Shown in pieces: positions 1-64,000 of a stretch of 64,000 nt of DNA (its first letter is position 1; each line of letters begins with the position of its first letter). The position numbers and the translations under genes are program-made. Location: NCBI GenBank assembly GCA_036149055.1, contig JAYZQJ010000155.1:1-64000 (forward strand). The letters run 5' to 3'. The notes beneath the pieces are model-generated. The model was not told the DNA's origin. It did no database searches and was given only the letters and a program-made list of their open reading frames with translations. The DNA is from Myxococcota bacterium. GTDB taxonomy: Bacteria > Myxococcota_A > Polyangia > Polyangiales > Sandaracinaceae.

Positions 1-492
1 TGGCCCTCGTCTCCGTCCGTCCCCGCTCGGACACGATGGACATCATGCGTGGCCGACCCTCGCCACCTCGCCGATGCCCATCACGTGACCCGCGCGCACC
101 TCCATCGAACGCCGTGCGCGGCAACACGACGCCGAGCCCGAGACCGCCTCCGACGCGCCCGCGCCGCCGCGCGATCCCTGGCGCCTCCTCGAGCGTGACG
201 ATCGAGCCGCCGCGCTCCCCGCCGAGCGCCTCGATCGAGACGACCTCGCCTCGCGCCCCCTCGACGACGAGCGGCCCGCTCACCGGGCCCGTCCCACCAT
301 GACGTCGAAGCCGTGGCGCTGAGAGCGCGGGAACACCCACCGCCACACTCTGCCCGCGCACCTGAGATCCCCCGCGTACGACACGTTCGGGCCCAGGATA
401 CCCGCCCCGCCGCCGCATTCCCGACTGCTCCAAGATGTAGTCGCGTATCGCGCCCTCGTCGGAGGTCGGTCGGTGACCGGCCGCCCGCCGGG

Positions 493-933
493 TCAGTCGA
501 CGAGCAGCGCGCGTACGTCAGGTTCCGCCAGGCGCCTTCGGAGCCACACCTTCGCGACGAACGCGGGACCGGCGACCGCGACGTTGACATGGACGAGCCA
601 CTCGCTCTCCTCCGGGATGTCGGGGGAGTCGACCACGAGCGCCAGGACCGAGAGCCCCAGCACCCACTCGATGGAGGCCCACCGGCTGAACCAGTACCGG
701 CCCCACTCCCGTCGCCGCAGGAGCTCTCGCGTGACCGTGAACGGGAAGAGCGCGACGATCCCGGCCAGGGTGGCGCCCAGCGCGAACAGCCAGGGTGACT
801 CGACGGCGCGCTCGCGCGCGAGCCAGACGAGGTACGCGACCTCGACGGCCAGCAGCAGGTTCGCGCCGGCGAAGAACCACGCTGCGGCGCGGACGACGGC
901 CTCTGGGGCCGGTGAGCTGTCGAGCTTGCGCAA
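493..933 (-). CDS. Hypothetical membrane protein (about 4 TM segments)
   Basis: 146-aa ORF with hydrophobic stretches (WFFAGANLLLAVEVAYLVWL, WLFALGATLAGIVALF, WVLGLSVLALVV); GC3-rich codons. Confidence 0.6.
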   Translation of the reverse strand: MRKLDSSPAPEAVVRAAAWFFAGANLLLAVEVAYLVWLARERAVESPWLFALGATLAGIVALFPFTVTRELLRRREWGRYWFSRWASIEWVLGLSVLALVVDSPDIPEESEWLVHVNVAVAGPAFVAKVWLRRRLAEPDVRALLVD

Positions 934-1122
934 GCCGTCAATCTAGATGGGCTGACGCCGTTCTTCGAGCAGCGCGCTCAGGCGGCCGTCGGCGGTCACC
1001 CGGAGGCGGTGCTGGCCGCCGGGTTCGCGAGTCACCGTGTCGCTGACAGCGCTCATGAGCGATTCTCCAACGCGGCCATCCTCCGGTCCCGTCCAACGGC
1101 ACCAAGACCCTCGGTCGCCGAG

Positions 1123-1452
1123 CCAGTCGATTCCGGTTATCAACTGGACTCTGCGTTCGAGCGAGAAAATGAGATCGACAGCGATTCTGCTCTGAGCTCA
1201 GAGCGTTCTCGATTCCGGTTATCAACTGGGCTCTGAGCGCAGAGCAACTCTTGATAACCGGAACCGGAAACAGCCTGAGCGCAGAGTCCAGTTGATTCGC
1301 GCTATCAACTAGGCTCTGAGCTCAGAGCCCAGTTGATTCCGGCTATCAACTAGGCTCTGAGCTCAGAGCGGGTTTCGATATCCGATACCGAAAACGCTCT
1401 GAGCTCAGAGTCCAGTTGATTCGCGTTATCAACTGGGCTGAGAGCTCGAGCT
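1123..1452. repeat. Tandem array of a 16-bp palindrome (GCTCTGAGCTCAGAGC) separated by 25-26 bp hairpin-forming spacers; period 41-42 bp
   Basis: Repeat copies start at 1148 (degenerate), 1189, 1230, 1272 (degenerate), 1313, 1354, 1396 and 1437 (degenerate). Spacers at 1123, 1288, 1329 and 1412 match CCAGTYGAT-N7-ATCAACTRG; the one at 1205 matches partly. Confidence 0.92.
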
Positions 1453-1652
1453 CGAGTCTCTGAATTCGACGTTCGAGGGCCAGAGCGTGGGCCCTCGAGG
1501 CCTGCGCAGAGACCTGGAGGGTCTGGGCTCGAGAAAAAAAACTTCGCCCGAGCACGAAACCTCGGCCGGGTCGCTCCGATGGAGGTCGCGTCATCGGGGG
1601 GACCACGTCGGGCGCGGTGCTCGGGGCTTGGATTCCCTCGGGAAGGATCCCC

Positions 1653-2465
1653 ATGGACCACGACGATCTCTCGACGTTCATCCGCCCCAAGCGCTTCGAC
1701 GGCCTGACGGGCGTCTTCCTCGCTCGGGCCCTGCTCGAGGTCACCCCGGAGGACGCCGACGAACGGCTGCTCCGGGAGGCGGCCAGGGTGAGAACGGAGG
1801 CGGAGCACATCCGCCTGACGCTCATCCAGCGCCGCCACCAGACGCCGGCCGAGGTCGGCAAGTGGGGCGGCCGGGTGGACGATGGCTGGATGGCCATCGA
1901 CCAGGGGCTCGAGTCGAGGATTCGCCTCGCGCCCAGCCCCTCCGCCACCCGCGCCACCGAGCTCCGGCAGGAGATCTTCCCGGACGGCACCGGCTTCGTC
2001 CGCCTCCCCGGCAAGCAGCAGTGGAGTCACAGCGACCTCCTGCTGCAGCAGATCGACGAGGCCGGCCTCGCGGCCGAGCTCGACGCCCTCCTCGGTCCCG
2101 AGTACCTCGCCTACCTCCGCCCCGCCCACGAGGCCTACGGCCGCGCGCTCGGCCTCGGCCGCGACGCGAACGACACCCCCGAGTCGGACGCGCTCCGCGA
2201 CAACATCACCACGCTGAGCTACGCCATCGCCGAGTACTGCCGCATCCTCGTCGGCCAGCTCGTCCGCGGTGACGAGGCGAGCGAGGCGCGCTTCCGCCGC
2301 GCCGTCGGCCCCCTCGCCGCCCACCTCGAGGCGACCGCGCGTCGCCGCGCCGCGGGCGAGGAGCCCGAGGAGCCCACCCCCGAGCCCGACCTCGACGAGC
2401 CCCTCCCCGACGTCGACGCCCCGCCCCCGGTGGTCGACGACCCGCCGGTCCCGCTCGAGGCCTGA
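1653..2465 (+). CDS. Uncharacterised alpha-helical protein with acidic Pro-rich tail (FPDG-x-x-F motif family seen in myxobacteria)
   Basis: ATG at 1653 after GGAAGGA; strong GC3 bias; motifs IFPDGTGFVRL and LRPAHEAYGRALG; EEPEEPTPEPDLDEPLP tail. Confidence 0.85.
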   Translation: MDHDDLSTFIRPKRFDGLTGVFLARALLEVTPEDADERLLREAARVRTEAEHIRLTLIQRRHQTPAEVGKWGGRVDDGWMAIDQGLESRIRLAPSPSATRATELRQEIFPDGTGFVRLPGKQQWSHSDLLLQQIDEAGLAAELDALLGPEYLAYLRPAHEAYGRALGLGRDANDTPESDALRDNITTLSYAIAEYCRILVGQLVRGDEASEARFRRAVGPLAAHLEATARRRAAGEEPEEPTPEPDLDEPLPDVDAPPPVVDDPPVPLEA

Positions 2466-2487
2466 GCCTCGGCCGACCCGGCCCTCC

Positions 2488-2520
2488 GAGGCCCCGCCCA
2501 GCGCGCCTGGGCGGGGCCTC
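2488..2520 (+). terminator. Perfect 14-bp GC-rich stem-loop after the 1653-2465 gene (putative terminator or RNA-stabilising hairpin)
   Basis: GAGGCCCCGCCCAG-cgcgc-CTGGGCGGGGCCTC; no clear U-tract. Confidence 0.55.
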
Positions 2521-2629
2521 TCGCTTGGCGGAGACGCGCTGCGCGCTTCGGCACGGTGCGCCGCGCCGGGACTCGACACGAACGTCTTCGGAGCCCCCTC
2601 CGATATCGTGCATCATCGCAAGGAGCATC

Positions 2630-3484
2630 GTGAGAGCCAGCGACGACGACGCGACCACGAGCCCGGTGAGGAGTGACCCGCCCACCGCCCCGGGCTGGAA
2701 GAGCGCGGCCCTGGCGATCGTGTGGTTCCTCGGGTTCTGCGCCGTCGATTGGACGGTGGGCCCGCGGCTGGCCGGGCACGGGCTGGCGCGCTGGGGCAAC
2801 GCGCCGTGGCCGCTCGCGCTGGGCGCGGCGCTCGCCGTGCTGGGCTTGGCGCGGCGCGAGTGGCGCGCCCTCCTGGTGGCGCCAGCAGCCCTGCCCCTCG
2901 CCGCGCTCGTCCAGGAGACCGTCCGCGCCACGCTCCTCGACGCGCTGCCCGCGCGACTCGTCGCGGCGACCCGCGTCCCCTGGATCGAAGCGTGCGCCTT
3001 CGGCGTCGTCATCTCGACGGCGGCCCTCGTGGCGGGCGAGCTCCGCGACAGCATCCGGCCGCGCAACCGCCTGGACCTCCTCGCCCCGTCGGTGGGTGTC
3101 CTCGCCTGCGCGGCGTCCGTCCTCGTGCAGGACCTGTGGCTCTGGTGCGTCCCCACTACGATCGGGGCGCTGGTCCTGCGGCGACGCGAGGGCTGGGCCC
3201 GAGCGACGGGGGTGGTGGCCGTCAGCATGCTGGCCCCGCAGATCGCGGCCATCGCGCGTGCGGCGGCCAGGACCTGGGGCGCCATCAACCTGCCGGAAGC
3301 TCGCCACCAGGTGCTGGCGGAGCAGTTCTGGCCGACTCACGACCTTCTCTGGACCGCCGCCGCCGCCGCCCTCGCCGGGGGCGCCGTCACACAGCTCGCC
3401 CGGCGGAAGGAGCTCGGCCACCTCTTCACCATCCTCGCCGCCGCCGCCGCCTGGCTCGCGGCGTGGATGCTGCGGGCGTCGTGA
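2630..3484 (+). CDS. Hypothetical multi-pass membrane protein
   Basis: GTG at 2630 after AAGGAG; many hydrophobic segments. Confidence 0.7.
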   Translation: MRASDDDATTSPVRSDPPTAPGWKSAALAIVWFLGFCAVDWTVGPRLAGHGLARWGNAPWPLALGAALAVLGLARREWRALLVAPAALPLAALVQETVRATLLDALPARLVAATRVPWIEACAFGVVISTAALVAGELRDSIRPRNRLDLLAPSVGVLACAASVLVQDLWLWCVPTTIGALVLRRREGWARATGVVAVSMLAPQIAAIARAAARTWGAINLPEARHQVLAEQFWPTHDLLWTAAAAALAGGAVTQLARRKELGHLFTILAAAAAWLAAWMLRAS

Positions 3485-3786
3485 TGATGCGCCGCCAACG
3501 GGGACGTCTGGTCCACGAGGCCCTCGGCCTCTTCTCTCCGGAGAACGGCCTCGACCACGCAACAGCCTCCGAGCTGCTGCGGCATCAGCTCGAGGCCCCG
3601 GCCTGGCGGGAGGGACTACGCAAGGACCTCTCCGCGCTGCTTCGCGACGCCGACACCGACTGGATGTCCGTGGTGGACAACGACGAGTTCCGAATGGGCG
3701 AGTTCGATGGACCCGATGACGCCCGTGCGTTCGTCGAGCGTCTCCTGGGGCCGTTCGTCGAGCGTCTCCTGGGGCCGTTCGTCTAG
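3481..3786 (+). CDS. Small acidic hypothetical protein (possibly immunity-like) with duplicated C-terminus
   Basis: GTGA overlap with the upstream stop; protein-like sequence LVHEALGLFSPENGLD...WMSVVDNDEF; ends FVERLLGP-FVERLLGP-FV. Confidence 0.65.
   Translation: MMMRRQRGRLVHEALGLFSPENGLDHATASELLRHQLEAPAWREGLRKDLSALLRDADTDWMSVVDNDEFRMGEFDGPDDARAFVERLLGPFVERLLGPFV
3728..3783. repeat. 24-bp perfect tandem duplication (2.3 copies)
   Basis: CGTTCGTCGAGCGTCTCCTGGGGC at 3728-3751 and 3752-3775, partial copy at 3776-3783. Confidence 0.95.
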
Positions 3787-4053
3787 CGCACCTCGCACTA
3801 AGCCGGATAGCGGCTCGAATTCTCGGGCACCGGGCTTGTGCAGTGACTCGCAGGCGCCCTCGCCTGTAGCAGGAATGCGAGAGGCCCGGCGTCGCGTCGC
3901 TCTAGCAAAGATGCTTCAAGACGGGACCGGCTTGCCAGCGGTATCCTGCCTACGGCAACCTGACAGGGCCAGACCCTTGATCTCCTTCTCGAGAGCTTCA
4001 CGGACAGACAACAGGGTCGGGTACCGCCTGAGCGAGGCGCCGTCGTCCACAAC

Positions 4054-4460
4054 CGTGCTCGCGCAGCAGCACGGCGACTCGCTGGTGCGCCCGAGCTTCG
4101 AGCAGATCCAGTTGTCCGCCTTGGAGCCCGAGGCCGACGGCCAGCAGAGCGCCCCCGCGCAGGCCGAGTTGGACCTGGCGCTCGAGGAGGCCGTCCGGAT
4201 CCGCCAGCGCATCCCGGAGCCCGCCAAGGACCCGTCGCCAGCCGCACAGATCGAAGCCGGACACCTGGTCCGCGATGCTTCGGATGCGCTGGACCGCCCG
4301 CGCCTCGTAGGCGAGGTCATCGTCGGCGCGTTCATCGCGGAGACGAAGAAGCAGGCGCGCGAGAAGGACGGCGAGCGCCGTCGGACCTGGTGCAGCGACG
4401 GCTGGGCGGCGACGACGCGGCGGAGGGCGAAACTCGCGAGCTGCCAGCGGAGATCCCAGC
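4054..4460 (+). pseudogene. Possible degraded gene fragment
   Basis: Protein-like, GC3-rich stretch (AQAELDLALEEAVRIRQRIPE...GEVIVGAFIAETKKQARE) without a convincing start or recognisable family. Confidence 0.3.
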
Positions 4461-4690
4461 GCGGTGTGGGCGCTCCACTGTATTCTGGAGTTCACGAAGG
4501 TCTTCTCGGCCGGACGCGCGGATCCGCTGGCGAGGCGGGAGCCTTACGGAGAGGCGTTCTTCGATGTAATCGTGTTGGATGACGAGCGAGACGGCTCCAG
4601 CCAGTCACCTTGCCCTTTCCACCGGTCCGAGTCGCTCCCCCGGACGAACACGTTCGATTCAAAGAGAATAGCAGCCCAGATGGAGATGTC

Positions 4691-4858
4691 ATGACCGACA
4701 ACAAGCAGCCCAAGAAGAACAAGAACGAGAGACACGGCAACGTCCCCCTTCGCGAGGAGCGACGGGATTCGAACGACAAGGTCATCACGCACGACTACCC
4801 GAAGAATCGTCAAACGCCGATCCCGCCCCCGCCAAGCGAAGCCCCCCCGAAACCGTAG
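4691..4858 (+). CDS. Small Lys/Pro-rich hypothetical protein (55 aa)
   Basis: ATG after GGAG; MTDNKQPKKNKNERHG...PIPPPPSEAPPKP; directly upstream of the 4879 gene. Confidence 0.5.
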   Translation: MTDNKQPKKNKNERHGNVPLREERRDSNDKVITHDYPKNRQTPIPPPPSEAPPKP

Positions 4859-4878
4859 GCCTCAACCTGGCAACCCCC

Positions 4879-5877
4879 ATGACCGACAGTCTACAGCTAG
4901 TACTGAGCCCAGTCCTTGGTGCCCTCGGAGGAATCGCGACACACCTTCTAATCGGGTACGCGAAGACACGCCAAATCGCCGCTGACTCAGCTCGAGACTT
5001 GGCCGTGGACGTCGCGGGAACGCTCAACGCAGCCGAGCACCTCTTCAGCGAACTGTGCAAGCCACGCGGACCACTGCCGCAGGAGGGGCGTTCACTACTG
5101 CGAGATGAACTCGTGAAGCACGCGAGCGACTGGAGCCTTGCCAACCCCTCCCTTGAACTCAGCCAGGTACTGCCGAACCTAAACAACGAAGAGCTGCACC
5201 GGCTATGCATGAACTGGCACGATCGACTGGCTCACTTCAGGCGCAACTCCGCCTTGCATAGGGAAGCCTACTACTGGCTTCTCGACCTTTCGAAAGAAGC
5301 CGACCCGAGCGACCCATCGGCGGTCGAGAGAATCCACGGACTCGACCACTACCGAGCTCGATGTACCGCTCATTGCCGCGACATTCTCCAGATCGGATAC
5401 GAACTGCTTCAGCGCCTTTCGGAGTCGAACCTGTCGACTTGGCCACCCCTCAGCAGGAGAAGTACACCACCGCTCTCAACTACGCTTCGAAGGCACTATA
5501 AACTGTCCCCCGAGCAACTCTCACGGCGAGCCGCCTACTACCGCATCCATGACTTATGCACACCTTATTGTGACAAGCGGTCCTACTCACGTGTCGCGCT
5601 TTCCACTCAGACCGACCACTCGTTCCACGCACTGTGCGTCCGGATAGAACTCGAACCGGGCCGGACCTTCCAAGCCGTCTGGCGCCCGGATGACGAGGTT
5701 GCCCTGCCCCACGGCAAACTCCTCTCCGCCCGCGCACGCCTGCCGTCCGGCCACTGGGAGACAGTGCGAATGGTTCGGCTGGATCGGGTTCTTGCGGCCT
5801 CGCGGAGCGCGCTGGAGGAACCCTTCCAGTTCACGGTCCAGGCTGAGCAAGGACAGCCAAGGCTCGTAGAAGCCTGA
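4879..5877 (+). CDS. Hypothetical protein with N-terminal TM anchor and helical domain
   Basis: 332-aa ORF in the lower-GC region; LQLVLSPVLGALGGIATHLLIG at the N-terminus. Confidence 0.7.
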   Translation: MTDSLQLVLSPVLGALGGIATHLLIGYAKTRQIAADSARDLAVDVAGTLNAAEHLFSELCKPRGPLPQEGRSLLRDELVKHASDWSLANPSLELSQVLPNLNNEELHRLCMNWHDRLAHFRRNSALHREAYYWLLDLSKEADPSDPSAVERIHGLDHYRARCTAHCRDILQIGYELLQRLSESNLSTWPPLSRRSTPPLSTTLRRHYKLSPEQLSRRAAYYRIHDLCTPYCDKRSYSRVALSTQTDHSFHALCVRIELEPGRTFQAVWRPDDEVALPHGKLLSARARLPSGHWETVRMVRLDRVLAASRSALEEPFQFTVQAEQGQPRLVEA

Positions 5878-5939
5878 GCAGGTCCCCAAAGCTCCGGCCA
5901 GCGAACAGAGGCCAGGCGTACCCAGTGGCCGGCCCAGAC

Positions 5940-6935
5940 CTACCTATAGGTCGTCTCAGATGAACAGATCTTTACACTGCCTGGGGGCCGCCCAAGACTA
6001 AGCAAAAACATCTCAAGGCTATGTTCGGTTGTGGGAGCAGCACGAGGACCCATCCAGATCTCGGCAATGGAAGTAGGCGCCTCACCGTCAGCACCACGAA
6101 GAGGCCAGTCGAGGTACGGAGCCATTCCATACTTTGTGTCTCTAAACCCAAGCAGCTGGGTGTCACGAAGGCGCTTCGCACACTTCTGCGCGAACTCCGC
6201 GGTCGGTATCCACACCAGGCGCCATTCCCGCTCCTCCTGGAAGCCTGGATGCTTGAAATAGCACGCCAAGAGACTGGCCAGACGCAGAACCGACGCGACA
6301 CAAACCAGTTCCGCCTGAGTCTGCTCCAGACCTTGCTCAACCGCCTGTTTGCTCGCTTCGATCATTCGCGGGATGACACTGAGTGCTTCACTCTGGCGGC
6401 CTTCATCATACAAGACCGGAGCCAGCAGTGGACCCATCAGATCCGTCGAGAGCTCTGGGCATATCTCAGTCGCCTCCGGCACCTTCGCGAGCCGAAAACC
6501 CACCGAGTATCCGTCGCCATCGTTGGCGTAGGCCCGCCACTGACTGAGAGAATCCGGATCTTCTGAGAAGCAGGCCACGAAGACTTCTTTGCCTAGCACG
6601 GCTGGGTGCGTCGCGAGGTGAGACAGAAGGTCCTTGGTGACCTTGGCAGTCATAGGCTCGAGGTCATTGTTGCCGTCGGCAACGCGCAGCATCCGATCCC
6701 AGATGTATTTCCCTTCGCCATAGTCGTTGAGGAAGGCACTATGCGTAGCCCAGATCCGCTCGTGCTCGAGTATCGATCTGAGCGCCCGACCGTCGGTGTA
6801 TTGATACAGAGTGGGGATGGCCCCAACCTCAGCAGGTGCAACCTGCTCGATGACCTGATTGATCAGGGCGTCGAGTTCGCGATCGAGGGACTGATACAAA
6901 TCCGATTCGGTCATGAGGCAATGTACCGCGATCAA
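5940..6935 (-). CDS. DUF2971 domain-containing protein
   Basis: Motifs LYQYT..., IWATHSAFLND, FVACFSEDPDSLSQWRAYA, GYSVGF, FKHPGFQEEREWRL, EIWMGP; start may be the ATG at 6914. Confidence 0.88.
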   Translation of the reverse strand: MIAVHCLMTESDLYQSLDRELDALINQVIEQVAPAEVGAIPTLYQYTDGRALRSILEHERIWATHSAFLNDYGEGKYIWDRMLRVADGNNDLEPMTAKVTKDLLSHLATHPAVLGKEVFVACFSEDPDSLSQWRAYANDGDGYSVGFRLAKVPEATEICPELSTDLMGPLLAPVLYDEGRQSEALSVIPRMIEASKQAVEQGLEQTQAELVCVASVLRLASLLACYFKHPGFQEEREWRLVWIPTAEFAQKCAKRLRDTQLLGFRDTKYGMAPYLDWPLRGADGEAPTSIAEIWMGPRAAPTTEHSLEMFLLSLGRPPGSVKICSSETTYR

Positions 6936-7044
6936 AGGCTCGATAGGAGGTGCGTGAGGGAGACTCGGGCCAGCTCGCCGCCGTCACGCGCCGATCTGGG
7001 ACGGGCCGACGCCAAGGTAGGCGTGTTCCTGAGTGCCATCATGT

Positions 7045-10005
7045 TCACTCGGAGGACGCTGTCTCAGGCCCCCCCTGTTGCGGTGACAGCAGCGTCAACA
7101 CATTGGCCGAGAACAGCATCAGGAAGTGGGGCTGCCCGTCGTTCCGAAGGTCGTGCTCCACGAGGAATGAAAGGTTCGCGCTCACACCAACCTGTGACGC
7201 CCCCGGCTCTTGGACCAGCGGCAGCGAGATGCCCATCCCGTAGACGATGCTAGGAGCCTGAGCGATGTCACCGAGTGCACTCTGTAGCAGGAGTCCTGCC
7301 TGAGCCTGGAGGCCGATGAACGTGGGGTTCTGTCGAACCCGGTAGTCCCACGGTTCCGCTACCAGCAACACGCCCGTTCGAAGGGTCGAGAACGAGACGC
7401 TGGTGTCAGAGAGGCTGGATTCCAGGTCTATCGGACTTGCCGGAAGGCGCATGGCGCCCACTCCGATCGGCACAGTGACGAAGAACCGGAAGCCGTCTCC
7501 TCGGTGGTAGACGACATTGCCGAAGATCCCGCGTGGGCGAACGCGCGCGACATAGCGGTAGACGCCACGCTCGTAGGCGGCTCCGTTCGCCTGTGTGTCG
7601 ACAGCGTCCTGGCGATACGGCACGTCCGGGCGTCGAACGGCAATGGTCGCCGTGACGATGAAGTCGTCCTGCTGCTGACCAGAGAGAGGAAACCTCAACG
7701 GCCCTGTCAGGATTCGTCGCTCGGGCAGGGGCTCGAATACAACATCCTCCCCCACCGGCTCGGCCTGATCCCTCGCCCGTATCCGGACACGTACTAGCTG
7801 CCGGCCGTATAGCCGGAGGCGGTGAGTGCTCGACATCGAATGGCCTCGCAAGGGCGGCTCGTATACGAGGCGGCAGTCATCGACGTTGCCAGGGGCCACG
7901 ATATCGCCGTCGCGTGCGACGTGGCCGAGTGGAGGCGCCTGCTCCTGAACCGGTGATGGATCTGCCCTCTCTCCGCCCGTGTCGTACGCGTCGAAGGAGG
8001 ACATTTCGTCGAGACGACTCTCGCACACGAGAGCGAGCGATTCTCCGATGGGGAGCGGAACGCTTTCGACCCGAGCTGCCGATCCGACAGTCACGCGCAG
8101 GTCGGCGAGGGGAGTCTGGGAGCACGCGAGCATGCCGAGTGACGCTCGGGCAAGAGCAGCCATTCGAACGCGGGCTTCCAGCTCAGCGATTCGCCGCATG
8201 GTGACACTAACAAGCCTACTCGATGCGCCACTACAGCTCTGTTCGCGACTCCGTGTAGCGCGACAAGCGCGAAAGTCCGCGACGGCCTCACGCGTAGCGA
8301 CTTCTAGGTCTTCGACGTCGACGGCGCGGGAGGTGCGCGTCAACCAGCTGTCGATCCAGTCGAGCCGTCCCCTCAGCTCGAGCAAGACGGCGCGGTTTCG
8401 GTCCGTAGCCGGTGCGGGAGCTCCGGCATCCGAGGCCTCTTCCATACCCTCGATCGTCTCTCGCAACTCAGCTCTTCTCGCAGTGAGTTCTTGGCGCCAA
8501 CAGTCGAGATCGCCGCCACACTGAGTCCACGGCGTAGAGACCGCGCGCACGAAGAGGGTAACAGGCCCCGCCCGGGCGGTAGTCACGCGGTAGGTGGCGC
8601 TGCCGTTGGGCATCACGGACCAGAGGTGGGTCGGAAGTGGAATCCGGTCTGGTGTAACCACCTGCACGTCGGGATCCGCCGAGGACACGCACCACGTGTG
8701 CGCGTCTTGGACCCCGAGCCCGTCCAGGCTCGGCAGGTCGATGACCGCGTGGTTCACCACGCCGACCAGCGGGTTCGCCGCAGACGGCTCGCTCTCCGAA
8801 TCATCGCACCAGGTACCCGTACTGGGATCGCAGAGTCGTCGTGGCAGGAGCTGAATCGGTAGCGGATCGACGGCTACCCTGGTTTCGCCCATGGCCCCCC
8901 GATAGGAGAGCACCTGAAGTGGCTCGACTCCAAGCGTCGTCGTGTCGACGACGGCAAACCCAGGCCCCTCCTGGCCCGACGGCTGCGAGACCGGACCACC
9001 CGCAAGAGCCTCTAGCTCCGGATACCCGTAGTGGGCTTCGAGTGACCGGGCTCGAATATCCGACAGCGCGGTCGAACTCCCGAGTGACCCCAGATTTCGG
9101 CCGTCTACTTCCAGATGCCACTGAGCGTTGTCTGCGAGGTCCGCAGGGACGTTTCGGATGTCGACCGCAATCATCCCGCTCTCGTAGGCGCCCGGTTGCT
9201 GGTGTGCGATGACACCGCGCACCCGGGCAACACGTCCATTCGCAGCGGTCGCCACCAGATAGAGCTCGGCGCCGGCCGGGTAGTCGTCGAGCAGTCCGCA
9301 GTCGGCGCGCAGTGTCACACTCTGCCAGGCTGCGCCCCGGAAGACACCACCGAGGGGTGTCTCCATGACGATGTCACATCGACGTAGCTCCACGCGAAGA
9401 CGCACGCTGCTGTTCCCGTCGAACGAGATCGTGACTTCGCGGGCGTCGGGCGGGGGCTCGATGACAAGGCTCGAGAGCAGCCTGTCCCTCGTCTCCCAGT
9501 GCACCCTGCAGTTGGCTGCACCGGCCGCACAACTCGGAGCTCCCAGCACCCGGTGCACCAGCGCAGGCATGAGAACTGTGGCTTCCGCCTCGGCATACTC
9601 ACCCACTACCGAGAGTCTGTTGGACAGCAGCTCGACGGTCGGCGTACCCGGCTGTGGGCCGCTTGCGGTGTAAGTATTCCTTGCCCCGCACTCGACGGCA
9701 CGCCCTAGAACTGCTGCCGTCGGACCACAGCTCTCGCGGGGACCACACGTGAGTTGCGCACGCCGGACGGGTTCGGCTCGCCGCACGCTGACCGTTGAAC
9801 CTCCTCTGGTCACGTTGGTCGGCGAGCCGAGCTCGAGCCGAGCATACCCAACGTGACACGCAGAGTCGGCGGGCAGCCCCTCGATCTCGTAGGTGTAACT
9901 GAGATCCGCATTTACGAGGATACGAGCGTCTAGAGGCTGGGCTCGGACCGACAGCGGCCAGGCGCACGACACTACCGCTGCCACCCCGAGAAGATAGCGA
10001 TTCAT
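7045..10005 (-). CDS. Large secreted hypothetical protein (signal peptide, beta-rich domains, coiled coil, possible C-terminal membrane beta-strands)
   Basis: MNRYLLGVAAVVSCAWPLSVRA-Q signal peptide; 986 aa; ATGA overlap with the upstream lipoprotein gene. Confidence 0.75.
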   Translation of the reverse strand: MNRYLLGVAAVVSCAWPLSVRAQPLDARILVNADLSYTYEIEGLPADSACHVGYARLELGSPTNVTRGGSTVSVRRAEPVRRAQLTCGPRESCGPTAAVLGRAVECGARNTYTASGPQPGTPTVELLSNRLSVVGEYAEAEATVLMPALVHRVLGAPSCAAGAANCRVHWETRDRLLSSLVIEPPPDAREVTISFDGNSSVRLRVELRRCDIVMETPLGGVFRGAAWQSVTLRADCGLLDDYPAGAELYLVATAANGRVARVRGVIAHQQPGAYESGMIAVDIRNVPADLADNAQWHLEVDGRNLGSLGSSTALSDIRARSLEAHYGYPELEALAGGPVSQPSGQEGPGFAVVDTTTLGVEPLQVLSYRGAMGETRVAVDPLPIQLLPRRLCDPSTGTWCDDSESEPSAANPLVGVVNHAVIDLPSLDGLGVQDAHTWCVSSADPDVQVVTPDRIPLPTHLWSVMPNGSATYRVTTARAGPVTLFVRAVSTPWTQCGGDLDCWRQELTARRAELRETIEGMEEASDAGAPAPATDRNRAVLLELRGRLDWIDSWLTRTSRAVDVEDLEVATREAVADFRACRATRSREQSCSGASSRLVSVTMRRIAELEARVRMAALARASLGMLACSQTPLADLRVTVGSAARVESVPLPIGESLALVCESRLDEMSSFDAYDTGGERADPSPVQEQAPPLGHVARDGDIVAPGNVDDCRLVYEPPLRGHSMSSTHRLRLYGRQLVRVRIRARDQAEPVGEDVVFEPLPERRILTGPLRFPLSGQQQDDFIVTATIAVRRPDVPYRQDAVDTQANGAAYERGVYRYVARVRPRGIFGNVVYHRGDGFRFFVTVPIGVGAMRLPASPIDLESSLSDTSVSFSTLRTGVLLVAEPWDYRVRQNPTFIGLQAQAGLLLQSALGDIAQAPSIVYGMGISLPLVQEPGASQVGVSANLSFLVEHDLRNDGQPHFLMLFSANVLTLLSPQQGGPETASSE

Positions 10006-10460
10006 GAGCCAGCCCCCCCGTCAGGTGCAGCGCCGGAGTCTTGGGTGGCGCCTGCGTCGCTCAAGTCGCCGGAGTCGGGCAGGACAATGCCTGCGTCCAT
10101 GACGGCACCGTCCAGACTGTTGGCACATAAGTACTGCGGTTCCCCACGAACAACCCACCCGAGTTGATCGGCGGGAACGCATTCCCCCGCGATGTCGCTC
10201 CGGGCAAAGGGCCGCCCGAGGTACCGCATTCCTGACTCGCACGGCTCCCCCGCGTCGCGTTCGAGGTCCGGTGTGGCACAGCTGCGGGTGGCGCAGACAC
10301 AGACCTCCTCAGGACGCCCGCACTCGCGCCCCGTCTCTCCGCCGGGAACAGGTTCCCCGCATCGGAATCCATCAGATGTCGTGCAACCGACGACTGCAAG
10401 CCCAGAGACAAGCAGACAGACGAACACTAGCCGACCAACGGCAACTCTCGTCGCTCCCAT
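10002..10460 (-). CDS. Cys-rich lipoprotein
   Basis: MGATRVAVGRLVFVCLLVSGLAVVG-C lipobox; multiple Cys; Asp/Ala/Gly-rich tail. Confidence 0.7.
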   Translation of the reverse strand: MGATRVAVGRLVFVCLLVSGLAVVGCTTSDGFRCGEPVPGGETGRECGRPEEVCVCATRSCATPDLERDAGEPCESGMRYLGRPFARSDIAGECVPADQLGWVVRGEPQYLCANSLDGAVMDAGIVLPDSGDLSDAGATQDSGAAPDGGAGS

Positions 10461-10707
10461 CACCCCTCCCCCACAACACCTCCAGCATCCTGCCTGATTG
10501 CCCCCATAGAGCAAAGCAGTTTCTCGCCGAGCCGGCGTCCTGCCGCGCTCGGCGGGCAAAGAGGCAGGACTCCCCCCCCTCCGAGAAGCACGCGTCCGGA
10601 CCTTGTTCGGCGGCGGGCACCGGCGCTCCACCATTGCCTACCGAAGTGCTTGCAGGTCGCTCCCCGGGCAACCGAACACGCACACTTCATTGCTCGCGCG
10701 TACCGCC

Positions 10708-13074
10708 CTAGCGCTCTGCAGCTAAAGCTGCCAACTGCGCAACCAGGTCGCTGTCGCTGACTCCCCACTCCGAGTAGCGGTAGCTGAGGAGCGCGCGCCG
10801 GAACTCCCTCATCGTCTGAAACCGGTCAGCTGGTTGCGGTGCGAGAGCTCGCGCGAGGATCGAGTCCAAGACCTCGTCGCAGTCGCTTCGCATACTAGAA
10901 ACTGGAGCAGGGCCTCCGAAGTTGCGAATCGAATAGACGACATCTGGGGCTCGCCCATCTCGCGAGAACAACGGAGTGAGCGTGAGAGACTCCCAGAGCA
11001 CAACTCCAAGCGAGAAGATGTCGCTGCGAGAGTCTGAGGTACCTCCCCACGCAACCTCCGGCGCGATGTATGGCAGTTCGCGCGGATACCATGACTCGCC
11101 GCGAGCCGAACCGTCGATTCGGGACCGCGCCCCAATCGGCGGCAAGAGCCTAATTTGACCGAAGCGCGTGATGAACACCGCTTCGGGTGATAAACGCTCG
11201 TAGACCACACCAAGCTTCTCGCCGTCAGTGTCGACGAGCTCGTGTAGGGCATGCACTACCTCGCATACCGTTGCGCAGATGTCCACCGCTACAGGAACGG
11301 CCAGGAAGCCCCGCTCCTGCGCGACCGCAGAAAGCGCCTGACTCAGTAGACACCCTCGATCATCTTGGAACAAGAGATGAACGCCGCCGTTCCGAGTACG
11401 GAGGAAGGCGATCGGCGCCGATAGGTTGGGATGCGGAAGCATCGCTCCTAGCTTGGCCGCGTGCACGAGGCACTTCTCTGCCGTCTCTCTGACGTGTTCG
11501 TATGGCACACCTGCACGTGGTGCCGTCGTGCTGAGTATTCGCACGGGAAAGGACACGGGGTCGCCCTCAATCAGTCCTTCGGAGATGACGACAAGGCCGT
11601 TGGGCGACCGGAGTTCTCGCATCAGACGGACGCGAATGCCAGACAGCGCGAAGCCCGTGTCGCGGACGCTTTCCGGCATCTCTACGAAACCAGTGTCACC
11701 GTGCCACCTCGACATTGGTTCGGACACCTCGGGGGGCGGTGGCATCTTCTCATTGGTGCGTAACGTGCCTCGTGGGTTCGTACGCACGCCGTGGACGAGC
11801 GTGTCCAGCGTCTTAGGCAACTCCGAGAAGGTGGGCTCCCCTTCGAGCGCCTTGCGTACGGCGTCTTGCACTACAGTAAGGTCTGGCGTCCGACGCCGTG
11901 TCTTATCGACTACCGCTGAGACCAGACTGTCGACAGTCGAGTCGGGAGACAGGATCTCATCAAACAGGCAAGCAAGGACTGTCTTGGGCAGCGATGTCCG
12001 AGAGCGTAGGATTAGTCTAGTATCGCAAAGCGTCCCAAGGCGGCATGCCTGTGCCGCGAGACGCAGCGTTGCCCCCTCGGGCAGAGACAAGGGAAGCACG
12101 ATAAACGGCGGATTCGCCTGCAGCAGAGCTACGATCCGCTTCTCAGATAGGATCTGGAGAACGCTCTCTTCGACAAACGGGATACCGCGGGAGCGCAGAA
12201 CGGCCTGGATACAGCCGTCGTCCGTATCGCTGTCGGAGACGAACAGCACCCCAGCGCCGACCTGGGCATCGGCCTCCGCCACCTCGTCGATTGGGGGCGA
12301 AGTCTGGGCAACGAACGCTCTATTCGGAAACATCCTACGCTCGGCCGGGTCGCCGTCGAGAAGGGCAATCGAGTGAATCTCGGGACGGACCGCCTCACGA
12401 CCATGTTCGCGACGGAGCCGCTCCCACACCAAGTCTGCGATCTCACGCAGCGAAAGCGCAGGAGCAGCGGGGGGGCCACCCTCTTCAAGCGTCGCCAGAA
12501 AAGCTGCCGAGAACATGGTGCTGTGCCCAGTAGTTTGCACCAGCGCCCGATGTCGACGGGAGGCGGCGGCAAGCAGAGCAAGGCCGCAAAACTCCTCCTC
12601 TTGTCCCGCAAAGAGGGTGTCCGCGCCACCGTTCAGCTCGCGCGCGGCTCGGCCGGCGAAGCATGCGTCGAGGACGAGTACTATCGTGCGCGTGCGGTGC
12701 GCACCTGCGTCTTCGAGGGCGTGGCCAAGATCTCCGATGCGCAGTGAGCTCGCCGCTCGTGTGGCATCACGGGATCCGTAGAGCGCTAGGGCATACCGCT
12801 GGTCGGGGAGGACTATGCCGTGGCCCAGGTAGAAGATCAGCAGTGGAACGCCGTCAGGTGCGCGCCTGTGGAGTTCCAGAATGCGGGAGATCTGTGCGGC
12901 GGGACTCGCACGAGATTCGAAGAGGTCAAGGAAGTCGACGACGGTAAGCCATGAGTGGATCGAGCGCTGGACGCGGCGGGCGGTCTGCTCGAGCGTGGAA
13001 GCGAGTTCATCATCGTCCAGCTGCCGCAGGCCCGGGAAGCGAGAAGCACCAAGAAGGGCGAACGCGATCTCCAT
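10708..13074 (-). CDS. Caspase-like (peptidase C14, EACC1-associated type) protease fused to a degenerate Ser/Thr kinase domain
   Basis: ATG at 13074, 2 bp after the EACC1 stop; ALLGASRF, catalytic His in FYLGHG, catalytic Cys in LDACFAG; kinase C-lobe motifs YIAPE, DSRSDIFSLGVVLWESLT, PADRF. Confidence 0.85.
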   Translation of the reverse strand: MEIAFALLGASRFPGLRQLDDDELASTLEQTARRVQRSIHSWLTVVDFLDLFESRASPAAQISRILELHRRAPDGVPLLIFYLGHGIVLPDQRYALALYGSRDATRAASSLRIGDLGHALEDAGAHRTRTIVLVLDACFAGRAARELNGGADTLFAGQEEEFCGLALLAAASRRHRALVQTTGHSTMFSAAFLATLEEGGPPAAPALSLREIADLVWERLRREHGREAVRPEIHSIALLDGDPAERRMFPNRAFVAQTSPPIDEVAEADAQVGAGVLFVSDSDTDDGCIQAVLRSRGIPFVEESVLQILSEKRIVALLQANPPFIVLPLSLPEGATLRLAAQACRLGTLCDTRLILRSRTSLPKTVLACLFDEILSPDSTVDSLVSAVVDKTRRRTPDLTVVQDAVRKALEGEPTFSELPKTLDTLVHGVRTNPRGTLRTNEKMPPPPEVSEPMSRWHGDTGFVEMPESVRDTGFALSGIRVRLMRELRSPNGLVVISEGLIEGDPVSFPVRILSTTAPRAGVPYEHVRETAEKCLVHAAKLGAMLPHPNLSAPIAFLRTRNGGVHLLFQDDRGCLLSQALSAVAQERGFLAVPVAVDICATVCEVVHALHELVDTDGEKLGVVYERLSPEAVFITRFGQIRLLPPIGARSRIDGSARGESWYPRELPYIAPEVAWGGTSDSRSDIFSLGVVLWESLTLTPLFSRDGRAPDVVYSIRNFGGPAPVSSMRSDCDEVLDSILARALAPQPADRFQTMREFRRALLSYRYSEWGVSDSDLVAQLAALAAER

Positions 13075-13076
13075 CG

Positions 13077-13559
13077 TCAGCCTCGCGTAGGCGCACGTTT
13101 CCTCGTCCTGGCGCCCGTTCGGGCGGGCTGCGCGCCCACGGACTGCGACGGGGGCTCTGTTGTGGGCTGCGCGGACCTCAGGGCCTGGGTGATTGCCCGG
13201 ATGAGCTGGCCCACGGCTGCTTTGGAGGCTGGGTGCCCCTCCAACTGGACGGTGGCGTCGCCGATCTTGATCCGCACACGTGATCGCTGAAGCCACACAG
13301 CCACGCCTGTCGCGACTGCGGTGATCGCATTGCTGCTGAGCACGAGAGCTACGGTCGTGCCCAGATCCAAGGCTCGACTACCGGCGAGACGCCGCTGCTC
13401 GGCGCTTCGTACGCCCTCGATATACGCAAGGCTGCGCCGCAGCTCGTCAGTCTCCGCGGAAGCTAGAGCCGCGTCGTCGCTGACAACCTCCACCATGAGG
13501 GTATACAGTTCACCCTCTCCGGGGTGCCCCTCAGACGTGCCCTCTTTACTTTCTCCCAT
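13077..13559 (-). CDS. Effector-associated constant component EACC1-like membrane protein
   Basis: AGGAGG RBS; DELRRSL...GSRALD, then hydrophobic LGTTVALVLSSNAITAVATGVAVWL and RVRIKIGDATVQLEG; directly upstream of the caspase. Confidence 0.75.
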   Translation of the reverse strand: MGESKEGTSEGHPGEGELYTLMVEVVSDDAALASAETDELRRSLAYIEGVRSAEQRRLAGSRALDLGTTVALVLSSNAITAVATGVAVWLQRSRVRIKIGDATVQLEGHPASKAAVGQLIRAITQALRSAQPTTEPPSQSVGAQPARTGARTRKRAPTRG

Positions 13560-13951
13560 CTTCCCCTCCTTCTTGAGCGCCCTTGAGGCCCACCCATCAG
13601 CTCCCGGATATCGAGGAACTCACCGGCCGTAGGCCTCGCGCACAACGCTGGCAGTGTTCGAGAGAGTGAATGCTGGGTTTGCCCTATGAGTCAATAGCCC
13701 ATCCGATATCGAGGGGCCGACCGAACAGCCACGAACGCGGAGGTGCGAACGCGCCGCTCCGGACTTCGCTCCGCACAGAGGCTTCTTACCGCAGCCCCCC
13801 CGGAATGGATGGCCTCACACACGGCTAGCTCCGCCGCACCTGCAAATTAGGTGAGTCCGGAGGTCTCGGCTCGAATCTCCGGCCCCGGACCACGGCCGCG
13901 AGCCGTGGTTTCGAGCGCTCCCGCTACCGACCAGCGCGGGGCGCGCAAGGA

Positions 13952-14929
13952 CTACGGATACCCGTCGAACCAAGCCACGACGGCGTCCGGCGCCGCGGGG
14001 ATCCACGCGTGCCCCGCCTCGTCGTCGACGACCACCTCGACCGGCGCCAGGGGGCGGAGCGCGGCGGCGTAGGGCCGCATCGTCGAGATCGGGACGACGG
14101 CGTCGGCGGCGCCGTGGAGGAAGAGGGTCGGCGGGTGGTCGGCGGGCAGGTCGGGGACGGCGCAGAGGGGGCCGCTGCACGTGGCGTAGCTGGCGGAGCA
14201 GACGGCGAGGGCGCGGAAGCGACCCGGGTAGGCGACGGCCATGCGGCTGGTCATGTAGCCGCCGCTCGAGATGCCGGTGGCGTACCAGCGCTCGCGGGAG
14301 AGGTCGCCGAAGCGGCCGCCCTCGATCGCCTCGAAGATGTCGAGCATGAAGCGGTGGTCGGGGGCGAGCTCCCAGCTCGCGCTGTACGGGGGCACGTTGG
14401 TGTCCCAGTAGGTCGAGCCGTTCGCGTGCGCCTCGGGGGTGAGCACGGCGTAGCCGCGGTCGAGCAGGGTCTTGACGGTCCTCGCCTGGTGCAGGGCGCC
14501 GAAGGGGGCGCCCTCCCAGCCGTACCAGCTCAGCTCGCCGGTGAAGAGGCTGCCCTGGAAGACGAGGACCACGGGGTAGCCGCCGGGCGGCGGCGCGCTC
14601 GTCGGGACCTGGTAGTGCACGTCGCGCGGGACGAGGCCGCTCAGGCCGGTGAGGAGCGTGAGGGTCTCGTACTCGCAGTCGACGACGCCGTCGATGTCGG
14701 TGCAGCGGCTCGCGGCGGGCGGGCGCCCGGCGTCGGGCTCGGGGGCGGCGGCGTCCGGCGGCGTGGCGGCGTCGCTCGGCGCTCCGGTGGTGGCGTCGGG
14801 GGTGGCGTCGGGGGCGACCTCGGGGGCCGCGTCGGGACGCGGGCCCGGGCCGGCGTCGATCCACGCCGCTTCGCCCCCGCACCCGAGGAGCGCGAGAGCC
14901 ACCCCGAGCGCCGCCGCCGCTCTTCCCAT
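13952..14929 (-). CDS. Extracellular esterase, mcl-PHA depolymerase-like lipoprotein
   Basis: Lipobox LALLG-C; VHYQVP...GGYPVVLVFQGS; lipase box GISSG; PPTLFLHGAADAVV; catalytic His in AGHAW. Confidence 0.8.
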   Translation of the reverse strand: MGRAAAALGVALALLGCGGEAAWIDAGPGPRPDAAPEVAPDATPDATTGAPSDAATPPDAAAPEPDAGRPPAASRCTDIDGVVDCEYETLTLLTGLSGLVPRDVHYQVPTSAPPPGGYPVVLVFQGSLFTGELSWYGWEGAPFGALHQARTVKTLLDRGYAVLTPEAHANGSTYWDTNVPPYSASWELAPDHRFMLDIFEAIEGGRFGDLSRERWYATGISSGGYMTSRMAVAYPGRFRALAVCSASYATCSGPLCAVPDLPADHPPTLFLHGAADAVVPISTMRPYAAALRPLAPVEVVVDDEAGHAWIPAAPDAVVAWFDGYP

Positions 14930-14976
14930 GGCGCAGACTGTGACGCGGTTCGCTCGAGTGCGCGAGGCGGCGTGCT

Positions 14977-16020
14977 ATGCGCGGGGGCGTGAGACGCGTG
15001 CGCATCGACGAGGCGGGGGGCTACGAGCGGCTCCGGATCGAGGAGACGGACGATCCGCGGCCGGGGCCGGGCGAGGTGCGGGTCGCGGTGCGCGCCGCCG
15101 GGGTCAACTACGCCGACTGCATCGTGCGCATGGGGCTCTACTCGTCGGCGAAGGCGTACGTGGGGTGGCCGATCACGCCGGGGTTCGAGGTGGCCGGGAC
15201 GGTCGACGCGCTCGGCGAGGGGGTCGACGACCTGGAGCTGGGCGCGCGGGTGATCGCGGTGACCCGCTTCGGCGGGTACGCGAGCGCGCTGGTGGCGCCG
15301 CGGCGGCAGGTCTATCCGCTGCCCGAGGGGCGCTCGTTCGAGGAGGGCGCCGCCCTCCCCGCGGTGTTCGCGACGGCGTGGTACGGGCTGCTCGAGCTCG
15401 CGCGACCGCGGCCCGGGCAGCGGATCCTCGTGCACTCGGCGGCGGGCGGGGTGGGGAGCGCGCTCTGCCAGCTCGGGCGCATCGCGGAGTGCGAGGTGAC
15501 GGGCGTGGTCGGGGCCAGCCACAAGGTGGAGGCGGCGCGCGCGCTCGGGTGCGCCCACGTCATCGACAAGTCGCGCGAGGATCTCTGGGGGCGCGCGGCG
15601 CAGATCTCGCCCGAGGGCTTCGACGTGGTGCTCGACGCGAACGGGGTCTCGACGCTGCGGCAGAGCTACCAGCACCTGCGGCGCCCCGGGAAGCTCGTGG
15701 TCTATGGCTTCGCGTCGATGCTGCCCCGGGCCGGCGAGCGCAAGAGCTACGTCCGGCTCGCGGTCGACTGGCTGCGCACGCCGCGCTTCGATCCGATGGC
15801 GATGACGCAGGACTGCAAGAGCGTGCTGGCGTTCAACCTCAGCTACCTCTTCGACGAGGCCGAGCTCTTCGCCGAGGGCATGGAGCGGCTGCTCACCTGG
15901 TGGGCCGAGGACCGCTTCACGCTGCCCGAGATCACGCCCTACCCGCTCGAGGAGGTGGCCGCCGCGCAGCGCGCGCTGGAGACCGGGGCGACGGTCGGTA
16001 AGCTCGTGCTGCGCGTCTGA
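14977..16020 (+). CDS. MDR-family NADPH:quinone oxidoreductase (VAT-1-like)
   Basis: AAGVNYAD, TPGFEVAG, ILVHSAAGGVG, TVGKLVL; start may be the GTG at 14989. Confidence 0.9.
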   Translation: MRGGVRRVRIDEAGGYERLRIEETDDPRPGPGEVRVAVRAAGVNYADCIVRMGLYSSAKAYVGWPITPGFEVAGTVDALGEGVDDLELGARVIAVTRFGGYASALVAPRRQVYPLPEGRSFEEGAALPAVFATAWYGLLELARPRPGQRILVHSAAGGVGSALCQLGRIAECEVTGVVGASHKVEAARALGCAHVIDKSREDLWGRAAQISPEGFDVVLDANGVSTLRQSYQHLRRPGKLVVYGFASMLPRAGERKSYVRLAVDWLRTPRFDPMAMTQDCKSVLAFNLSYLFDEAELFAEGMERLLTWWAEDRFTLPEITPYPLEEVAAAQRALETGATVGKLVLRV

Positions 16021-16030
16021 GCGCCCCGGC

Positions 16031-16954
16031 GTGACGGAGGCGATCGCGTCGTGCGATGCTCGCCCCGTGCGTAAACTTTCCGTGCTGCTCGCCTTCGTCT
16101 GCCTGACCGCGCTGGTCGCGGCTGCGGGGGCGTCCGCGCAGTCGTCGGGCGGGAGCTACGGCGGGAGCTCCAGCACCGGAGGGTTCGGCGGCAGCGACTG
16201 GGGCGGCGGCGGCGGCGGGAGCAGCAGCCGCTCGAGCGGGTCGTCGGGCGGCTCGTCGGGGGGCTACGAGGCGCACGGGTCGAGCGGGGGCTCGGGTCGC
16301 GGCGGGGGCGGCTGCTCGGTGGAGTCGCTCCGGCGCCTCGCGTGGTGCGCGTCCCCGCTGGTGCCCCTCTTCGCCCTCACGCTGGTGGCGTGGCTGATCG
16401 CGCGCAGGATGCGCGTCCGGCCGACGCCGCCGCGGGGGCCGGTGTCGCTGCTGGACCTGCACCTCGCGTTCTCCACCCGCGCCGGGCGCGAGGTGGTGCG
16501 GGCGCTCGAGGTCGTCGCCCAGGACGCGCCGCATCTCCCCGCGCTCCTGGAGGGCACGCTCGAGGTGCTGGCGTCGCGCGCGGGCGACGCGCGCTTCGTG
16601 GCCTCGCGGACGTCGGCGGGCGCGCCGGCGGTGGGGAGCGGCTATGCGCGGCGGGAGCTCGAGCGCTGGCTCACCGAGGCGCGCGAGGCCTACGACGCGC
16701 TGGGGCGCCCGCGCGACCACACCGGGCTGGTGCTGGTGCGGGTGATCGCGGCGATTCACGCGGACCCGCGCCTCCACTGGCCCAGGACCGCCGCCGACCT
16801 CACCGCGGGCCTCCGCCGCATCGTCGCGCTCCGCCCGCAGGTCTCGGCGCTCGAGGTGCTGTGGACGCCGCGCGAGGCGGGGATGGGATGGAGCGAGTCG
16901 ACGCTGGATTCGCTGCCCGGTGAGCTGCGCCCGCTGGAGCGCCCCGGCCGATAG
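16031..16954 (+). CDS. DUF1517-like membrane protein with Gly/Ser-rich N-terminus
   Basis: Signal peptide, then QSSGGSYGG; one TM segment; C-terminal ALEVLWTP motif. Confidence 0.6.
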   Translation: MTEAIASCDARPVRKLSVLLAFVCLTALVAAAGASAQSSGGSYGGSSSTGGFGGSDWGGGGGGSSSRSSGSSGGSSGGYEAHGSSGGSGRGGGGCSVESLRRLAWCASPLVPLFALTLVAWLIARRMRVRPTPPRGPVSLLDLHLAFSTRAGREVVRALEVVAQDAPHLPALLEGTLEVLASRAGDARFVASRTSAGAPAVGSGYARRELERWLTEAREAYDALGRPRDHTGLVLVRVIAAIHADPRLHWPRTAADLTAGLRRIVALRPQVSALEVLWTPREAGMGWSESTLDSLPGELRPLERPGR

Positions 16955-17005
16955 GTCGACCCGCCCACCCGGCCGCCGCGGGGCTGAGCGTCGCCGCTGC
17001 GGCGC

Positions 17006-17713
17006 TCAGTGCGAGACGTCTTCGGGTCGATAGTCGGCGAGGCGGAGCTCGGGGATCACCGGCAACGCCTCCGGCGCGACGAGCTGGTCATCCTCGAGCG
17101 GCACGAGGGGGGTCAGGTGGTCCCGGGTCTGCGAGTAGTCCTGCAGCCGGCGGACATGGGACGCCGGAATGGCGAGGCTCAGCCAGCCACGCGCGGCCCC
17201 GAAGACGAACGGCTCGTCGCCCAGCTGAGAGCGCGCGACGAACCACCTCGGGTGGTTGAGGTTCGAGAAGTCCGCGTAGATGTGCGTCCGACAGCGCTCG
17301 CAGCGCCAGCCGCTCGCCCCGAAGTCGCGCGGCACCGCCGGCATGACCTGGGCGGGGCCCACGAGGAGCAGCATGGTGGACGGGCCCTCGCCGTTGAGCG
17401 CCTGGATGGGGAGCTCGCGGAAGAAGGGGCGCAGCGGCTCGAGGCCGAGCACGTCGAAGAGCTGCGGGTCGATCGCCAGGGTGTAGCCGCTCTGGGGGAG
17501 CCAGCGCGGGGCGAAGACGAGGTAAAGGAACGCCGAGAGGTCGTTGGCGACGATGCCCTCCCAGCGCTCTCCGGCGAAGTCGACGTTTCCACACCAGCTG
17601 CACGCGGAGCCCTCGCTGCCCTCGAGCCTCGCGATCTGATTGGGGCAGGCGAGCCACCAGGTGCCGGGGACGGGGCGGAGGCCGTGGACGCGACGCATCG
17701 TGCGTTCATACAT
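17006..17713 (-). CDS. Hypothetical protein with two CxxC motifs
   Basis: GAGGAG RBS; CSWCG and CERCR motifs. Confidence 0.65.
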   Translation of the reverse strand: MYERTMRRVHGLRPVPGTWWLACPNQIARLEGSEGSACSWCGNVDFAGERWEGIVANDLSAFLYLVFAPRWLPQSGYTLAIDPQLFDVLGLEPLRPFFRELPIQALNGEGPSTMLLLVGPAQVMPAVPRDFGASGWRCERCRTHIYADFSNLNHPRWFVARSQLGDEPFVFGAARGWLSLAIPASHVRRLQDYSQTRDHLTPLVPLEDDQLVAPEALPVIPELRLADYRPEDVSH

Positions 17714-17752
17714 CCGGGCTCTCCTCGAAGCACGGCTTGTCGGCGCGGCCCG

Positions 17753-19528
17753 TCAGGGGAGGACGCGGAGGCGCACGCGGTATTCGCTCGCGCCGCCGCG
17801 GAGCTCGACGCGCCAGCCATCTGAGACCTGCTCGTCGAGGGCGCTCCACGCCTCGATGGAGATGGCGGGGTCGGCGGGGGAGAGGGGCTCGATGTGGAGG
17901 TCGCCGGCGACGAGGGTGCCGTCGGGCATGACCCGGGGCTCGACCGGGACGTGGAGCTGCCAGACGGCCTCGACGCCGCCGGCCACCGTGAAGCGGTCGA
18001 CGACGTCGACGCGCTCGGCGGCGAGCTCGATGTCGCGGGTCCAGGCGGTGACGTCGGGGCTGTCGCCGTAGGCCGCGGCGAGGTCGGCGGTGACGCTCGC
18101 GCCGGAGACGGTCATGCGGCTGGTGGTGCGGTAGGTCTGCGGGATGGTCTCGCCCGCGCGGGTGAAGCGGACGAGGTTCTGGTACTCGAGGTCCTGCTCG
18201 ATGCCGGTCCGCGAGTGGACGTTGGCGGTGACGGCGAGCCAGCCCCGGCGGAAGAGGTTGAAGGCGCCCTGGTCGTCGTGGGCGTGCGCCTCGTCGTAGG
18301 GGCCGGCGACGAAGCTGAGCCAGGTGGCGTCGTCGTCCCAGGAGGAGCGCATGAAGAGGTGGCCGGTGCCCTCCGCGTGATAGGCGAGCGCGGTCGGCGC
18401 CTCCTCCTCGCCGACCGGGAGCAGGTTGTCGATGTAGTTGAAGCGGCTGCTCATGCCCTGGATCGGGATGCGGCGGAGCCACCACGCGGCGCGGCGAGCC
18501 TGCGGGGTGCCCGGGGCGACGGCGCTGCCCTCGAGCAGCATGGCGCGGTGGTAGTCGTAGAGGCGCGGCATCGAGACGCGCGCCTGGTCGCCGATGGGCG
18601 CGGTGTACTCGAAGCCCGGGGTGGTGGCGTGGATCCAGTAGTCGAGGCTGTCGGCCGCGTGCGTGGACTCCGCCGCCAGGTCCTCGCCGGTCGCGTCCCA
18701 CCACACGCGGTAGATGTGGAAGAGGCGCTGCTGCGCGAGGCCGTAGCCGGTGCCCTCTCGCGAGCCGCCGCCGGGCAGGGTCCGGTAGTAGGCGATCAGC
18801 GGCGGGAGCTTCTCGGTGCGCAGGAGCTCCATCCACGCGTCGGAGTGGCTCGCGAGCGCCCAGTAGAGCGTCGCCTGCAGGAAGCTGTAGTGATAGTTGT
18901 TGCCGGGGTTCTCGACGCTCCAGCCGGACCAGCGATGCGCGACGCCGCCCCACTCGGCGTCCCGGTGGTTCCAGAGGTTCCAGATGGCCTGCTCGGCGTG
19001 GGCCGCCCAACGGGCCCGCTGCGCGTCGGTGACGAAGTCGGCGCACCAGTCGTAGGCGAGCGCGAGGGCGCTGATCTCCCGGCCGACGTGCAGGTAGGAG
19101 TCGCGCGCGACCCGCGGCCGCTCACCCCGCGCGACGGCGGCCTCGGCTTCGGCGACCTCCTCCTCGGTGAGCGCGACCGCGAGCTCGCAGAAGCGCGCCT
19201 CGCCGGTGACCCGGTAGACGTAGGCCGCGTCGTCGGCGCCGAGGGAGTTGGGGTACGGCGCGCCGTCCTCGAGCTGGTCCGCGACGTAGGCGTAGAAGCG
19301 CTCCCACTCGGGCGAGGCGGTGTCGACGTAGCCGAGGTCCGGAGGCATGTGCCCGTCGCCCGGGGCGCGAGGTCGGCGCCCGGCGTCGCTCGGTCGCGGC
19401 GGGCGCGCGTCGTCGCCGATGCCTCCGTCGGCAGGGGCGACGGCGCCGTCCACGCCCGCGTCGGGCTCGGCGCAGCCGACCAGGGCGAGCAGGAGGCAGG
19501 AGAGGAATCGCGCGGCTCTCGTCTTCAT
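17753..19528 (-). CDS. Heparinase II/III-like (polysaccharide lyase-like) lipoprotein
   Basis: MKTRAARFLSCLLLALVG-C lipobox; helical N-domain with GNNY and EGTGYG; FMRSSWDDDATW and HAHDDQGAF. Confidence 0.8.
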   Translation of the reverse strand: MKTRAARFLSCLLLALVGCAEPDAGVDGAVAPADGGIGDDARPPRPSDAGRRPRAPGDGHMPPDLGYVDTASPEWERFYAYVADQLEDGAPYPNSLGADDAAYVYRVTGEARFCELAVALTEEEVAEAEAAVARGERPRVARDSYLHVGREISALALAYDWCADFVTDAQRARWAAHAEQAIWNLWNHRDAEWGGVAHRWSGWSVENPGNNYHYSFLQATLYWALASHSDAWMELLRTEKLPPLIAYYRTLPGGGSREGTGYGLAQQRLFHIYRVWWDATGEDLAAESTHAADSLDYWIHATTPGFEYTAPIGDQARVSMPRLYDYHRAMLLEGSAVAPGTPQARRAAWWLRRIPIQGMSSRFNYIDNLLPVGEEEAPTALAYHAEGTGHLFMRSSWDDDATWLSFVAGPYDEAHAHDDQGAFNLFRRGWLAVTANVHSRTGIEQDLEYQNLVRFTRAGETIPQTYRTTSRMTVSGASVTADLAAAYGDSPDVTAWTRDIELAAERVDVVDRFTVAGGVEAVWQLHVPVEPRVMPDGTLVAGDLHIEPLSPADPAISIEAWSALDEQVSDGWRVELRGGASEYRVRLRVLP

Positions 19529-19542
19529 GGCGGCGCCACGGG

Positions 19543-19557
19543 GCACGCGCCGTGCCA
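19543..19557 (-). promoter_or_regulatory. Sigma-54 (-24/-12) promoter for the heparinase-like gene
   Basis: Minus strand TGGCACG-GCGC-GTGC with canonical spacing, 15 bp from the ATG. Confidence 0.65.
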
Positions 19558-19679
19558 CGCGCCTCGCGCGACGTGAAGCGCGGGCGGCGGCCGGGGCGAG
19601 GTCGGCTCGCCCAGACCATGGTCTGCTGCTGCAGACCACGGAGACCGCGAGGAGCGGCTCGCGGTGCGAGCGGGGCGGG

Positions 19680-19694
19680 TGGCACGCGTGGTGC
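19680..19694 (+). promoter_or_regulatory. Sigma-54 (-24/-12) promoter for the CRTAC1-like gene
   Basis: TGGCACG-CGTG-GTGC with canonical spacing, followed by GGAGG RBS and ATG 19720. Confidence 0.7.
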
Positions 19695-19719
19695 GTGAGG
19701 CCGGCGCGGAGGTTTCTCG

Positions 19720-21507
19720 ATGACGCGCTTGGCCCTGTCGTTCTGTTGCTGTCTCGCCATCGCCGGCTGCTCGGATCCCGTGGACATGGAGCCGGCCCCG
19801 GACGCCGGGACCGAAGTGGATCCGCCGCCGCCGCCGCCCCCGCCGACGATGGGCGACGCGTCGACGCCGGAGGAGGACGGCGGGGTGGACGCGCCCGACG
19901 CGTCGCGGCCGCCGGACCCGCGCGACGTGCCGCTCGGGCCGGTGGGTGAGGTGTCCTTCGTCGACACGACGGCGCGCTACCTCGACCCGACGCCGGCCGA
20001 CGTGGACGACGGCTGGGGGACGAACAACGCGTGGGAGTTCGAGTTCACCGACTTCGACGGCGACGGGCGGCTCGACCTCGCGCTGCCCGACCACGTGGGC
20101 ACGACGCGCATCTGGGTGCAGCGGCCGGACGGGACGTTCCGCTTCCTCGACGCGAACGCGACCGGGCTGCATCGGGTCAGCGGCCATCAGCGCGCGACCA
20201 GCAACTTCTTCTTCATCGACGTCGACGCCGACGGGCTGCCGGACATGAGCGGACACGACCCCGACGGGGGGCCCTCGATCCTGCTGCTCGCCCAGCACGG
20301 CGTGGGCGACGAGACGCCTCGCTACGCGCCCGCCCCGCTCCGCGGGTGCCGCTACGGCCGGGACAACTGCGTGTTCGGCGCGCTGATGAACGACAATCGC
20401 ATGGTGACGATCAGCGCGAGCCGCCCGGTGGCGCCCGACAACGTGCAGCGGGAGATCCGCGACATCCTCACCGACGAGGTGGTGCTCCCGGCCGACAACG
20501 TCTCGGGCGACGCGGAGGGGTCGGCGGCGGCGACCTACCTCATCGTCGACCTGGACAACGACACCTGCCCGGACATCGTGAACCTCTTCGCCGACGGGTT
20601 CTGGCAGAAGGACCGCACGTCGAGCGGCTGCGCCGACACGTTCACCTGGCGGGCCGGGCGCTTCGACGACCCGGCGAACCACTCCGATCCCGGCTGCGGC
20701 GGCGCGTGCGGGCCCTTCTGGCAGACCCGGCACGCGGCCACCGCCGACTTCGACAACGACGGCTTCGCCGACGTCTACTACCGGGTCGGCCCCCGGAACG
20801 ACGAGGACACCCTCGGGTTCGCGCGCATGTGCCTCAACGACGGCACCGCGCACTTCGTCTGTCACGACGTCCCGACGGCCGGCGGCCCGCCGCACTGGAT
20901 CAACTACGCGAACACCCACGTCGGCGACATCGACAACGACGGAGACATCGACATCGTCTCCGCCGGCGAGGCGCGCAGCGACACGATCACGATCTACCTC
21001 AACGACGGGACCGGCCGCTTCGCGATCATCGAGAACCCGGTCGACTTCGAGGGCGCGCACGGTAAGGCCCGCGTCTCCCTCGCCGACTTCAACGACGACG
21101 GCCTCCTCGACCTCGCCAAGACGGGCCGCTCGCGCGAGATCGACGGCCTGTCGTACGTCGGCGTCGGGCTCTTCCAGAACAACACGAACAACGACTTCCA
21201 CTACCTGAAGCTCAAGGTCCGCGGCGAGGGGAACAACACCGACGGCCTGCACGCGCGCATCCGCGTCTACGAGGCGGGCACCCGACGGCTGATCGCGCAG
21301 CGGCAGGTGCAGAACCTCCCCTACGCCAACTACGCGACCGAGGTGCACTTCGGCCTCGGCGCGCACGACCGCGTCGACGTGGAGGTCATCTACCCGAACG
21401 ACGGGCCCCGCTACACGCTCGAGGGCGTCGCCGCCGACCAGACGATCCTCGCCTACCCCACGCGCCACACGCTGGGCTACCGCGCGGGCGACCCGTTCCC
21501 GCTGTAG
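19720..21507 (+). CDS. CRTAC1-like lipoprotein: FG-GAP/VCBS repeats with C-terminal ASPIC/UnbV domain
   Basis: Lipobox LAIAG-C; repeated DFDGDGRLDL / DFDNDGFAD / DFNDDGLLDL; EVHFGLG near the C-terminus. Confidence 0.88.
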   Translation: MTRLALSFCCCLAIAGCSDPVDMEPAPDAGTEVDPPPPPPPPTMGDASTPEEDGGVDAPDASRPPDPRDVPLGPVGEVSFVDTTARYLDPTPADVDDGWGTNNAWEFEFTDFDGDGRLDLALPDHVGTTRIWVQRPDGTFRFLDANATGLHRVSGHQRATSNFFFIDVDADGLPDMSGHDPDGGPSILLLAQHGVGDETPRYAPAPLRGCRYGRDNCVFGALMNDNRMVTISASRPVAPDNVQREIRDILTDEVVLPADNVSGDAEGSAAATYLIVDLDNDTCPDIVNLFADGFWQKDRTSSGCADTFTWRAGRFDDPANHSDPGCGGACGPFWQTRHAATADFDNDGFADVYYRVGPRNDEDTLGFARMCLNDGTAHFVCHDVPTAGGPPHWINYANTHVGDIDNDGDIDIVSAGEARSDTITIYLNDGTGRFAIIENPVDFEGAHGKARVSLADFNDDGLLDLAKTGRSREIDGLSYVGVGLFQNNTNNDFHYLKLKVRGEGNNTDGLHARIRVYEAGTRRLIAQRQVQNLPYANYATEVHFGLGAHDRVDVEVIYPNDGPRYTLEGVAADQTILAYPTRHTLGYRAGDPFPL

Positions 21508-21514
21508 ACCTGCC

Positions 21515-23878
21515 TCAGAGGAGGCCGGGGCAGCGCTCGTCACCCGCGTCGCTGTTGTCCGTGCTCACGCATTCGATGACGCCGATCGAGCTCCCGTCGA
21601 CCCGCGCCTCGTAGCTGAGATCGGTGTCCGCCTCGATGTCGGCGACGGTCACCGTGACGCGCTCGCTCGCGCCGGGCAGGAGCGCGGTCGTCGTCGTCGC
21701 GGTGCCCACCTCCGCCTCGGGCCCGGGGGCCGTCTGGAAGAAGCTGACGGTCACCCCGGCGGGCACCCCCCGTGAGCCCACGTTGCGGACGCGCGCGGAG
21801 AGCCGCACCGCGCGCTCCGCGCACACGCCGACCACCGTCAGCTCGACCTGCAGGTTGGGAGCGTTGAACACGCCGGCGCCCTGCACGTTCTGGCGGTAGT
21901 TGTTGAGATCGCCGCGGGTCCAGTTGTCGGTCTCGACCGCCGGCACCTCGCCGCGATCGCCGACGTTGGTCACGTGGTAGGTGTGCTGGTTCCAGATGGG
22001 CCGGGTTCGAACCCAGCGGTCGCCGGGATCGCCGTAGACGTACACGCCCGAGGTCGCGACGGGGCAGTCGTCACGCGAGATGGCCTGGTCGCGGTTCGCG
22101 GGGACGACGATCTCCGAGTTGCCGTCGCGGTCGACGTCCACCACCAGCGGGTACTCGATCGCGGTGCGCGACGAGTTGTTCACGGGGGCGGCGAGCACGT
22201 CGGCGCCCGTCGCGCCGTCGTAGACGTGCAGGAAACACTCGTCGTTGTAGATGACCTCCGACGCGCCGTCCCCCTGGAAGTCGAAGACGCTCGAGCCGGT
22301 GATGCTCGACGAGATGTCCTGGGTCGCCGTCCGCCAGAGGATGAAGTCCGTGCCCGAGCCCATCGTCACGCAGCTCCCGCCGCTGCGCGGGGGCGTCGTC
22401 AGGCAGTCGGGATCGTAGACCGCGTAGAACGCCTGGCCCGCGGTGGAGATCTCCGGCAGGCCGTCTCCGTCGAAGTCCGCCACCGTCGGCGCGCCGCCGA
22501 TGCCGCCGCCGGGGATCGCGAAGGTGCCGTCCGCCCAGCTGCCGCCCGGCCCGACGCGCATCGCCCCCGTGGCTCCGTCGCGGACGACCACCGAGCCCGC
22601 GTCCACCACGATCACCTCGGGCGCTCCGTCGCCGTCGAGATCGGCGATGGCGGGGAACCCGTGGCCGCCCGCGTTCCAGAGCGTCGAGCCGTCGAGGTCG
22701 TAGGCGACTCCGCCCGAGGTGACCTCGGGCTCGGGATCTCCGTCGAGGTTGGCCACCGCGGTGAGCGAGTAGGCACCGTTGGCAGCGCAGAGCCCGTGAT
22801 CGAAGAAGTCGAGCGAGGCGTCCCCGATGTTCGCGCCGTTCATCGCGTGGCAGCCCACCACCACGTCCGGCGTCCCGTCGGCGTTCAGATCCGCGATGGA
22901 GGGGCTCGCTCGGCCGGACGCCGACCCGCCCGTCGTGCGGCGCGCGATCTCGGTCGTCCCGTCGCCGTCCACGATGCGGTAGCCGCCCGTGTGCAGGCGA
23001 TAGAACACCTCGAGCGCGACGTCGCTCGGGTCGAAGTTCGCGAGCCCCACCGACGTGATCCAGTCGGGCCGATCCGCGCCGGTGATCGACCAGAGCAGCG
23101 TCCCGCTCGCGCCATCGAGCGCCACCAGGATGGTGTCGGAGGTGGTTCCGCCCGTGTAGACCGGGACCACCACGTCGGGCACGCCGTCGCCCGAGACGTC
23201 GCCGACCATCGGGGCCGCGATCACGTTCTCGTACAGCCGCCCGCCGATCGTCACGCCGGCCCAATGCCACTCCACCTCGAGCGAGACCTCCTCGAACTCC
23301 GGGCGAACCTCGCAGTCGATCCCCTCGGGGATCGGCAGGCATCGCCCGACCGTCGCCTCGCAGTAGTCGCCCTCCGTGAGGCAATCGTAGTCGTCCGTGC
23401 ACGCGTCCCCCGGGGTCGCGCACGCGTCGTCCAGGCAGACGTCCCCCGAGGCGCAGCAGATGTCGAGGTCGGCCCCGCAGAGCGGCGCGTCCCCGCAGTC
23501 GGCGGCGCACACGATGCCGTCCAGACACACCTGGCCCGCCGCGCAACACTCCATCGAGTTGTCACCGCAGCGGACCGTCTCGCAGATGTCCAGGCACTGG
23601 AAGCCGTCGACGCACTCCTGCCCTTCGGCGCAGCACGGCGTGGGACCACCGCACTCGAGCGCGGCCGGGCAGGTGACGGTCATCCCTCCGTCGACCTCCG
23701 CGTCGCTCGCGCCGGCGTCGGCGACGGGGAAACACACGCCATCCCGGCAGACCTCGCCCGCGGCGCAATCGCCCGTGGTCGTGCAGCGGTCGGGCGGCTC
23801 TCCTTCGCAGTCGCAACCGGCGAGAGTGGCCAGGAAGGAGAGCGCGACGAGGACGCGAGGCAAACGGCAGCGAGGCAT
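21515..23878 (-). CDS. FG-GAP repeat lipoprotein with Cys-rich N-terminal repeats and C-terminal CARDB-like domain
   Basis: Lipobox TLAG-C; GDVSGDGVPD, ADLDGDGAPE, DFQGDG, WNQHTYHVTNV, VRNVGSRGVPAG. Confidence 0.85.
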   Translation of the reverse strand: MPRCRLPRVLVALSFLATLAGCDCEGEPPDRCTTTGDCAAGEVCRDGVCFPVADAGASDAEVDGGMTVTCPAALECGGPTPCCAEGQECVDGFQCLDICETVRCGDNSMECCAAGQVCLDGIVCAADCGDAPLCGADLDICCASGDVCLDDACATPGDACTDDYDCLTEGDYCEATVGRCLPIPEGIDCEVRPEFEEVSLEVEWHWAGVTIGGRLYENVIAAPMVGDVSGDGVPDVVVPVYTGGTTSDTILVALDGASGTLLWSITGADRPDWITSVGLANFDPSDVALEVFYRLHTGGYRIVDGDGTTEIARRTTGGSASGRASPSIADLNADGTPDVVVGCHAMNGANIGDASLDFFDHGLCAANGAYSLTAVANLDGDPEPEVTSGGVAYDLDGSTLWNAGGHGFPAIADLDGDGAPEVIVVDAGSVVVRDGATGAMRVGPGGSWADGTFAIPGGGIGGAPTVADFDGDGLPEISTAGQAFYAVYDPDCLTTPPRSGGSCVTMGSGTDFILWRTATQDISSSITGSSVFDFQGDGASEVIYNDECFLHVYDGATGADVLAAPVNNSSRTAIEYPLVVDVDRDGNSEIVVPANRDQAISRDDCPVATSGVYVYGDPGDRWVRTRPIWNQHTYHVTNVGDRGEVPAVETDNWTRGDLNNYRQNVQGAGVFNAPNLQVELTVVGVCAERAVRLSARVRNVGSRGVPAGVTVSFFQTAPGPEAEVGTATTTTALLPGASERVTVTVADIEADTDLSYEARVDGSSIGVIECVSTDNSDAGDERCPGLL

Positions 23879-23972
23879 CGGGGCGACTCTACGCCACCCA
23901 CCCGTCCCTCGTCGACGGATCACTCGGGCGCGCTCCTTGTCAGGACGGAGCTTCGACCGTACGACCCGTAGC

Positions 23973-24929
23973 GTGACAGGCGCGTGGACCGCCTCGAGGA
24001 CGACGCCCGGCTGGCTGATCGCGCTGGTCACGTTCGGTGTGACGGCGCCGAGCGCGGCCGAAGCGCAGCCCCGCGGAAGCTGCCTGTCCCACTGGGAGGT
24101 GACGGCCGCGATCGTCCAGGCGCGCGGTCCGGGGAGCTGCTTCGCGGCGAGCCCCGGCTGGACCGCGCGGCTCCGCGAGAGCGCTCGGACCTGGCCGGAG
24201 CGCCCTCGAGACGCCTTCGCCGCCGACTGCACCGCGCCGGTGGAGGGTCGCACCTCGGGGCTTCGCTCCCTCACCGCGTGGTGCCCGAGCACGTCGACCC
24301 GCGAGCGGCTCGTCGAGCACCTCGACGGCCTGACGCTGCGGATCAGCCAGTCCGGTGACGTCGACGCGTGGCCGGAGCTCGCGCCGCTCGTGGCGGAGGA
24401 CCGGCAGGGGCCTCTCCGGGTCCCGCTGGGCGGGCTGATGGAGCTCTCTCTCCCCCCGGGATTCGCCGCGCTGTACGGGCCGCGCGGCGCCGTCGAGGTC
24501 TACGAGATCGGCCCCGCGACCGCGACGCCGCCCGAGCCGCTCGTCGGCGCCGAGGCGGGCACGCACTTCGACTCGCAGGCCTGCGAGGCCGAGCCGGCGT
24601 GCACCCTCGTGCTCGATGGGGTGGAGGCGCGCGGGGTGCGCCGAGGCGAGATGTGCGTGGCGTGCCTCCGCCAGACGGTGCGCCCGGGCTGGTCCCTCTC
24701 GCTGGCCGCGCGGCCGGACTCGGCGAGCGCGCGCCGGCTCCTGATCGGCGCGGTCCTCGCCGACGACGTCGAGGCGGTCTGCGAGGTCGAGCGGTCCTCT
24801 CCGCTCGGGTGGGCGCTCGGAAGCGCAGGCCTGCTCGCGGCCCTGCTCCTCGTGTGGCGTCTGCGGGCAGAGCGAACCGGTCAGCGGAAGAACTGGGCCT
24901 CCCCGATCGAGCCGTCGCGCAGACGATAG
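23973..24929 (+). CDS. Secreted hypothetical protein with C-terminal membrane anchor
   Basis: Signal-like WLIALVTFGVTAPSAAEA; C-terminal WALGSAGLLAALLLVWRLR; start uncertain. Confidence 0.6.
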   Translation: MTGAWTASRTTPGWLIALVTFGVTAPSAAEAQPRGSCLSHWEVTAAIVQARGPGSCFAASPGWTARLRESARTWPERPRDAFAADCTAPVEGRTSGLRSLTAWCPSTSTRERLVEHLDGLTLRISQSGDVDAWPELAPLVAEDRQGPLRVPLGGLMELSLPPGFAALYGPRGAVEVYEIGPATATPPEPLVGAEAGTHFDSQACEAEPACTLVLDGVEARGVRRGEMCVACLRQTVRPGWSLSLAARPDSASARRLLIGAVLADDVEAVCEVERSSPLGWALGSAGLLAALLLVWRLRAERTGQRKNWASPIEPSRRR

Positions 24930-25225
24930 CGGACGAGCACTTCGCCCTCGCTGCGTTCGCCGGTCGCCGGGTCGGTGCGCCACCAGCGCTCGTGATCGAC
25001 GCAGTGCTCGCCGACCACCAGCCGCGTCTCGACCGCGCCGCCGAAGGTGCGCGTGGAGAAGAGCGCCTCGTAGCGCCGTCGGAAGGCCTCGATGCCCACG
25101 CAGACCTCGTTCCCGTCGTGGTCGAGCACGCGGACCTGCGGGTGATAGCAGGCGCAGAAGGCGTCGAGATCGGCGGCGTTGTAAGCGTCGAGCTGACGAC
25201 GCGCGAGAGACTCCACGGGCTCCAT
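24881..25225 (-). CDS. NTF2/SnoaL-like protein
   Basis: QLDAYNAADLDAFCACY, RLVVGEHCVDHE, YRLRDGSI. Confidence 0.88.
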   Translation of the reverse strand: MEPVESLARRQLDAYNAADLDAFCACYHPQVRVLDHDGNEVCVGIEAFRRRYEALFSTRTFGGAVETRLVVGEHCVDHERWWRTDPATGERSEGEVLVRYRLRDGSIGEAQFFR

Positions 25226-25254
25226 CGCCGCAGCCTAGCCCGGACTACGGCGTC

Positions 25255-25668
25255 TCACCTCCGGCCTCGGCGCCTGAGGCACTCCGGCCACCCGCTCGCA
25301 TCGCCGCACTCCCCGTCGCTGCACGGACGCTCGGTGACGCATCGGATCACCAGCTTCCACTCGGCGTCGCACCCGATCCGTCGCGCCTGGCGACGGCGCC
25401 CGTCGCAAGCGTCGTAGCACCCGGGCGCCGTGCATCCCGATCGCTCCTCCGCCTCACAGTACAGCTCGCAGACGTCCTCGTCCTCGCCATGAGGCGACGG
25501 CGTGGCGTCGCGCACTCCGCCCGCGTCGGTCGGCCCCCCGGAGTCGGTCGGGTCGGGAGCTTCGACCCGCGTCCCCTCGCTCTCACGCCCATGGCTCGCG
25601 AAACACCCGGCGAGGAGCGAAGCCGACCCGAGGACGAAGAGCCCGCGCGCTATCCATGCTCGTCTCAT
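25255..25668 (-). CDS. Small Cys-rich lipoprotein
   Basis: MRRAWIARGLFVLGSASLLAG-C; C-terminal Cys-rich domain. Confidence 0.7.
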   Translation of the reverse strand: MRRAWIARGLFVLGSASLLAGCFASHGRESEGTRVEAPDPTDSGGPTDAGGVRDATPSPHGEDEDVCELYCEAEERSGCTAPGCYDACDGRRRQARRIGCDAEWKLVIRCVTERPCSDGECGDASGWPECLRRRGRR

Positions 25669-25699
25669 GACGGCTCCGTGCCGCGCGAGAGCCGAGCGT

Positions 25700-25777
25700 T
25701 TCATGCACGAGCAGGTATTCAACCCTCTCGTCGGCGAGCTCCGCCAACAGATCGCTCGAGTCGGAGGGGAGGTCCAT
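25700..25777 (-). pseudogene. 5' remnant of a nucleotidyltransferase gene
   Basis: MDLPSDSSDLLAELADERVEYLLV resembles the N-terminus of small NTases (..L..DF..LL.......VEYLLVGG.A), but the sequence diverges before the GG motif. Confidence 0.55.
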
Positions 25778-25964
25778 CGGGGTTCTCCATCGACCACACC
25801 ATCTGCGCCATCTCCCAGGCGGCCGCGAGGCGCTCCTCGAAGGTGGCGTCGCGCCAGAAGTCGGCGTCGAGTCGAGCATGCTCGTCGCTCGAGACGCGGC
25901 CGCCGCTCCAGCGCGAGCGGCGCAGTCGGGCTCGTTCCTCTCGGGACACGCCACAGTCTATCAT
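25719..25964 (-). CDS. Small protein of the type found upstream of nucleotidyltransferases (putative TA partner)
   Basis: DADFWRDATFEERLAAAWEMA...LRLERSV; overlaps the start of the NTase remnant. Confidence 0.65.
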   Translation of the reverse strand: MIDCGVSREERARLRRSRWSGGRVSSDEHARLDADFWRDATFEERLAAAWEMAQMVWSMENPDGPPLRLERSVGGARRREG

Positions 25965-26053
25965 TGGAGCCGGCCAGGGTCGGCCTGACGACCTCACCCA
26001 TCGCCTTCGGCGACCGCGAGCCTGGCGCGACAGCCCAGCGCGAGGCGTCCGGT

Positions 26054-27514
<1,461 letters not shown>

Positions 27515-27805
27515 CGCGACATGCTACGTCGAGCCCACCGGATCCTGTCTCCGAATCCTGCGGATCGGGGGCTCCTCGGGCGGTCTCAGATCGACGCGAG
27601 AATCTTCTCCCTCCTCGAGGCGCCCCGACGGTCTCGCGGCAACGCGCCGAAGCCTAGTTCGCCCCAAGGCGTGCGACTACGAGCATTGATGCTCTACCCC
27701 GACTGCATCCCAGTGGAGCATCTTTGCTATAGGGCGTTGCCCACCACGAGGGCTCGTTCAGCGAGGGGTGGGGCCATGCTCGGCGGGGCGCGCTACTCTG
27801 GGCGG

Positions 27806-29917
27806 GTGCGCTCTCCCCTCGTCCTGCGCTGCGTCGCGCTCCTCTGGTTCAGCGCGTGCGGCGGTGGGGAGGTGCCGGCGGACGCCGCGGTGGACGCAGG
27901 GCCGTGCGTGCCGATCACCTGCGAGGACGCGGACGCCGAGTGCGGCGCGATCGACGACGGCTGCGGGGGCTCGCTCGCCTGCGGAGACTGCGCGCTCGGC
28001 GAGGCGTGCGGGTTCGTGCGGCCCCTTCGGTGCGGCGGAGAGTGTGCTTCGGACGCCGACTGCGATCGGGGCGAGGTCTGCGATCTCGGCGCCGCGCGCT
28101 GCACCACGGGCTGCCGCACCGGGTCTTCCCTCGCCGTGGACCTGCCGCATCACCCCGTGACGTTCGAGGTCACCCTCGACGGCGCTCCGCTGCCCGAAGC
28201 GGCCGGGGGAGCAGTGCCGACGCTGCAGATCGTTCCGCAGGCGACCGCCGGAGATGCGAGGTCGGGGTACTGGCTGCACCCGTACGAGCTCGACGACGGA
28301 TCGTGGAGACTTCGCGACCGCCTCGAGGGCAACCTGCCGCCGGGTGACTACGAGGTCTGGTACTCGCTCGAGGGCGGCGATCCGGCCGCCCCGTTTCCGT
28401 GGGCCGGGCACACTCGCCTGACCGCGCTCCGCGTCGAGCCCGGGGACGCGACCGTGGTCGTCGACATCCCGGTCGCGCACGTCACGCTGCGGACTCGGCT
28501 GTCCTCCGCGGCCTTGCCGGAGGTCACCGACGGATGGTCGAGCTCACCCCGACTCCAGGTCGCTCGGTCGACGTTCGTCTCCCTCTACGACGAGGTCACG
28601 GGCGAGCCGCGCGCGGCGATCACGGTCCCCCTGGTGGCCGGCGCACCGTTCTCGGTTCGGTACGACGGCAGCGACGACGCGGCCTTCGCCGCCTTCCCCC
28701 GGAACGACCTCTCCCCACTCCACGAGTCGATCGCGGTCGACGGCGACGTCGTCGACCTCGACATCGGCGCAGTGCGCCTCGCGGTCGAGCTGCGCTTCGA
28801 TGGATCGCCGGCCGGGCCGGGGACGCATCGTCTCGTCCTCTCACGCGACGGCGAGCCGGATGTTGTCGTGGAGCTCACCGACCCGGCGTCGACCGACCTC
28901 ACCCTCCGCCCCGGCATCTACGGTCTGGAGTATCGCGGCAGCGCCGCCGGCGGGGGCACCCGCGGCGTCGAGCTGGTGGCGGCGACCGACGGGCGGCGGG
29001 TGCTGGACTTCGCGACGACGCGGGCCACGTTCCGGGTGACGACGAGCGCCGGGCCGCGCCCGGGCTGCCCGGGATCCGCGCACATCTTTCTCGGCGCCAC
29101 CCGCATCGACCTGGGACCGAGCGATGAGGAGACGCGGGTGACGGCGCGCGTCCTCGAAGGCGAGTACGTGCCGAGCTTCAGGCCGGGTGAGCCCTGCGCC
29201 GAAGGAGAGAGCGGCTGGCCGGCGGACGTGGCGGCGCTCCCGGCGGTGCAGGTTCGCGGAGAATCGCCGGAGGTCTCGCTCTTCGTGCCGCGTCACGCGC
29301 TCACGCTCGCCGTGACGCTCGACGGCGAGCGGCCGCCGGACCTGCCGGCCGATGGCGGCTCCGCACCCTCGCTCTGGGTGGACCCCACGGAACGGGGCCC
29401 GGGTGCCGCCGGCGCGTGGGTACCCCTCTACCGTGCGGCGGAGGACGGCATCGTCCCGGTCACCACCCGCACGCTGTGGCTTCACGATCGGGAATACGAC
29501 GTGCACTACGACGGCGTAAGCGGCGACTACGAGGCGGTCTGGCCGGTCGGCGCGCGCCGGGTCCTGGGCGCGCTCCATCCAGCGACCCGACCGACCGTCT
29601 CCATCGACGTCGCCCGGGCTCCGAGTCGACTCGAGGTGACGTCGGGAGGGCGTCCGCTCCCCTCCCGCGTGGAGGAAGGGTGGGAGCATCTGGCGCCGGT
29701 CATTCGTCTGACGGCCTCCGAGGGCGAGGCGACCCAGGTGGTGCTCTTCTCGACCGACGGCGTCCCGATCGCGCCTCGCGAACGATGGCACGCGCCGGGG
29801 CGATACCAGCTGACGTTCGACGGGTACACGGACCGCCACCGCTTGGGCACGAGGTTGTACGCGCGGTCGGGGCTGCCGCCGCTGGGCACACCGCTGGGAT
29901 GCTGGGACGCACGCTGA
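27806..29917 (+). CDS. Lipoprotein with Cys-rich N-terminal repeats and repeated beta-sandwich-like modules
   Basis: LWFSA-C lipobox; CGAIDDGCGG; recurring VTLDG..P / PG.Y...Y motifs; start 27776 or 27806. Confidence 0.75.
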   Translation: MRSPLVLRCVALLWFSACGGGEVPADAAVDAGPCVPITCEDADAECGAIDDGCGGSLACGDCALGEACGFVRPLRCGGECASDADCDRGEVCDLGAARCTTGCRTGSSLAVDLPHHPVTFEVTLDGAPLPEAAGGAVPTLQIVPQATAGDARSGYWLHPYELDDGSWRLRDRLEGNLPPGDYEVWYSLEGGDPAAPFPWAGHTRLTALRVEPGDATVVVDIPVAHVTLRTRLSSAALPEVTDGWSSSPRLQVARSTFVSLYDEVTGEPRAAITVPLVAGAPFSVRYDGSDDAAFAAFPRNDLSPLHESIAVDGDVVDLDIGAVRLAVELRFDGSPAGPGTHRLVLSRDGEPDVVVELTDPASTDLTLRPGIYGLEYRGSAAGGGTRGVELVAATDGRRVLDFATTRATFRVTTSAGPRPGCPGSAHIFLGATRIDLGPSDEETRVTARVLEGEYVPSFRPGEPCAEGESGWPADVAALPAVQVRGESPEVSLFVPRHALTLAVTLDGERPPDLPADGGSAPSLWVDPTERGPGAAGAWVPLYRAAEDGIVPVTTRTLWLHDREYDVHYDGVSGDYEAVWPVGARRVLGALHPATRPTVSIDVARAPSRLEVTSGGRPLPSRVEEGWEHLAPVIRLTASEGEATQVVLFSTDGVPIAPRERWHAPGRYQLTFDGYTDRHRLGTRLYARSGLPPLGTPLGCWDAR

Positions 29918-29938
29918 CGCGGTGCCCAAACCCGCTGC

Positions 29939-30895
29939 TCAGCGCTCGATGGCGTAGACGAGCACGCCGTCGTCGCCGCCGACGATGACGCGACGGTCGC
30001 CGTCGAGCACGAGGCCTCGCTCGGTGGCGCCGCCGGCGCGGGCGAGGAGGCGGCGCGAGGCGACGTCGAAGATCGCGACGCCCTCCGCGAAGCCGACGCC
30101 GGCCACCCACGAGCCCGCGAACGAGAGCGCGACGAGGTCGCCGGGCAGGTCGTCGGTGGGGAGCGCGCCGAGGGGCTCGCCGCTCGCGCTGCGGAGGGTC
30201 ACGGTGTCGAGAACGATGGTGGCGAGGGTGCCGTCGCGCGAGCCGAACAGGACGTTGCCGGCGGCGGCCCAGCGGCGGCGCTCGGACAGCGTCGCCGGGT
30301 CGAGCTCGGCGACCTCGCGCTCGACGCCGTCGGGGCTGGTGAGCACGAAGACCGCCTCGGACGTCTCGACCACCGCGTAGGGATCGGCGACGGCGGAGGT
30401 CACCGCGATCGCGCCGTCGGGGCCCACGCGCTGCACCTCGTCCCGGGTGGTGCGCAGGAAGCCGTCGCCGCTCGCGATGACCGCGCGGGTCCGGCCCTCG
30501 AGCGCGGCGATCACGGCGCCGCTGGTGTCGAGCAGGGTCAGGCCTGAGAAGGTGCCGACCGCGACGCGATCGCCGCTCCAGGCGAGCGCGCCCTCCATGA
30601 ACAGGTCGCCGTCGCCGACCTGATGCAGCGCCCGCGAGGCCGCGCCGTCGAGCGGCAGCGCCACGACGCGCCCGCCCCACCCGGCCGCCACCGCGTTGGT
30701 TCCGTCGGGCGAGAGGGCGAGCGCCTGCACCGCGGCCGGCGCGTCCGCGTCGTGCTCGAGCAGGACCGGCGAGGCGAGCTGAACGGGAGACGCGCCCGGG
30801 TCGTCGGTGGGGCCGTCGGTGGGCTCGGTGACGGGCGCGCGGTCGTCGCAGCCGCAGGTGGCGAGGGCGAGGCAGAGAACGGCGAGGTGCTTCAT
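29939..30895 (-). CDS. WD40-like beta-propeller lipoprotein
   Basis: MKHLAVLCLALATCG-C; ALSPDGT...AAGWGG; VIVGGDDG. Confidence 0.75.
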   Translation of the reverse strand: MKHLAVLCLALATCGCDDRAPVTEPTDGPTDDPGASPVQLASPVLLEHDADAPAAVQALALSPDGTNAVAAGWGGRVVALPLDGAASRALHQVGDGDLFMEGALAWSGDRVAVGTFSGLTLLDTSGAVIAALEGRTRAVIASGDGFLRTTRDEVQRVGPDGAIAVTSAVADPYAVVETSEAVFVLTSPDGVEREVAELDPATLSERRRWAAAGNVLFGSRDGTLATIVLDTVTLRSASGEPLGALPTDDLPGDLVALSFAGSWVAGVGFAEGVAIFDVASRRLLARAGGATERGLVLDGDRRVIVGGDDGVLVYAIER

Positions 30896-30992
30896 GCCGG
30901 GCGAGGTTGAGCCATTCTCGAAGGCGCGGCGGCGGATGGCGCGGAGGCGGAACGGGTTGGCGCGCGCCCGGAAGTGATGACAGCGTCGCGAC

Positions 30993-31823
30993 GTGCGTAC
31001 GCCCACCGAAGACGTGGAGGCCTTCTTCGCCGCGCCGCGACGCCGCGCGCTGACCCGGCGCTCGTTCGCGGTGACGGTCACCGACGGCGGCACGCTGGCG
31101 ATGGTGGCGCGCGGCGACATCCACGCGCGCGACATCGAGGAGGGCATGGCGCTCTTCCGCGAGGCGCACCGGCTGGGCACGCGGCGTCGGCAGCTCGTCG
31201 ATCTGCAGCGGGTCCGCTCCTACTCGGCAGCCTCGATGGAGGCGCTGGTGCGCTTTCACGAGGAGGACGAGGCGTACGCGCAGGGCGTCGCCCGCGAGGC
31301 GGTCGTGCGGCCCGGTGGCGTGCTCGGCGCGTTCGCCGAGGGCTTCCATCGCGCGGCCGAGCTGCCCTTCGAGGGCCGGGCGTTCTCGAGCGCGGCGCGC
31401 GCCTTCGAGTGGCTGGGCGATCCCGTCGGGTGGGGCCCGCTCCAGCCGGAGCGATGGCTGGAGGCGGGCGAGGACGCCGCGCTCGTCGCCGCGGTGGAGG
31501 CTCGGGTGGTGGCGCTCGGCGCGACGGCGTCGGTGGCCGACGTCGCGGCCGCCCTGACCACCTCGGCCCGCACCCTGCAGCGCCGCCTCCGCGCCCGCGG
31601 CGAGGACTTCCGCTCGCTCCGACGCCGCGCCCTCGTCCGCGAGGCGCAGCGCGCGCTCGAGACCACCGACCGCTCCATCAAGGAGATCGCCTACGACCTC
31701 GGCTTCCGCAGCCCGAGCCGCCTGGTCGACGCCTTCCGCCGCCAGCTTGGCACGTCGCCGTCCGGCTACCGCGAGGCGGTGGCCCGAGCGAAGACGACGC
31801 GCGCTTCGCCGGGACCGAAGTAG
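30993..31823 (+). CDS. AraC family transcriptional regulator
   Basis: C-terminal SARTLQRRL and SIKEIAYDLGF...AFRRQLGTSPSGYR. Confidence 0.92.
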   Translation: MRTPTEDVEAFFAAPRRRALTRRSFAVTVTDGGTLAMVARGDIHARDIEEGMALFREAHRLGTRRRQLVDLQRVRSYSAASMEALVRFHEEDEAYAQGVAREAVVRPGGVLGAFAEGFHRAAELPFEGRAFSSAARAFEWLGDPVGWGPLQPERWLEAGEDAALVAAVEARVVALGATASVADVAAALTTSARTLQRRLRARGEDFRSLRRRALVREAQRALETTDRSIKEIAYDLGFRSPSRLVDAFRRQLGTSPSGYREAVARAKTTRASPGPK

Positions 31824-32215
31824 TCGGGCTCGGAGCGAAGCTCCTCGAAGCCCAGGCTCCGGTAGAGCCGAGCGGCGGCGCTCCCCGGCGACGCGGTGAG
31901 CAGGACGCGCCGGCAGCCCTGCGTCGCGAGCGCCTCGACCGCGGCCTCGGTCAGGCGGCGGCCGAGCCCGGTCCGGCGCGCCGACGGGGCCACCGCGAGC
32001 GACAAGATCCATCCCTGGTCGTCGCGCTCCCCTCGCCCCGCGAGCACGTAGCCCGCCAGCGCGGCATCTCGGGTGGCGACCAGGAGCGAGCCCGGCCAGA
32101 GGTCCCAGGCCTGCCGCAGGAAGAACGCCGGGTACGCCTCTTCCCCGAACGCCGCGCGCTCGAGCCGCTGCACCTCGGGCAGCTCGCCCTTCTCCGCTGG
32201 ACGGATGACCGCCAT
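31766..32215 (-). CDS. GNAT family N-acetyltransferase (RimI-like)
   Basis: ILSLAVAPSARRTGLGRRL, LYRSLGF, DYFGPGE. Confidence 0.9.
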   Translation of the reverse strand: MAVIRPAEKGELPEVQRLERAAFGEEAYPAFFLRQAWDLWPGSLLVATRDAALAGYVLAGRGERDDQGWILSLAVAPSARRTGLGRRLTEAAVEALATQGCRRVLLTASPGSAAARLYRSLGFEELRSEPDYFGPGEARVVFARATASR

Positions 32216-32249
32216 CTCGCCGCTAACTCTCATTGCGCCCGACAATAGC

Positions 32250-32531
32250 AAGCGCATCGCGGCACTTCGCGTACGCTGCGCCGAGGACGGGACGCACTCG
32301 ATACTGGACATCGATCGCGTCGGCGACCAGGCAGGCTACGGGACCGCTGGGCCGCTCGCGGCGGACGAGCTCAGGGCGCTCTTCGGCACTCTCGAGCCGA
32401 CTCGTAGCCAGGTGACCGGCGCACAGGATTCCCTCATCGGTCGCCGTCGACGCGGCATGGCCTCTCATGTCGTCGTCCTCGCCGATGGCGCGCCCACGGG
32501 GATCACCTTCGCGGGCGTCAGCGGTGACTGA
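32250..32531 (+). pseudogene. C-terminal fragment of a conserved hypothetical protein
   Basis: EDGTHSILDI...LFGT.EPT...ITFAGVSGD; no start codon between the GNAT start and this fragment. Confidence 0.5.
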
Positions 32532-32563
32532 GAGAACGGGATCGGCTCACCGATGCCTCCCGC

Positions 32564-34132
32564 TCATCGGCCCCAGTTGCTGGGCGCGAAATCTCCGGCG
32601 AGCCAGGCCCAGTAGATCTCGCGCCAGGTGTAGAGGCGCGCGCCGGTGAGCTCGCCGCCGGTGTAGGCGTTGGCCGTCGCTCCGGAGGCCGAGCGGTAAG
32701 AGCCGCCGGCGTACTCGCGGTTGTCGAAGGTCACGCCGTCGAGGGTGAAGGTCTCCGGCATGGCGAGCACGTCGTCGATGCCGTGCGCCGCCTCGAAGTC
32801 GTCGGCCACGTGGTTCCCGTTGGCGTCGTGAGAGTCCGGGTGGACGTTCACCGCCAGGGGCGGGAAGCCGCCGACCTCGTCGATGGTGTCGAGGCCGCGG
32901 ACCCCGGTGCCGTCGCGGTAGTCCTGGAGCACTCGCTCGTCGACCGCGTCGCGGGCGCGGCTCGCGCCGACGTCCTCGAGGAGGGCGCCCTCGAGCTCGC
33001 TCGCCGGGATGGGGTCGTAGAGCGAGCCCTCGTGCGCCCGCCGGTCGCGCGCGTGCGTCATGAACCTCGAGTCGTACATCTCCGCGACGTCGGCCCCGAC
33101 CTGGAGGTTGTCCGCGCCGTAGACCTCGGCGTCGTCGAGGGAGGCGTCCGGGTTCTCGACGCGGTTCACGTTGAACGTGACGTTGTGGGTACGCTCGGGC
33201 GGGACGGGCCCGGACTTGTAGACGTTGCCGATGACGTCGACGGTGGCGACCGTCGCGATGGTCGTGGCCCGGTTGTAGTCGAAGACGATGTTGTTGTTGA
33301 ACTCGTAGACCTCGCCGCGCCCGTAAGTGTTCTCGGGGATCCGGTTGTCGGTGTGGGCGAAGAGGTTGCGGATCAGGCTGATGCGCGCCGTGTCGTGGGC
33401 GATGAGCACCTGATAGTGGTTCAGGCCCTCCGCGAGCAGGCAGTGCTGGACGGTCACGTCGCTCACCGGGCTGGTCGGGCGGCCGCCGAACGACAGGTTC
33501 TCGTCGGTGCCCCAGGAGAGCGAGCAGTGGTCGGCGATCACGTGGCGCAGCGGCTCGCCGTCGCGCTGCCGGATGATTCGCAGGGCGTCGTTGCTGCGTC
33601 CGTCGCGGTTGCTCCGGCGGACCCGGAGGTGACGCAGGATCACCTCCGACGCGCTCACCCGGAGCGTGCTGTGGCGCAGGGTGATCCCGGGCGCCGGGGC
33701 GGTCTGGCCGAGGATCGAGACGTTGGGCTCCCGGATGCTCCGCTCGATCGCGGACCAGTCGATGTAGCCGGACGTGGCGAAGACGATGACGCGCGGGCCG
33801 GACGCGCTCATCGCCTCGGCGAGCGTGCCGGGGCCCGTCTCGTCGAGGCTGGTCACCTCGATGACCCGCCCGCCGCGGCCGCCCGAAGTGTAGGCGCCGT
33901 AGCCGTGCGCGGTGGGGAACGCCTTGCGCTCGCCGAGCCGGACGAGGTCGGGGGCTCCGCCGTCCGTGGCCGCGTCCTCCTCGATCCCCGCGTCGCCGGG
34001 CGGGGCGGCGTCGGCCACGACCTGCGCGTCGAGGCTCGTCTCCGGGCGGTCCGGGCGCGGGTCGGGCGCCTCCCCGTCGCAGGCGGAGAGGAGGAAGGCG
34101 AGAGCGAGCGCGCAGCGCAGGAGAGGGGTCAT
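32564..34132 (-). CDS. Pectate lyase (PL1-like) lipoprotein
   Basis: Lipobox LLSA-C; AFPTAHGYGAYTSGGRGGRVIEVTSL, GQTAP, ADHCSLSWGTDE. Confidence 0.88.
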   Translation of the reverse strand: MTPLLRCALALAFLLSACDGEAPDPRPDRPETSLDAQVVADAAPPGDAGIEEDAATDGGAPDLVRLGERKAFPTAHGYGAYTSGGRGGRVIEVTSLDETGPGTLAEAMSASGPRVIVFATSGYIDWSAIERSIREPNVSILGQTAPAPGITLRHSTLRVSASEVILRHLRVRRSNRDGRSNDALRIIRQRDGEPLRHVIADHCSLSWGTDENLSFGGRPTSPVSDVTVQHCLLAEGLNHYQVLIAHDTARISLIRNLFAHTDNRIPENTYGRGEVYEFNNNIVFDYNRATTIATVATVDVIGNVYKSGPVPPERTHNVTFNVNRVENPDASLDDAEVYGADNLQVGADVAEMYDSRFMTHARDRRAHEGSLYDPIPASELEGALLEDVGASRARDAVDERVLQDYRDGTGVRGLDTIDEVGGFPPLAVNVHPDSHDANGNHVADDFEAAHGIDDVLAMPETFTLDGVTFDNREYAGGSYRSASGATANAYTGGELTGARLYTWREIYWAWLAGDFAPSNWGR

Positions 34133-34209
34133 GCCGAGCGTGAGTCTACGGATCTCTCACGGCCCCGGCTCCCCCCCGAATCGCACGCTGTGCGGCGCTC
34201 CCGGGGCGC

Positions 34210-35478
34210 TCAGCGGGGCCGCGCGCTGACCTGGCCCGCGAGGTCGTCGCAGACTGCGCCGAGGGCCGGGCACTGCCGGGTCAGCAGGGCCGCCAGCCCG
34301 CCGAGCGCGAGGGCCCGCGGACCGGAGGCGTAGGCGCCCGGGGCGGTCTCGAGCACGGCCGCGCCTTCGCAGACCGGCTCGCCGTCGCGGAGGAGGCGGA
34401 GGTTGGCGACGGTCTCGCGGGAGCCGGCGACGCGACGCTCGGCGGACACCTCGCTCGCGACGAGTGTCCAGCGCACCGCCTCCCACGGGTCGCCCCTGCC
34501 GCCCAGGGGCCAGTCGGTGGGCACCTCGTAGAGGAGCTTCGAGTAGGCCTGGCCGAAGGTGACGGGCCCCCGCGGCCTGCGGGTCGGCACGGCCACCGCG
34601 TGCGGACCGCTGACGACCGCGGTCGCCAGGGAGTCGTAGCGATCACGGCCCAGCGCCAGCAGCGCCTCGGGCGCGATGGGCTCGGCCGGGCAGCCCTCTC
34701 CGAAGGGCGTGGCCAGCGGCGCGTCTTCCGGAGGCAGGCTCGCCAGCGCGGGCTCGAGCACGCGGGCGCGGTGCACGCGGTCGGCCTCGAGCGTCGTCTG
34801 GTGGTAGAGCGCGAAGGGCACGATGAGCAGGAGGTAGGGCGGGATCCAGATCACGAAGAGGCTGAGCGCCGCCATGCGCGCCCGGAAGGTCGGGTAGCGC
34901 GGGTCGCGGGTCGCCGCCGACGGGAAGAGGAGCGAGCCCTTCGGTCGCTGGTCGGCGGGCAGCCGCTCGTAGTCGCGATCCGGCGCGACCTCGGCGAGCG
35001 CCCTCCGGAAGGCGGAGAGGTTGGCGATGCGGCTCAGCCAGATCGTGCGCGCGAGCTTCCCCTGACGGTCGACCATCAGCGCGCCCTGGAAGAAGCGGTA
35101 GCCGGAGATCTCGGCCCACGGGATCACCGTCTTCTTCAACCGGATGCCCGTCTTGGAGAGACCGACCGGGCCGTAGTCGACCATCTCCCAGCCCCGGAGC
35201 TTCTCCAGGTCGCGCGCCCCCGCGCGGAGGCCGGCCTCGTGAGCGAGCCGCCGGGCGACCTCGGTGGCGCCCTCCCCGCGCACGCGCTCGGAGGCCTCCC
35301 GGCCGTCCGCGAGCACGACCCGGATGGTGCCCTGCTCGCCGCCGAGGAACGGCTGGGCGATGGCGGCGGTGCCCCGGTACTTCACGTGCACGTGGTGAAA
35401 GTAGACTCGCGCCACTTCATCCAGCGTGGCCTCGAGTCCGCCGACAGTGAACCGAGCGCCGTCGAAGGTCACGGTCAT
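34210..35478 (-). CDS. Hypothetical membrane protein
   Basis: Starts MTVTFDGARF; central TM ALSLFVIWIPPYLLLIVPFAL. Confidence 0.7.
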   Translation of the reverse strand: MTVTFDGARFTVGGLEATLDEVARVYFHHVHVKYRGTAAIAQPFLGGEQGTIRVVLADGREASERVRGEGATEVARRLAHEAGLRAGARDLEKLRGWEMVDYGPVGLSKTGIRLKKTVIPWAEISGYRFFQGALMVDRQGKLARTIWLSRIANLSAFRRALAEVAPDRDYERLPADQRPKGSLLFPSAATRDPRYPTFRARMAALSLFVIWIPPYLLLIVPFALYHQTTLEADRVHRARVLEPALASLPPEDAPLATPFGEGCPAEPIAPEALLALGRDRYDSLATAVVSGPHAVAVPTRRPRGPVTFGQAYSKLLYEVPTDWPLGGRGDPWEAVRWTLVASEVSAERRVAGSRETVANLRLLRDGEPVCEGAAVLETAPGAYASGPRALALGGLAALLTRQCPALGAVCDDLAGQVSARPR

Positions 35479-35565
35479 GGCCGCGAGCGTACGCCTCGCC
35501 CGCGAGCGCTGCCCAGCCCCCCTCCCCCCCTTGCACCGCCGCGTGGCGGGGACGATAGGAGGGCG

Positions 35566-37419
35566 ATGACTGGCGCTCTCGTGATCGCGTTCCTGATCCT
35601 GGCGGCGGGCGTCGTGGCGGTCCCGCTCGCGACGCGCTTCGGGCTGGGCTCGGTGCTCGGCTACCTCCTGGCCGGCGTGGCCATCAGCCCGCTGCTCGGC
35701 GCGCTCCGCGTCGACGTCGGGGCGCTCCAGGTCTTCGCCGAGCTCGGCGTCGTGATGATGCTCTTCCTGGTCGGGCTGGAGCTCGAGCCGAAGAAGCTCT
35801 GGCAGATGCGCGGCAAGCTGCTGGGGGTGGGCGGCAGCCAGGTCCTGGTGACCGCGGCGGTGCTCGCGGGCATCGCGCTGATCGACGGGCGCGCGTGGCA
35901 GACCGCGATCGCGATCGGGCTCGTGCTGACCCTCTCGTCGACCGCGATCGTGCTCCAGACGCTGACCGAGAAGGGCCTCCTGCGCAGCGAGGGCGGCGAG
36001 TCGAGCTTCTCGGTCCTGCTCCTCCAGGACGTCTCGATCATCCCGATCCTCGCGGTGCTCCCGGTGCTCGCGGCGCCCGGGCTCGTCGGCGCGGCGGGCG
36101 ACCCTCACGGCGGCGGTCACGGCGAGGGGATGAACATCACCGCGTCGATGCCGGACTGGCTGGCCGCGCTCACCACCCTCGGCGCGGTGGTCGCGGTGGT
36201 GCTCCTCGGCGCGTTCCTGGTGCGCCCGCTGTTCCGCGTCATCGCCAAGGCGCGCCTCCGCGAGCTCTTCACCGCCGCCGCGCTCGCGCTCGTCATCGGG
36301 GTCGCGCTGCTGATGACGCTGGTCGGGCTGTCGCCCGCGCTCGGCACCTTCCTCGCCGGCGTGATGCTGGCCAACAGCGAGTACCGGCACGAGTTCGAGA
36401 GCGACATCGAGCCGTTCAAAGGCCTGCTGCTCGGCCTGTTCTTCATCACCGTCGGCGCCGGCATCGACTTCGAGCTCGCGCGGGAGAACGTCGGCTCGGT
36501 CGTCTTCTGGGCGCTGGTGGTGATGGGCGTGAAGATGGCCGTGCTCTACGCCATCGGCTGGGCCTCCGGGCTCCGGCGGCAGGCGCTCTGGCTCTTCGTG
36601 CTCGCGCTCCCGCAGGCCGGCGAGTTCGCGTTCGTGCTCATCAGCTACGCCGTCGGCAACGCGGTGTTCGACGCGGCGCTCGCCGAGCTGCTCCTGCTGG
36701 TGGTGGCGCTGACGATGCTGCTGACGCCGCTGCTCTTCATCGTCTACGACCGCGTGGTCGCGCGCTTCTACTGCACCTCGGGCGAGCGCGAGGCCGACGT
36801 GATCGAGGAGGACGGCCCGATCCTCATCGCCGGACGCGGGCGGGTCGGAGGCCTCGTCGACCGGATGCTGCAGGCCGCCGGCTACTCGACCACGGTGATC
36901 GACTACGACAGCTCGCACCTCGAGATCGTGCGCAAGTTCGGCTTCCGCGCGTACTTCGGCGACGCCACCCGGCCGGACCTCCTGAAGTCCGCCGGCATCG
37001 AGCGAGCGAAGCTCCTGGTGGTCGCGCTGGACGACCGCGAGCAGATCGACCGCCTCGTGAAGTACGCCATCGCCAACTATCCGAGCCTGCACGTCACCGC
37101 GCGCGCCATCGACCGCAACCACGTCTACGAGCTGTGGGCCTACGGCTGCCGCGACGTGATCCGCGAGACCTACGACAGCTCCCTGCGCATGGGTCGCTCG
37201 GCGCTGGAAGCGCTCGGCATCGACCGCGCGCAGGCCCAGCGGATGACCGACGCGTTCGAGGAGATGGACCGCAGCTCGATGCGCGAGGTCGCCGATCTCT
37301 ACGACCTCGAGGTGCCTTACCACCAGAACGAGCCGCTCATCGCCAAGGTGAAGGAGCTCCGCGAGCAGTGGGACCCCGTCCTGCGCGAGCAGATGGACGA
37401 GATCCTCCGCAAGCGCTGA
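35566..37419 (+). CDS. kefC: CPA2 monovalent cation:proton antiporter with TrkA-N domain (Kef-type K+ efflux)
   Basis: AGGAGG RBS; GLGSVLGYLLAG, AELGVVMMLFLVGLEL, YRHEFESDIEPFKGLLLGLFF, YFGDATRPDLL. Confidence 0.9.
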   Translation: MTGALVIAFLILAAGVVAVPLATRFGLGSVLGYLLAGVAISPLLGALRVDVGALQVFAELGVVMMLFLVGLELEPKKLWQMRGKLLGVGGSQVLVTAAVLAGIALIDGRAWQTAIAIGLVLTLSSTAIVLQTLTEKGLLRSEGGESSFSVLLLQDVSIIPILAVLPVLAAPGLVGAAGDPHGGGHGEGMNITASMPDWLAALTTLGAVVAVVLLGAFLVRPLFRVIAKARLRELFTAAALALVIGVALLMTLVGLSPALGTFLAGVMLANSEYRHEFESDIEPFKGLLLGLFFITVGAGIDFELARENVGSVVFWALVVMGVKMAVLYAIGWASGLRRQALWLFVLALPQAGEFAFVLISYAVGNAVFDAALAELLLLVVALTMLLTPLLFIVYDRVVARFYCTSGEREADVIEEDGPILIAGRGRVGGLVDRMLQAAGYSTTVIDYDSSHLEIVRKFGFRAYFGDATRPDLLKSAGIERAKLLVVALDDREQIDRLVKYAIANYPSLHVTARAIDRNHVYELWAYGCRDVIRETYDSSLRMGRSALEALGIDRAQAQRMTDAFEEMDRSSMREVADLYDLEVPYHQNEPLIAKVKELREQWDPVLREQMDEILRKR

Positions 37420-37425
37420 CCGCGC

Positions 37426-38091
37426 TCAACGATCGCCGATGAGGTGACGTCCCTCGGCGAGCGCGCGAATCGCTGGCGAAGACGTCCCACCGGCGCGCAC
37501 GAGCGCTCGGATTACGTCGCCGTGAATCCGCATGACCGCCCCGTCTCCTCCGCCCAGCACCGCGTCGGGATCCGCGCCCCACTCCAGCAGTCGAGTCACC
37601 AGGGCGCGCTCGGCGTAGAAGCTCGCCTGCCGCAGGAGCGCGTCCAGCACGGGCTGGGGCGTCGACCGGTTCAGCGCGTCCCTCAGCGAGCCATACCGAC
37701 GGTACACGTCGTACAGGCCGAGGGCGGCGGTCTCGGGCCGCTCGTGCTCGAGCGCGACCGGGAGCAGACGGCGGACCGCCTCCAGGCTCGGCGCCATCGA
37801 GAGGATGGAGCGACGGTGGCGCCGCAGGATCCGACGAGAGAGCCACCCGACGCGCGGCGAGAGGGCGAGCGCGCGAGCCCGCTCGAAGTCGCCGCGCTCC
37901 GCCGCGCGCGCCAGCCGCCACACCCACACCGCATCCCTCACTTGGACGCTCCGCGGCTCGCTCTCGCGCTCATGACCCGCGGAACCTGCGCATCGTGGTG
38001 TGGGCGCGCAATGCCGGGAGGGCACGCCCAGCGCGCTCGTCGTGCTCATCGGCGACAACAATGTCAGAGCGCAGGACGCGTTCGCGCCCAC
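37426..38091 (-). CDS. Hypothetical protein, possibly ankyrin-like (start uncertain, probably shorter)
   Basis: AAERGD..., RLLEWGADPD, ALVRAGG. Confidence 0.45.
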   Translation of the reverse strand: MGANASCALTLLSPMSTTSALGVPSRHCAPTPRCAGSAGHERESEPRSVQVRDAVWVWRLARAAERGDFERARALALSPRVGWLSRRILRRHRRSILSMAPSLEAVRRLLPVALEHERPETAALGLYDVYRRYGSLRDALNRSTPQPVLDALLRQASFYAERALVTRLLEWGADPDAVLGGGDGAVMRIHGDVIRALVRAGGTSSPAIRALAEGRHLIGDR

Positions 38092-38510
38092 TCGGCGGAG
38101 GGGCTCACCGCCTCCGGGTCCCGGGGGTCGATGGCGACGGTGACGCGCTGCTCGGGCGCGACCTTCGGGAGCGCGAGGGTCTGCACCTCCCAGACGACAC
38201 GCACGCGGTACGGAGCCTCATCGGGCGCCGAGACCTCGAGCGTGAGGTCGACGTCTCGGTAGCGACCGAAGTCGCCTGCGTCCATGAGCTCACGGTCGCC
38301 CCGCGGCGACGCGAGGATCACCTTCGCGTCTCGCAGGAACCCATGGGAGCGCCGGCGAGCGTCCTCCGCGCGAGCGTCTGCCTCGGCCGTCTGCCGCTTC
38401 GTCGCGCCGCGAAAGACCTGGCTCCAGAGGATGTAACCGAACAGCAAGAGCAACCCGACCGGAACGCAGAGCAGGAGCAACGTGAAGAGGAGCGTCTCCG
38501 ATTCGCTCAT
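38064..38510 (-). CDS. Membrane-anchored DUF3592-like OB-fold protein
   Basis: N-terminal TM; LTLEVSAPDEAPYRV...VTVAIDPRDPEAV. Confidence 0.7.
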   Translation of the reverse strand: MSESETLLFTLLLLCVPVGLLLLFGYILWSQVFRGATKRQTAEADARAEDARRRSHGFLRDAKVILASPRGDRELMDAGDFGRYRDVDLTLEVSAPDEAPYRVRVVWEVQTLALPKVAPEQRVTVAIDPRDPEAVSPSAEWARTRPAL

Positions 38511-38570
38511 GTCGCCTCCTCGCTGGGTCCGCGTCGAGCGGGCGTAGCGCGCTGGCAGCGAGGCCCCACC

Positions 38571-40031
38571 TCAGCGCACTCCGCTGGCGAGCTGCCGGTC
38601 GAGCTCGGCGAGGCGACCGCGTAGCTCTCTCGCTCGTGGACGATCGCGGAGGGCGCGACGCAGCTGCAGCAGCAACGTGAGCGCCAGCGCGAGGGGCGTG
38701 AAGACGATCTGCATGGAGAGCCCGATCCCCCAGATGCCTGCCGGGACCTCATAGCGCTCGAGCTCGGCCGCGTCGGTGGCTGCGGCGAGCCGGAGACCGC
38801 CCTCGCTCAGCGCCGACACTCGGCCAGCACGATCGCTGCAGAACACGTCGAGGTGACTGTTCTCCGCCCCGTTCACGTTGCTCCTCCAGCTCGCGATCCG
38901 GTAGGGACCGGTGCAGTCGTTGCACACCAGCGGGCACACGAGCGCGGCGTGGGCGCCGAAGAGCGGCCCGGTCTGGACGAGCCCGGTCAGCAAGCATGTC
39001 CAGACGGTCCCGAGCAGAAACGCGAGCGCCCCGGTGCCGAGCACCACGGCCGTCAGCCTCTGGCTCGCGCGCGGCTCGACGCGCTGGAGCTGGGAGACGA
39101 CGCCCCGGCGCAGCGCCTCGAGGTGCTCCCGATGCGCAGCCGCGCGGTGCCCCTCCGCTCGCTGGCGGGCCGCCTCGAACGACCGACCACAGAGCGTCAG
39201 CGGACGGTGCGACAGCACCGCGTGTTGCACGACGGGGAGGCCGAGGCGCTCGACCAAGAGCGACATCTCGCTCGTGGCGTCCGCCTCCCGGCCCAGGCGC
39301 TCGAGCGCGTCCAGGCGGAGGAGGGTGCAGGCGAGCTCGTCGCGATCGAAGAGCGGCACGTCGGCCGGGCGGAAGCCGAGGGCCTCGACTACGCGCTGCG
39401 GCTCACCTCGGGCCGCGGCGATCGTCGCCGTCGCGAGACGGTAGGCGGTGTCCTGCTCCAGGTCGGTGGGGCGTGGATTGACGGCCTCGAGCCACGCCTC
39501 CGCGGCGTCGACGTCGCCCACGCGCGCGGCCTCCCTCGCGAGCTTGCAGCGCAGCACGTGGCGGTGCCCCGCGTCGGGCAGGAGCTCCACCGCGGTCTCG
39601 AGCGCGGCCCGGCGACGACGCTCGTCGAGGTGCGGAGCCAGCAGCACCGTGAGGTGAAAGAACCGCTCGCAGACCGGAAACGACGGTGTGATCGCCATCT
39701 CCGCCCTGGTCTGTCGCCAGAGCTCGTCGGCCGCCTCGGCGCGCTCCGAGGGCAGCGCTCCGTTCACGACCCACGCCGCGAGCCCGCCGGGCGACGGCGC
39801 CCCCTGCGCGTCCTGCTGCCGTAATCGCGCGTAGCGCTCGGACTCGCTCGGCGCCGAGCTCCGAGCCTCGGCCGCGGCGGTCCGGTCGGCCGCTTCGTCT
39901 CTGCGCTGGAGCTGGGAGACGGCGCCGCAGTAGCCGCAGGTGAACGAGCCTCCCTCGGGCTGCGCCTCGAGCAGGGCACCGCAGTTTGCGCATGTCAGGA
40001 TGCGAAGCGTATGTGAGTAGAGCGTAGTCAC
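38571..40031 (-). CDS. Zn-ribbon + TPR-like helical protein with two C-terminal TM segments
   Basis: CANCG and CGYCG motifs; helical repeats; two TMs flanking a CPLVC..C loop. Confidence 0.75.
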   Translation of the reverse strand: MTTLYSHTLRILTCANCGALLEAQPEGGSFTCGYCGAVSQLQRRDEAADRTAAAEARSSAPSESERYARLRQQDAQGAPSPGGLAAWVVNGALPSERAEAADELWRQTRAEMAITPSFPVCERFFHLTVLLAPHLDERRRRAALETAVELLPDAGHRHVLRCKLAREAARVGDVDAAEAWLEAVNPRPTDLEQDTAYRLATATIAAARGEPQRVVEALGFRPADVPLFDRDELACTLLRLDALERLGREADATSEMSLLVERLGLPVVQHAVLSHRPLTLCGRSFEAARQRAEGHRAAAHREHLEALRRGVVSQLQRVEPRASQRLTAVVLGTGALAFLLGTVWTCLLTGLVQTGPLFGAHAALVCPLVCNDCTGPYRIASWRSNVNGAENSHLDVFCSDRAGRVSALSEGGLRLAAATDAAELERYEVPAGIWGIGLSMQIVFTPLALALTLLLQLRRALRDRPRARELRGRLAELDRQLASGVR

Positions 40032-40041
40032 GCCAGCCGCC

Positions 40042-40497
40042 TCACTCCCCGCCGAGCGGCGTCCGCTCCCAGTCGACGACCGCCGTCTCGGGGCGCCCGG
40101 GCGCGTGTCGCAGAGCGATCTGCAGTCCTTCCCGGAGAGCGCCCACTCGATGGGAGGGCACGAACTCGGTGAGCGTCACGCGTTGCCCGCCCTCGATCTT
40201 CACCACGAGGCGGACCGACGAAGTCGGGTTGGTCTCGGCTGCGCCCGGCCCCGAGACCACGCGGAGGCCGTCGAGCACGCCCATCACCGCGACACCGTCC
40301 CGCAAGAGGGCACGCCGCTTGGCTTCGTGCCGCGCCTCGTACCTCACGAGCCACCGGACGCCGACGATCATCGCGATCAGCCCCACCGCGGTGCAGGTCC
40401 ACTTCTCCGTGTCGACGTCGCACCCGACGAGCGTCATCGCCAGGAGAACGAGCGTGCCCCGCGGAGAACGCTCTCCCCAGACGCGTCCCTTCGCCAT
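40042..40497 (-). CDS. Membrane-anchored DUF3592-like protein
   Basis: TM segment, then LLRDGVAVMG...GLQIALRHAPGRPETAVVDW. Confidence 0.6.
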   Translation of the reverse strand: MAKGRVWGERSPRGTLVLLAMTLVGCDVDTEKWTCTAVGLIAMIVGVRWLVRYEARHEAKRRALLRDGVAVMGVLDGLRVVSGPGAAETNPTSSVRLVVKIEGGQRVTLTEFVPSHRVGALREGLQIALRHAPGRPETAVVDWERTPLGGE

Positions 40498-40718
40498 GCG
40501 GCGAGGCTACCACGCAACCTCGGTCGCCTACGCTGAGGCCTCGCCGCAGAACGACCTCGGATGCCCCGTCGATCGAGCGTGGTCCCCACGCGCCGGCGCG
40601 CGACACCGATCCGAGCGGATCGCGGATGAATTTCACGCTCGAGGGCGCCCTTTCGCGACCCTCGATGCCTCACGGCGATTCACGCGTTGGGCCGGGAGTA
40701 GTCGGGATACTCTGGGGC

Positions 40719-41267
40719 GTGCACGAGGAGGGCTTCGCTCCGTTCGACTTCGACGCGCCGCTCGACGTGGACGCGCGGCTCGCGGCGCTGCCGGCCGGGC
40801 GGCGGGTCCGGGGGTTCGTGTTCAACGCGGTGGCGCGCCGCCTGGGGCTCGACGAGCCGAAGCGGACGGCGTTCCGGGAGTATCCGCTGGAGGACTTCGT
40901 GCGGCTGCTCGCCCAGGCGGAGCGCGACGGGGAAGGGGCGCGACGGCTCTGCGCGGCGGGTGAGCAGATCGGGCCCGCGCTCCAGGAGTCGACGGCGGGG
41001 CGCGTGCTCTTCGCCCTCATCGGCGGCGACCTCATGCGCGCCGGGCAGTACGCCGAGCGCGCCTGGCGCCTGGGGGTCTCGTTCGGCGACCTCCGCACCA
41101 CCGAGCGACCGCCGCGCGCGTTCGACGTGTCGGTCCGCGACGTGTGGGCGTTTCACGCCTACCTCTTCGGCGCGATCAAGGGGACCTGCGAGCTGTTCGA
41201 GCCCGACGCCCGCATCCGCTACCGGTGGGTCTCGCTGAGCGCGTTCGATGTGCGCGTGGAGTGGTGA
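40719..41267 (+). CDS. TIGR02265/DUF2378 family myxobacterial protein
   Basis: RVRGFVF, AFREYP, ESTAGRVLF, FDVRVEW C-terminus. Confidence 0.78.
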   Translation: MHEEGFAPFDFDAPLDVDARLAALPAGRRVRGFVFNAVARRLGLDEPKRTAFREYPLEDFVRLLAQAERDGEGARRLCAAGEQIGPALQESTAGRVLFALIGGDLMRAGQYAERAWRLGVSFGDLRTTERPPRAFDVSVRDVWAFHAYLFGAIKGTCELFEPDARIRYRWVSLSAFDVRVEW

Positions 41268-41391
41268 GCGGTTTCCACTGGTCGCACGCGCAGGCACGGC
41301 TGCTCGCGCAGGAATACTAGAGGCGCTTCGCAGGATGCTAGAGCATCTTTGCATGACTGCATTTCCCGCTGGCTTGCAATAGTCTAGCGGG

Positions 41392-44241
41392 ATGGTGGTG
41401 CAGGAGGATCTCGGCGAGCGGCTCGCCGAGGCGGTGAGGCGGGTGCGCGCGCGGGCCGGGAGCACGGCGCCGGTCGCGGTGGTGACGCCGTCGGAGGTGA
41501 ACGGGGCGTTCGCGCGCCGGGAGCTGGCGGCGGTGACCTCGTTCATCCGGGTGTCGTTCGTCACGCCGCGGGCGCTGCATCGGGAGCTCGCTCTCCCCGG
41601 CCTGCGCGCGGAGGGCCTCCGGCCCGAGCCGCCCGGGTGGCTGCGGGCGACGGCGTGGCGCGCGCTCGATCGGCTGGACCTCGGGCCGTACGCGGAGGTG
41701 CTGCGGGAGCCGGGCTGGCTGCCGGCGCTGGCGCGGGCGGTGGAGACGCTCGAGGCGGGCGGGCTCTCGGCGGCGAGCGTGCGCGCGCTCGAGGTGGACG
41801 ACGCGGATCTGCAGGCGCGCGGCCGGATGCTGGCGGCGCTGATGGAGGCGGTCGACGACGCGCGGCGCGCCGAGCGGATCGCCGGGCCGGAGGCGGAGGC
41901 GCGCGCCGCGCGGGCCGCGATCGAGGCGGGCGCCCCGATCCCGGCGAACGTGCCGACCGGCGCGGTGCTCCTCGGAGACGCGCGCAGCACCCAGCGGGTG
42001 GCGCGCACGCTGGCGGCCTGGCTCGAACGCCGGGAGGTGGCGCGGCTCGCGCTGCCCCACGCGCCGCCGCCGGCCTGGGGTGGGCTCACCGCGGCCGCGC
42101 CGAGGGCCGAGATCGTCGAGATGACGACGCCGGCCCCGGCGATCCGCTGGATGCGGACGCCGGATCCGGTGCGGGAGACGGCGGAGATCGTGCGGCGGGT
42201 GCAGCGCGCGGTGCTCGACGGCGTGGCGCTGGACCGGATCGCGATCGTGCTGCCCGATCCGTCGGAGTCGGTGGCCCTGCGCGAGCAGCTGGAGCGCGCC
42301 GGGATCCCGGCCTCGTGGCAGACCGGCCCGGCGCTCGCGAGCACGCCGGCGGCGTCGCTCCTCCTGCACGCCCTGTCGCTGGCGGCCGGGGAGGACTCGG
42401 TGGCGGCGTGGTACGAGCTGCTGACGTGGCCGGGGCTGCGCCTCCGCCAGGCGCTCGGCCCCGACGCGGTGGCCGGCCGCGGCCGCTGGCGTCGGCTGCT
42501 GGCGCGGTGCGGCGCCTACCGGGGCGGGGCGGTGATCCAGGACGCGCTCGCCGCGTGCCGGGAGGCGCTCGGCGAGGACGACGACGCGGACCGCGCGGCG
42601 CTCGACGGGCTGATGCTGAGCCTCGACGAGCTCCGCGGTGTGACCGAGAGCTGGCGCGCGGCGCAGACGATAGGGCGCTGGGCCGACAGCTGGCTGTGGT
42701 TCGTGCGGCGCTTCGGGCGCGAGTCCTCGGACGCGCGGCAGCTCCGGCGGCTGCTCGAGGGCTGGGCGCGCAGCGATCTGGGCCCGCCGCTGTCCCTGCC
42801 CGAGGCGGCGGCGACGCTGCGGGACGCGCTGGACGTGACGCAGGTGGTGATCGGGAAGCTCAGCGACCCCTCGGTGCGCGTGCTCTCGCCGATGCAGTGC
42901 GTGGGCGCGCGCTTCGAGCTCGTCTGCGTGGCCGGGCTGAGCCAGGGCCGCTTCCCGGTCAGCCCGTCCGAGGATCCGATCCTGAGCGACCCCCTGGCCG
43001 AGGCGCTGAACGCGCGCTTCGACGCCGGGCTGTTCGTGTCGAGCGACCGGGTGGCGCTCGAGCGACGCCGGTTCGCCGCGCTCCGCTCGGCCGCTCGCGG
43101 GGAGCTGTGGCTGAGCTGCCCGCGGGTGGACATGCTGCGCGGCCGGCCGCTGCTGCCGGGCACGCTCTTGCTCGAGCTCGCCTCGGAGCTCGCGGGGGAG
43201 CGCGTGGGCTTCGAGGCGCTCGAGGCGAAGCTCCAGCCCTGCGGGCAGCGCGACCGCGCGTTCCCGACCGATCCGGACGACGCGATCGGCGCGCTGGAGC
43301 ATCTCCTCGCGCGACTCGCCACGGAAGGAGACGCCCTGTCCGGGCTCGCCGACCACGCGATCGCGGCTCGCCTGCTGCGCGCCGCCCGGGCCGCCGATCG
43401 GATCCGCGCCGGCGCGCGCGACGACTCGCTGAGGCCGTGGGCCGGGTTCGTGACCGCGCTGCCCTGCAAGGGGCTCGACGGCGAGGCGCTCGGCCCCTGG
43501 GCGCTGGAGGCGCTGCTCCGCGATCCGCTCGACTTCCTCTGCCGCTTCATGCTCGGCGCCCGGCGCCCTCCCCGGCTGCGTGAGGACTGGGACCCGGTGA
43601 GCCAGTGGAACGTGCGCCGCATCGTGCGCGACGAGGCGCACCGGCTGCTGACGAACGGCGGCCTCGCGCCGGACGGGCTGCTCACCGCGTTCGAGCGGAC
43701 GGCCTCGGAGGAGCTCCGTCGCGCCGGCGCGCTCGACGACACCACGCTCGGGCGGCTGCGGCGCATGGGACAGCGCATGGCGCGGCTCCTGGTGCGCGCC
43801 GAGCCGCTCGCCGGGCCGACGCCCCCCGTGGAGGCGCTGACGCTGCGCCGGGACTTGCCGTGGGCGGTGGACGGGAGCGACGCGCGGCAGAACGGCGCGG
43901 GCCTCGAGTGGCTGCTCCACGAGTCGCCGAAGCGCGTCAAGGATCGCGACCTCCTGTATGGCGCGTTCGCGCAGGCGGTGGCGCTGCACGCGAGCGGGCG
44001 TGAGGTCGCCGAGGCGCGCTGGGTGACGGTCGAAGGGGAGCACTGGACGCGTGAGCTCCCCGAGGTGGAGGCGCTGCTGCACGAGCGGCTGGAGGCGGTG
44101 ACGCCGATGGTCGAGGGCGGCGCGTTCTTCGGCGCCGGGCCGACGCGGCGGCGGAGGTACGGGGTCGGGCCGGCGCTCGAGATCGACGCGCAGCCGCGGA
44201 GCGAGGACCCGGTCGAGGAGTGGAGCCAATGGGTCGAATGA
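41392..44241 (+). CDS. AddB-like inactive helicase subunit with degenerate nuclease domain
   Basis: DPVRETAEIVRRV, IAIVLPD, VRVLS...GARFELVCVAGLSQGRFP, ARGELWLSCPR; lacks the DYK nuclease motif and Fe-S Cys. Confidence 0.75.
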   Translation: MVVQEDLGERLAEAVRRVRARAGSTAPVAVVTPSEVNGAFARRELAAVTSFIRVSFVTPRALHRELALPGLRAEGLRPEPPGWLRATAWRALDRLDLGPYAEVLREPGWLPALARAVETLEAGGLSAASVRALEVDDADLQARGRMLAALMEAVDDARRAERIAGPEAEARAARAAIEAGAPIPANVPTGAVLLGDARSTQRVARTLAAWLERREVARLALPHAPPPAWGGLTAAAPRAEIVEMTTPAPAIRWMRTPDPVRETAEIVRRVQRAVLDGVALDRIAIVLPDPSESVALREQLERAGIPASWQTGPALASTPAASLLLHALSLAAGEDSVAAWYELLTWPGLRLRQALGPDAVAGRGRWRRLLARCGAYRGGAVIQDALAACREALGEDDDADRAALDGLMLSLDELRGVTESWRAAQTIGRWADSWLWFVRRFGRESSDARQLRRLLEGWARSDLGPPLSLPEAAATLRDALDVTQVVIGKLSDPSVRVLSPMQCVGARFELVCVAGLSQGRFPVSPSEDPILSDPLAEALNARFDAGLFVSSDRVALERRRFAALRSAARGELWLSCPRVDMLRGRPLLPGTLLLELASELAGERVGFEALEAKLQPCGQRDRAFPTDPDDAIGALEHLLARLATEGDALSGLADHAIAARLLRAARAADRIRAGARDDSLRPWAGFVTALPCKGLDGEALGPWALEALLRDPLDFLCRFMLGARRPPRLREDWDPVSQWNVRRIVRDEAHRLLTNGGLAPDGLLTAFERTASEELRRAGALDDTTLGRLRRMGQRMARLLVRAEPLAGPTPPVEALTLRRDLPWAVDGSDARQNGAGLEWLLHESPKRVKDRDLLYGAFAQAVALHASGREVAEARWVTVEGEHWTRELPEVEALLHERLEAVTPMVEGGAFFGAGPTRRRRYGVGPALEIDAQPRSEDPVEEWSQWVE

Positions 44242-47200
44242 CGGCGGTGGATCAGGCGGTCCGGGACGAGGTCACGCGGGCGATTGGGGCGTCGATCGCG
44301 CTGAGCGCGGGCGCCGGCTCGGGCAAGACCTCGGTGCTGACCGAGCGGCTGGTGAACGTGCTGGCGGCGGGCGTGGAGCCGAGCCGGGTGGCCGCGATCA
44401 CCTTCACCGAGAAGGCGGCCGGCGAGCTGCAGCGCCGGGTGCGCGACGCGCTGGAGCGGCGGCTGGCGGAGACCGGCGACGACGTCATCGCCCGGCAGCT
44501 GGACCGCTACCACGAGCTGACCCTCTCCACGATCCACAGCTTCTGTCGTCAGCTCCTCGCGCTCGAGCCGCTCGCGTCCCGCTGGGCGCCGGGCACCGAG
44601 ATCGTCGAGCTCGAGAGCGTCGGGATCGCGCGGGGGCTGCGACGGTGGCGCACGGAGACCGCGGAGGCGCACCCGCTGCTCCTCGGCCTGATCGATCTGA
44701 CGGGCTCGGACCGGGCGCTGCATGCCGCGGCGCAGTCGCTGGTGGCCTACCGCGATCTCGCGCCCCGCGTCGGCCGGGAGGCGCTGGACTTCGAGGTGGC
44801 CCACGCGGAGCTGGTGGCGGTGCGCGACGCGCTCGAAGCGGCGGCCGCGGCCTGCACCCACCCGGACGGCGACAAGCTCCTGGCGAACAACGTCGACTTC
44901 CGGGCGCGGCTCGCGACCTGGGTCGAGCTCGGCGCGCCCGAGGGCACCCTGGCCGCGCTCGTGTCGGACGCCAAGGGCGGTCGAGCCGGCGGCCGCAAGG
45001 GGGACTGGCCGGGCGACTCGAAGGAGGTCTTCAAGGAGGCGGCGGTCGCCATCGAGGGGTGGCGAGAGCGCTGCCGCGAGCGCGCGCACCGGACGCTCGT
45101 GACCTCGCTCCGGGAGCACGTGATCCAGGCCACGGCCGAGGTGCGCGCCGAGCGGGCGCAGGCGAGCTTCTCGGACCTCCTGTTCCGCGCGGCGGAGCTG
45201 CTCGCGCGCGACCCCGCGGCCCGCGCCCGGCTCGCCGACCGCTTCGACGCGGTGCTGATCGACGAGGTGCAGGACACCGACCCGATCCAGGCGGAGATCG
45301 CGGCCCTGCTCGCGCGGGCGCCGAGCGCCGAGGGTGCGTGGCTCTCGGCGGCGCCGCGCCCGGGCCGGCTCTTCGCGGTGGGCGACCCCAAGCAGTCGAT
45401 CTACCGCTTCCGCCGCGCCGACGTGACGGTCTGGCGGGACCTCGAGGGGCTCATCGCCGGGAGCGGGACCGAGCCGAAGGCGCTGACCCAGAACTTCCGC
45501 TCGGTGCCCGGCGTGGTCGCGTGGACGAGCCACGTGTTCGCCGAGATGCCGGGCTTCGCCCCGCAGGTGGCCGCGCGTGGGCCCGCCTCGCTCGACCCGG
45601 TGGTGGTCGTGGAGACGACGGCGGAGGAGGAATTCGATCACGCGATCCGCCACCTCCTCGACCTGAAGCGCTCGGGCGCGCGGGTGCTCGACCCGGAGCG
45701 CGGCGAGGCGCGGCCGATGCGCTGGGGCGACGTGATGATCCTGCTGCCGCGCTGGTCGCGGGTGTCGGCGCTGGTGTCGCGGCTGGAGCGCGCCGGGATC
45801 GACGCGGTGGTGGAGGGCGGCGGCACGTTCTTCGAGGGCGAGGAGGTGCGCCTCTCGGTCAGCGCGCTGCGAGCGATGAGCGAGCCCGCCGACACCGAGG
45901 CGGTGGTGCACGTGCTGCGCGGCCTCTTCGGGTTCACCTGGGACGCGCTGGCCGCGCACGTCGCGGCGGGCGGGAGCTTCCGCATGACGGTGCCCGAGCA
46001 GCCGCCCGGCTCGGTGAGCGACGCGCTCGAGACCTTGCGCGACCTGCGCATGAGCCGAGTGGACTCCTGGGTGCCGCCGCTGGACCGGCTCCTCGAGCAC
46101 ACGCGGGCGCCGGCGGTGTGGTCGCTGCGCCCGGACGGCCGCGCGCGGCTCGCCAACCTCGACAAGCTCCGCGCCATCGTGCGCCGCCTCGAGCTCGAGA
46201 GCCGATCGGCGTCGCAGGTCATCACGCTGCTCGAGGAGATGCAGCAGCGCGAGGACGAGGACGATCTGTCGCGCGCCGACCCGAGCTCGGACGCGGTGCT
46301 CATCACGACCGTCTACAAGGCCAAAGGCCTCGAGGCGCCGATCGTCGCGCTGCTCGACATGGATCGAAAGGCGCGCGTCCGGGACGCCATCGCGCATCGC
46401 CGCGAGCAGGAGGTGAGCGTGAAGGTCGGCGCCTTCGCGCCGCCGGGCTGGGAGCGCGCCAAGCAGGACGAGCTCCTGGCGCTCACCGACGAGCAGCGGC
46501 GCCTGCTCTACGTCGCGTGCACGCGCGCCCGCGATCAGCTCGTCATCCTCCGGCACGACGGCGCGAGCCTGCTGTCGCACCTCGAGGGCGGCTGGGATCC
46601 CGAGGCGCTGGAGCACGAGACGAAGCAGACCCTGGCGGAGGGGGTCGAGGTGCGGGTGCGGCGCGGCGAGGCGCTGGCGGCGGTCGTCTACACCGCCGAG
46701 ACGTTCCCCGGCCGGGACCGCGCGGTAGACGCGCTGCTCGAGGCGCCCGCGGGGCGCGGCGACCCGGCGATGGAGGCGCGCGAGCGAGCGCTCCGGGAGG
46801 CGGCGCGAGCGTCGGCGCGGCGCTGTCGGCGCACCCGCAGCGTGGGGGAGGTGGTCAGCCGTCACCGCGCGCCGACCGTCGGCTCGGGCCTGGGCGCGGA
46901 GGGGGGCCTGGTCGTGCACCGGGCGCTCGAGCAGCTCGAGTGGACGCGCGACGTGGAGGCCGAGATCGGTCCGCTGGTCGAAGCTCTCGCGCTCGAGCTG
47001 GGCGCGGACGCGTACACGACCGAGCGCTGCGCGGAGGTCGTCCGCAGCATCCTCGCCCACCCGGTGATGGAGCGGGCGCGGCGGGCCCCCGAGCGCTGGA
47101 AGGAGACGCCGTTCTCGTTCCACGAGCGCGGGCGCGCCGTCACCGGCGTCATCGATCTGTGCTTCCCGGAGGACGCGTCGCGCACCCGCTGGGTGGTGGT

Positions 47201-47702
47201 GGACTTCAAGTCCGACCTCCCCGCCGAGGGCTCGCCGCTGCGAGCGCGCTACGAGGCTCAGCTCCGGCTCTACGCCCAGGCGCTGCTCTCGACGGTCGCC
47301 GCCTGCGAGCACGTGGAGACGGTGCTCGTCGGCCCCCACGAGGCGCTCCCGAGCTCGCCCCGCGCGTCGGTGAACGACGAGGTCGCCCCCGAGCTCCGCG
47401 GCGCCGTCTCCCGCCTGCTGTCGGTCGGAGCGCGCCTCCCCCGCGTGGGCGCCGACGTCGGCGAGCCGATCATCGCCAACCTCGAGCTGGCCTGGGACGA
47501 GGCGCGCGTGGGCCTCGGCCTGGACCTCCTCGACGAAGAGCGCGCGGCCCTCACCGCGGCCGGCTGGACCGTGCACCACGCCGACACCGCCGAGGCGGGC
47601 TGGGCGCGTCGCGCCGAGGCCGCGCTCCGCGCCTCGCTGGAGCTCCCCGAGGAGGTCGACGACCAGGCCGACGATGGCGCGGATCCCGAGGAGGAGGAGT
47701 GA
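44238..47702 (+). CDS. AddA-like UvrD helicase with RecB-type PD-(D/E)xK nuclease and C-terminal extension
   Basis: AGAGSGKT, AITFTEKAA, DEVQDTD, VGDPKQSIYRFRRAD, NFRS, KAKGLE, RLLYVACTRARD, GVIDL...DFKSD...QLRLY; ATGA overlap with addB-like. Confidence 0.9.
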   Translation: MTAVDQAVRDEVTRAIGASIALSAGAGSGKTSVLTERLVNVLAAGVEPSRVAAITFTEKAAGELQRRVRDALERRLAETGDDVIARQLDRYHELTLSTIHSFCRQLLALEPLASRWAPGTEIVELESVGIARGLRRWRTETAEAHPLLLGLIDLTGSDRALHAAAQSLVAYRDLAPRVGREALDFEVAHAELVAVRDALEAAAAACTHPDGDKLLANNVDFRARLATWVELGAPEGTLAALVSDAKGGRAGGRKGDWPGDSKEVFKEAAVAIEGWRERCRERAHRTLVTSLREHVIQATAEVRAERAQASFSDLLFRAAELLARDPAARARLADRFDAVLIDEVQDTDPIQAEIAALLARAPSAEGAWLSAAPRPGRLFAVGDPKQSIYRFRRADVTVWRDLEGLIAGSGTEPKALTQNFRSVPGVVAWTSHVFAEMPGFAPQVAARGPASLDPVVVVETTAEEEFDHAIRHLLDLKRSGARVLDPERGEARPMRWGDVMILLPRWSRVSALVSRLERAGIDAVVEGGGTFFEGEEVRLSVSALRAMSEPADTEAVVHVLRGLFGFTWDALAAHVAAGGSFRMTVPEQPPGSVSDALETLRDLRMSRVDSWVPPLDRLLEHTRAPAVWSLRPDGRARLANLDKLRAIVRRLELESRSASQVITLLEEMQQREDEDDLSRADPSSDAVLITTVYKAKGLEAPIVALLDMDRKARVRDAIAHRREQEVSVKVGAFAPPGWERAKQDELLALTDEQRRLLYVACTRARDQLVILRHDGASLLSHLEGGWDPEALEHETKQTLAEGVEVRVRRGEALAAVVYTAETFPGRDRAVDALLEAPAGRGDPAMEARERALREAARASARRCRRTRSVGEVVSRHRAPTVGSGLGAEGGLVVHRALEQLEWTRDVEAEIGPLVEALALELGADAYTTERCAEVVRSILAHPVMERARRAPERWKETPFSFHERGRAVTGVIDLCFPEDASRTRWVVVDFKSDLPAEGSPLRARYEAQLRLYAQALLSTVAACEHVETVLVGPHEALPSSPRASVNDEVAPELRGAVSRLLSVGARLPRVGADVGEPIIANLELAWDEARVGLGLDLLDEERAALTAAGWTVHHADTAEAGWARRAEAALRASLELPEEVDDQADDGADPEEEE

Positions 47703-49738
47703 GCCAGTACGCGTACGACCTGGCGACGAGCCAGACGTTCTGGCAGAGCCGAGACGCGCTGGACCACCCGCAGCGGGTCGCGCTGGCGGACGCGATGGAC
47801 AAGGTGCAGAGGGGCCTGCCCTCGGCGCGCGTCCACAAGCTGGACCCGATGCCGTTCGTCTCGTTCGGCGTGAACCGGGACGCGCTGCGGGTGATCTGTC
47901 AGCGCGAGGAGCGGACGCTGCTGCTGCTCTGGGTCGCGGCGCACGACGCGGCCTACGAGTGGGCGCGGCGGCACCGCGTGCGGCAGGTCGGCTCCTTCGT
48001 GCGCATCGTGCGCACGCGCCTCGAGGAGGTCGACGCCGAGGTGGTCGAGCCGATGGTCGAGGGGCCGCTGTCGGCGGTCGACGACGCGGACTTCGCGCGC
48101 TTCGAGGTGGAGCCGCCCACCACCGACCTGCTGCGCGGCATCGAGAGCGAGGACGCGCTGCTCGATCTCGTGTCGCACTTCCCCCCGCCGCGCGGGAACG
48201 CCCTCCTGAGCCTGGCCACCGACCCCGACGGGGTGGCCCGCGCGGAGCGCGAGTACCGGGCCGCGATGGACGCCGAGGCCGAGGCGCCCACCCTCGCCGC
48301 GGCGCTGCGCGACGACGTGAACTCGGCCGACTTCTGGATCCCCGACCCGCACGATCAGGCGACGCTGCGCGCCCTGCGGGACGGCTTCGCGGCGTGGCGC
48401 GTGTTCCTGCACCCGACGCAGAGACAGGTGGTGCGGGTGGACGCGAAGGGCGCGGTGAAGGTCACCGGCGGCCCCGGGACCGGCAAGACGGTGGTCGCGC
48501 TGCACCGCGCGCGTCACGTGGCCGAGTCCCTGCCGGACGACGCGAAGGTGCTGGTGACCACCTTCAGCGCCGCGCTGACCGGCCAGCTTCGTGAGCAGCT
48601 CGATCAGCTCTGCGGCGACGGCCCGACGCGCGGACGGCTCACCGCGCGGAGCCTGGTGGCGGTGGCGCGCGACGTCCTGGCTTCGGCCGGGCGCCCCAAC
48701 GCGCTGGTCACCGACGTCACCGAGGCGTGGAGACGCGCGCTCGCCCACGACGCGGCGGGACGAGGCCGCGCCTTCTACGAGTCGGAGCGCGAGCACGTCG
48801 TCGCGGCCGCCGACGTCTGGGACGAGGCGCGCTACCTCCGCGTGCGCCGGACCGGGCGAGGGACTCCCCTCGACCGCCGCGAGCGCCGCGAGATCTGGAA
48901 GGTCCTCGAGGCGTTCGAGAGCGCGCTCCGCGAAGAAGGGGGCGACGCGATCGCGCTGGCGCGAGACGCGGCGATGGCGATCCGAGAGGGTGAGACCACG
49001 TCGCCCTACGCCGCCGTCGTGTGCGACGAGGTGCAGGACGTGGGCGCGAGCGAGCTGCGCTTCCTGGTCGCGCTCGCGTCCGACCCCGAGACGGGCGAGC
49101 TCCGCCGCAACGGGCTGACGCTCTGCGGCGACGGCTACCAGCGGATCTATCGCGTGCCGGTCACGCTGCGCGCCTGCGGCATCGACGTGCGCGGGCGTGC
49201 GTCGCGCGTGCTCCGTCTCAACTACCGGACGACCGAGGCGATCCGCCGGGCGGCGGTGGCGACGGTGACGGGGCTCGACGCCGGCGAGCTGGAGGACGAG
49301 GGCGTCGATCCGCTCCGGGGCTACCGATCCTTGCGCCGCGGCGAGCCGCCGGTGGAGAAGCGCTTCGACAGCCCCGAGGCCGAGGCCGACTGGCTCGCGT
49401 CGATCGCGGATGGCGATCCGATGCTGGTGCTGGCGAGGACCCGGACGTGGCTGAAGCGCCTCCGCGACCTCCTGCGCGCGCGGGGACACGAGCCTCGGCT
49501 CCTCGAGTCCGGCCGCCCCGACCCCGCCGAGCCCCTGGTGCTCTGCAGCCTGCACCGCGCCAAGGGCCTCGAGGCGCCCCGGGTCGTCATCGCCGGTCGC
49601 CAGCTCGTTCCCGCGCGCTATCCCGGCGGCGGCGACCCCGAGGACCGCGCGCTCTGGGACCGCAAGGAGCGGTGCCTCCTGTACGTCGGCCTCACCCGGG
49701 CCCGGGACTGGTGCGCGGTCTCCACGGTCGGGGCCTGA
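47699..49738 (+). CDS. UvrD-like SF1 helicase with N-terminal RelE/ParE-like domain
   Basis: GTGA overlap; N-terminal LRVI...LLLWVAAHDAAYEWA; WRVFLHPTQR, GGPGTGKT, DEVQD, GDGYQRIY, NYRTT, HRAKGLE, LYVGLTRARD. Confidence 0.88.
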   Translation: MSQYAYDLATSQTFWQSRDALDHPQRVALADAMDKVQRGLPSARVHKLDPMPFVSFGVNRDALRVICQREERTLLLLWVAAHDAAYEWARRHRVRQVGSFVRIVRTRLEEVDAEVVEPMVEGPLSAVDDADFARFEVEPPTTDLLRGIESEDALLDLVSHFPPPRGNALLSLATDPDGVARAEREYRAAMDAEAEAPTLAAALRDDVNSADFWIPDPHDQATLRALRDGFAAWRVFLHPTQRQVVRVDAKGAVKVTGGPGTGKTVVALHRARHVAESLPDDAKVLVTTFSAALTGQLREQLDQLCGDGPTRGRLTARSLVAVARDVLASAGRPNALVTDVTEAWRRALAHDAAGRGRAFYESEREHVVAAADVWDEARYLRVRRTGRGTPLDRRERREIWKVLEAFESALREEGGDAIALARDAAMAIREGETTSPYAAVVCDEVQDVGASELRFLVALASDPETGELRRNGLTLCGDGYQRIYRVPVTLRACGIDVRGRASRVLRLNYRTTEAIRRAAVATVTGLDAGELEDEGVDPLRGYRSLRRGEPPVEKRFDSPEAEADWLASIADGDPMLVLARTRTWLKRLRDLLRARGHEPRLLESGRPDPAEPLVLCSLHRAKGLEAPRVVIAGRQLVPARYPGGGDPEDRALWDRKERCLLYVGLTRARDWCAVSTVGA

Positions 49739-50735
49739 TCGCGCGGTCACCTCGGTCGGCTGTGGCTCGACCGGGCCTCGGCGGCGGGGGCTCGATGCGA
49801 ACGCGGTAGTGCCCCTCGGCGACGAGGGAGGCGTCGCGGCCGAGCCATGACGGAGGCACCCGGAAGGCGAGCGCGAGCGCCTCGCCGGGCTCGATGCGGG
49901 TGTAGCGCTGGTCGTCGCGGCAATGCGCCGCGCTCGGGCAGCGGACGGGGCGGACGCGCTGGCCTCCAAGCTCGAGATAGACGTCGTCGAGGTAGGTCAC
50001 CTCGTTCTTCCGCTCTTCGATCCGGATCCGCAGGGTGCGCTCGCCGACGGGCACGGTCAGGGACTCGCGGGCCTCGCGCTCGGGCCCGCGGAGGTGCCGC
50101 AGGATCTCGCCCCGCTCGATCCAGCCCTCCCCCGCGCGCACGACCACGTAGGGGCACGCGGCGAAGCCTCCCGCCCAGACGGCGACGATCTCTCCGTCGG
50201 GGCGCAGGTCGAAGTAGAGCTCCCACGACCAGTCGCCGCGGTCCCCCGAGCCGACGGAGGCGACGGTGGCGCCGGGGGCTCGGCGGCTCGGGCGCTCGAT
50301 CCAGGAGGCGTCGGGATCGACGACGCGCGGCCCGTGGCGGCGCGTCAGCAGGGGACAGACGTGCTCAGTGAGCTCCGCTGCCGTGCCCGAGAAGCGAGCT
50401 GGCGGGGTCGGCTCGGCCGACGCACACGCCGCCGCCGCGTCGTCGAACCATCGCTCGATCACGCGCGCCTGCACCGCGGAGAGCGCGGGCGGGGGCTCGA
50501 CGGTCCCCGCATCGGAGAGCGCCGGAGGGCGCCGAGCCGCGGCTGCCTCGAGCGGGGCTGCCTCGAGCCGGGCCGCCGGGAGCCCGGCCGCCGCCGGTCG
50601 CGACCGGATCGGGGTCGGGGGCGCGTCACGAGGAGCGGGCGCTTCCGCACGAGGTCGCGGGCCTCCCCGGAGCGCGGCGACCAGGGCGAGCGACGCGGCG
50701 GAGCCCACGAGCAGGAGGCGGTAGCGGACGCGCAT
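49692..50735 (-). CDS. Secreted or membrane-anchored hypothetical protein
   Basis: MRVRYRLLLVGSAASLALVAAL; ACPYV...GEIL...IEERKNEVTYLD...AEGHY; sigma-54 motif upstream. Confidence 0.7.
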   Translation of the reverse strand: MRVRYRLLLVGSAASLALVAALRGGPRPRAEAPAPRDAPPTPIRSRPAAAGLPAARLEAAPLEAAAARRPPALSDAGTVEPPPALSAVQARVIERWFDDAAAACASAEPTPPARFSGTAAELTEHVCPLLTRRHGPRVVDPDASWIERPSRRAPGATVASVGSGDRGDWSWELYFDLRPDGEIVAVWAGGFAACPYVVVRAGEGWIERGEILRHLRGPEREARESLTVPVGERTLRIRIEERKNEVTYLDDVYLELGGQRVRPVRCPSAAHCRDDQRYTRIEPGEALALAFRVPPSWLGRDASLVAEGHYRVRIEPPPPRPGRATADRGDRAIRPRPWRPRTSPGPG

Positions 50736-50748
50736 GCGCGGGTGGTCT

Positions 50749-50763
50749 GCAACCGCGGTGCCG
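50749..50763 (-). promoter_or_regulatory. Sigma-54 (-24/-12) promoter
   Basis: Minus strand CGGCACC-GCGG-TTGC with canonical spacing, 14 bp upstream of ATG 50735. Confidence 0.6.
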
Positions 50764-50942
50764 CAGCCTCTTCGCCGGGCCGGTGAGGCGGTGGGCGCGC
50801 CGAGCGAGGCAGCCGGGACACGCCGGCGTGTCGCGCGGGGAGTCTCGGCGGGCTCCGACTCCACTGCGCGATCCCGTTCGCCGACGCCCTCGCGCGCTTC
50901 GAATGACAACCCGTGCTCCCCAGCGTAGAGTCGCACGGTGCG

Positions 50943-51539
50943 ATGACACGACCGCTCCACGCCAGTCTGACGTTGCTGCTCCTGGCGTGCGGCGCACCGC
51001 ACCCGGAGCGCGCCGCGGCGTCGGCGAGAGCGGCGCCCCCGTCGACGCCAGTTCCTCCGGCCCCGCGTCGGGAGACCGCGGCGGAGCCGGCGCGAGCGGT
51101 CGCCTTCACTCCGTCCGGCGCTCCCCGGTCGCCGTTCCAGGCGCGCCGCCGAGAACCGACTCCCGGCCGCGTGGCGGAGGGCGTGCGCCGCGCGATCCGG
51201 ACGCGCACGGCGGAGCTCTTCGCCTGCTACCGCGACGCGCCCTGCGGCCCTCACGGCGCCCAGCCGAGCCGGGTGATCCTCGCGCTCGCGGTCGGCACCG
51301 ACGGGGAGGTCGGCGCGCCACGCGCGCTCTCCGTGACGCACTACCGGTGGGACGGCGAGACCCTCGAGCCGCTCGCCGGCGACCCGACCGAGCCCCTCGC
51401 CCGGTGCCTCGAGCGGGCCCTGGCGGGGCTCCGCACGGAGGTGCCGCCCGCCGCCCCGACCGAGGTCCGCTACCCGGTCGCCCCCGACGTGACGAGCTGC
51501 GAGGGCCGGGCCATACCCCGTGAACATGCCGACCGATGA
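50943..51539 (+). CDS. Lipoprotein with AgmX/PglI-C (TonB-C-like) domain
   Basis: LLLLA-C lipobox; VRRAIR...LFACY...ARCLERAL...VRYP. Confidence 0.6.
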   Translation: MTRPLHASLTLLLLACGAPHPERAAASARAAPPSTPVPPAPRRETAAEPARAVAFTPSGAPRSPFQARRREPTPGRVAEGVRRAIRTRTAELFACYRDAPCGPHGAQPSRVILALAVGTDGEVGAPRALSVTHYRWDGETLEPLAGDPTEPLARCLERALAGLRTEVPPAAPTEVRYPVAPDVTSCEGRAIPREHADR

Positions 51540-52023
51540 CGACTCGCTGGCTGAGTTTCCGGGCGGTCGCCCCATCTCACGCGCTCACGCGCGTGGGAGC
51601 CGCGGCAGTACCTCGCCGCACCTCCCGTCCGTGGTGCGACCGAGCGCGCTGCCGACCCGGGAGATGACGGCGCTCTCGAGCGGTGAGCTGCTCGGGCGGG
51701 TGGCGATGTTGGCGGGGGCGCTGCAGCACCTCCGGGTGCACTACGAGCGGCTCGACCCGGGGCGCCGGAGCAGCCGGCCGCACCATCACACCGCTCGAGA
51801 GGAGTGCGTGTACGTCGTCGCGGGGGAGGTGGAGCTGATGCTCGGCGAGACCTCGCGCAGCATGGAGGCCGGGGACTTCGTCGCGCTCCCGGCCGGGCCC
51901 CCGGCGCACACGCTCCGAAACGTCGGCGACGGCGAGGCGGAGCTGCTCGTGTTCAGCGCGTCGCCGGGCCCCGACGAGGTGGTCTACGCGGAGGACTCTC
52001 GCGTGGCACCCTCCACCGGGTGA
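51520..52023 (+). CDS. Cupin domain protein
   Basis: SSRPHHHTAREECVYVVAGE...AHTLRN; true start probably further downstream. Confidence 0.85.
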   Translation: MNMPTDDDSLAEFPGGRPISRAHARGSRGSTSPHLPSVVRPSALPTREMTALSSGELLGRVAMLAGALQHLRVHYERLDPGRRSSRPHHHTAREECVYVVAGEVELMLGETSRSMEAGDFVALPAGPPAHTLRNVGDGEAELLVFSASPGPDEVVYAEDSRVAPSTG

Positions 52024-52808
52024 GCGACGACTACGAGGCGAAGCTGCTGCGGGCGGTGATGATCCGCCGGCTGGTGATGGGCGTCGGCGCGCTGACCTTC
52101 GCGGCGGCGAGCGCCATGTTCTCCTGCTTCGCGGTCTACCTGCTGTTCACCGGCGCCTTCCGGGGGGCGCGCGCGCCGCTGCGCCTGATCATCATCGGCT
52201 TCGTGCTCGCCTGTCTCTTCGGCATCGCGGGCGTGGTCACGCTGCGGCGCGGGGAGATCGATCTCGACAGCGGGAAGATCCACGAAGGCGCGCCGGTGCC
52301 GGTGAAGCTGGTGGCGGGGGCGACGGCGCTCGTGAGCCTGGGGATCGCGCTGATCGCGGCGTGGCCGCTCGGCGTCTACGGCTGGCTGGGCGGGCGCTTC
52401 TCGAAGTGCCGCGAGCTAGTGACGGTGGACGAGCTGAGCGCGCTCGCCGGTCGCCCCCTCGAGGCCGGAGATCTGAGCGAGGCCGACTCGGACCTGGAGG
52501 TCTGCACGCTGCGGATCATGGCCGAGGGAGACCCGCTCCCGGTGGCGGCCATCAGCGTGCACGAGGATCACTTCCGCGGGGGCTACGACTTCAACCGTCG
52601 GCGGCTCTCGCAGGAGGAGCCGGTCGAGGGCCTCGGCACGGAGGCCCTGCGAGGCCGGGGCGGCGGTTATCACCACGTCGGCTTCATGGTGGAGCCGTCG
52701 GGGGCCTGGGTCCAGCTCGCGGAGGAGACCTTCGACGAGGCCGACGTGCGCGCGGTGATCGAGCGGCTCCGCGAGCGCGCGTCGATGATCGAGCCCTACG
52801 AGCGCTGA
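52020..52808 (+). CDS. Hypothetical membrane protein (3 TMs plus soluble C-terminal domain)
   Basis: GTGA overlap with the cupin gene; three hydrophobic segments. Confidence 0.7.
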   Translation: MSDDYEAKLLRAVMIRRLVMGVGALTFAAASAMFSCFAVYLLFTGAFRGARAPLRLIIIGFVLACLFGIAGVVTLRRGEIDLDSGKIHEGAPVPVKLVAGATALVSLGIALIAAWPLGVYGWLGGRFSKCRELVTVDELSALAGRPLEAGDLSEADSDLEVCTLRIMAEGDPLPVAAISVHEDHFRGGYDFNRRRLSQEEPVEGLGTEALRGRGGGYHHVGFMVEPSGAWVQLAEETFDEADVRAVIERLRERASMIEPYER

Positions 52809-52873
52809 CGAAGCCGCGGCTCCCGGGCGCCCCGCGACTTGCGGTGTGGACCACGCCGCGACAGGGTAGCGCG

Positions 52874-53611
52874 GTGTCGAGCTCCAGGGACCGGGGGGCG
52901 CTGATCGCGGAGTCGATCGCGTCGGAGGACGAGACGCTCGCGGCGGCTGGGCTGGAGGAGCTCCGGTCGGCGCCGCCGTCGGTATTGGACGGGGTCGCGC
53001 GGCGGCTCGAGGCGACGCTCGCGGCGGGCGGGCCCGAGGCCGCGCGGGCCTGTGCGCAGCTGGCTCGCGGGGGCGCGCGGCGCTTCGGCGGCGAGGCGTG
53101 GCAGCGGCTGATGCGGGCGCTGACCGAGGCGCAGGCGGCCGGGGTGCCGGGGGCGCAGACCGCGTTTCAGAGCGTGGTGATGCACGGGCCCGACCCCGAG
53201 CACGTGCGGAAGCTGCGGGAGGAGCGCGCGAGCCGGCCGGTCGGCCCCGTCCGGCAGCTGCTCTCGGTGGCGAGCCGGATCTGGGTGTGGGTGGCGCTCC
53301 CGATGGCGTGCGTGCTGCTGGGGGTGGCCGGCGCGGCGGTCGAGCCGACCGGGTACTCGCTCCTGCCGCTCGGGGTCGGCGTGCCGATCACGCTGGTATC
53401 GTTCGTGGCGCTCGACGCGTTCCTGCGGCGCTGCCCGCGCTGCCGCCTCTGGCTGGGCGGGCGCCTGCTGGCGCTCGTGAAGACCGGCACCTCGACCGAG
53501 AGCGTCCACGTGCAGACCGCGAGCGGCGGGACCGAGACGGTGCAGCGGAGCGTGAGCACGTTCCGCCGCGACTGGCGCTGCGTGCGCTGCGGTCACGCCT
53601 GGAGCACGTGA
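52874..53611 (+). CDS. Membrane protein with C-terminal Zn ribbon
   Basis: Two TMs; CPRC...CVRCGH. Confidence 0.65.
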   Translation: MSSSRDRGALIAESIASEDETLAAAGLEELRSAPPSVLDGVARRLEATLAAGGPEAARACAQLARGGARRFGGEAWQRLMRALTEAQAAGVPGAQTAFQSVVMHGPDPEHVRKLREERASRPVGPVRQLLSVASRIWVWVALPMACVLLGVAGAAVEPTGYSLLPLGVGVPITLVSFVALDAFLRRCPRCRLWLGGRLLALVKTGTSTESVHVQTASGGTETVQRSVSTFRRDWRCVRCGHAWST

Positions 53612-53612
53612 G

Positions 53613-55757
53613 TCAGCCGACGCCGGACTCGCCGAGGATGGCGTGCTCGAGGCGGCAGGCGCGGAAGGTCGCGCGGAAGGTCTGCGCGTCGTAGAGGTTC
53701 GCGCCGCGCAGATCGCACTCGGCGAGCTCCGCGCCCTCGAAGTAGCCCCGCATCAGGTTCGCCTTCACGAAGGTCGCCCCGTGGGCCTTCGCCCTCGGCC
53801 AGCGGCAGCTCTTCGCCTCCACCTGGTTCAGGTTCGCGCGGTCGAAGACCGAGTCCTCGAAGACCGAGTCCTCGAAGGTGGCGCCGGAGAGATCGGCGTC
53901 GCTGAAGTCGCACTTCCGGAGGCTCGAGCCGGCGGCGGTGACGCGGGCCAGCGAGGCGCCGGAGAGCACGGCGCCGTCGACCCGCGCGCCGTCCATCACC
54001 GCGTCAGACGCGAGGAGGCGCGCGCCGGCGACGCCGTAGAGGCGCACGTCCGGCATCTGCGCGCCGGTGAGGTCGGCGTCCTCGAGCCGGGTGTCGGTGA
54101 AGTCGGCCGCGGCGAGGCGGGCGCCGCGCAGGCTCACGCGGCTCCAGTCCGCGCCGCTGACGCTCACGCCGTCGAGAGAGGCGCCGTCGAGCTGCGCGTC
54201 GGTGGCCCGCGTTCGATCGAGCGAGGCCTGGTCGAGCTTCGCGTCCGTCAACTTGGCGTTCGACAGCGAGGCACCCGCGAGGCTCGCGCCGCGCAGGTCC
54301 GCCCCCGACGCGTCGCAGCCGTCGAGCTTGGCGTCGGTCAGCACCGCGCCCGAGAGCGTGGCGCCAGCGAGCGACACGCCGCTGAGATCGGCCCCGATCA
54401 GGAGCGCGCCCGCGAGATCGCGCCCCGAGAGGTCCCGGCCCGTCAGGTCGCAGTGCGAGAGGTCCTCGTCGCCGAGGGAGCCGCCTCGGTCGAGGAGCGC
54501 GGCGAGCGCGGCGGGCGCCAGCGCCGGCGCGGGCGGAGGCGGCGCCTTCGGCTCGAGCGGCGGGGACGCGACGGTCGCGGCCCACGGGGGGAGGCCGAGG
54601 GCCCGCGCCTGATCGGTGGTGAGACCGCGGGGCGGGACGTAGCCCTCGGGCGGCTGCGGCGCGGGCTCCTCTTCCGGCTCGTCCTCCTCGGGCGTGCGCT
54701 CGTGCGCGGCCCGGTACGCCTCGGTGAAGCGGCGGTGGATCTCGGCCTCGCCGCACGGCTGCGCGCTCGGCTCGGCGAGCACGAAGAAGCTCGCGAGGTC
54801 GCTCCCGTACTGATCCTCGACCTCGATGGCGCCGCGCCAGACGAGGATCACCTGCAGCTGGTCGGCGTCGAACCAGACGGTGTCGAGCTGCATCGGCAGC
54901 TCCTTCAGCGCGTGCGACGACGCGAGCGGCTGCGCGAAGGCGCGCACGCGCAGCGACGGGAGCCGCCCCTCGAGGATCTCGTCGTCCGGGCGCACGCCGG
55001 CGAGCCGGTACCACTCGTCGCCCCGCGGGTGCGCGAACTGCAGCTCGGGGGGCGCGGCCTGGAAGAAGTCGTAGCGGAAGCTGTCCGGGAAGTAGGGCGC
55101 GCGGCTCGCCGCCCAGCCGCCGCCGTAGTCCCCCACGAAGCGCTGGCGCGACGGCCAGGTCTCGGGGATCGGGGTCGTCAGCGCGGGCGGAGGGCGGTCC
55201 TGGGGCGAGCGGAGCAGCCGGTCGAGGCGCTCGAAGCTCGGCAGGCGGCCGCCCTCCCCGGCGCGCCCGACCCCGAGCGGGTTGTTCGGATCGTCCGGCC
55301 CCCCGAAGGCGCGCTCGGGCCGCAGCGGGATCTTCTCGAAGGGCGCCGGCTCGCTCGGCGCGCCGCGCTGCCAGGTGCGCTCGCCGATCGCCGCGAAGGC
55401 GTGATGGAGGTCCCGGCCGAGGCGCATCTCCACCCGCTGCACGGGAGGGCCGGCCTTGCGCGAGCGGTAGGCGTGCCCGGTCAGGAAGACGTCGCAGCGC
55501 GGCTTGAAGAACGCCATGTCGCCCGGATAGACGAGCGCGTCCTCGGCGTCCTCGAAGGGCGTGGGGCCGAGCGGCAGGGCCTGCTCCTCGGCCGGGGTGG
55601 CCGGGCCTCCGGGCACCAGGTCGAAGGTGCCCTTCACCGTCAGGATCTGCGCGTCGCGAGGCGGGCGCAGCTGCCACGCCTGGGTGAAGGCGGGCAGAGG
55701 GATCGAGGTCAGGACCGGAACGGAGTCCGGCTCGCGCGGGGGGGTCGGCAGGGCCAT
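53613..55757 (-). CDS. T6SS accessory DUF2169 protein with C-terminal pentapeptide repeats
   Basis: VKGTFDL, FKPRCDV, ERAFGG...NPLGVG, FFQAAP, LDTVWFD...LVWRG; pentapeptide repeats. Confidence 0.92.
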   Translation of the reverse strand: MALPTPPREPDSVPVLTSIPLPAFTQAWQLRPPRDAQILTVKGTFDLVPGGPATPAEEQALPLGPTPFEDAEDALVYPGDMAFFKPRCDVFLTGHAYRSRKAGPPVQRVEMRLGRDLHHAFAAIGERTWQRGAPSEPAPFEKIPLRPERAFGGPDDPNNPLGVGRAGEGGRLPSFERLDRLLRSPQDRPPPALTTPIPETWPSRQRFVGDYGGGWAASRAPYFPDSFRYDFFQAAPPELQFAHPRGDEWYRLAGVRPDDEILEGRLPSLRVRAFAQPLASSHALKELPMQLDTVWFDADQLQVILVWRGAIEVEDQYGSDLASFFVLAEPSAQPCGEAEIHRRFTEAYRAAHERTPEEDEPEEEPAPQPPEGYVPPRGLTTDQARALGLPPWAATVASPPLEPKAPPPPAPALAPAALAALLDRGGSLGDEDLSHCDLTGRDLSGRDLAGALLIGADLSGVSLAGATLSGAVLTDAKLDGCDASGADLRGASLAGASLSNAKLTDAKLDQASLDRTRATDAQLDGASLDGVSVSGADWSRVSLRGARLAAADFTDTRLEDADLTGAQMPDVRLYGVAGARLLASDAVMDGARVDGAVLSGASLARVTAAGSSLRKCDFSDADLSGATFEDSVFEDSVFDRANLNQVEAKSCRWPRAKAHGATFVKANLMRGYFEGAELAECDLRGANLYDAQTFRATFRACRLEHAILGESGVG

Positions 55758-55764
55758 GGCGCGG

Positions 55765-56175
55765 TCAGACGTGCGAGAAGACCTGGGTCTGCGAGGGCGC
55801 CACGTGGACCCCGCCCGCCGGCAGGTTGCCGCCGTTGTGCTTGGTGGGCGTGAGGTGATGGACCACCTTCTTGCCCCCCGCGTAGACCTTGCTGCTGCCC
55901 TTCAGGAAGCCGGTCTCGTTGGCCAGCTTGGGCGCCTTGACCATGCCCTTGAGCGTGCCGGCCTCGTCGCCGTTGCTCGAGCCCGGCTCCGAATTCTCCA
56001 CCACGACGTCCTTCTTGCAGACCTTCACCTTCTCGCAGGTCCCTTTGCTGTTCCGCACCTGGGACATGTTGGGGAACGGCGTCGGGATCGGGGGCGCGGG
56101 GGGCGCCGGCACCTTGCAGACGTCGGGGAAGCCGGCGCAGCTGCCGCCGCCTTTGGTCGCTACGGGGAAGTACAT
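55765..56175 (-). CDS. DUF4150 PAAR-like spike tip protein (no toxin extension)
   Basis: FPDVCKVPAPP..PIPTPFPN, SNGDEAG, GSSKV, SQTQV. Confidence 0.9.
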   Translation of the reverse strand: MYFPVATKGGGSCAGFPDVCKVPAPPAPPIPTPFPNMSQVRNSKGTCEKVKVCKKDVVVENSEPGSSNGDEAGTLKGMVKAPKLANETGFLKGSSKVYAGGKKVVHHLTPTKHNGGNLPAGGVHVAPSQTQVFSHV

Positions 56176-56179
56176 GGGC

Positions 56180-56842
56180 TCACCCCAGAAGGACACGCTC
56201 GCCGTCGACGGCGGTGTCCTTCTCCGAGCGGATGGAGGTCCGGTGGGCGAAGAGGCTCATGCCTCCCCGCGCGATGCTGCGCAGCGTCCCCGCGCGCACC
56301 TGCAGGAGCGACTCCACGTCGCGGAAGACGTCCTTGGCGCGCTCGCGGATGCGGTTGGCGCGCAGGCTCCACCGATCGGCGGAGATGGCGACCTGGTCGG
56401 CCTCGGTCACGAGCTGGCGCACCCGCTGAGTGAGCGCGTCGGCCTCGATCTCGATCTCCGGCGCCGCGAGCCGGAGCTTCTCCGGCGCGGACAGCGTCAC
56501 GCCGTCCTTCGCGTCGTAGCGCGCGATCCAGCCGCCGTCGTCGCCGCGGAGCACGATCTGGCCGTCCTCCACCGTGGCCCGCGCGCCGTCGACCTCGAGG
56601 ACCCCGGGCGCGAGGCGCGCGACGAGCACGCCGGTCACGTAGACGCCGCCCTCGGACGCCGCGCAGAGCACGCGGTCGCCCTCGCTCGGAAGGTAGCCGT
56701 GCACGGCGTTGCGCGCGTCCACGAGGGCTCCGGCGAGGTCGGCGCGGTGGAGGCGAACGCGCCCCTCGGCGACCTCCGCGATCACCCCCTCGAAGAGGGC
56801 GGCGGCGCGCGCGCTGGCTTCACGGCTGGCTGTCGAGCTCAC
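56180..56842 (-). CDS. DUF3540 family T6SS accessory protein
   Basis: YLPSEGDRVL...VYVTGVL; C-terminal VDGERVLLG. Confidence 0.85.
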   Translation of the reverse strand: MSSTASREASARAAALFEGVIAEVAEGRVRLHRADLAGALVDARNAVHGYLPSEGDRVLCAASEGGVYVTGVLVARLAPGVLEVDGARATVEDGQIVLRGDDGGWIARYDAKDGVTLSAPEKLRLAAPEIEIEADALTQRVRQLVTEADQVAISADRWSLRANRIRERAKDVFRDVESLLQVRAGTLRSIARGGMSLFAHRTSIRSEKDTAVDGERVLLG

Positions 56843-56877
56843 TGTGTCTCCTCCCGTCGGTCGTCATCCCACCGCGC

Positions 56878-59211
56878 TCAGGTCGTCTGCGTGGTGAAGT
56901 CCTCGGCCCGCGCCCGCTCCTCGTCGGTCCAGGCGGCGTGGTCGGTGCGGGCGCCCGTCAGGTGCGCCCCCTCGAGCTGGGTCCGGTGCAGGGTCGCGCA
57001 CCGCAGGTCGGCGTCCATCAGCACCGCCCTCCGCGCGTCCGCGCGGCTCAGGTCGGCGAAGCTCAGGTCCGCGCGGATGAGGTTCGCGCCGACGAGGCGC
57101 GCGTCCTCGAGGAGCGCGTGCGAGATGCGGGCGCGCTCCAGCTTGGACTCCGAGAGGTTCGCGCCCATGAGGTGCGCGTCGGTCAGGTCGACGTCGCTCG
57201 CGTCGACCCGCGACAGATCCGCCTCGGGCGCGTCCAGGCCCTCGGCGCGAGCCCCCGCCAGCTTCGCGCCCCGGAGGTCGGCCCCGCTCAGCCTCACCTG
57301 ACGGAGCGACGCGCCTCGCAGGTCGGCGCCCGCCATCCGGCCGCGCGCGAAGCTCGAGTCGTCGAGCACGCACTCCGCCAGCGAGACGCCGTCGGCCACG
57401 CAGTCCTCCACGAGGCACGCGACGAGCTCCACGCCGTCGAGGCGACACGCCGTCAGGTCGGCCCCGGTCAGGTCGGCCTCGTGCAGCCGGGCGCCGCGGA
57501 GGTCCGCGCCGTCGACCCGTTCCGTCCTCAGGTGCGCGCCCCGCAGGTCGACACCGGCGAGGCGCGCCTGCCGGAGGTCGACGCCGTCGAGGTTGGCGCC
57601 CGTCCAGCGCGCCCGCCCGAGCCCGGCGCCGCTCAGATCCGCCTCGCTCAGGTCGGCGCCGGTGAAGTCGCAGTCGGCGAGGTCGAGCCCGCGCAGGCGC
57701 GCCCCCGCGAGGTCGGCGCCGACCAGGCTCAGGCCCTCGAAGTCCACCCGCGAGAAGTCCACCTCGCCGAGCGGGACGCCGCGCAGGGAGCAGCCCGCGA
57801 CCAGGAAGCGGTCGAGCGGCAGCCCGTCGAGCGTGGCCTCGTCCAGGACGGCGCCGGCGAAGTCGGCGCCGTCGATCCGCGCGTCCGTCAGGTCCGCGCC
57901 GGTGAGATCGGCGCCGGCGAGCCGGGCCTCCTCGAGCCCGGCCCGGACGAGGCGCGCGCCGCGCAGATCGCAGCCCTCGAGGTCGGCGCCGCGGAGCTTC
58001 GCCCCCGCGAGATCGACGCCGGCCAGGGGGACCGCGCGGAGCTCGGCCCCGCTCAGATCCGCGCCGGCGAGGAGCACCCCGTCCATGGCGACCCGGGCGA
58101 GCGGCCAGGCGCCGAGCTTCGACCCGGCGAGGCTCGTCGCGTGCATCGACGCCGGGGGGCTCGCGCCCTGGAGGTCGCTCCCGCTCAGCTCGACCTCGCG
58201 CAGCGTGACGCCGTCGAGGCGCGCGTCGGTGAAGCGCGAGCCCGGCGAGCGCACGTCGACGAAGGTCGCGTCCGTCAGGTCGGCGCCGCGCGCGTCGAGC
58301 TCTGCGCCCCGGACGCGCTCCCAGCGCGAGCCGCGCGCGTCGGCGGACTCGACGCTCACCCCGGAGGCGACGCACTCGAAGACCGAGAGGCCCCGGAGGC
58401 GAGCCCGGGTCAGGCGCGCGCCGGAGAGCTCGACGTCGCGGAGCGCGGCGCCCCGCAGGTCGACGTCGGGCAGGGAAGCGTCGGTGAGGCGGGTGTGCTC
58501 GACGGTCGCCTCGGCGAGCGAGCTCGGCGCGCCTTCGGCCCGGAGCCGGGCCAGGTCGGTCGACACCAGGTAGGCGTGCTCGAGCGAGGCGCCCTCGAGG
58601 ACCACGTCGGGCGCGACCGCGTCCCGGAGATCGATCCGCGGCAGGCGCGCCCCGCGGAAGCTGGCGCCCTCGAGGCTCGCGCCGATCGCCGCGAGGCGGG
58701 GCAGCTCACCGCACTCGATCCGCAGCCCGTCGGCGAGCGCGCGCACCAGCGAGGCGTCGGTCCCCGTGCAGTCGCGGAGCGTGGCCTCCTCGAGGCGCGC
58801 GTCCTCCAGACCGACGCGGCCCAGGCTGCACGCCTCGAGCGTCGCCCCGCCGAGGTCGGCGCCGGCGAGCCACGCCTCGTCGAGCTGGCAGCGATGGAAG
58901 CGCGTCCGCGCGAGGTTGGCGCCCCCCGCCCGCATCGAGGTGAGATCGCAGTCGAGGACCTCGGCCTCCAGGAGCGCGCCGGACGTGAGCCGCGCCTCCC
59001 GCAGGATCACCCGCTCGAGCCGGGCGCGGACGAGCTTCACCGAGTCGAGCTCCGCGCCGCTCAGGTCGCATCCCACCCAGGTCGTGTCGAGCAGCACGCC
59101 GCCACGCAGCCCGGCGCCGGCGAGATCCACGCCCTCGATCCGGCAGCCCGAGAGGGTGCGCTTCGCGGAGCGCTCGAGCAGCTCCTCGCGTGTGGTGATG
59201 ACGTCGCTCAC
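56878..59211 (-). CDS. Long pentapeptide repeat protein
   Basis: About 777 aa, almost entirely A(D/R)Lxx repeats; GTGA overlap with the upstream gene. Confidence 0.9.
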   Translation of the reverse strand: MSDVITTREELLERSAKRTLSGCRIEGVDLAGAGLRGGVLLDTTWVGCDLSGAELDSVKLVRARLERVILREARLTSGALLEAEVLDCDLTSMRAGGANLARTRFHRCQLDEAWLAGADLGGATLEACSLGRVGLEDARLEEATLRDCTGTDASLVRALADGLRIECGELPRLAAIGASLEGASFRGARLPRIDLRDAVAPDVVLEGASLEHAYLVSTDLARLRAEGAPSSLAEATVEHTRLTDASLPDVDLRGAALRDVELSGARLTRARLRGLSVFECVASGVSVESADARGSRWERVRGAELDARGADLTDATFVDVRSPGSRFTDARLDGVTLREVELSGSDLQGASPPASMHATSLAGSKLGAWPLARVAMDGVLLAGADLSGAELRAVPLAGVDLAGAKLRGADLEGCDLRGARLVRAGLEEARLAGADLTGADLTDARIDGADFAGAVLDEATLDGLPLDRFLVAGCSLRGVPLGEVDFSRVDFEGLSLVGADLAGARLRGLDLADCDFTGADLSEADLSGAGLGRARWTGANLDGVDLRQARLAGVDLRGAHLRTERVDGADLRGARLHEADLTGADLTACRLDGVELVACLVEDCVADGVSLAECVLDDSSFARGRMAGADLRGASLRQVRLSGADLRGAKLAGARAEGLDAPEADLSRVDASDVDLTDAHLMGANLSESKLERARISHALLEDARLVGANLIRADLSFADLSRADARRAVLMDADLRCATLHRTQLEGAHLTGARTDHAAWTDEERARAEDFTTQTT

Positions 59212-60323
59212 CGCTCTTCGATCACCCGGATGCGGGTCATGTCGGCGTCGTCGAGGCGCGCCCCGCCGAGGTCGATGCTGCAGAACGTGGCGTCGCCGAA
59301 GCGCGCGCCCGCGCAGTCCGCCCGATCGAGGAGCACGCCGTCGAGCAGGGCCCCGTCGAAGGTCGCCCCGGTGAGTCGCGCCCCGTCGAAGGTGGTGCGC
59401 ACGATCTGGGCGCCGCGGAGATCGGCGTCTCCGAGGAGCGCGCCGCTCGCGTCGCAGAGCGAGAGGTTGGTCCGCGAGAGATCGGCCCGGGGCAGCGTCG
59501 CGCCCTTCAGGCTCGCGCCGTGGAGGTTGGCGCCGGCGGCGCGCATCGAGGGCCGTCCGTCGGCCGCCTCCCCGGCGACCCCCGCGAGGCACGCGCCCAC
59601 CAGGCTGGCTTCGGTGAGGTCGACCTCGACGAAGGTGGCGCCGGTGAAGTCGGCGTGGCCGAGCGTGGCGGACCGAGCCCGGAGCCGCTCGCAGCGGGCG
59701 GACGACGCGGCCGCGCGCTCGAAGCGCGCGCCCTCCGCGTCGAGGTCGATCAGGGTGGCCCCGGTGAGGTTGGTGCGGAGGAAGCGCGCGCCCCGCGCCA
59801 CGCAGCCCAGGAGGTGCGCGGAGGACAGATCGGCGTCGTCCAGGAAGGCGCTGGTCAGATCGCAGCTGTCGACCACCGTGTCGAGGAGGAGCGCGCCCCC
59901 GAGGTTGGTCGCCTCGAGGCGGCACCGCTCCAGCTGGGAGCGGCTCAGATCCGCCCGCGTGAAGGTCGCCCCGGTGAGATCGCACTCGTTCAGCGTGGCC
60001 AGCGGCATCTCGCAGCCGTCGAGGGTCGCGCGGCCGAAGAGGCAGCGCTCGGCGGTGACGGTGAACCAGCTCGAGCCGGAGAGCGTCGCCTCCCGGAAGC
60101 TGCAGCCGCGAAACGTCGCGTTCATCAGCCGCACGCCGTCGAGCTTCGCCCGGTCGAAGATCACGTCCTCGAACAGACCGGCCGCGAAGTGGACGCCCCG
60201 CAGATCGATCTCGCTCAGGTCGAGCCCGACGATGTGCGTGGCGGAGAGCCCGCGGCGGGTCGCGGCCCGCTCGAGGACCGCCTCGCGCGAGTCGAGGCGA
60301 GTCCGGTCGACCTCAGCCGTCAT
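59208..60323 (-). CDS. Pentapeptide repeat protein
   Basis: A(D/T/R)(L/F)xx repeats; ATGA overlap with vgrG. Confidence 0.9.
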   Translation of the reverse strand: MTAEVDRTRLDSREAVLERAATRRGLSATHIVGLDLSEIDLRGVHFAAGLFEDVIFDRAKLDGVRLMNATFRGCSFREATLSGSSWFTVTAERCLFGRATLDGCEMPLATLNECDLTGATFTRADLSRSQLERCRLEATNLGGALLLDTVVDSCDLTSAFLDDADLSSAHLLGCVARGARFLRTNLTGATLIDLDAEGARFERAAASSARCERLRARSATLGHADFTGATFVEVDLTEASLVGACLAGVAGEAADGRPSMRAAGANLHGASLKGATLPRADLSRTNLSLCDASGALLGDADLRGAQIVRTTFDGARLTGATFDGALLDGVLLDRADCAGARFGDATFCSIDLGGARLDDADMTRIRVIEER

Positions 60324-63313
60324 CCGAGGAACACCTTGCCCTTGATGTCGACCTTCGTCGCCGAGATCTCGAAGCCCGCCTTCCCGTCGATCTTGCCGCC
60401 GGACGCGGTCACGGAGATCTTCGCTCCGCCTCGCTCCTTCGTCATCCGCGCTTCGCTGCTGTTCGCGAGGAACATGCCGCCGCCGTTGTACTTCGCGAGG
60501 ATCTCACCGCCGTTGGCGTAGAAACGCGACTTGCCGTCGTGCTCCCACAGAATGCGCCCCTTCACCTTCGCGTCCCACGTGCCCTTGCCCGTGACCTTCA
60601 CGTCCCCCTCGCTGCTCGTGAAGCTCCACTTCTTCGCGGTCAGCTTCGCCTCGTCGCCGCCGTCGACGTCGAGCAGCTCCTTCGACTTCACGTAGAACTT
60701 CTTCTTCGCCTCGAGCTTCGTGTCGTCCTCGGAGGTGACGCTGAGGTTTTTCCCCACCTTGACCGTGGTGTCGGCGCCCGACTCCACCTTGATCTGCTGC
60801 TTGCCCTTCACGTCGAGCAGGATGTCCGTCGAGATCTTCACCGTCTTGGCGGCGAGCTCGGCGTGGGTCCCACCGAAGAGGCAGAGCGAGCTGTCGGACG
60901 CGACCATCGCCCGAGACCGGCCGTACGTATAGTTGACATGCGGAGAGACCTGATAGGTGCCCTGCATGCCGAACGTCACGAGGCTGTCGGTGGCATAGTT
61001 CAGGTGATAGTTCTCTCCCGGTATCCGCAAGTTCCACGAGCCCCGCGGACGCGAGCTGAGGATGGCGTCGGTCTGATCGATGGCGAGTCCCCTCGCCGCC
61101 GCCCAAGCGGTCGCGTTGATCAGCTTCTGAGAGTCCTTGTGGGCGTCGCTGAAGAGCTTCTTCTTCGCGGCCATGACCGCGCTCGCCGCGGCGCCGGCCT
61201 TGTTGGCGGCGTCCCAGCCGGGCTTGATCCAGTCCCCGTAGGTGCTGCCGTCGCCGCTCCACTTCCCGTCGAGGGTGACCGGCCCGAGCACCGGGTCGGC
61301 GCCGATGCTCTTGACCTCGTTGTAGGTCGAGACGTCTCCCGCGTCGGCCGCCCCCGAGTCGATCTTCTCCTGGATGATCCGGGCGCGCATCTGCGCCTCG
61401 GTCTCGTAGATCTTCTGGCCGTCCGACGTCTGGACGTACTGCGCGTCGTCCGGGTACTTCGGCGCGGGCGTGCCCAGGATGGCGTCCTCCGCCGCCTTCT
61501 TGCGCCCGTCGATGTTCTTCTTGTGGCTGTCCTTCATGGACTTGCCGAAGCCCATCACGCTGTCGGTCAGCCCGGCGAGGGCCTGGGACGCCTTGAGCCC
61601 GGAGTTGAAGAGCTTCTCGACCTTCTCGAAGCCGACGATCGGGTTGGGGATCCCCGCCACCGACGTGACGTTGGTCCCGGTCACGCTGCCCTTGATCTCG
61701 GCGATGGTGCTCTTCACGTCCGAGAACGCCGCCGCGGTGCCGGCCGCCTGGGTGACCACGTTGGCGCTCGAGGAGATGATCGCGCCCGCCTCGGCCGCGT
61801 TGGGCGCGCCGAGCTGGAACACGGTGCCCTCGAACGGCGTGGACATCTTGATGCGGTGCTGGCCGTCCTCGTCGCTGATGTCGATCTCGTTGCCGCCGCC
61901 GGTCCGGATCAGGTTCCGGTCGCGGTTCTGGCTGCTCACCGGGCTGGCGGTGCTCGGGTTCGGCACCGTGCCGGTGATGATCGGGCGGTCGGGGTCGCCG
62001 TCGACGCAGCTGAGGATCACCTCCACGCCGGGGCGCAGCGGGAAGTGGAGGCCGTAGCCTTCGCCGGCGTGCGGCTGAGCCATGCGCACCAGCCGGCTCG
62101 CCTGCCCCTCGCCGCGCTCCGCCGTGTCGAACATGAAGCGGACGCGGTAGCGGCCCTGGTCGTCGACGTCCGCGTAGCCGTCCTGCACGCCGGCGTCGAC
62201 GATCCCGGTGATGACGCCGCCGACCCGCGGCTTGGGCGTGACCCGCGGCGGGCGGTAGCGGGTCGAGGAGGTGATCGCGGTGATCACCGTGGTCACGTCG
62301 GACCCGCCGTCGCTCCCGTCGGTGCCCCAGCGCTGCTCGACCTTGGTCACGAGCAGGGCGACGTCGCCAAGCGGGTGGTTCGCGAGCAGGACGGTCTGCC
62401 CGGCGGCGAGGGCCGGGGCGACGCCCTCGCAGGTCCAGATCCGCTCCCGGGCGAGCAGCTCCTGGGCCCGGATGTCCGCGAAGCGCTGCCCCTCGTTCGG
62501 CCCCTTGAAGTGCGCGCCGTACTCGACGATCTCGCCGAGCCCGTCCGCCTTCACGTCGGCCGAGGCCTTCAGGTCGACGCCCGGCGTGCGGTAGTTGTAG
62601 TCGCGCACGGTGTAGCGGCGCGGCATCGCGTTGCGGCGCACGTCGACCTGCAGCACGCGCTCGTGGAGGCCCTCCGCGGCGCCGCCCGCGGGCAGGAACG
62701 GCAGCTCGGGCGTGCGCTCCGACTCGGGGAACACGCTGTTGTCGTCGCCGAACGTCAGCACGTCCTTCCCCTGCGTGCAGTCCACGAAGAAGAAGATGCC
62801 GTGGTGCTCGCAGAGGCGGCTGATGAACGCGAAGTCCGTCTCCTTGTACTGGACGACGAACTCGAGCGGCGGGTAGTCCTCGGTGAGCCCCTCGAGGTCG
62901 AAGTGCTCGCCCGCCTCGAGGCCGCAGCGGGTCAGGCACTCCGCGATGATCTCGGGGACCGAGACCTCCATGAAGATGTCGAGGTACTCGCGCATCGTGG
63001 CCGCGAAGCAGCGGGGCACGAGCGTGATCTCGTAGCGGTGCCGCGCCGAGTGCGGGTCGGCCAGGTTGCGGATCTCCGAGACGAGGCCGAAGACGCGGTG
63101 GACCTCCTCGTCGGCGGTGGAGAAGGCGAGCGACGCCGGCTTCAGCATCACGGCGTCTTCGTCGAGCGCCCCGTCTCCCCCCTGCTCCGCTTCGATCTTC
63201 CAGACCGGGAGGGTGGAGAGGGCGTCGAGACCCGAGACCCGCTCGATGACGAGCTCGTCACCGGTCAGGGAATCGCTCTCCAGGCGTAGGGTGAGGTCGC
63301 GCTCCAGGGCCAT
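60320..63313 (-). CDS. vgrG: Type VI secretion tip protein VgrG with internal insertion
   Basis: VQYKETDFAFISRLCEHHGIFF, RDYNYRTP, RPPRVTPKP, DDQGRYRVRF, GLHFPLRPGVEV, GDPDRP; start MALERD at 63313. Confidence 0.95.
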   Translation of the reverse strand: MALERDLTLRLESDSLTGDELVIERVSGLDALSTLPVWKIEAEQGGDGALDEDAVMLKPASLAFSTADEEVHRVFGLVSEIRNLADPHSARHRYEITLVPRCFAATMREYLDIFMEVSVPEIIAECLTRCGLEAGEHFDLEGLTEDYPPLEFVVQYKETDFAFISRLCEHHGIFFFVDCTQGKDVLTFGDDNSVFPESERTPELPFLPAGGAAEGLHERVLQVDVRRNAMPRRYTVRDYNYRTPGVDLKASADVKADGLGEIVEYGAHFKGPNEGQRFADIRAQELLARERIWTCEGVAPALAAGQTVLLANHPLGDVALLVTKVEQRWGTDGSDGGSDVTTVITAITSSTRYRPPRVTPKPRVGGVITGIVDAGVQDGYADVDDQGRYRVRFMFDTAERGEGQASRLVRMAQPHAGEGYGLHFPLRPGVEVILSCVDGDPDRPIITGTVPNPSTASPVSSQNRDRNLIRTGGGNEIDISDEDGQHRIKMSTPFEGTVFQLGAPNAAEAGAIISSSANVVTQAAGTAAAFSDVKSTIAEIKGSVTGTNVTSVAGIPNPIVGFEKVEKLFNSGLKASQALAGLTDSVMGFGKSMKDSHKKNIDGRKKAAEDAILGTPAPKYPDDAQYVQTSDGQKIYETEAQMRARIIQEKIDSGAADAGDVSTYNEVKSIGADPVLGPVTLDGKWSGDGSTYGDWIKPGWDAANKAGAAASAVMAAKKKLFSDAHKDSQKLINATAWAAARGLAIDQTDAILSSRPRGSWNLRIPGENYHLNYATDSLVTFGMQGTYQVSPHVNYTYGRSRAMVASDSSLCLFGGTHAELAAKTVKISTDILLDVKGKQQIKVESGADTTVKVGKNLSVTSEDDTKLEAKKKFYVKSKELLDVDGGDEAKLTAKKWSFTSSEGDVKVTGKGTWDAKVKGRILWEHDGKSRFYANGGEILAKYNGGGMFLANSSEARMTKERGGAKISVTASGGKIDGKAGFEISATKVDIKGKVFLG

Positions 63314-63360
63314 GGCCGGTAGTATCCGCAATCGGTGAACCCTCTACAAGGCTACGACCC

Positions 63361-63945
63361 GTGACGGATGCAGAACACGATCCTCAGGCGCCGGTGGACC
63401 CCGAGCTGGCCCGCGCGCTCGCCTACGTGCACGAGAAGCTCGGCGAGGGCATCTTGCGCGACACGGAGCTGAGCGCGCACGTCTACGCGCTCACCGAGAC
63501 CCTCGTCGCGTCCGGCGTCCTGTCGCTGCACGAGCTGGAGAAGCGCAAGGCGCGCACCCGCGAGCAGATGATCCAGGGCACGCTCACCCAGTGGCAGGGC
63601 GCCGAGGTGCTGAACGATCCGACCGACAAGTACACGGTGGAGGGGCCCCGCATCGACTGCGCGTCCCGACTACACCTCTGCAAGGCAGCCTGCTGCCGGC
63701 TCGACTTCCACCTCTCTCGCCAGGATCTGCAGGAGGGCGTGGTGAAGTGGGACGTCGGCCGGCCCTACCACATCCGCCATCGCGAGGACGGCTGGTGCTC
63801 GCACTGCGACCCCGAGACGAAGGGGTGCCACGTGCACGCCCAGCGGCCGCTCGTCTGCCGGCAGTACGACTGCCGTGAGGACTCGCGGATCTGGGAGGAC
63901 TTCGAGAAGGCGATCCCGAACCCGTCGCTCAACGTGCTCCGCTGA
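63361..63945 (+). CDS. YkgJ/CxxCxxCC-family cysteine cluster protein with N-terminal helical extension
   Basis: CASRLHLCKAACC...DGWCSHC...CHVHAQRPLVCRQYDC. Confidence 0.85.
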   Translation: MTDAEHDPQAPVDPELARALAYVHEKLGEGILRDTELSAHVYALTETLVASGVLSLHELEKRKARTREQMIQGTLTQWQGAEVLNDPTDKYTVEGPRIDCASRLHLCKAACCRLDFHLSRQDLQEGVVKWDVGRPYHIRHREDGWCSHCDPETKGCHVHAQRPLVCRQYDCREDSRIWEDFEKAIPNPSLNVLR

Positions 63946-64000
63946 TCACGGGAGCTGGATGACGGAGAAGACGGTGTCCATCGGGTCCTTGCAGACGCCG

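Follow-up and report, generated by a model that had tools for sequence, protein, structure and literature searches.

Phased dyad arrays beside DUF6261-like helical protein genes: a candidate array–protein system in a myxococcotal genome

Near the start of the window, the 64,000-nucleotide stretch of Myxococcota DNA analysed here, a non-coding array of eight tandem units precedes a gene for an all-helical protein (Table 1). An earlier note, made from the letters alone, had described eight copies of a 16-bp palindrome at a 41/42-bp period, and the description holds: the copies lie at positions 1148 to 1437 with start-to-start steps of 41, 41, 42, 41, 41, 42 and 41, and the palindrome pattern has 10 strand-matches in the window, every one within the array, far above the mean of 1.06 and maximum of 4 in 100 shuffled windows. 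Three copies are perfect palindromes, two carry one mismatch and one carries five, while both end copies carry 7–8 (ungapped). The array is relatively AT-rich, as the note had it (GC 0.535 at 1201–1400, against 0.70–0.79 in the flanks), and its proposed non-coding character agrees with the 3–8 stops found in each of the six frames. The distance to the gene, put at about 200 bp, measures 201 bp to the ATG at 1653; a perfect 14-bp hairpin does follow the gene, at 2488–2520; and a Pfam scan of 58 window ORFs detected no cas, transposase or integrase family, in agreement with their reported lack nearby.

The intervening segments require a different description. Taken in the earlier note for 25–26-bp spacers, they have that length and are not spacers: each unit joins a 25/26-bp B dyad to the 16-bp A palindrome, and five of the eight B segments are mutually identical at 16–23 of 25 positions and form a second dyad. 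B4 (1246–1271) is an inverted B3, scoring 8 forward and 17 reversed; B7 is similar to B4, and B2 is unrelated to the remaining B dyads. The supposed spacers are thus a second family of related dyads, which places two-fold axes every ~20.5 bp along the array. A three-unit block of 124 bp is present as a duplicate within it. Whereas the earlier note had named, as the observation that would tell against its reading, a generic palindrome scattered through the genome beside homologues lacking arrays, the exact 16-mer has just four copies across the 9.9 Mb of the genome, confined to two loci (seven copies at no more than one mismatch), and is therefore not a generic REP/BIME; the homologues, as described below, do carry arrays. 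The genome also holds 40–43-bp repeats without relation to the DUF6261-like family.

Table 1. Features of the array–gene locus (positions in the window)
Feature	Position	Strand	Remarks
Tentative left flank of cassette	1057..1122	.	A second copy, in two public runs, matches the window from 1057 rightwards
Phased array	1123..1452	.	8 units of 41/42 bp; non-coding
B dyads (1123, 1164, 1205, 1246, 1288, 1329, 1370, 1412)	1123..1436	.	Core TTGAT-N7-ATCAA
Six inner A palindromes (1189, 1230, 1272, 1313, 1354, 1396)	1189..1411	.	Consensus GCTCTGAGCTCAGAGC
Degenerate end copies of A palindrome	1148 and 1437		
A8 tract, UP-element-like (inferred)	1534..1541	+	Directly upstream of the promoter-like motif
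Predicted ECF-sigma-type promoter	1556..1581	+	GAAAC (1556–1560), 16 bp, CGATG (1577–1581)
Predicted 5' leader	1582..1652	+	Conserved with closest paralogs
Gene for 270-aa all-helical protein	1653..2465	+	Remote DUF6261 (PF19775) relative
Perfect 14-bp hairpin	2488..2520	+	Likely terminator; paralog homology stops here

The protein ends in an acidic, proline-rich tail beyond about residue 236 and has no Pfam match and no recognised DNA-binding motif; at the Pfam cut-off, PF19775 (DUF6261) is matched neither by the window protein nor by anything in the whole genome. Comparison of profiles, however, ties the two together: five of 135 close relatives match PF19775 weakly (E<0.01), the family profile matches 29 of 30 PF19775-positive loci at up to 60 bits, and hhalign aligns the family with PF19775 over 152 columns (probability 96%, E 5e-9). 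In the top Atlas clusters DUF6261 is assigned to 23–78% of members, with 23% in the Myxococcota cluster that holds the window protein. Matching at the level of profiles and not at the Pfam cut-off, the protein is a remote DUF6261 relative and not a Pfam member. Its closest named relatives are hypothetical proteins of Sandaracinaceae; its own genome yields 11 protein matches, read as nine genes, two of them split across contig ends, while a profile search returns 1535 representatives (50% identity) at E<=0.001 and paralogs reach 20 per genome.

Structure prediction (pLDDT 94) gives an all-helical model, and the ranges aligned by VIA-align suggest two stacked helical bundles. The wider family keeps structural positions only (D76, A101, F109-P110-x-G112 and P220), which makes an enzymatic role improbable. 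Y195, H159 and R225, weighed as a catalytic set like that of tyrosine recombinases, are not retained in the wider family, and this candidate was therefore dropped. The protein core has a net charge of about −1, with basic residues mostly in helix 36–65. At sites that are near-invariant among its close relatives the window protein deviates (R225 to L, D222 to A, R69 to G), and this copy may therefore be atypical. A Foldseek search against the PDB gave no clear match (best E 0.11, the McpS sensor domain, TM 0.35), VIA-align returned generic helical bundles only (best Z 7.9), which does not make the fold new, a sequence search of solved structures produced weak cytochrome b562 matches only, and a viral fold search with the protein model found none. 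Homodimer prediction scored 0.29 against a mark of 0.42, evidence neither way. Across 135 family members there was no PADLOC match, and no ToxN/CptN/TenpN-type ribonuclease by Pfam, NCBIfam or PADLOC. Searches for the protein in plasmids and for the array in phages found no match, DNA-pattern searches for close relatives found none in metagenome or viral contigs, and the same kind of search with a distant member found nothing in genome contigs.

The earlier note had proposed scanning the flanks of homologues for periodic palindromes, and the scan supports its suggestion that array and gene form one unit. Of 78 matched loci we kept 65 with a whole gene start and 600 bp of upstream sequence, dropping 13 rows as duplicates, contig-end or partial genes, or weak matches; one of the 65 rows, L026, comes from an unpublished genome (G023). 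A strong upstream array, defined by a score of at least 15 at lags 41, 42 or 82–84, occurs at 36 of the 65 loci, compared with 14 of 2000 control upstream regions of the window genome and, among low-GC controls, 3 of 101; because the loci are related by descent, such counts exaggerate their independence. A wider test (lags 40–44 and 80–88, threshold 10) placed arrays upstream only at 45 loci, downstream only at six, on both sides at one and on neither at 13. Four of the six downstream-only loci have clear 41–43-bp arrays by eye, and nine of the 13 'neither' loci show a degenerate period on one side by a more sensitive test with a liberal null, leaving four of 65 without an array even by that test, two of which have little downstream sequence.

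What these arrays share is spacing and not sequence. The best period among 38 arrays is 41 (17 arrays), 42 (16), 40 (4) or 43 bp (1), and dyad spacings peak at 20–21, 41–42, 61–62 and 82–83. Testing dyads locus by locus gave a weak result, with 10 of 38 significant, so the loci were pooled, and in the pooled test at least two dyads are present in 27 of 37 arrays against 3.9 expected. From locus to locus the units mostly show no sequence relationship, even where paralogs share a genome, and some arrays are rich in GC, reaching 0.73; the 40–43-bp period is nevertheless conserved, as is the placing of two-fold axes at multiples of ~20.5 bp. Between close paralogs, the B dyad is common and the A palindrome differs on both arms yet stays symmetric, and half-units of the array are swapped independently; a degenerate array is kept at an orthologous locus in two species. 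Geometry is thus what is conserved, four helical turns per unit with a dyad every two, indifferent to the side of the gene and to the orientation of the unit, and sequence is free, even among paralogs in one cell. That paralog units are unrelated within one genome argues against a single host factor reading all of them; the same spacing in different sequence beside most relatives suggests that each protein docks on its own row.

Between array and gene lies GAAAC-N16-CGATG, which we predict to be an ECF-type promoter, as a motif and not a mapped start. Its family form, G(A/C)AAC-N16-CGA(TG/CA) within 220 bp before the start codon, is found at 43 of 65 loci with a spacer of 16, against 20 of 4701 controls, and at none of the 65 with spacers of 13–15 or 17–19; at many homologous loci an A or T tract stands just before it. 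Genome-wide the motif alone is only slightly commoner at spacer 16 (87 occurrences, against 16–72 at other spacers), while eight of the 12 sites that combine motif and tract precede family genes. No sigma-70 promoter was found at 900–2700 and no terminator between array and gene, the sole terminator-like site being a minus-strand palindrome; the leader may form a hairpin, for which support is weak (consensus energy −1.42). At motif-bearing loci every mapped array ends upstream of the motif, which, standing between array and gene, would set the array outside the predicted transcript.

PF19775 genes of other families lack the motif, and among 30 such loci (13 genomes, eight from one family) the array lies downstream at 17, upstream at four and on both sides at three, against 38 of 1500 downstream controls taken from the window genome; several of these downstream arrays follow a terminator-like hairpin. 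Within the 65-locus set, the four clear downstream loci require three changes on the protein tree, a number indistinguishable from that for shuffled labels. A second helical family, represented by two divergent genes on contig C132 and belonging to an Atlas cluster of 4751 members, shows a similar association, with 21/42-bp arrays in 14 of 21 loci (lag 21) and the ECF-type motif in 12 of 21.

Comparison of copies within the genome and with a congener indicates how the locus is built. Between close paralogs, homology begins at the motif and stops where the terminator ends; one pair of cassettes shares 86% identity over the stretch from −303 up to the gene start, and what are presumed to be their 3' halves agree until shortly past the terminator. 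One cassette sits inside a 4.7-kb insertion missing from the congener, and another occupies the same position in both species. Array, predicted promoter, gene and terminator are best read, from these alignments, as a mobile cassette.

Most gene-linked upstream regions also have gene-less copies elsewhere, 73–86% identical, with at least ten in the genome. When ten were aligned, none retained the gene, and eight ceased to align between −65 and −117, either at the motif or within it. Left and right ends vary between copies, and several begin directly behind a host stop codon, one of them as a clean ~245-bp insertion at a site empty in the congener. In the congener, five of the sites occupied here by an array or a cassette stand empty, four of them gene-less (gaps of 272 versus 28, 1029 versus 31, 1272 versus 74 and 1267 versus 88 bp); three other gene-less sites were uninformative. 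Neither terminal inverted repeats nor target duplications were seen at five junctions, and the congener is about 80% identical, which blurs the insertion junctions. The window array has a gene-less counterpart on contig C187 that agrees with it in all eight units, one by one, at 86% identity. Across 310 bp there are 44 differences, which are not concentrated in either element (A, 13 of 112; B, 31 of 198; p=0.4) and so give no sign of constraint on gene-less copies. Two DNA runs from other studies show substitutions with no indel, the unit number unchanged.

Public RNA libraries cover parts of the locus. Contigs identical to the window span 1616–2194 and 1618–2116 in two runs of one study, in which few further long pieces occur over 20 kb, suggesting that the gene is expressed. 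In these two metatranscriptome runs the gene is covered and no contig of at least 97% identity is listed over the array, in assembled RNA contigs that can reveal neither absence nor transcript starts or levels. An RNA-library contig of a related copy (11 differences) spans 1057–1258, including the first three units.

The reading we favour, about evenly poised between right and wrong, is that the array serves as a double-stranded DNA docking site for the protein of the adjoining gene, in a cassette present in multiple copies per genome. The elongated helical protein would assemble on the array as a row of two-fold symmetric contacts, with a subunit on each half-unit (two helical turns), and every paralog would recognise its particular array; of the possible consequences, feedback regulation of the protein's own ECF-type promoter would be the likeliest, and gene-less arrays might be either relics of cassette insertion or extra docking sites. 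Of the two readings offered in the earlier note, the phased DNA-binding platform is the one thereby preferred, whereas an RNA processed into ~41-nt units is disfavoured by an array lying outside the predicted transcript, by an inverted unit and by a predicted fold of long multi-unit duplexes. The inverted unit, together with the fixed unit number, favours a DNA docking array over both a processed RNA and a CRISPR-like array. Against docking stand the lack of a DNA-binding motif, the near-neutral core and the unusual substitutions of the window copy, as well as the presence of the related copy's first three units on an RNA-library contig. An extension of this reading, which we consider unlikely, would make these pairs a widespread class of self-matched protein and DNA array, in which a non-HTH helical rod polymerises on its own phased array and as many as 20 paralogs per genome differ orthogonally in sequence specificity; the array, perhaps a DNA antitoxin or genome-integrity sensor, would then keep hold of the protein until an attack on the chromosome, and might also be what signals the spread of the cassette.

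Several other explanations draw on the same observations. The gene-less copies invite the view that the array is a cis signal for, or by-product of, cassette movement, with gene-less arrays as non-autonomous mobile elements of the kind of MITEPgRS, whose tandem repeats are 41 nt long (PMC4596501, PMC2575886). The promoter-proximal ends of eight of the ten gene-less copies, none with a gene, and the clean insertion at a site empty in the congener fit this view, which we nevertheless consider unlikely: copy ends are ragged, neither terminal inverted repeats nor target duplications showed at the five, albeit blurred, junctions, no transposase family turned up among the window ORFs scanned, Y195, H159 and R225 are not kept in the wider family, and gain here is indistinguishable from loss in the congener without an outgroup. 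That the array is instead transcribed into a structured RNA bound by the protein, possibly as ~41-nt units in a type III toxin–antitoxin-like manner, seems to us quite unlikely. Its strand does fold far better than shuffles (z = −13.75), the related copy's units do appear on an RNA-library contig, and palindrome changes on both arms suit hairpins and dimer sites equally well; yet the array precedes the predicted promoter or, elsewhere, follows the gene, with no intervening terminator, its units are degenerate and can be inverted, the fold consists of multi-unit duplexes rather than unit hairpins, the protein family lacks conserved catalytic residues, and no Rfam family matches the array at gathering score (all 20 matches listed fall below it, none of them CRISPR).

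The array might also sequester a harmful protein, DNA taking the part of an antitoxin, so that loss or degradation of the array, for example through phage attack, would free the protein. Gene-less arrays are common (10 aligned) and arrayless genes rare (four of 65), an asymmetry to be expected if the neutralising part must be lost last, and each paralog has a private array in variable islands; with no PADLOC match among 135 members, and with eight units able to seat only few subunits, we rate this as very unlikely. We judge it just as improbable that the array is an enhancer for host factors, for instance a CarD–CarG-like pair with an ECF sigma factor, and is not read by the neighbouring protein. 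An AT-rich array located 100–250 bp before an ECF-type motif that itself has an A/T tract would suit such a role, the genome has 59 sigma-70 region 2 matches, and CarD of Myxococcus xanthus binds AT-rich tracts near ECF promoters (PMC6061681), whereas the units of paralogs are unrelated within a genome, some arrays are GC-rich and distant relatives have a downstream array without the motif. A neutral minisatellite expanded by slippage beside the gene, for which the 124-bp block duplication and degenerate ends are typical and to which the unrelated 40–43-bp repeats elsewhere in the genome lend some colour, is extremely improbable: period and dyad spacing recur with unrelated sequences, in both protein families and whether the array precedes or follows the gene, and unit number is constant in the C187 copy and in two strains from other studies, so that family-wide linkage, as judged from sequence comparison, appears largely to refute it.

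We regard the pairing of array and gene as a candidate new kind of system, with its mechanism inferred. If the pairing is real, a large, functionally uncharacterised family would acquire a substrate that can be tested directly; DNA would be recognised without a known DNA-binding fold, geometry being fixed and sequence free; and the paralogs would provide natural orthogonal protein–site pairs. The pairing may, moreover, account for dispersed 41–42-bp repeats of bacterial genomes. New here are an ECF-type motif that would place the array beyond the transcript, arrays that have shifted to the downstream flank, gene-less copies whose homology stops at the promoter, and a second protein family with 21-bp units. 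We found no description of such an array–gene pair in the literature searched, most subscription papers lying outside the search, and papers on DUF6261 amounted to unrelated Streptococcus studies.

Among known repeats, CRISPR and TIGR arrays likewise consist of palindromic repeats set at regular intervals within non-coding DNA of raised AT content. In contrast to CRISPR, the intervening segments here are related dyads rather than unique guides, neither copies nor strains show turnover of units, and the window ORFs scanned include no cas gene. REP/RAYT palindromes carry a GTAG/GGAG tetranucleotide at their foot, which occurs on neither strand of the array, and the array's 16-mer is not one repeat in many genome-wide copies, unlike REP/BIME. 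Integron attC sites have the core sites RYYYAAC ... GTTRRRY together with an integrase; the array contains no such core site, and the window ORFs scanned include no integrase. The nearest protein family, DUF6261 (PF19775), resembles the window subfamily in length, helical core, low-complexity tail, solitary genes and 41–44-bp arrays, and differs in that the window subfamily has its own promoter motif.

That motif recalls the AAc/cGT motifs of ECF promoters and the DdvS ECF promoter of Myxococcus xanthus, given as GTAAn16CGT (PMC6061681), sharing a bipartite AAC ... CG at fixed spacing and nearby AT-rich tracts, while the spacing and −10 letters differ in G(A/C)AAC-N16-CGA(TG/CA). Type III toxin–antitoxin systems such as ToxIN place short tandem repeats upstream of a single protein gene (PMC3401426), and these repeats encode RNA pseudoknots, the protein usually being an endoribonuclease (PMC12283969). 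Their order of promoter, repeats, terminator and toxin gene is not that found here, where the promoter is a predicted one whose transcript would exclude the array, units may be inverted and the protein family conserves no catalytic residues. The nearest described DNA to the array is Repeat C of MITEPgRS (MITE464) from Porphyromonas gingivalis, a dispersed, intergenic, tandem 41-nt repeat of variable number (PMC4596501, PMC2575886). In MITEPgRS the terminal inverted repeats are of ISPg1 type and there is a single repeat sequence, whereas here the ends are ragged, units are private to each locus and arrays go with a single gene family.

In its working, by analogy, the array–protein pair would be most like sopC with SopB. 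The sopC centromere of the F plasmid (type Ia ParABS), twelve repeats of 43 bp bound by SopB (PMC3177203), shares tandem units of about four helical turns, a 16-bp inverted repeat and an adjoining gene for the presumed reader. The window protein, unlike the ParABS systems, has no ParB-family match, and no ParA-type gene is present among the window ORFs scanned. Compared with sopC, the array here is chromosomal, accompanies up to 20 paralogs per genome with private units, contains two alternating dyads per unit, and can stand on either side of its gene.

Gene-less arrays, phased palindrome arrays that stand without a gene of the window 1653-2465 protein family, also occur in the source genome (G000) in a unit type of their own, on three contigs (see table). 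No matching gene for this type was found in the G000 assembly; similar units lie upstream of family genes in other genomes. A further gene-less array, on contig C195 of G000 (locus L126, ~1090-1360), is inserted immediately 5' of a gene that, judged from its sequence, we take to resemble tRNA-His guanylyltransferase, and the array could change the expression of this gene directly behind it. Upstream of three paralogs (loci L006, L007 and L044), the degenerate arrays repeatedly contain a clean dyad, TGACA-N3-TGTCA, which three gene-less copies also have; its form is typical of a dimer binding site.

Arrays also accompany other proteins. A 254-aa remote relative (L133:2389-3150, on G000:C279; E 1e-7 against the family profile) has a 41/42-bp array of its own, and arrays of similar appearance lie close to contig ends on C118 and C222. 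A second helical family, also uncharacterised, is represented at locus L134 (G000:C132:10413-12266) by two divergently oriented genes that have a single 21-bp tandem array in common, and the promoter-like motif of the window family is present at each of the two genes; this layout recurs in relatives.

The window protein itself and a 96%-identical relative lack R225 and D222, and also R69 and P70, residues that are near-invariant among close relatives, and this copy may be degenerate or respecialised. When the predicted leaders of eight paralogs (window 1582-1655) were folded singly, each formed a long irregular hairpin; the consensus structure is weak. In another genome (G001:C124:16564-17140), several partial copies of the 3' half of the family gene lie in tandem behind an intact one.

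Gene-less arrays of the separate unit type, and a gene cluster in the window
Feature	Location	Description
Gene-less 41-bp array	G000:C47 ~6440-6610	separate unit type, two alternating dyads
Gene-less 41-bp array	G000:C70 ~23550-23730	unit type as on C47, two alternating dyads
Gene-less 41-bp array	G000:C196 ~220-400	unit type as on C47, two alternating dyads
Gene cluster	window 53616-63331	VgrG-like (Phage_GPD), PAAR-like, DUF2169, DUF3540, pentapeptide-repeat

Elsewhere in the window, positions 1-127 are a repeat that many contigs of the source genome and of a congener also carry at their ends, and it probably marks one end of a mobile element; contig C28, which carries a family paralog less than 3 kb away, likewise begins with it. 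A small acidic ORF of 100 aa (3484-3788), whose end contains an exact 24-bp duplication, lies at the border of a lower-GC island (about 4600-7800) made of orphan genes. Towards the other end of the window, the tabulated cluster resembles loci of contractile injection or type VI systems.
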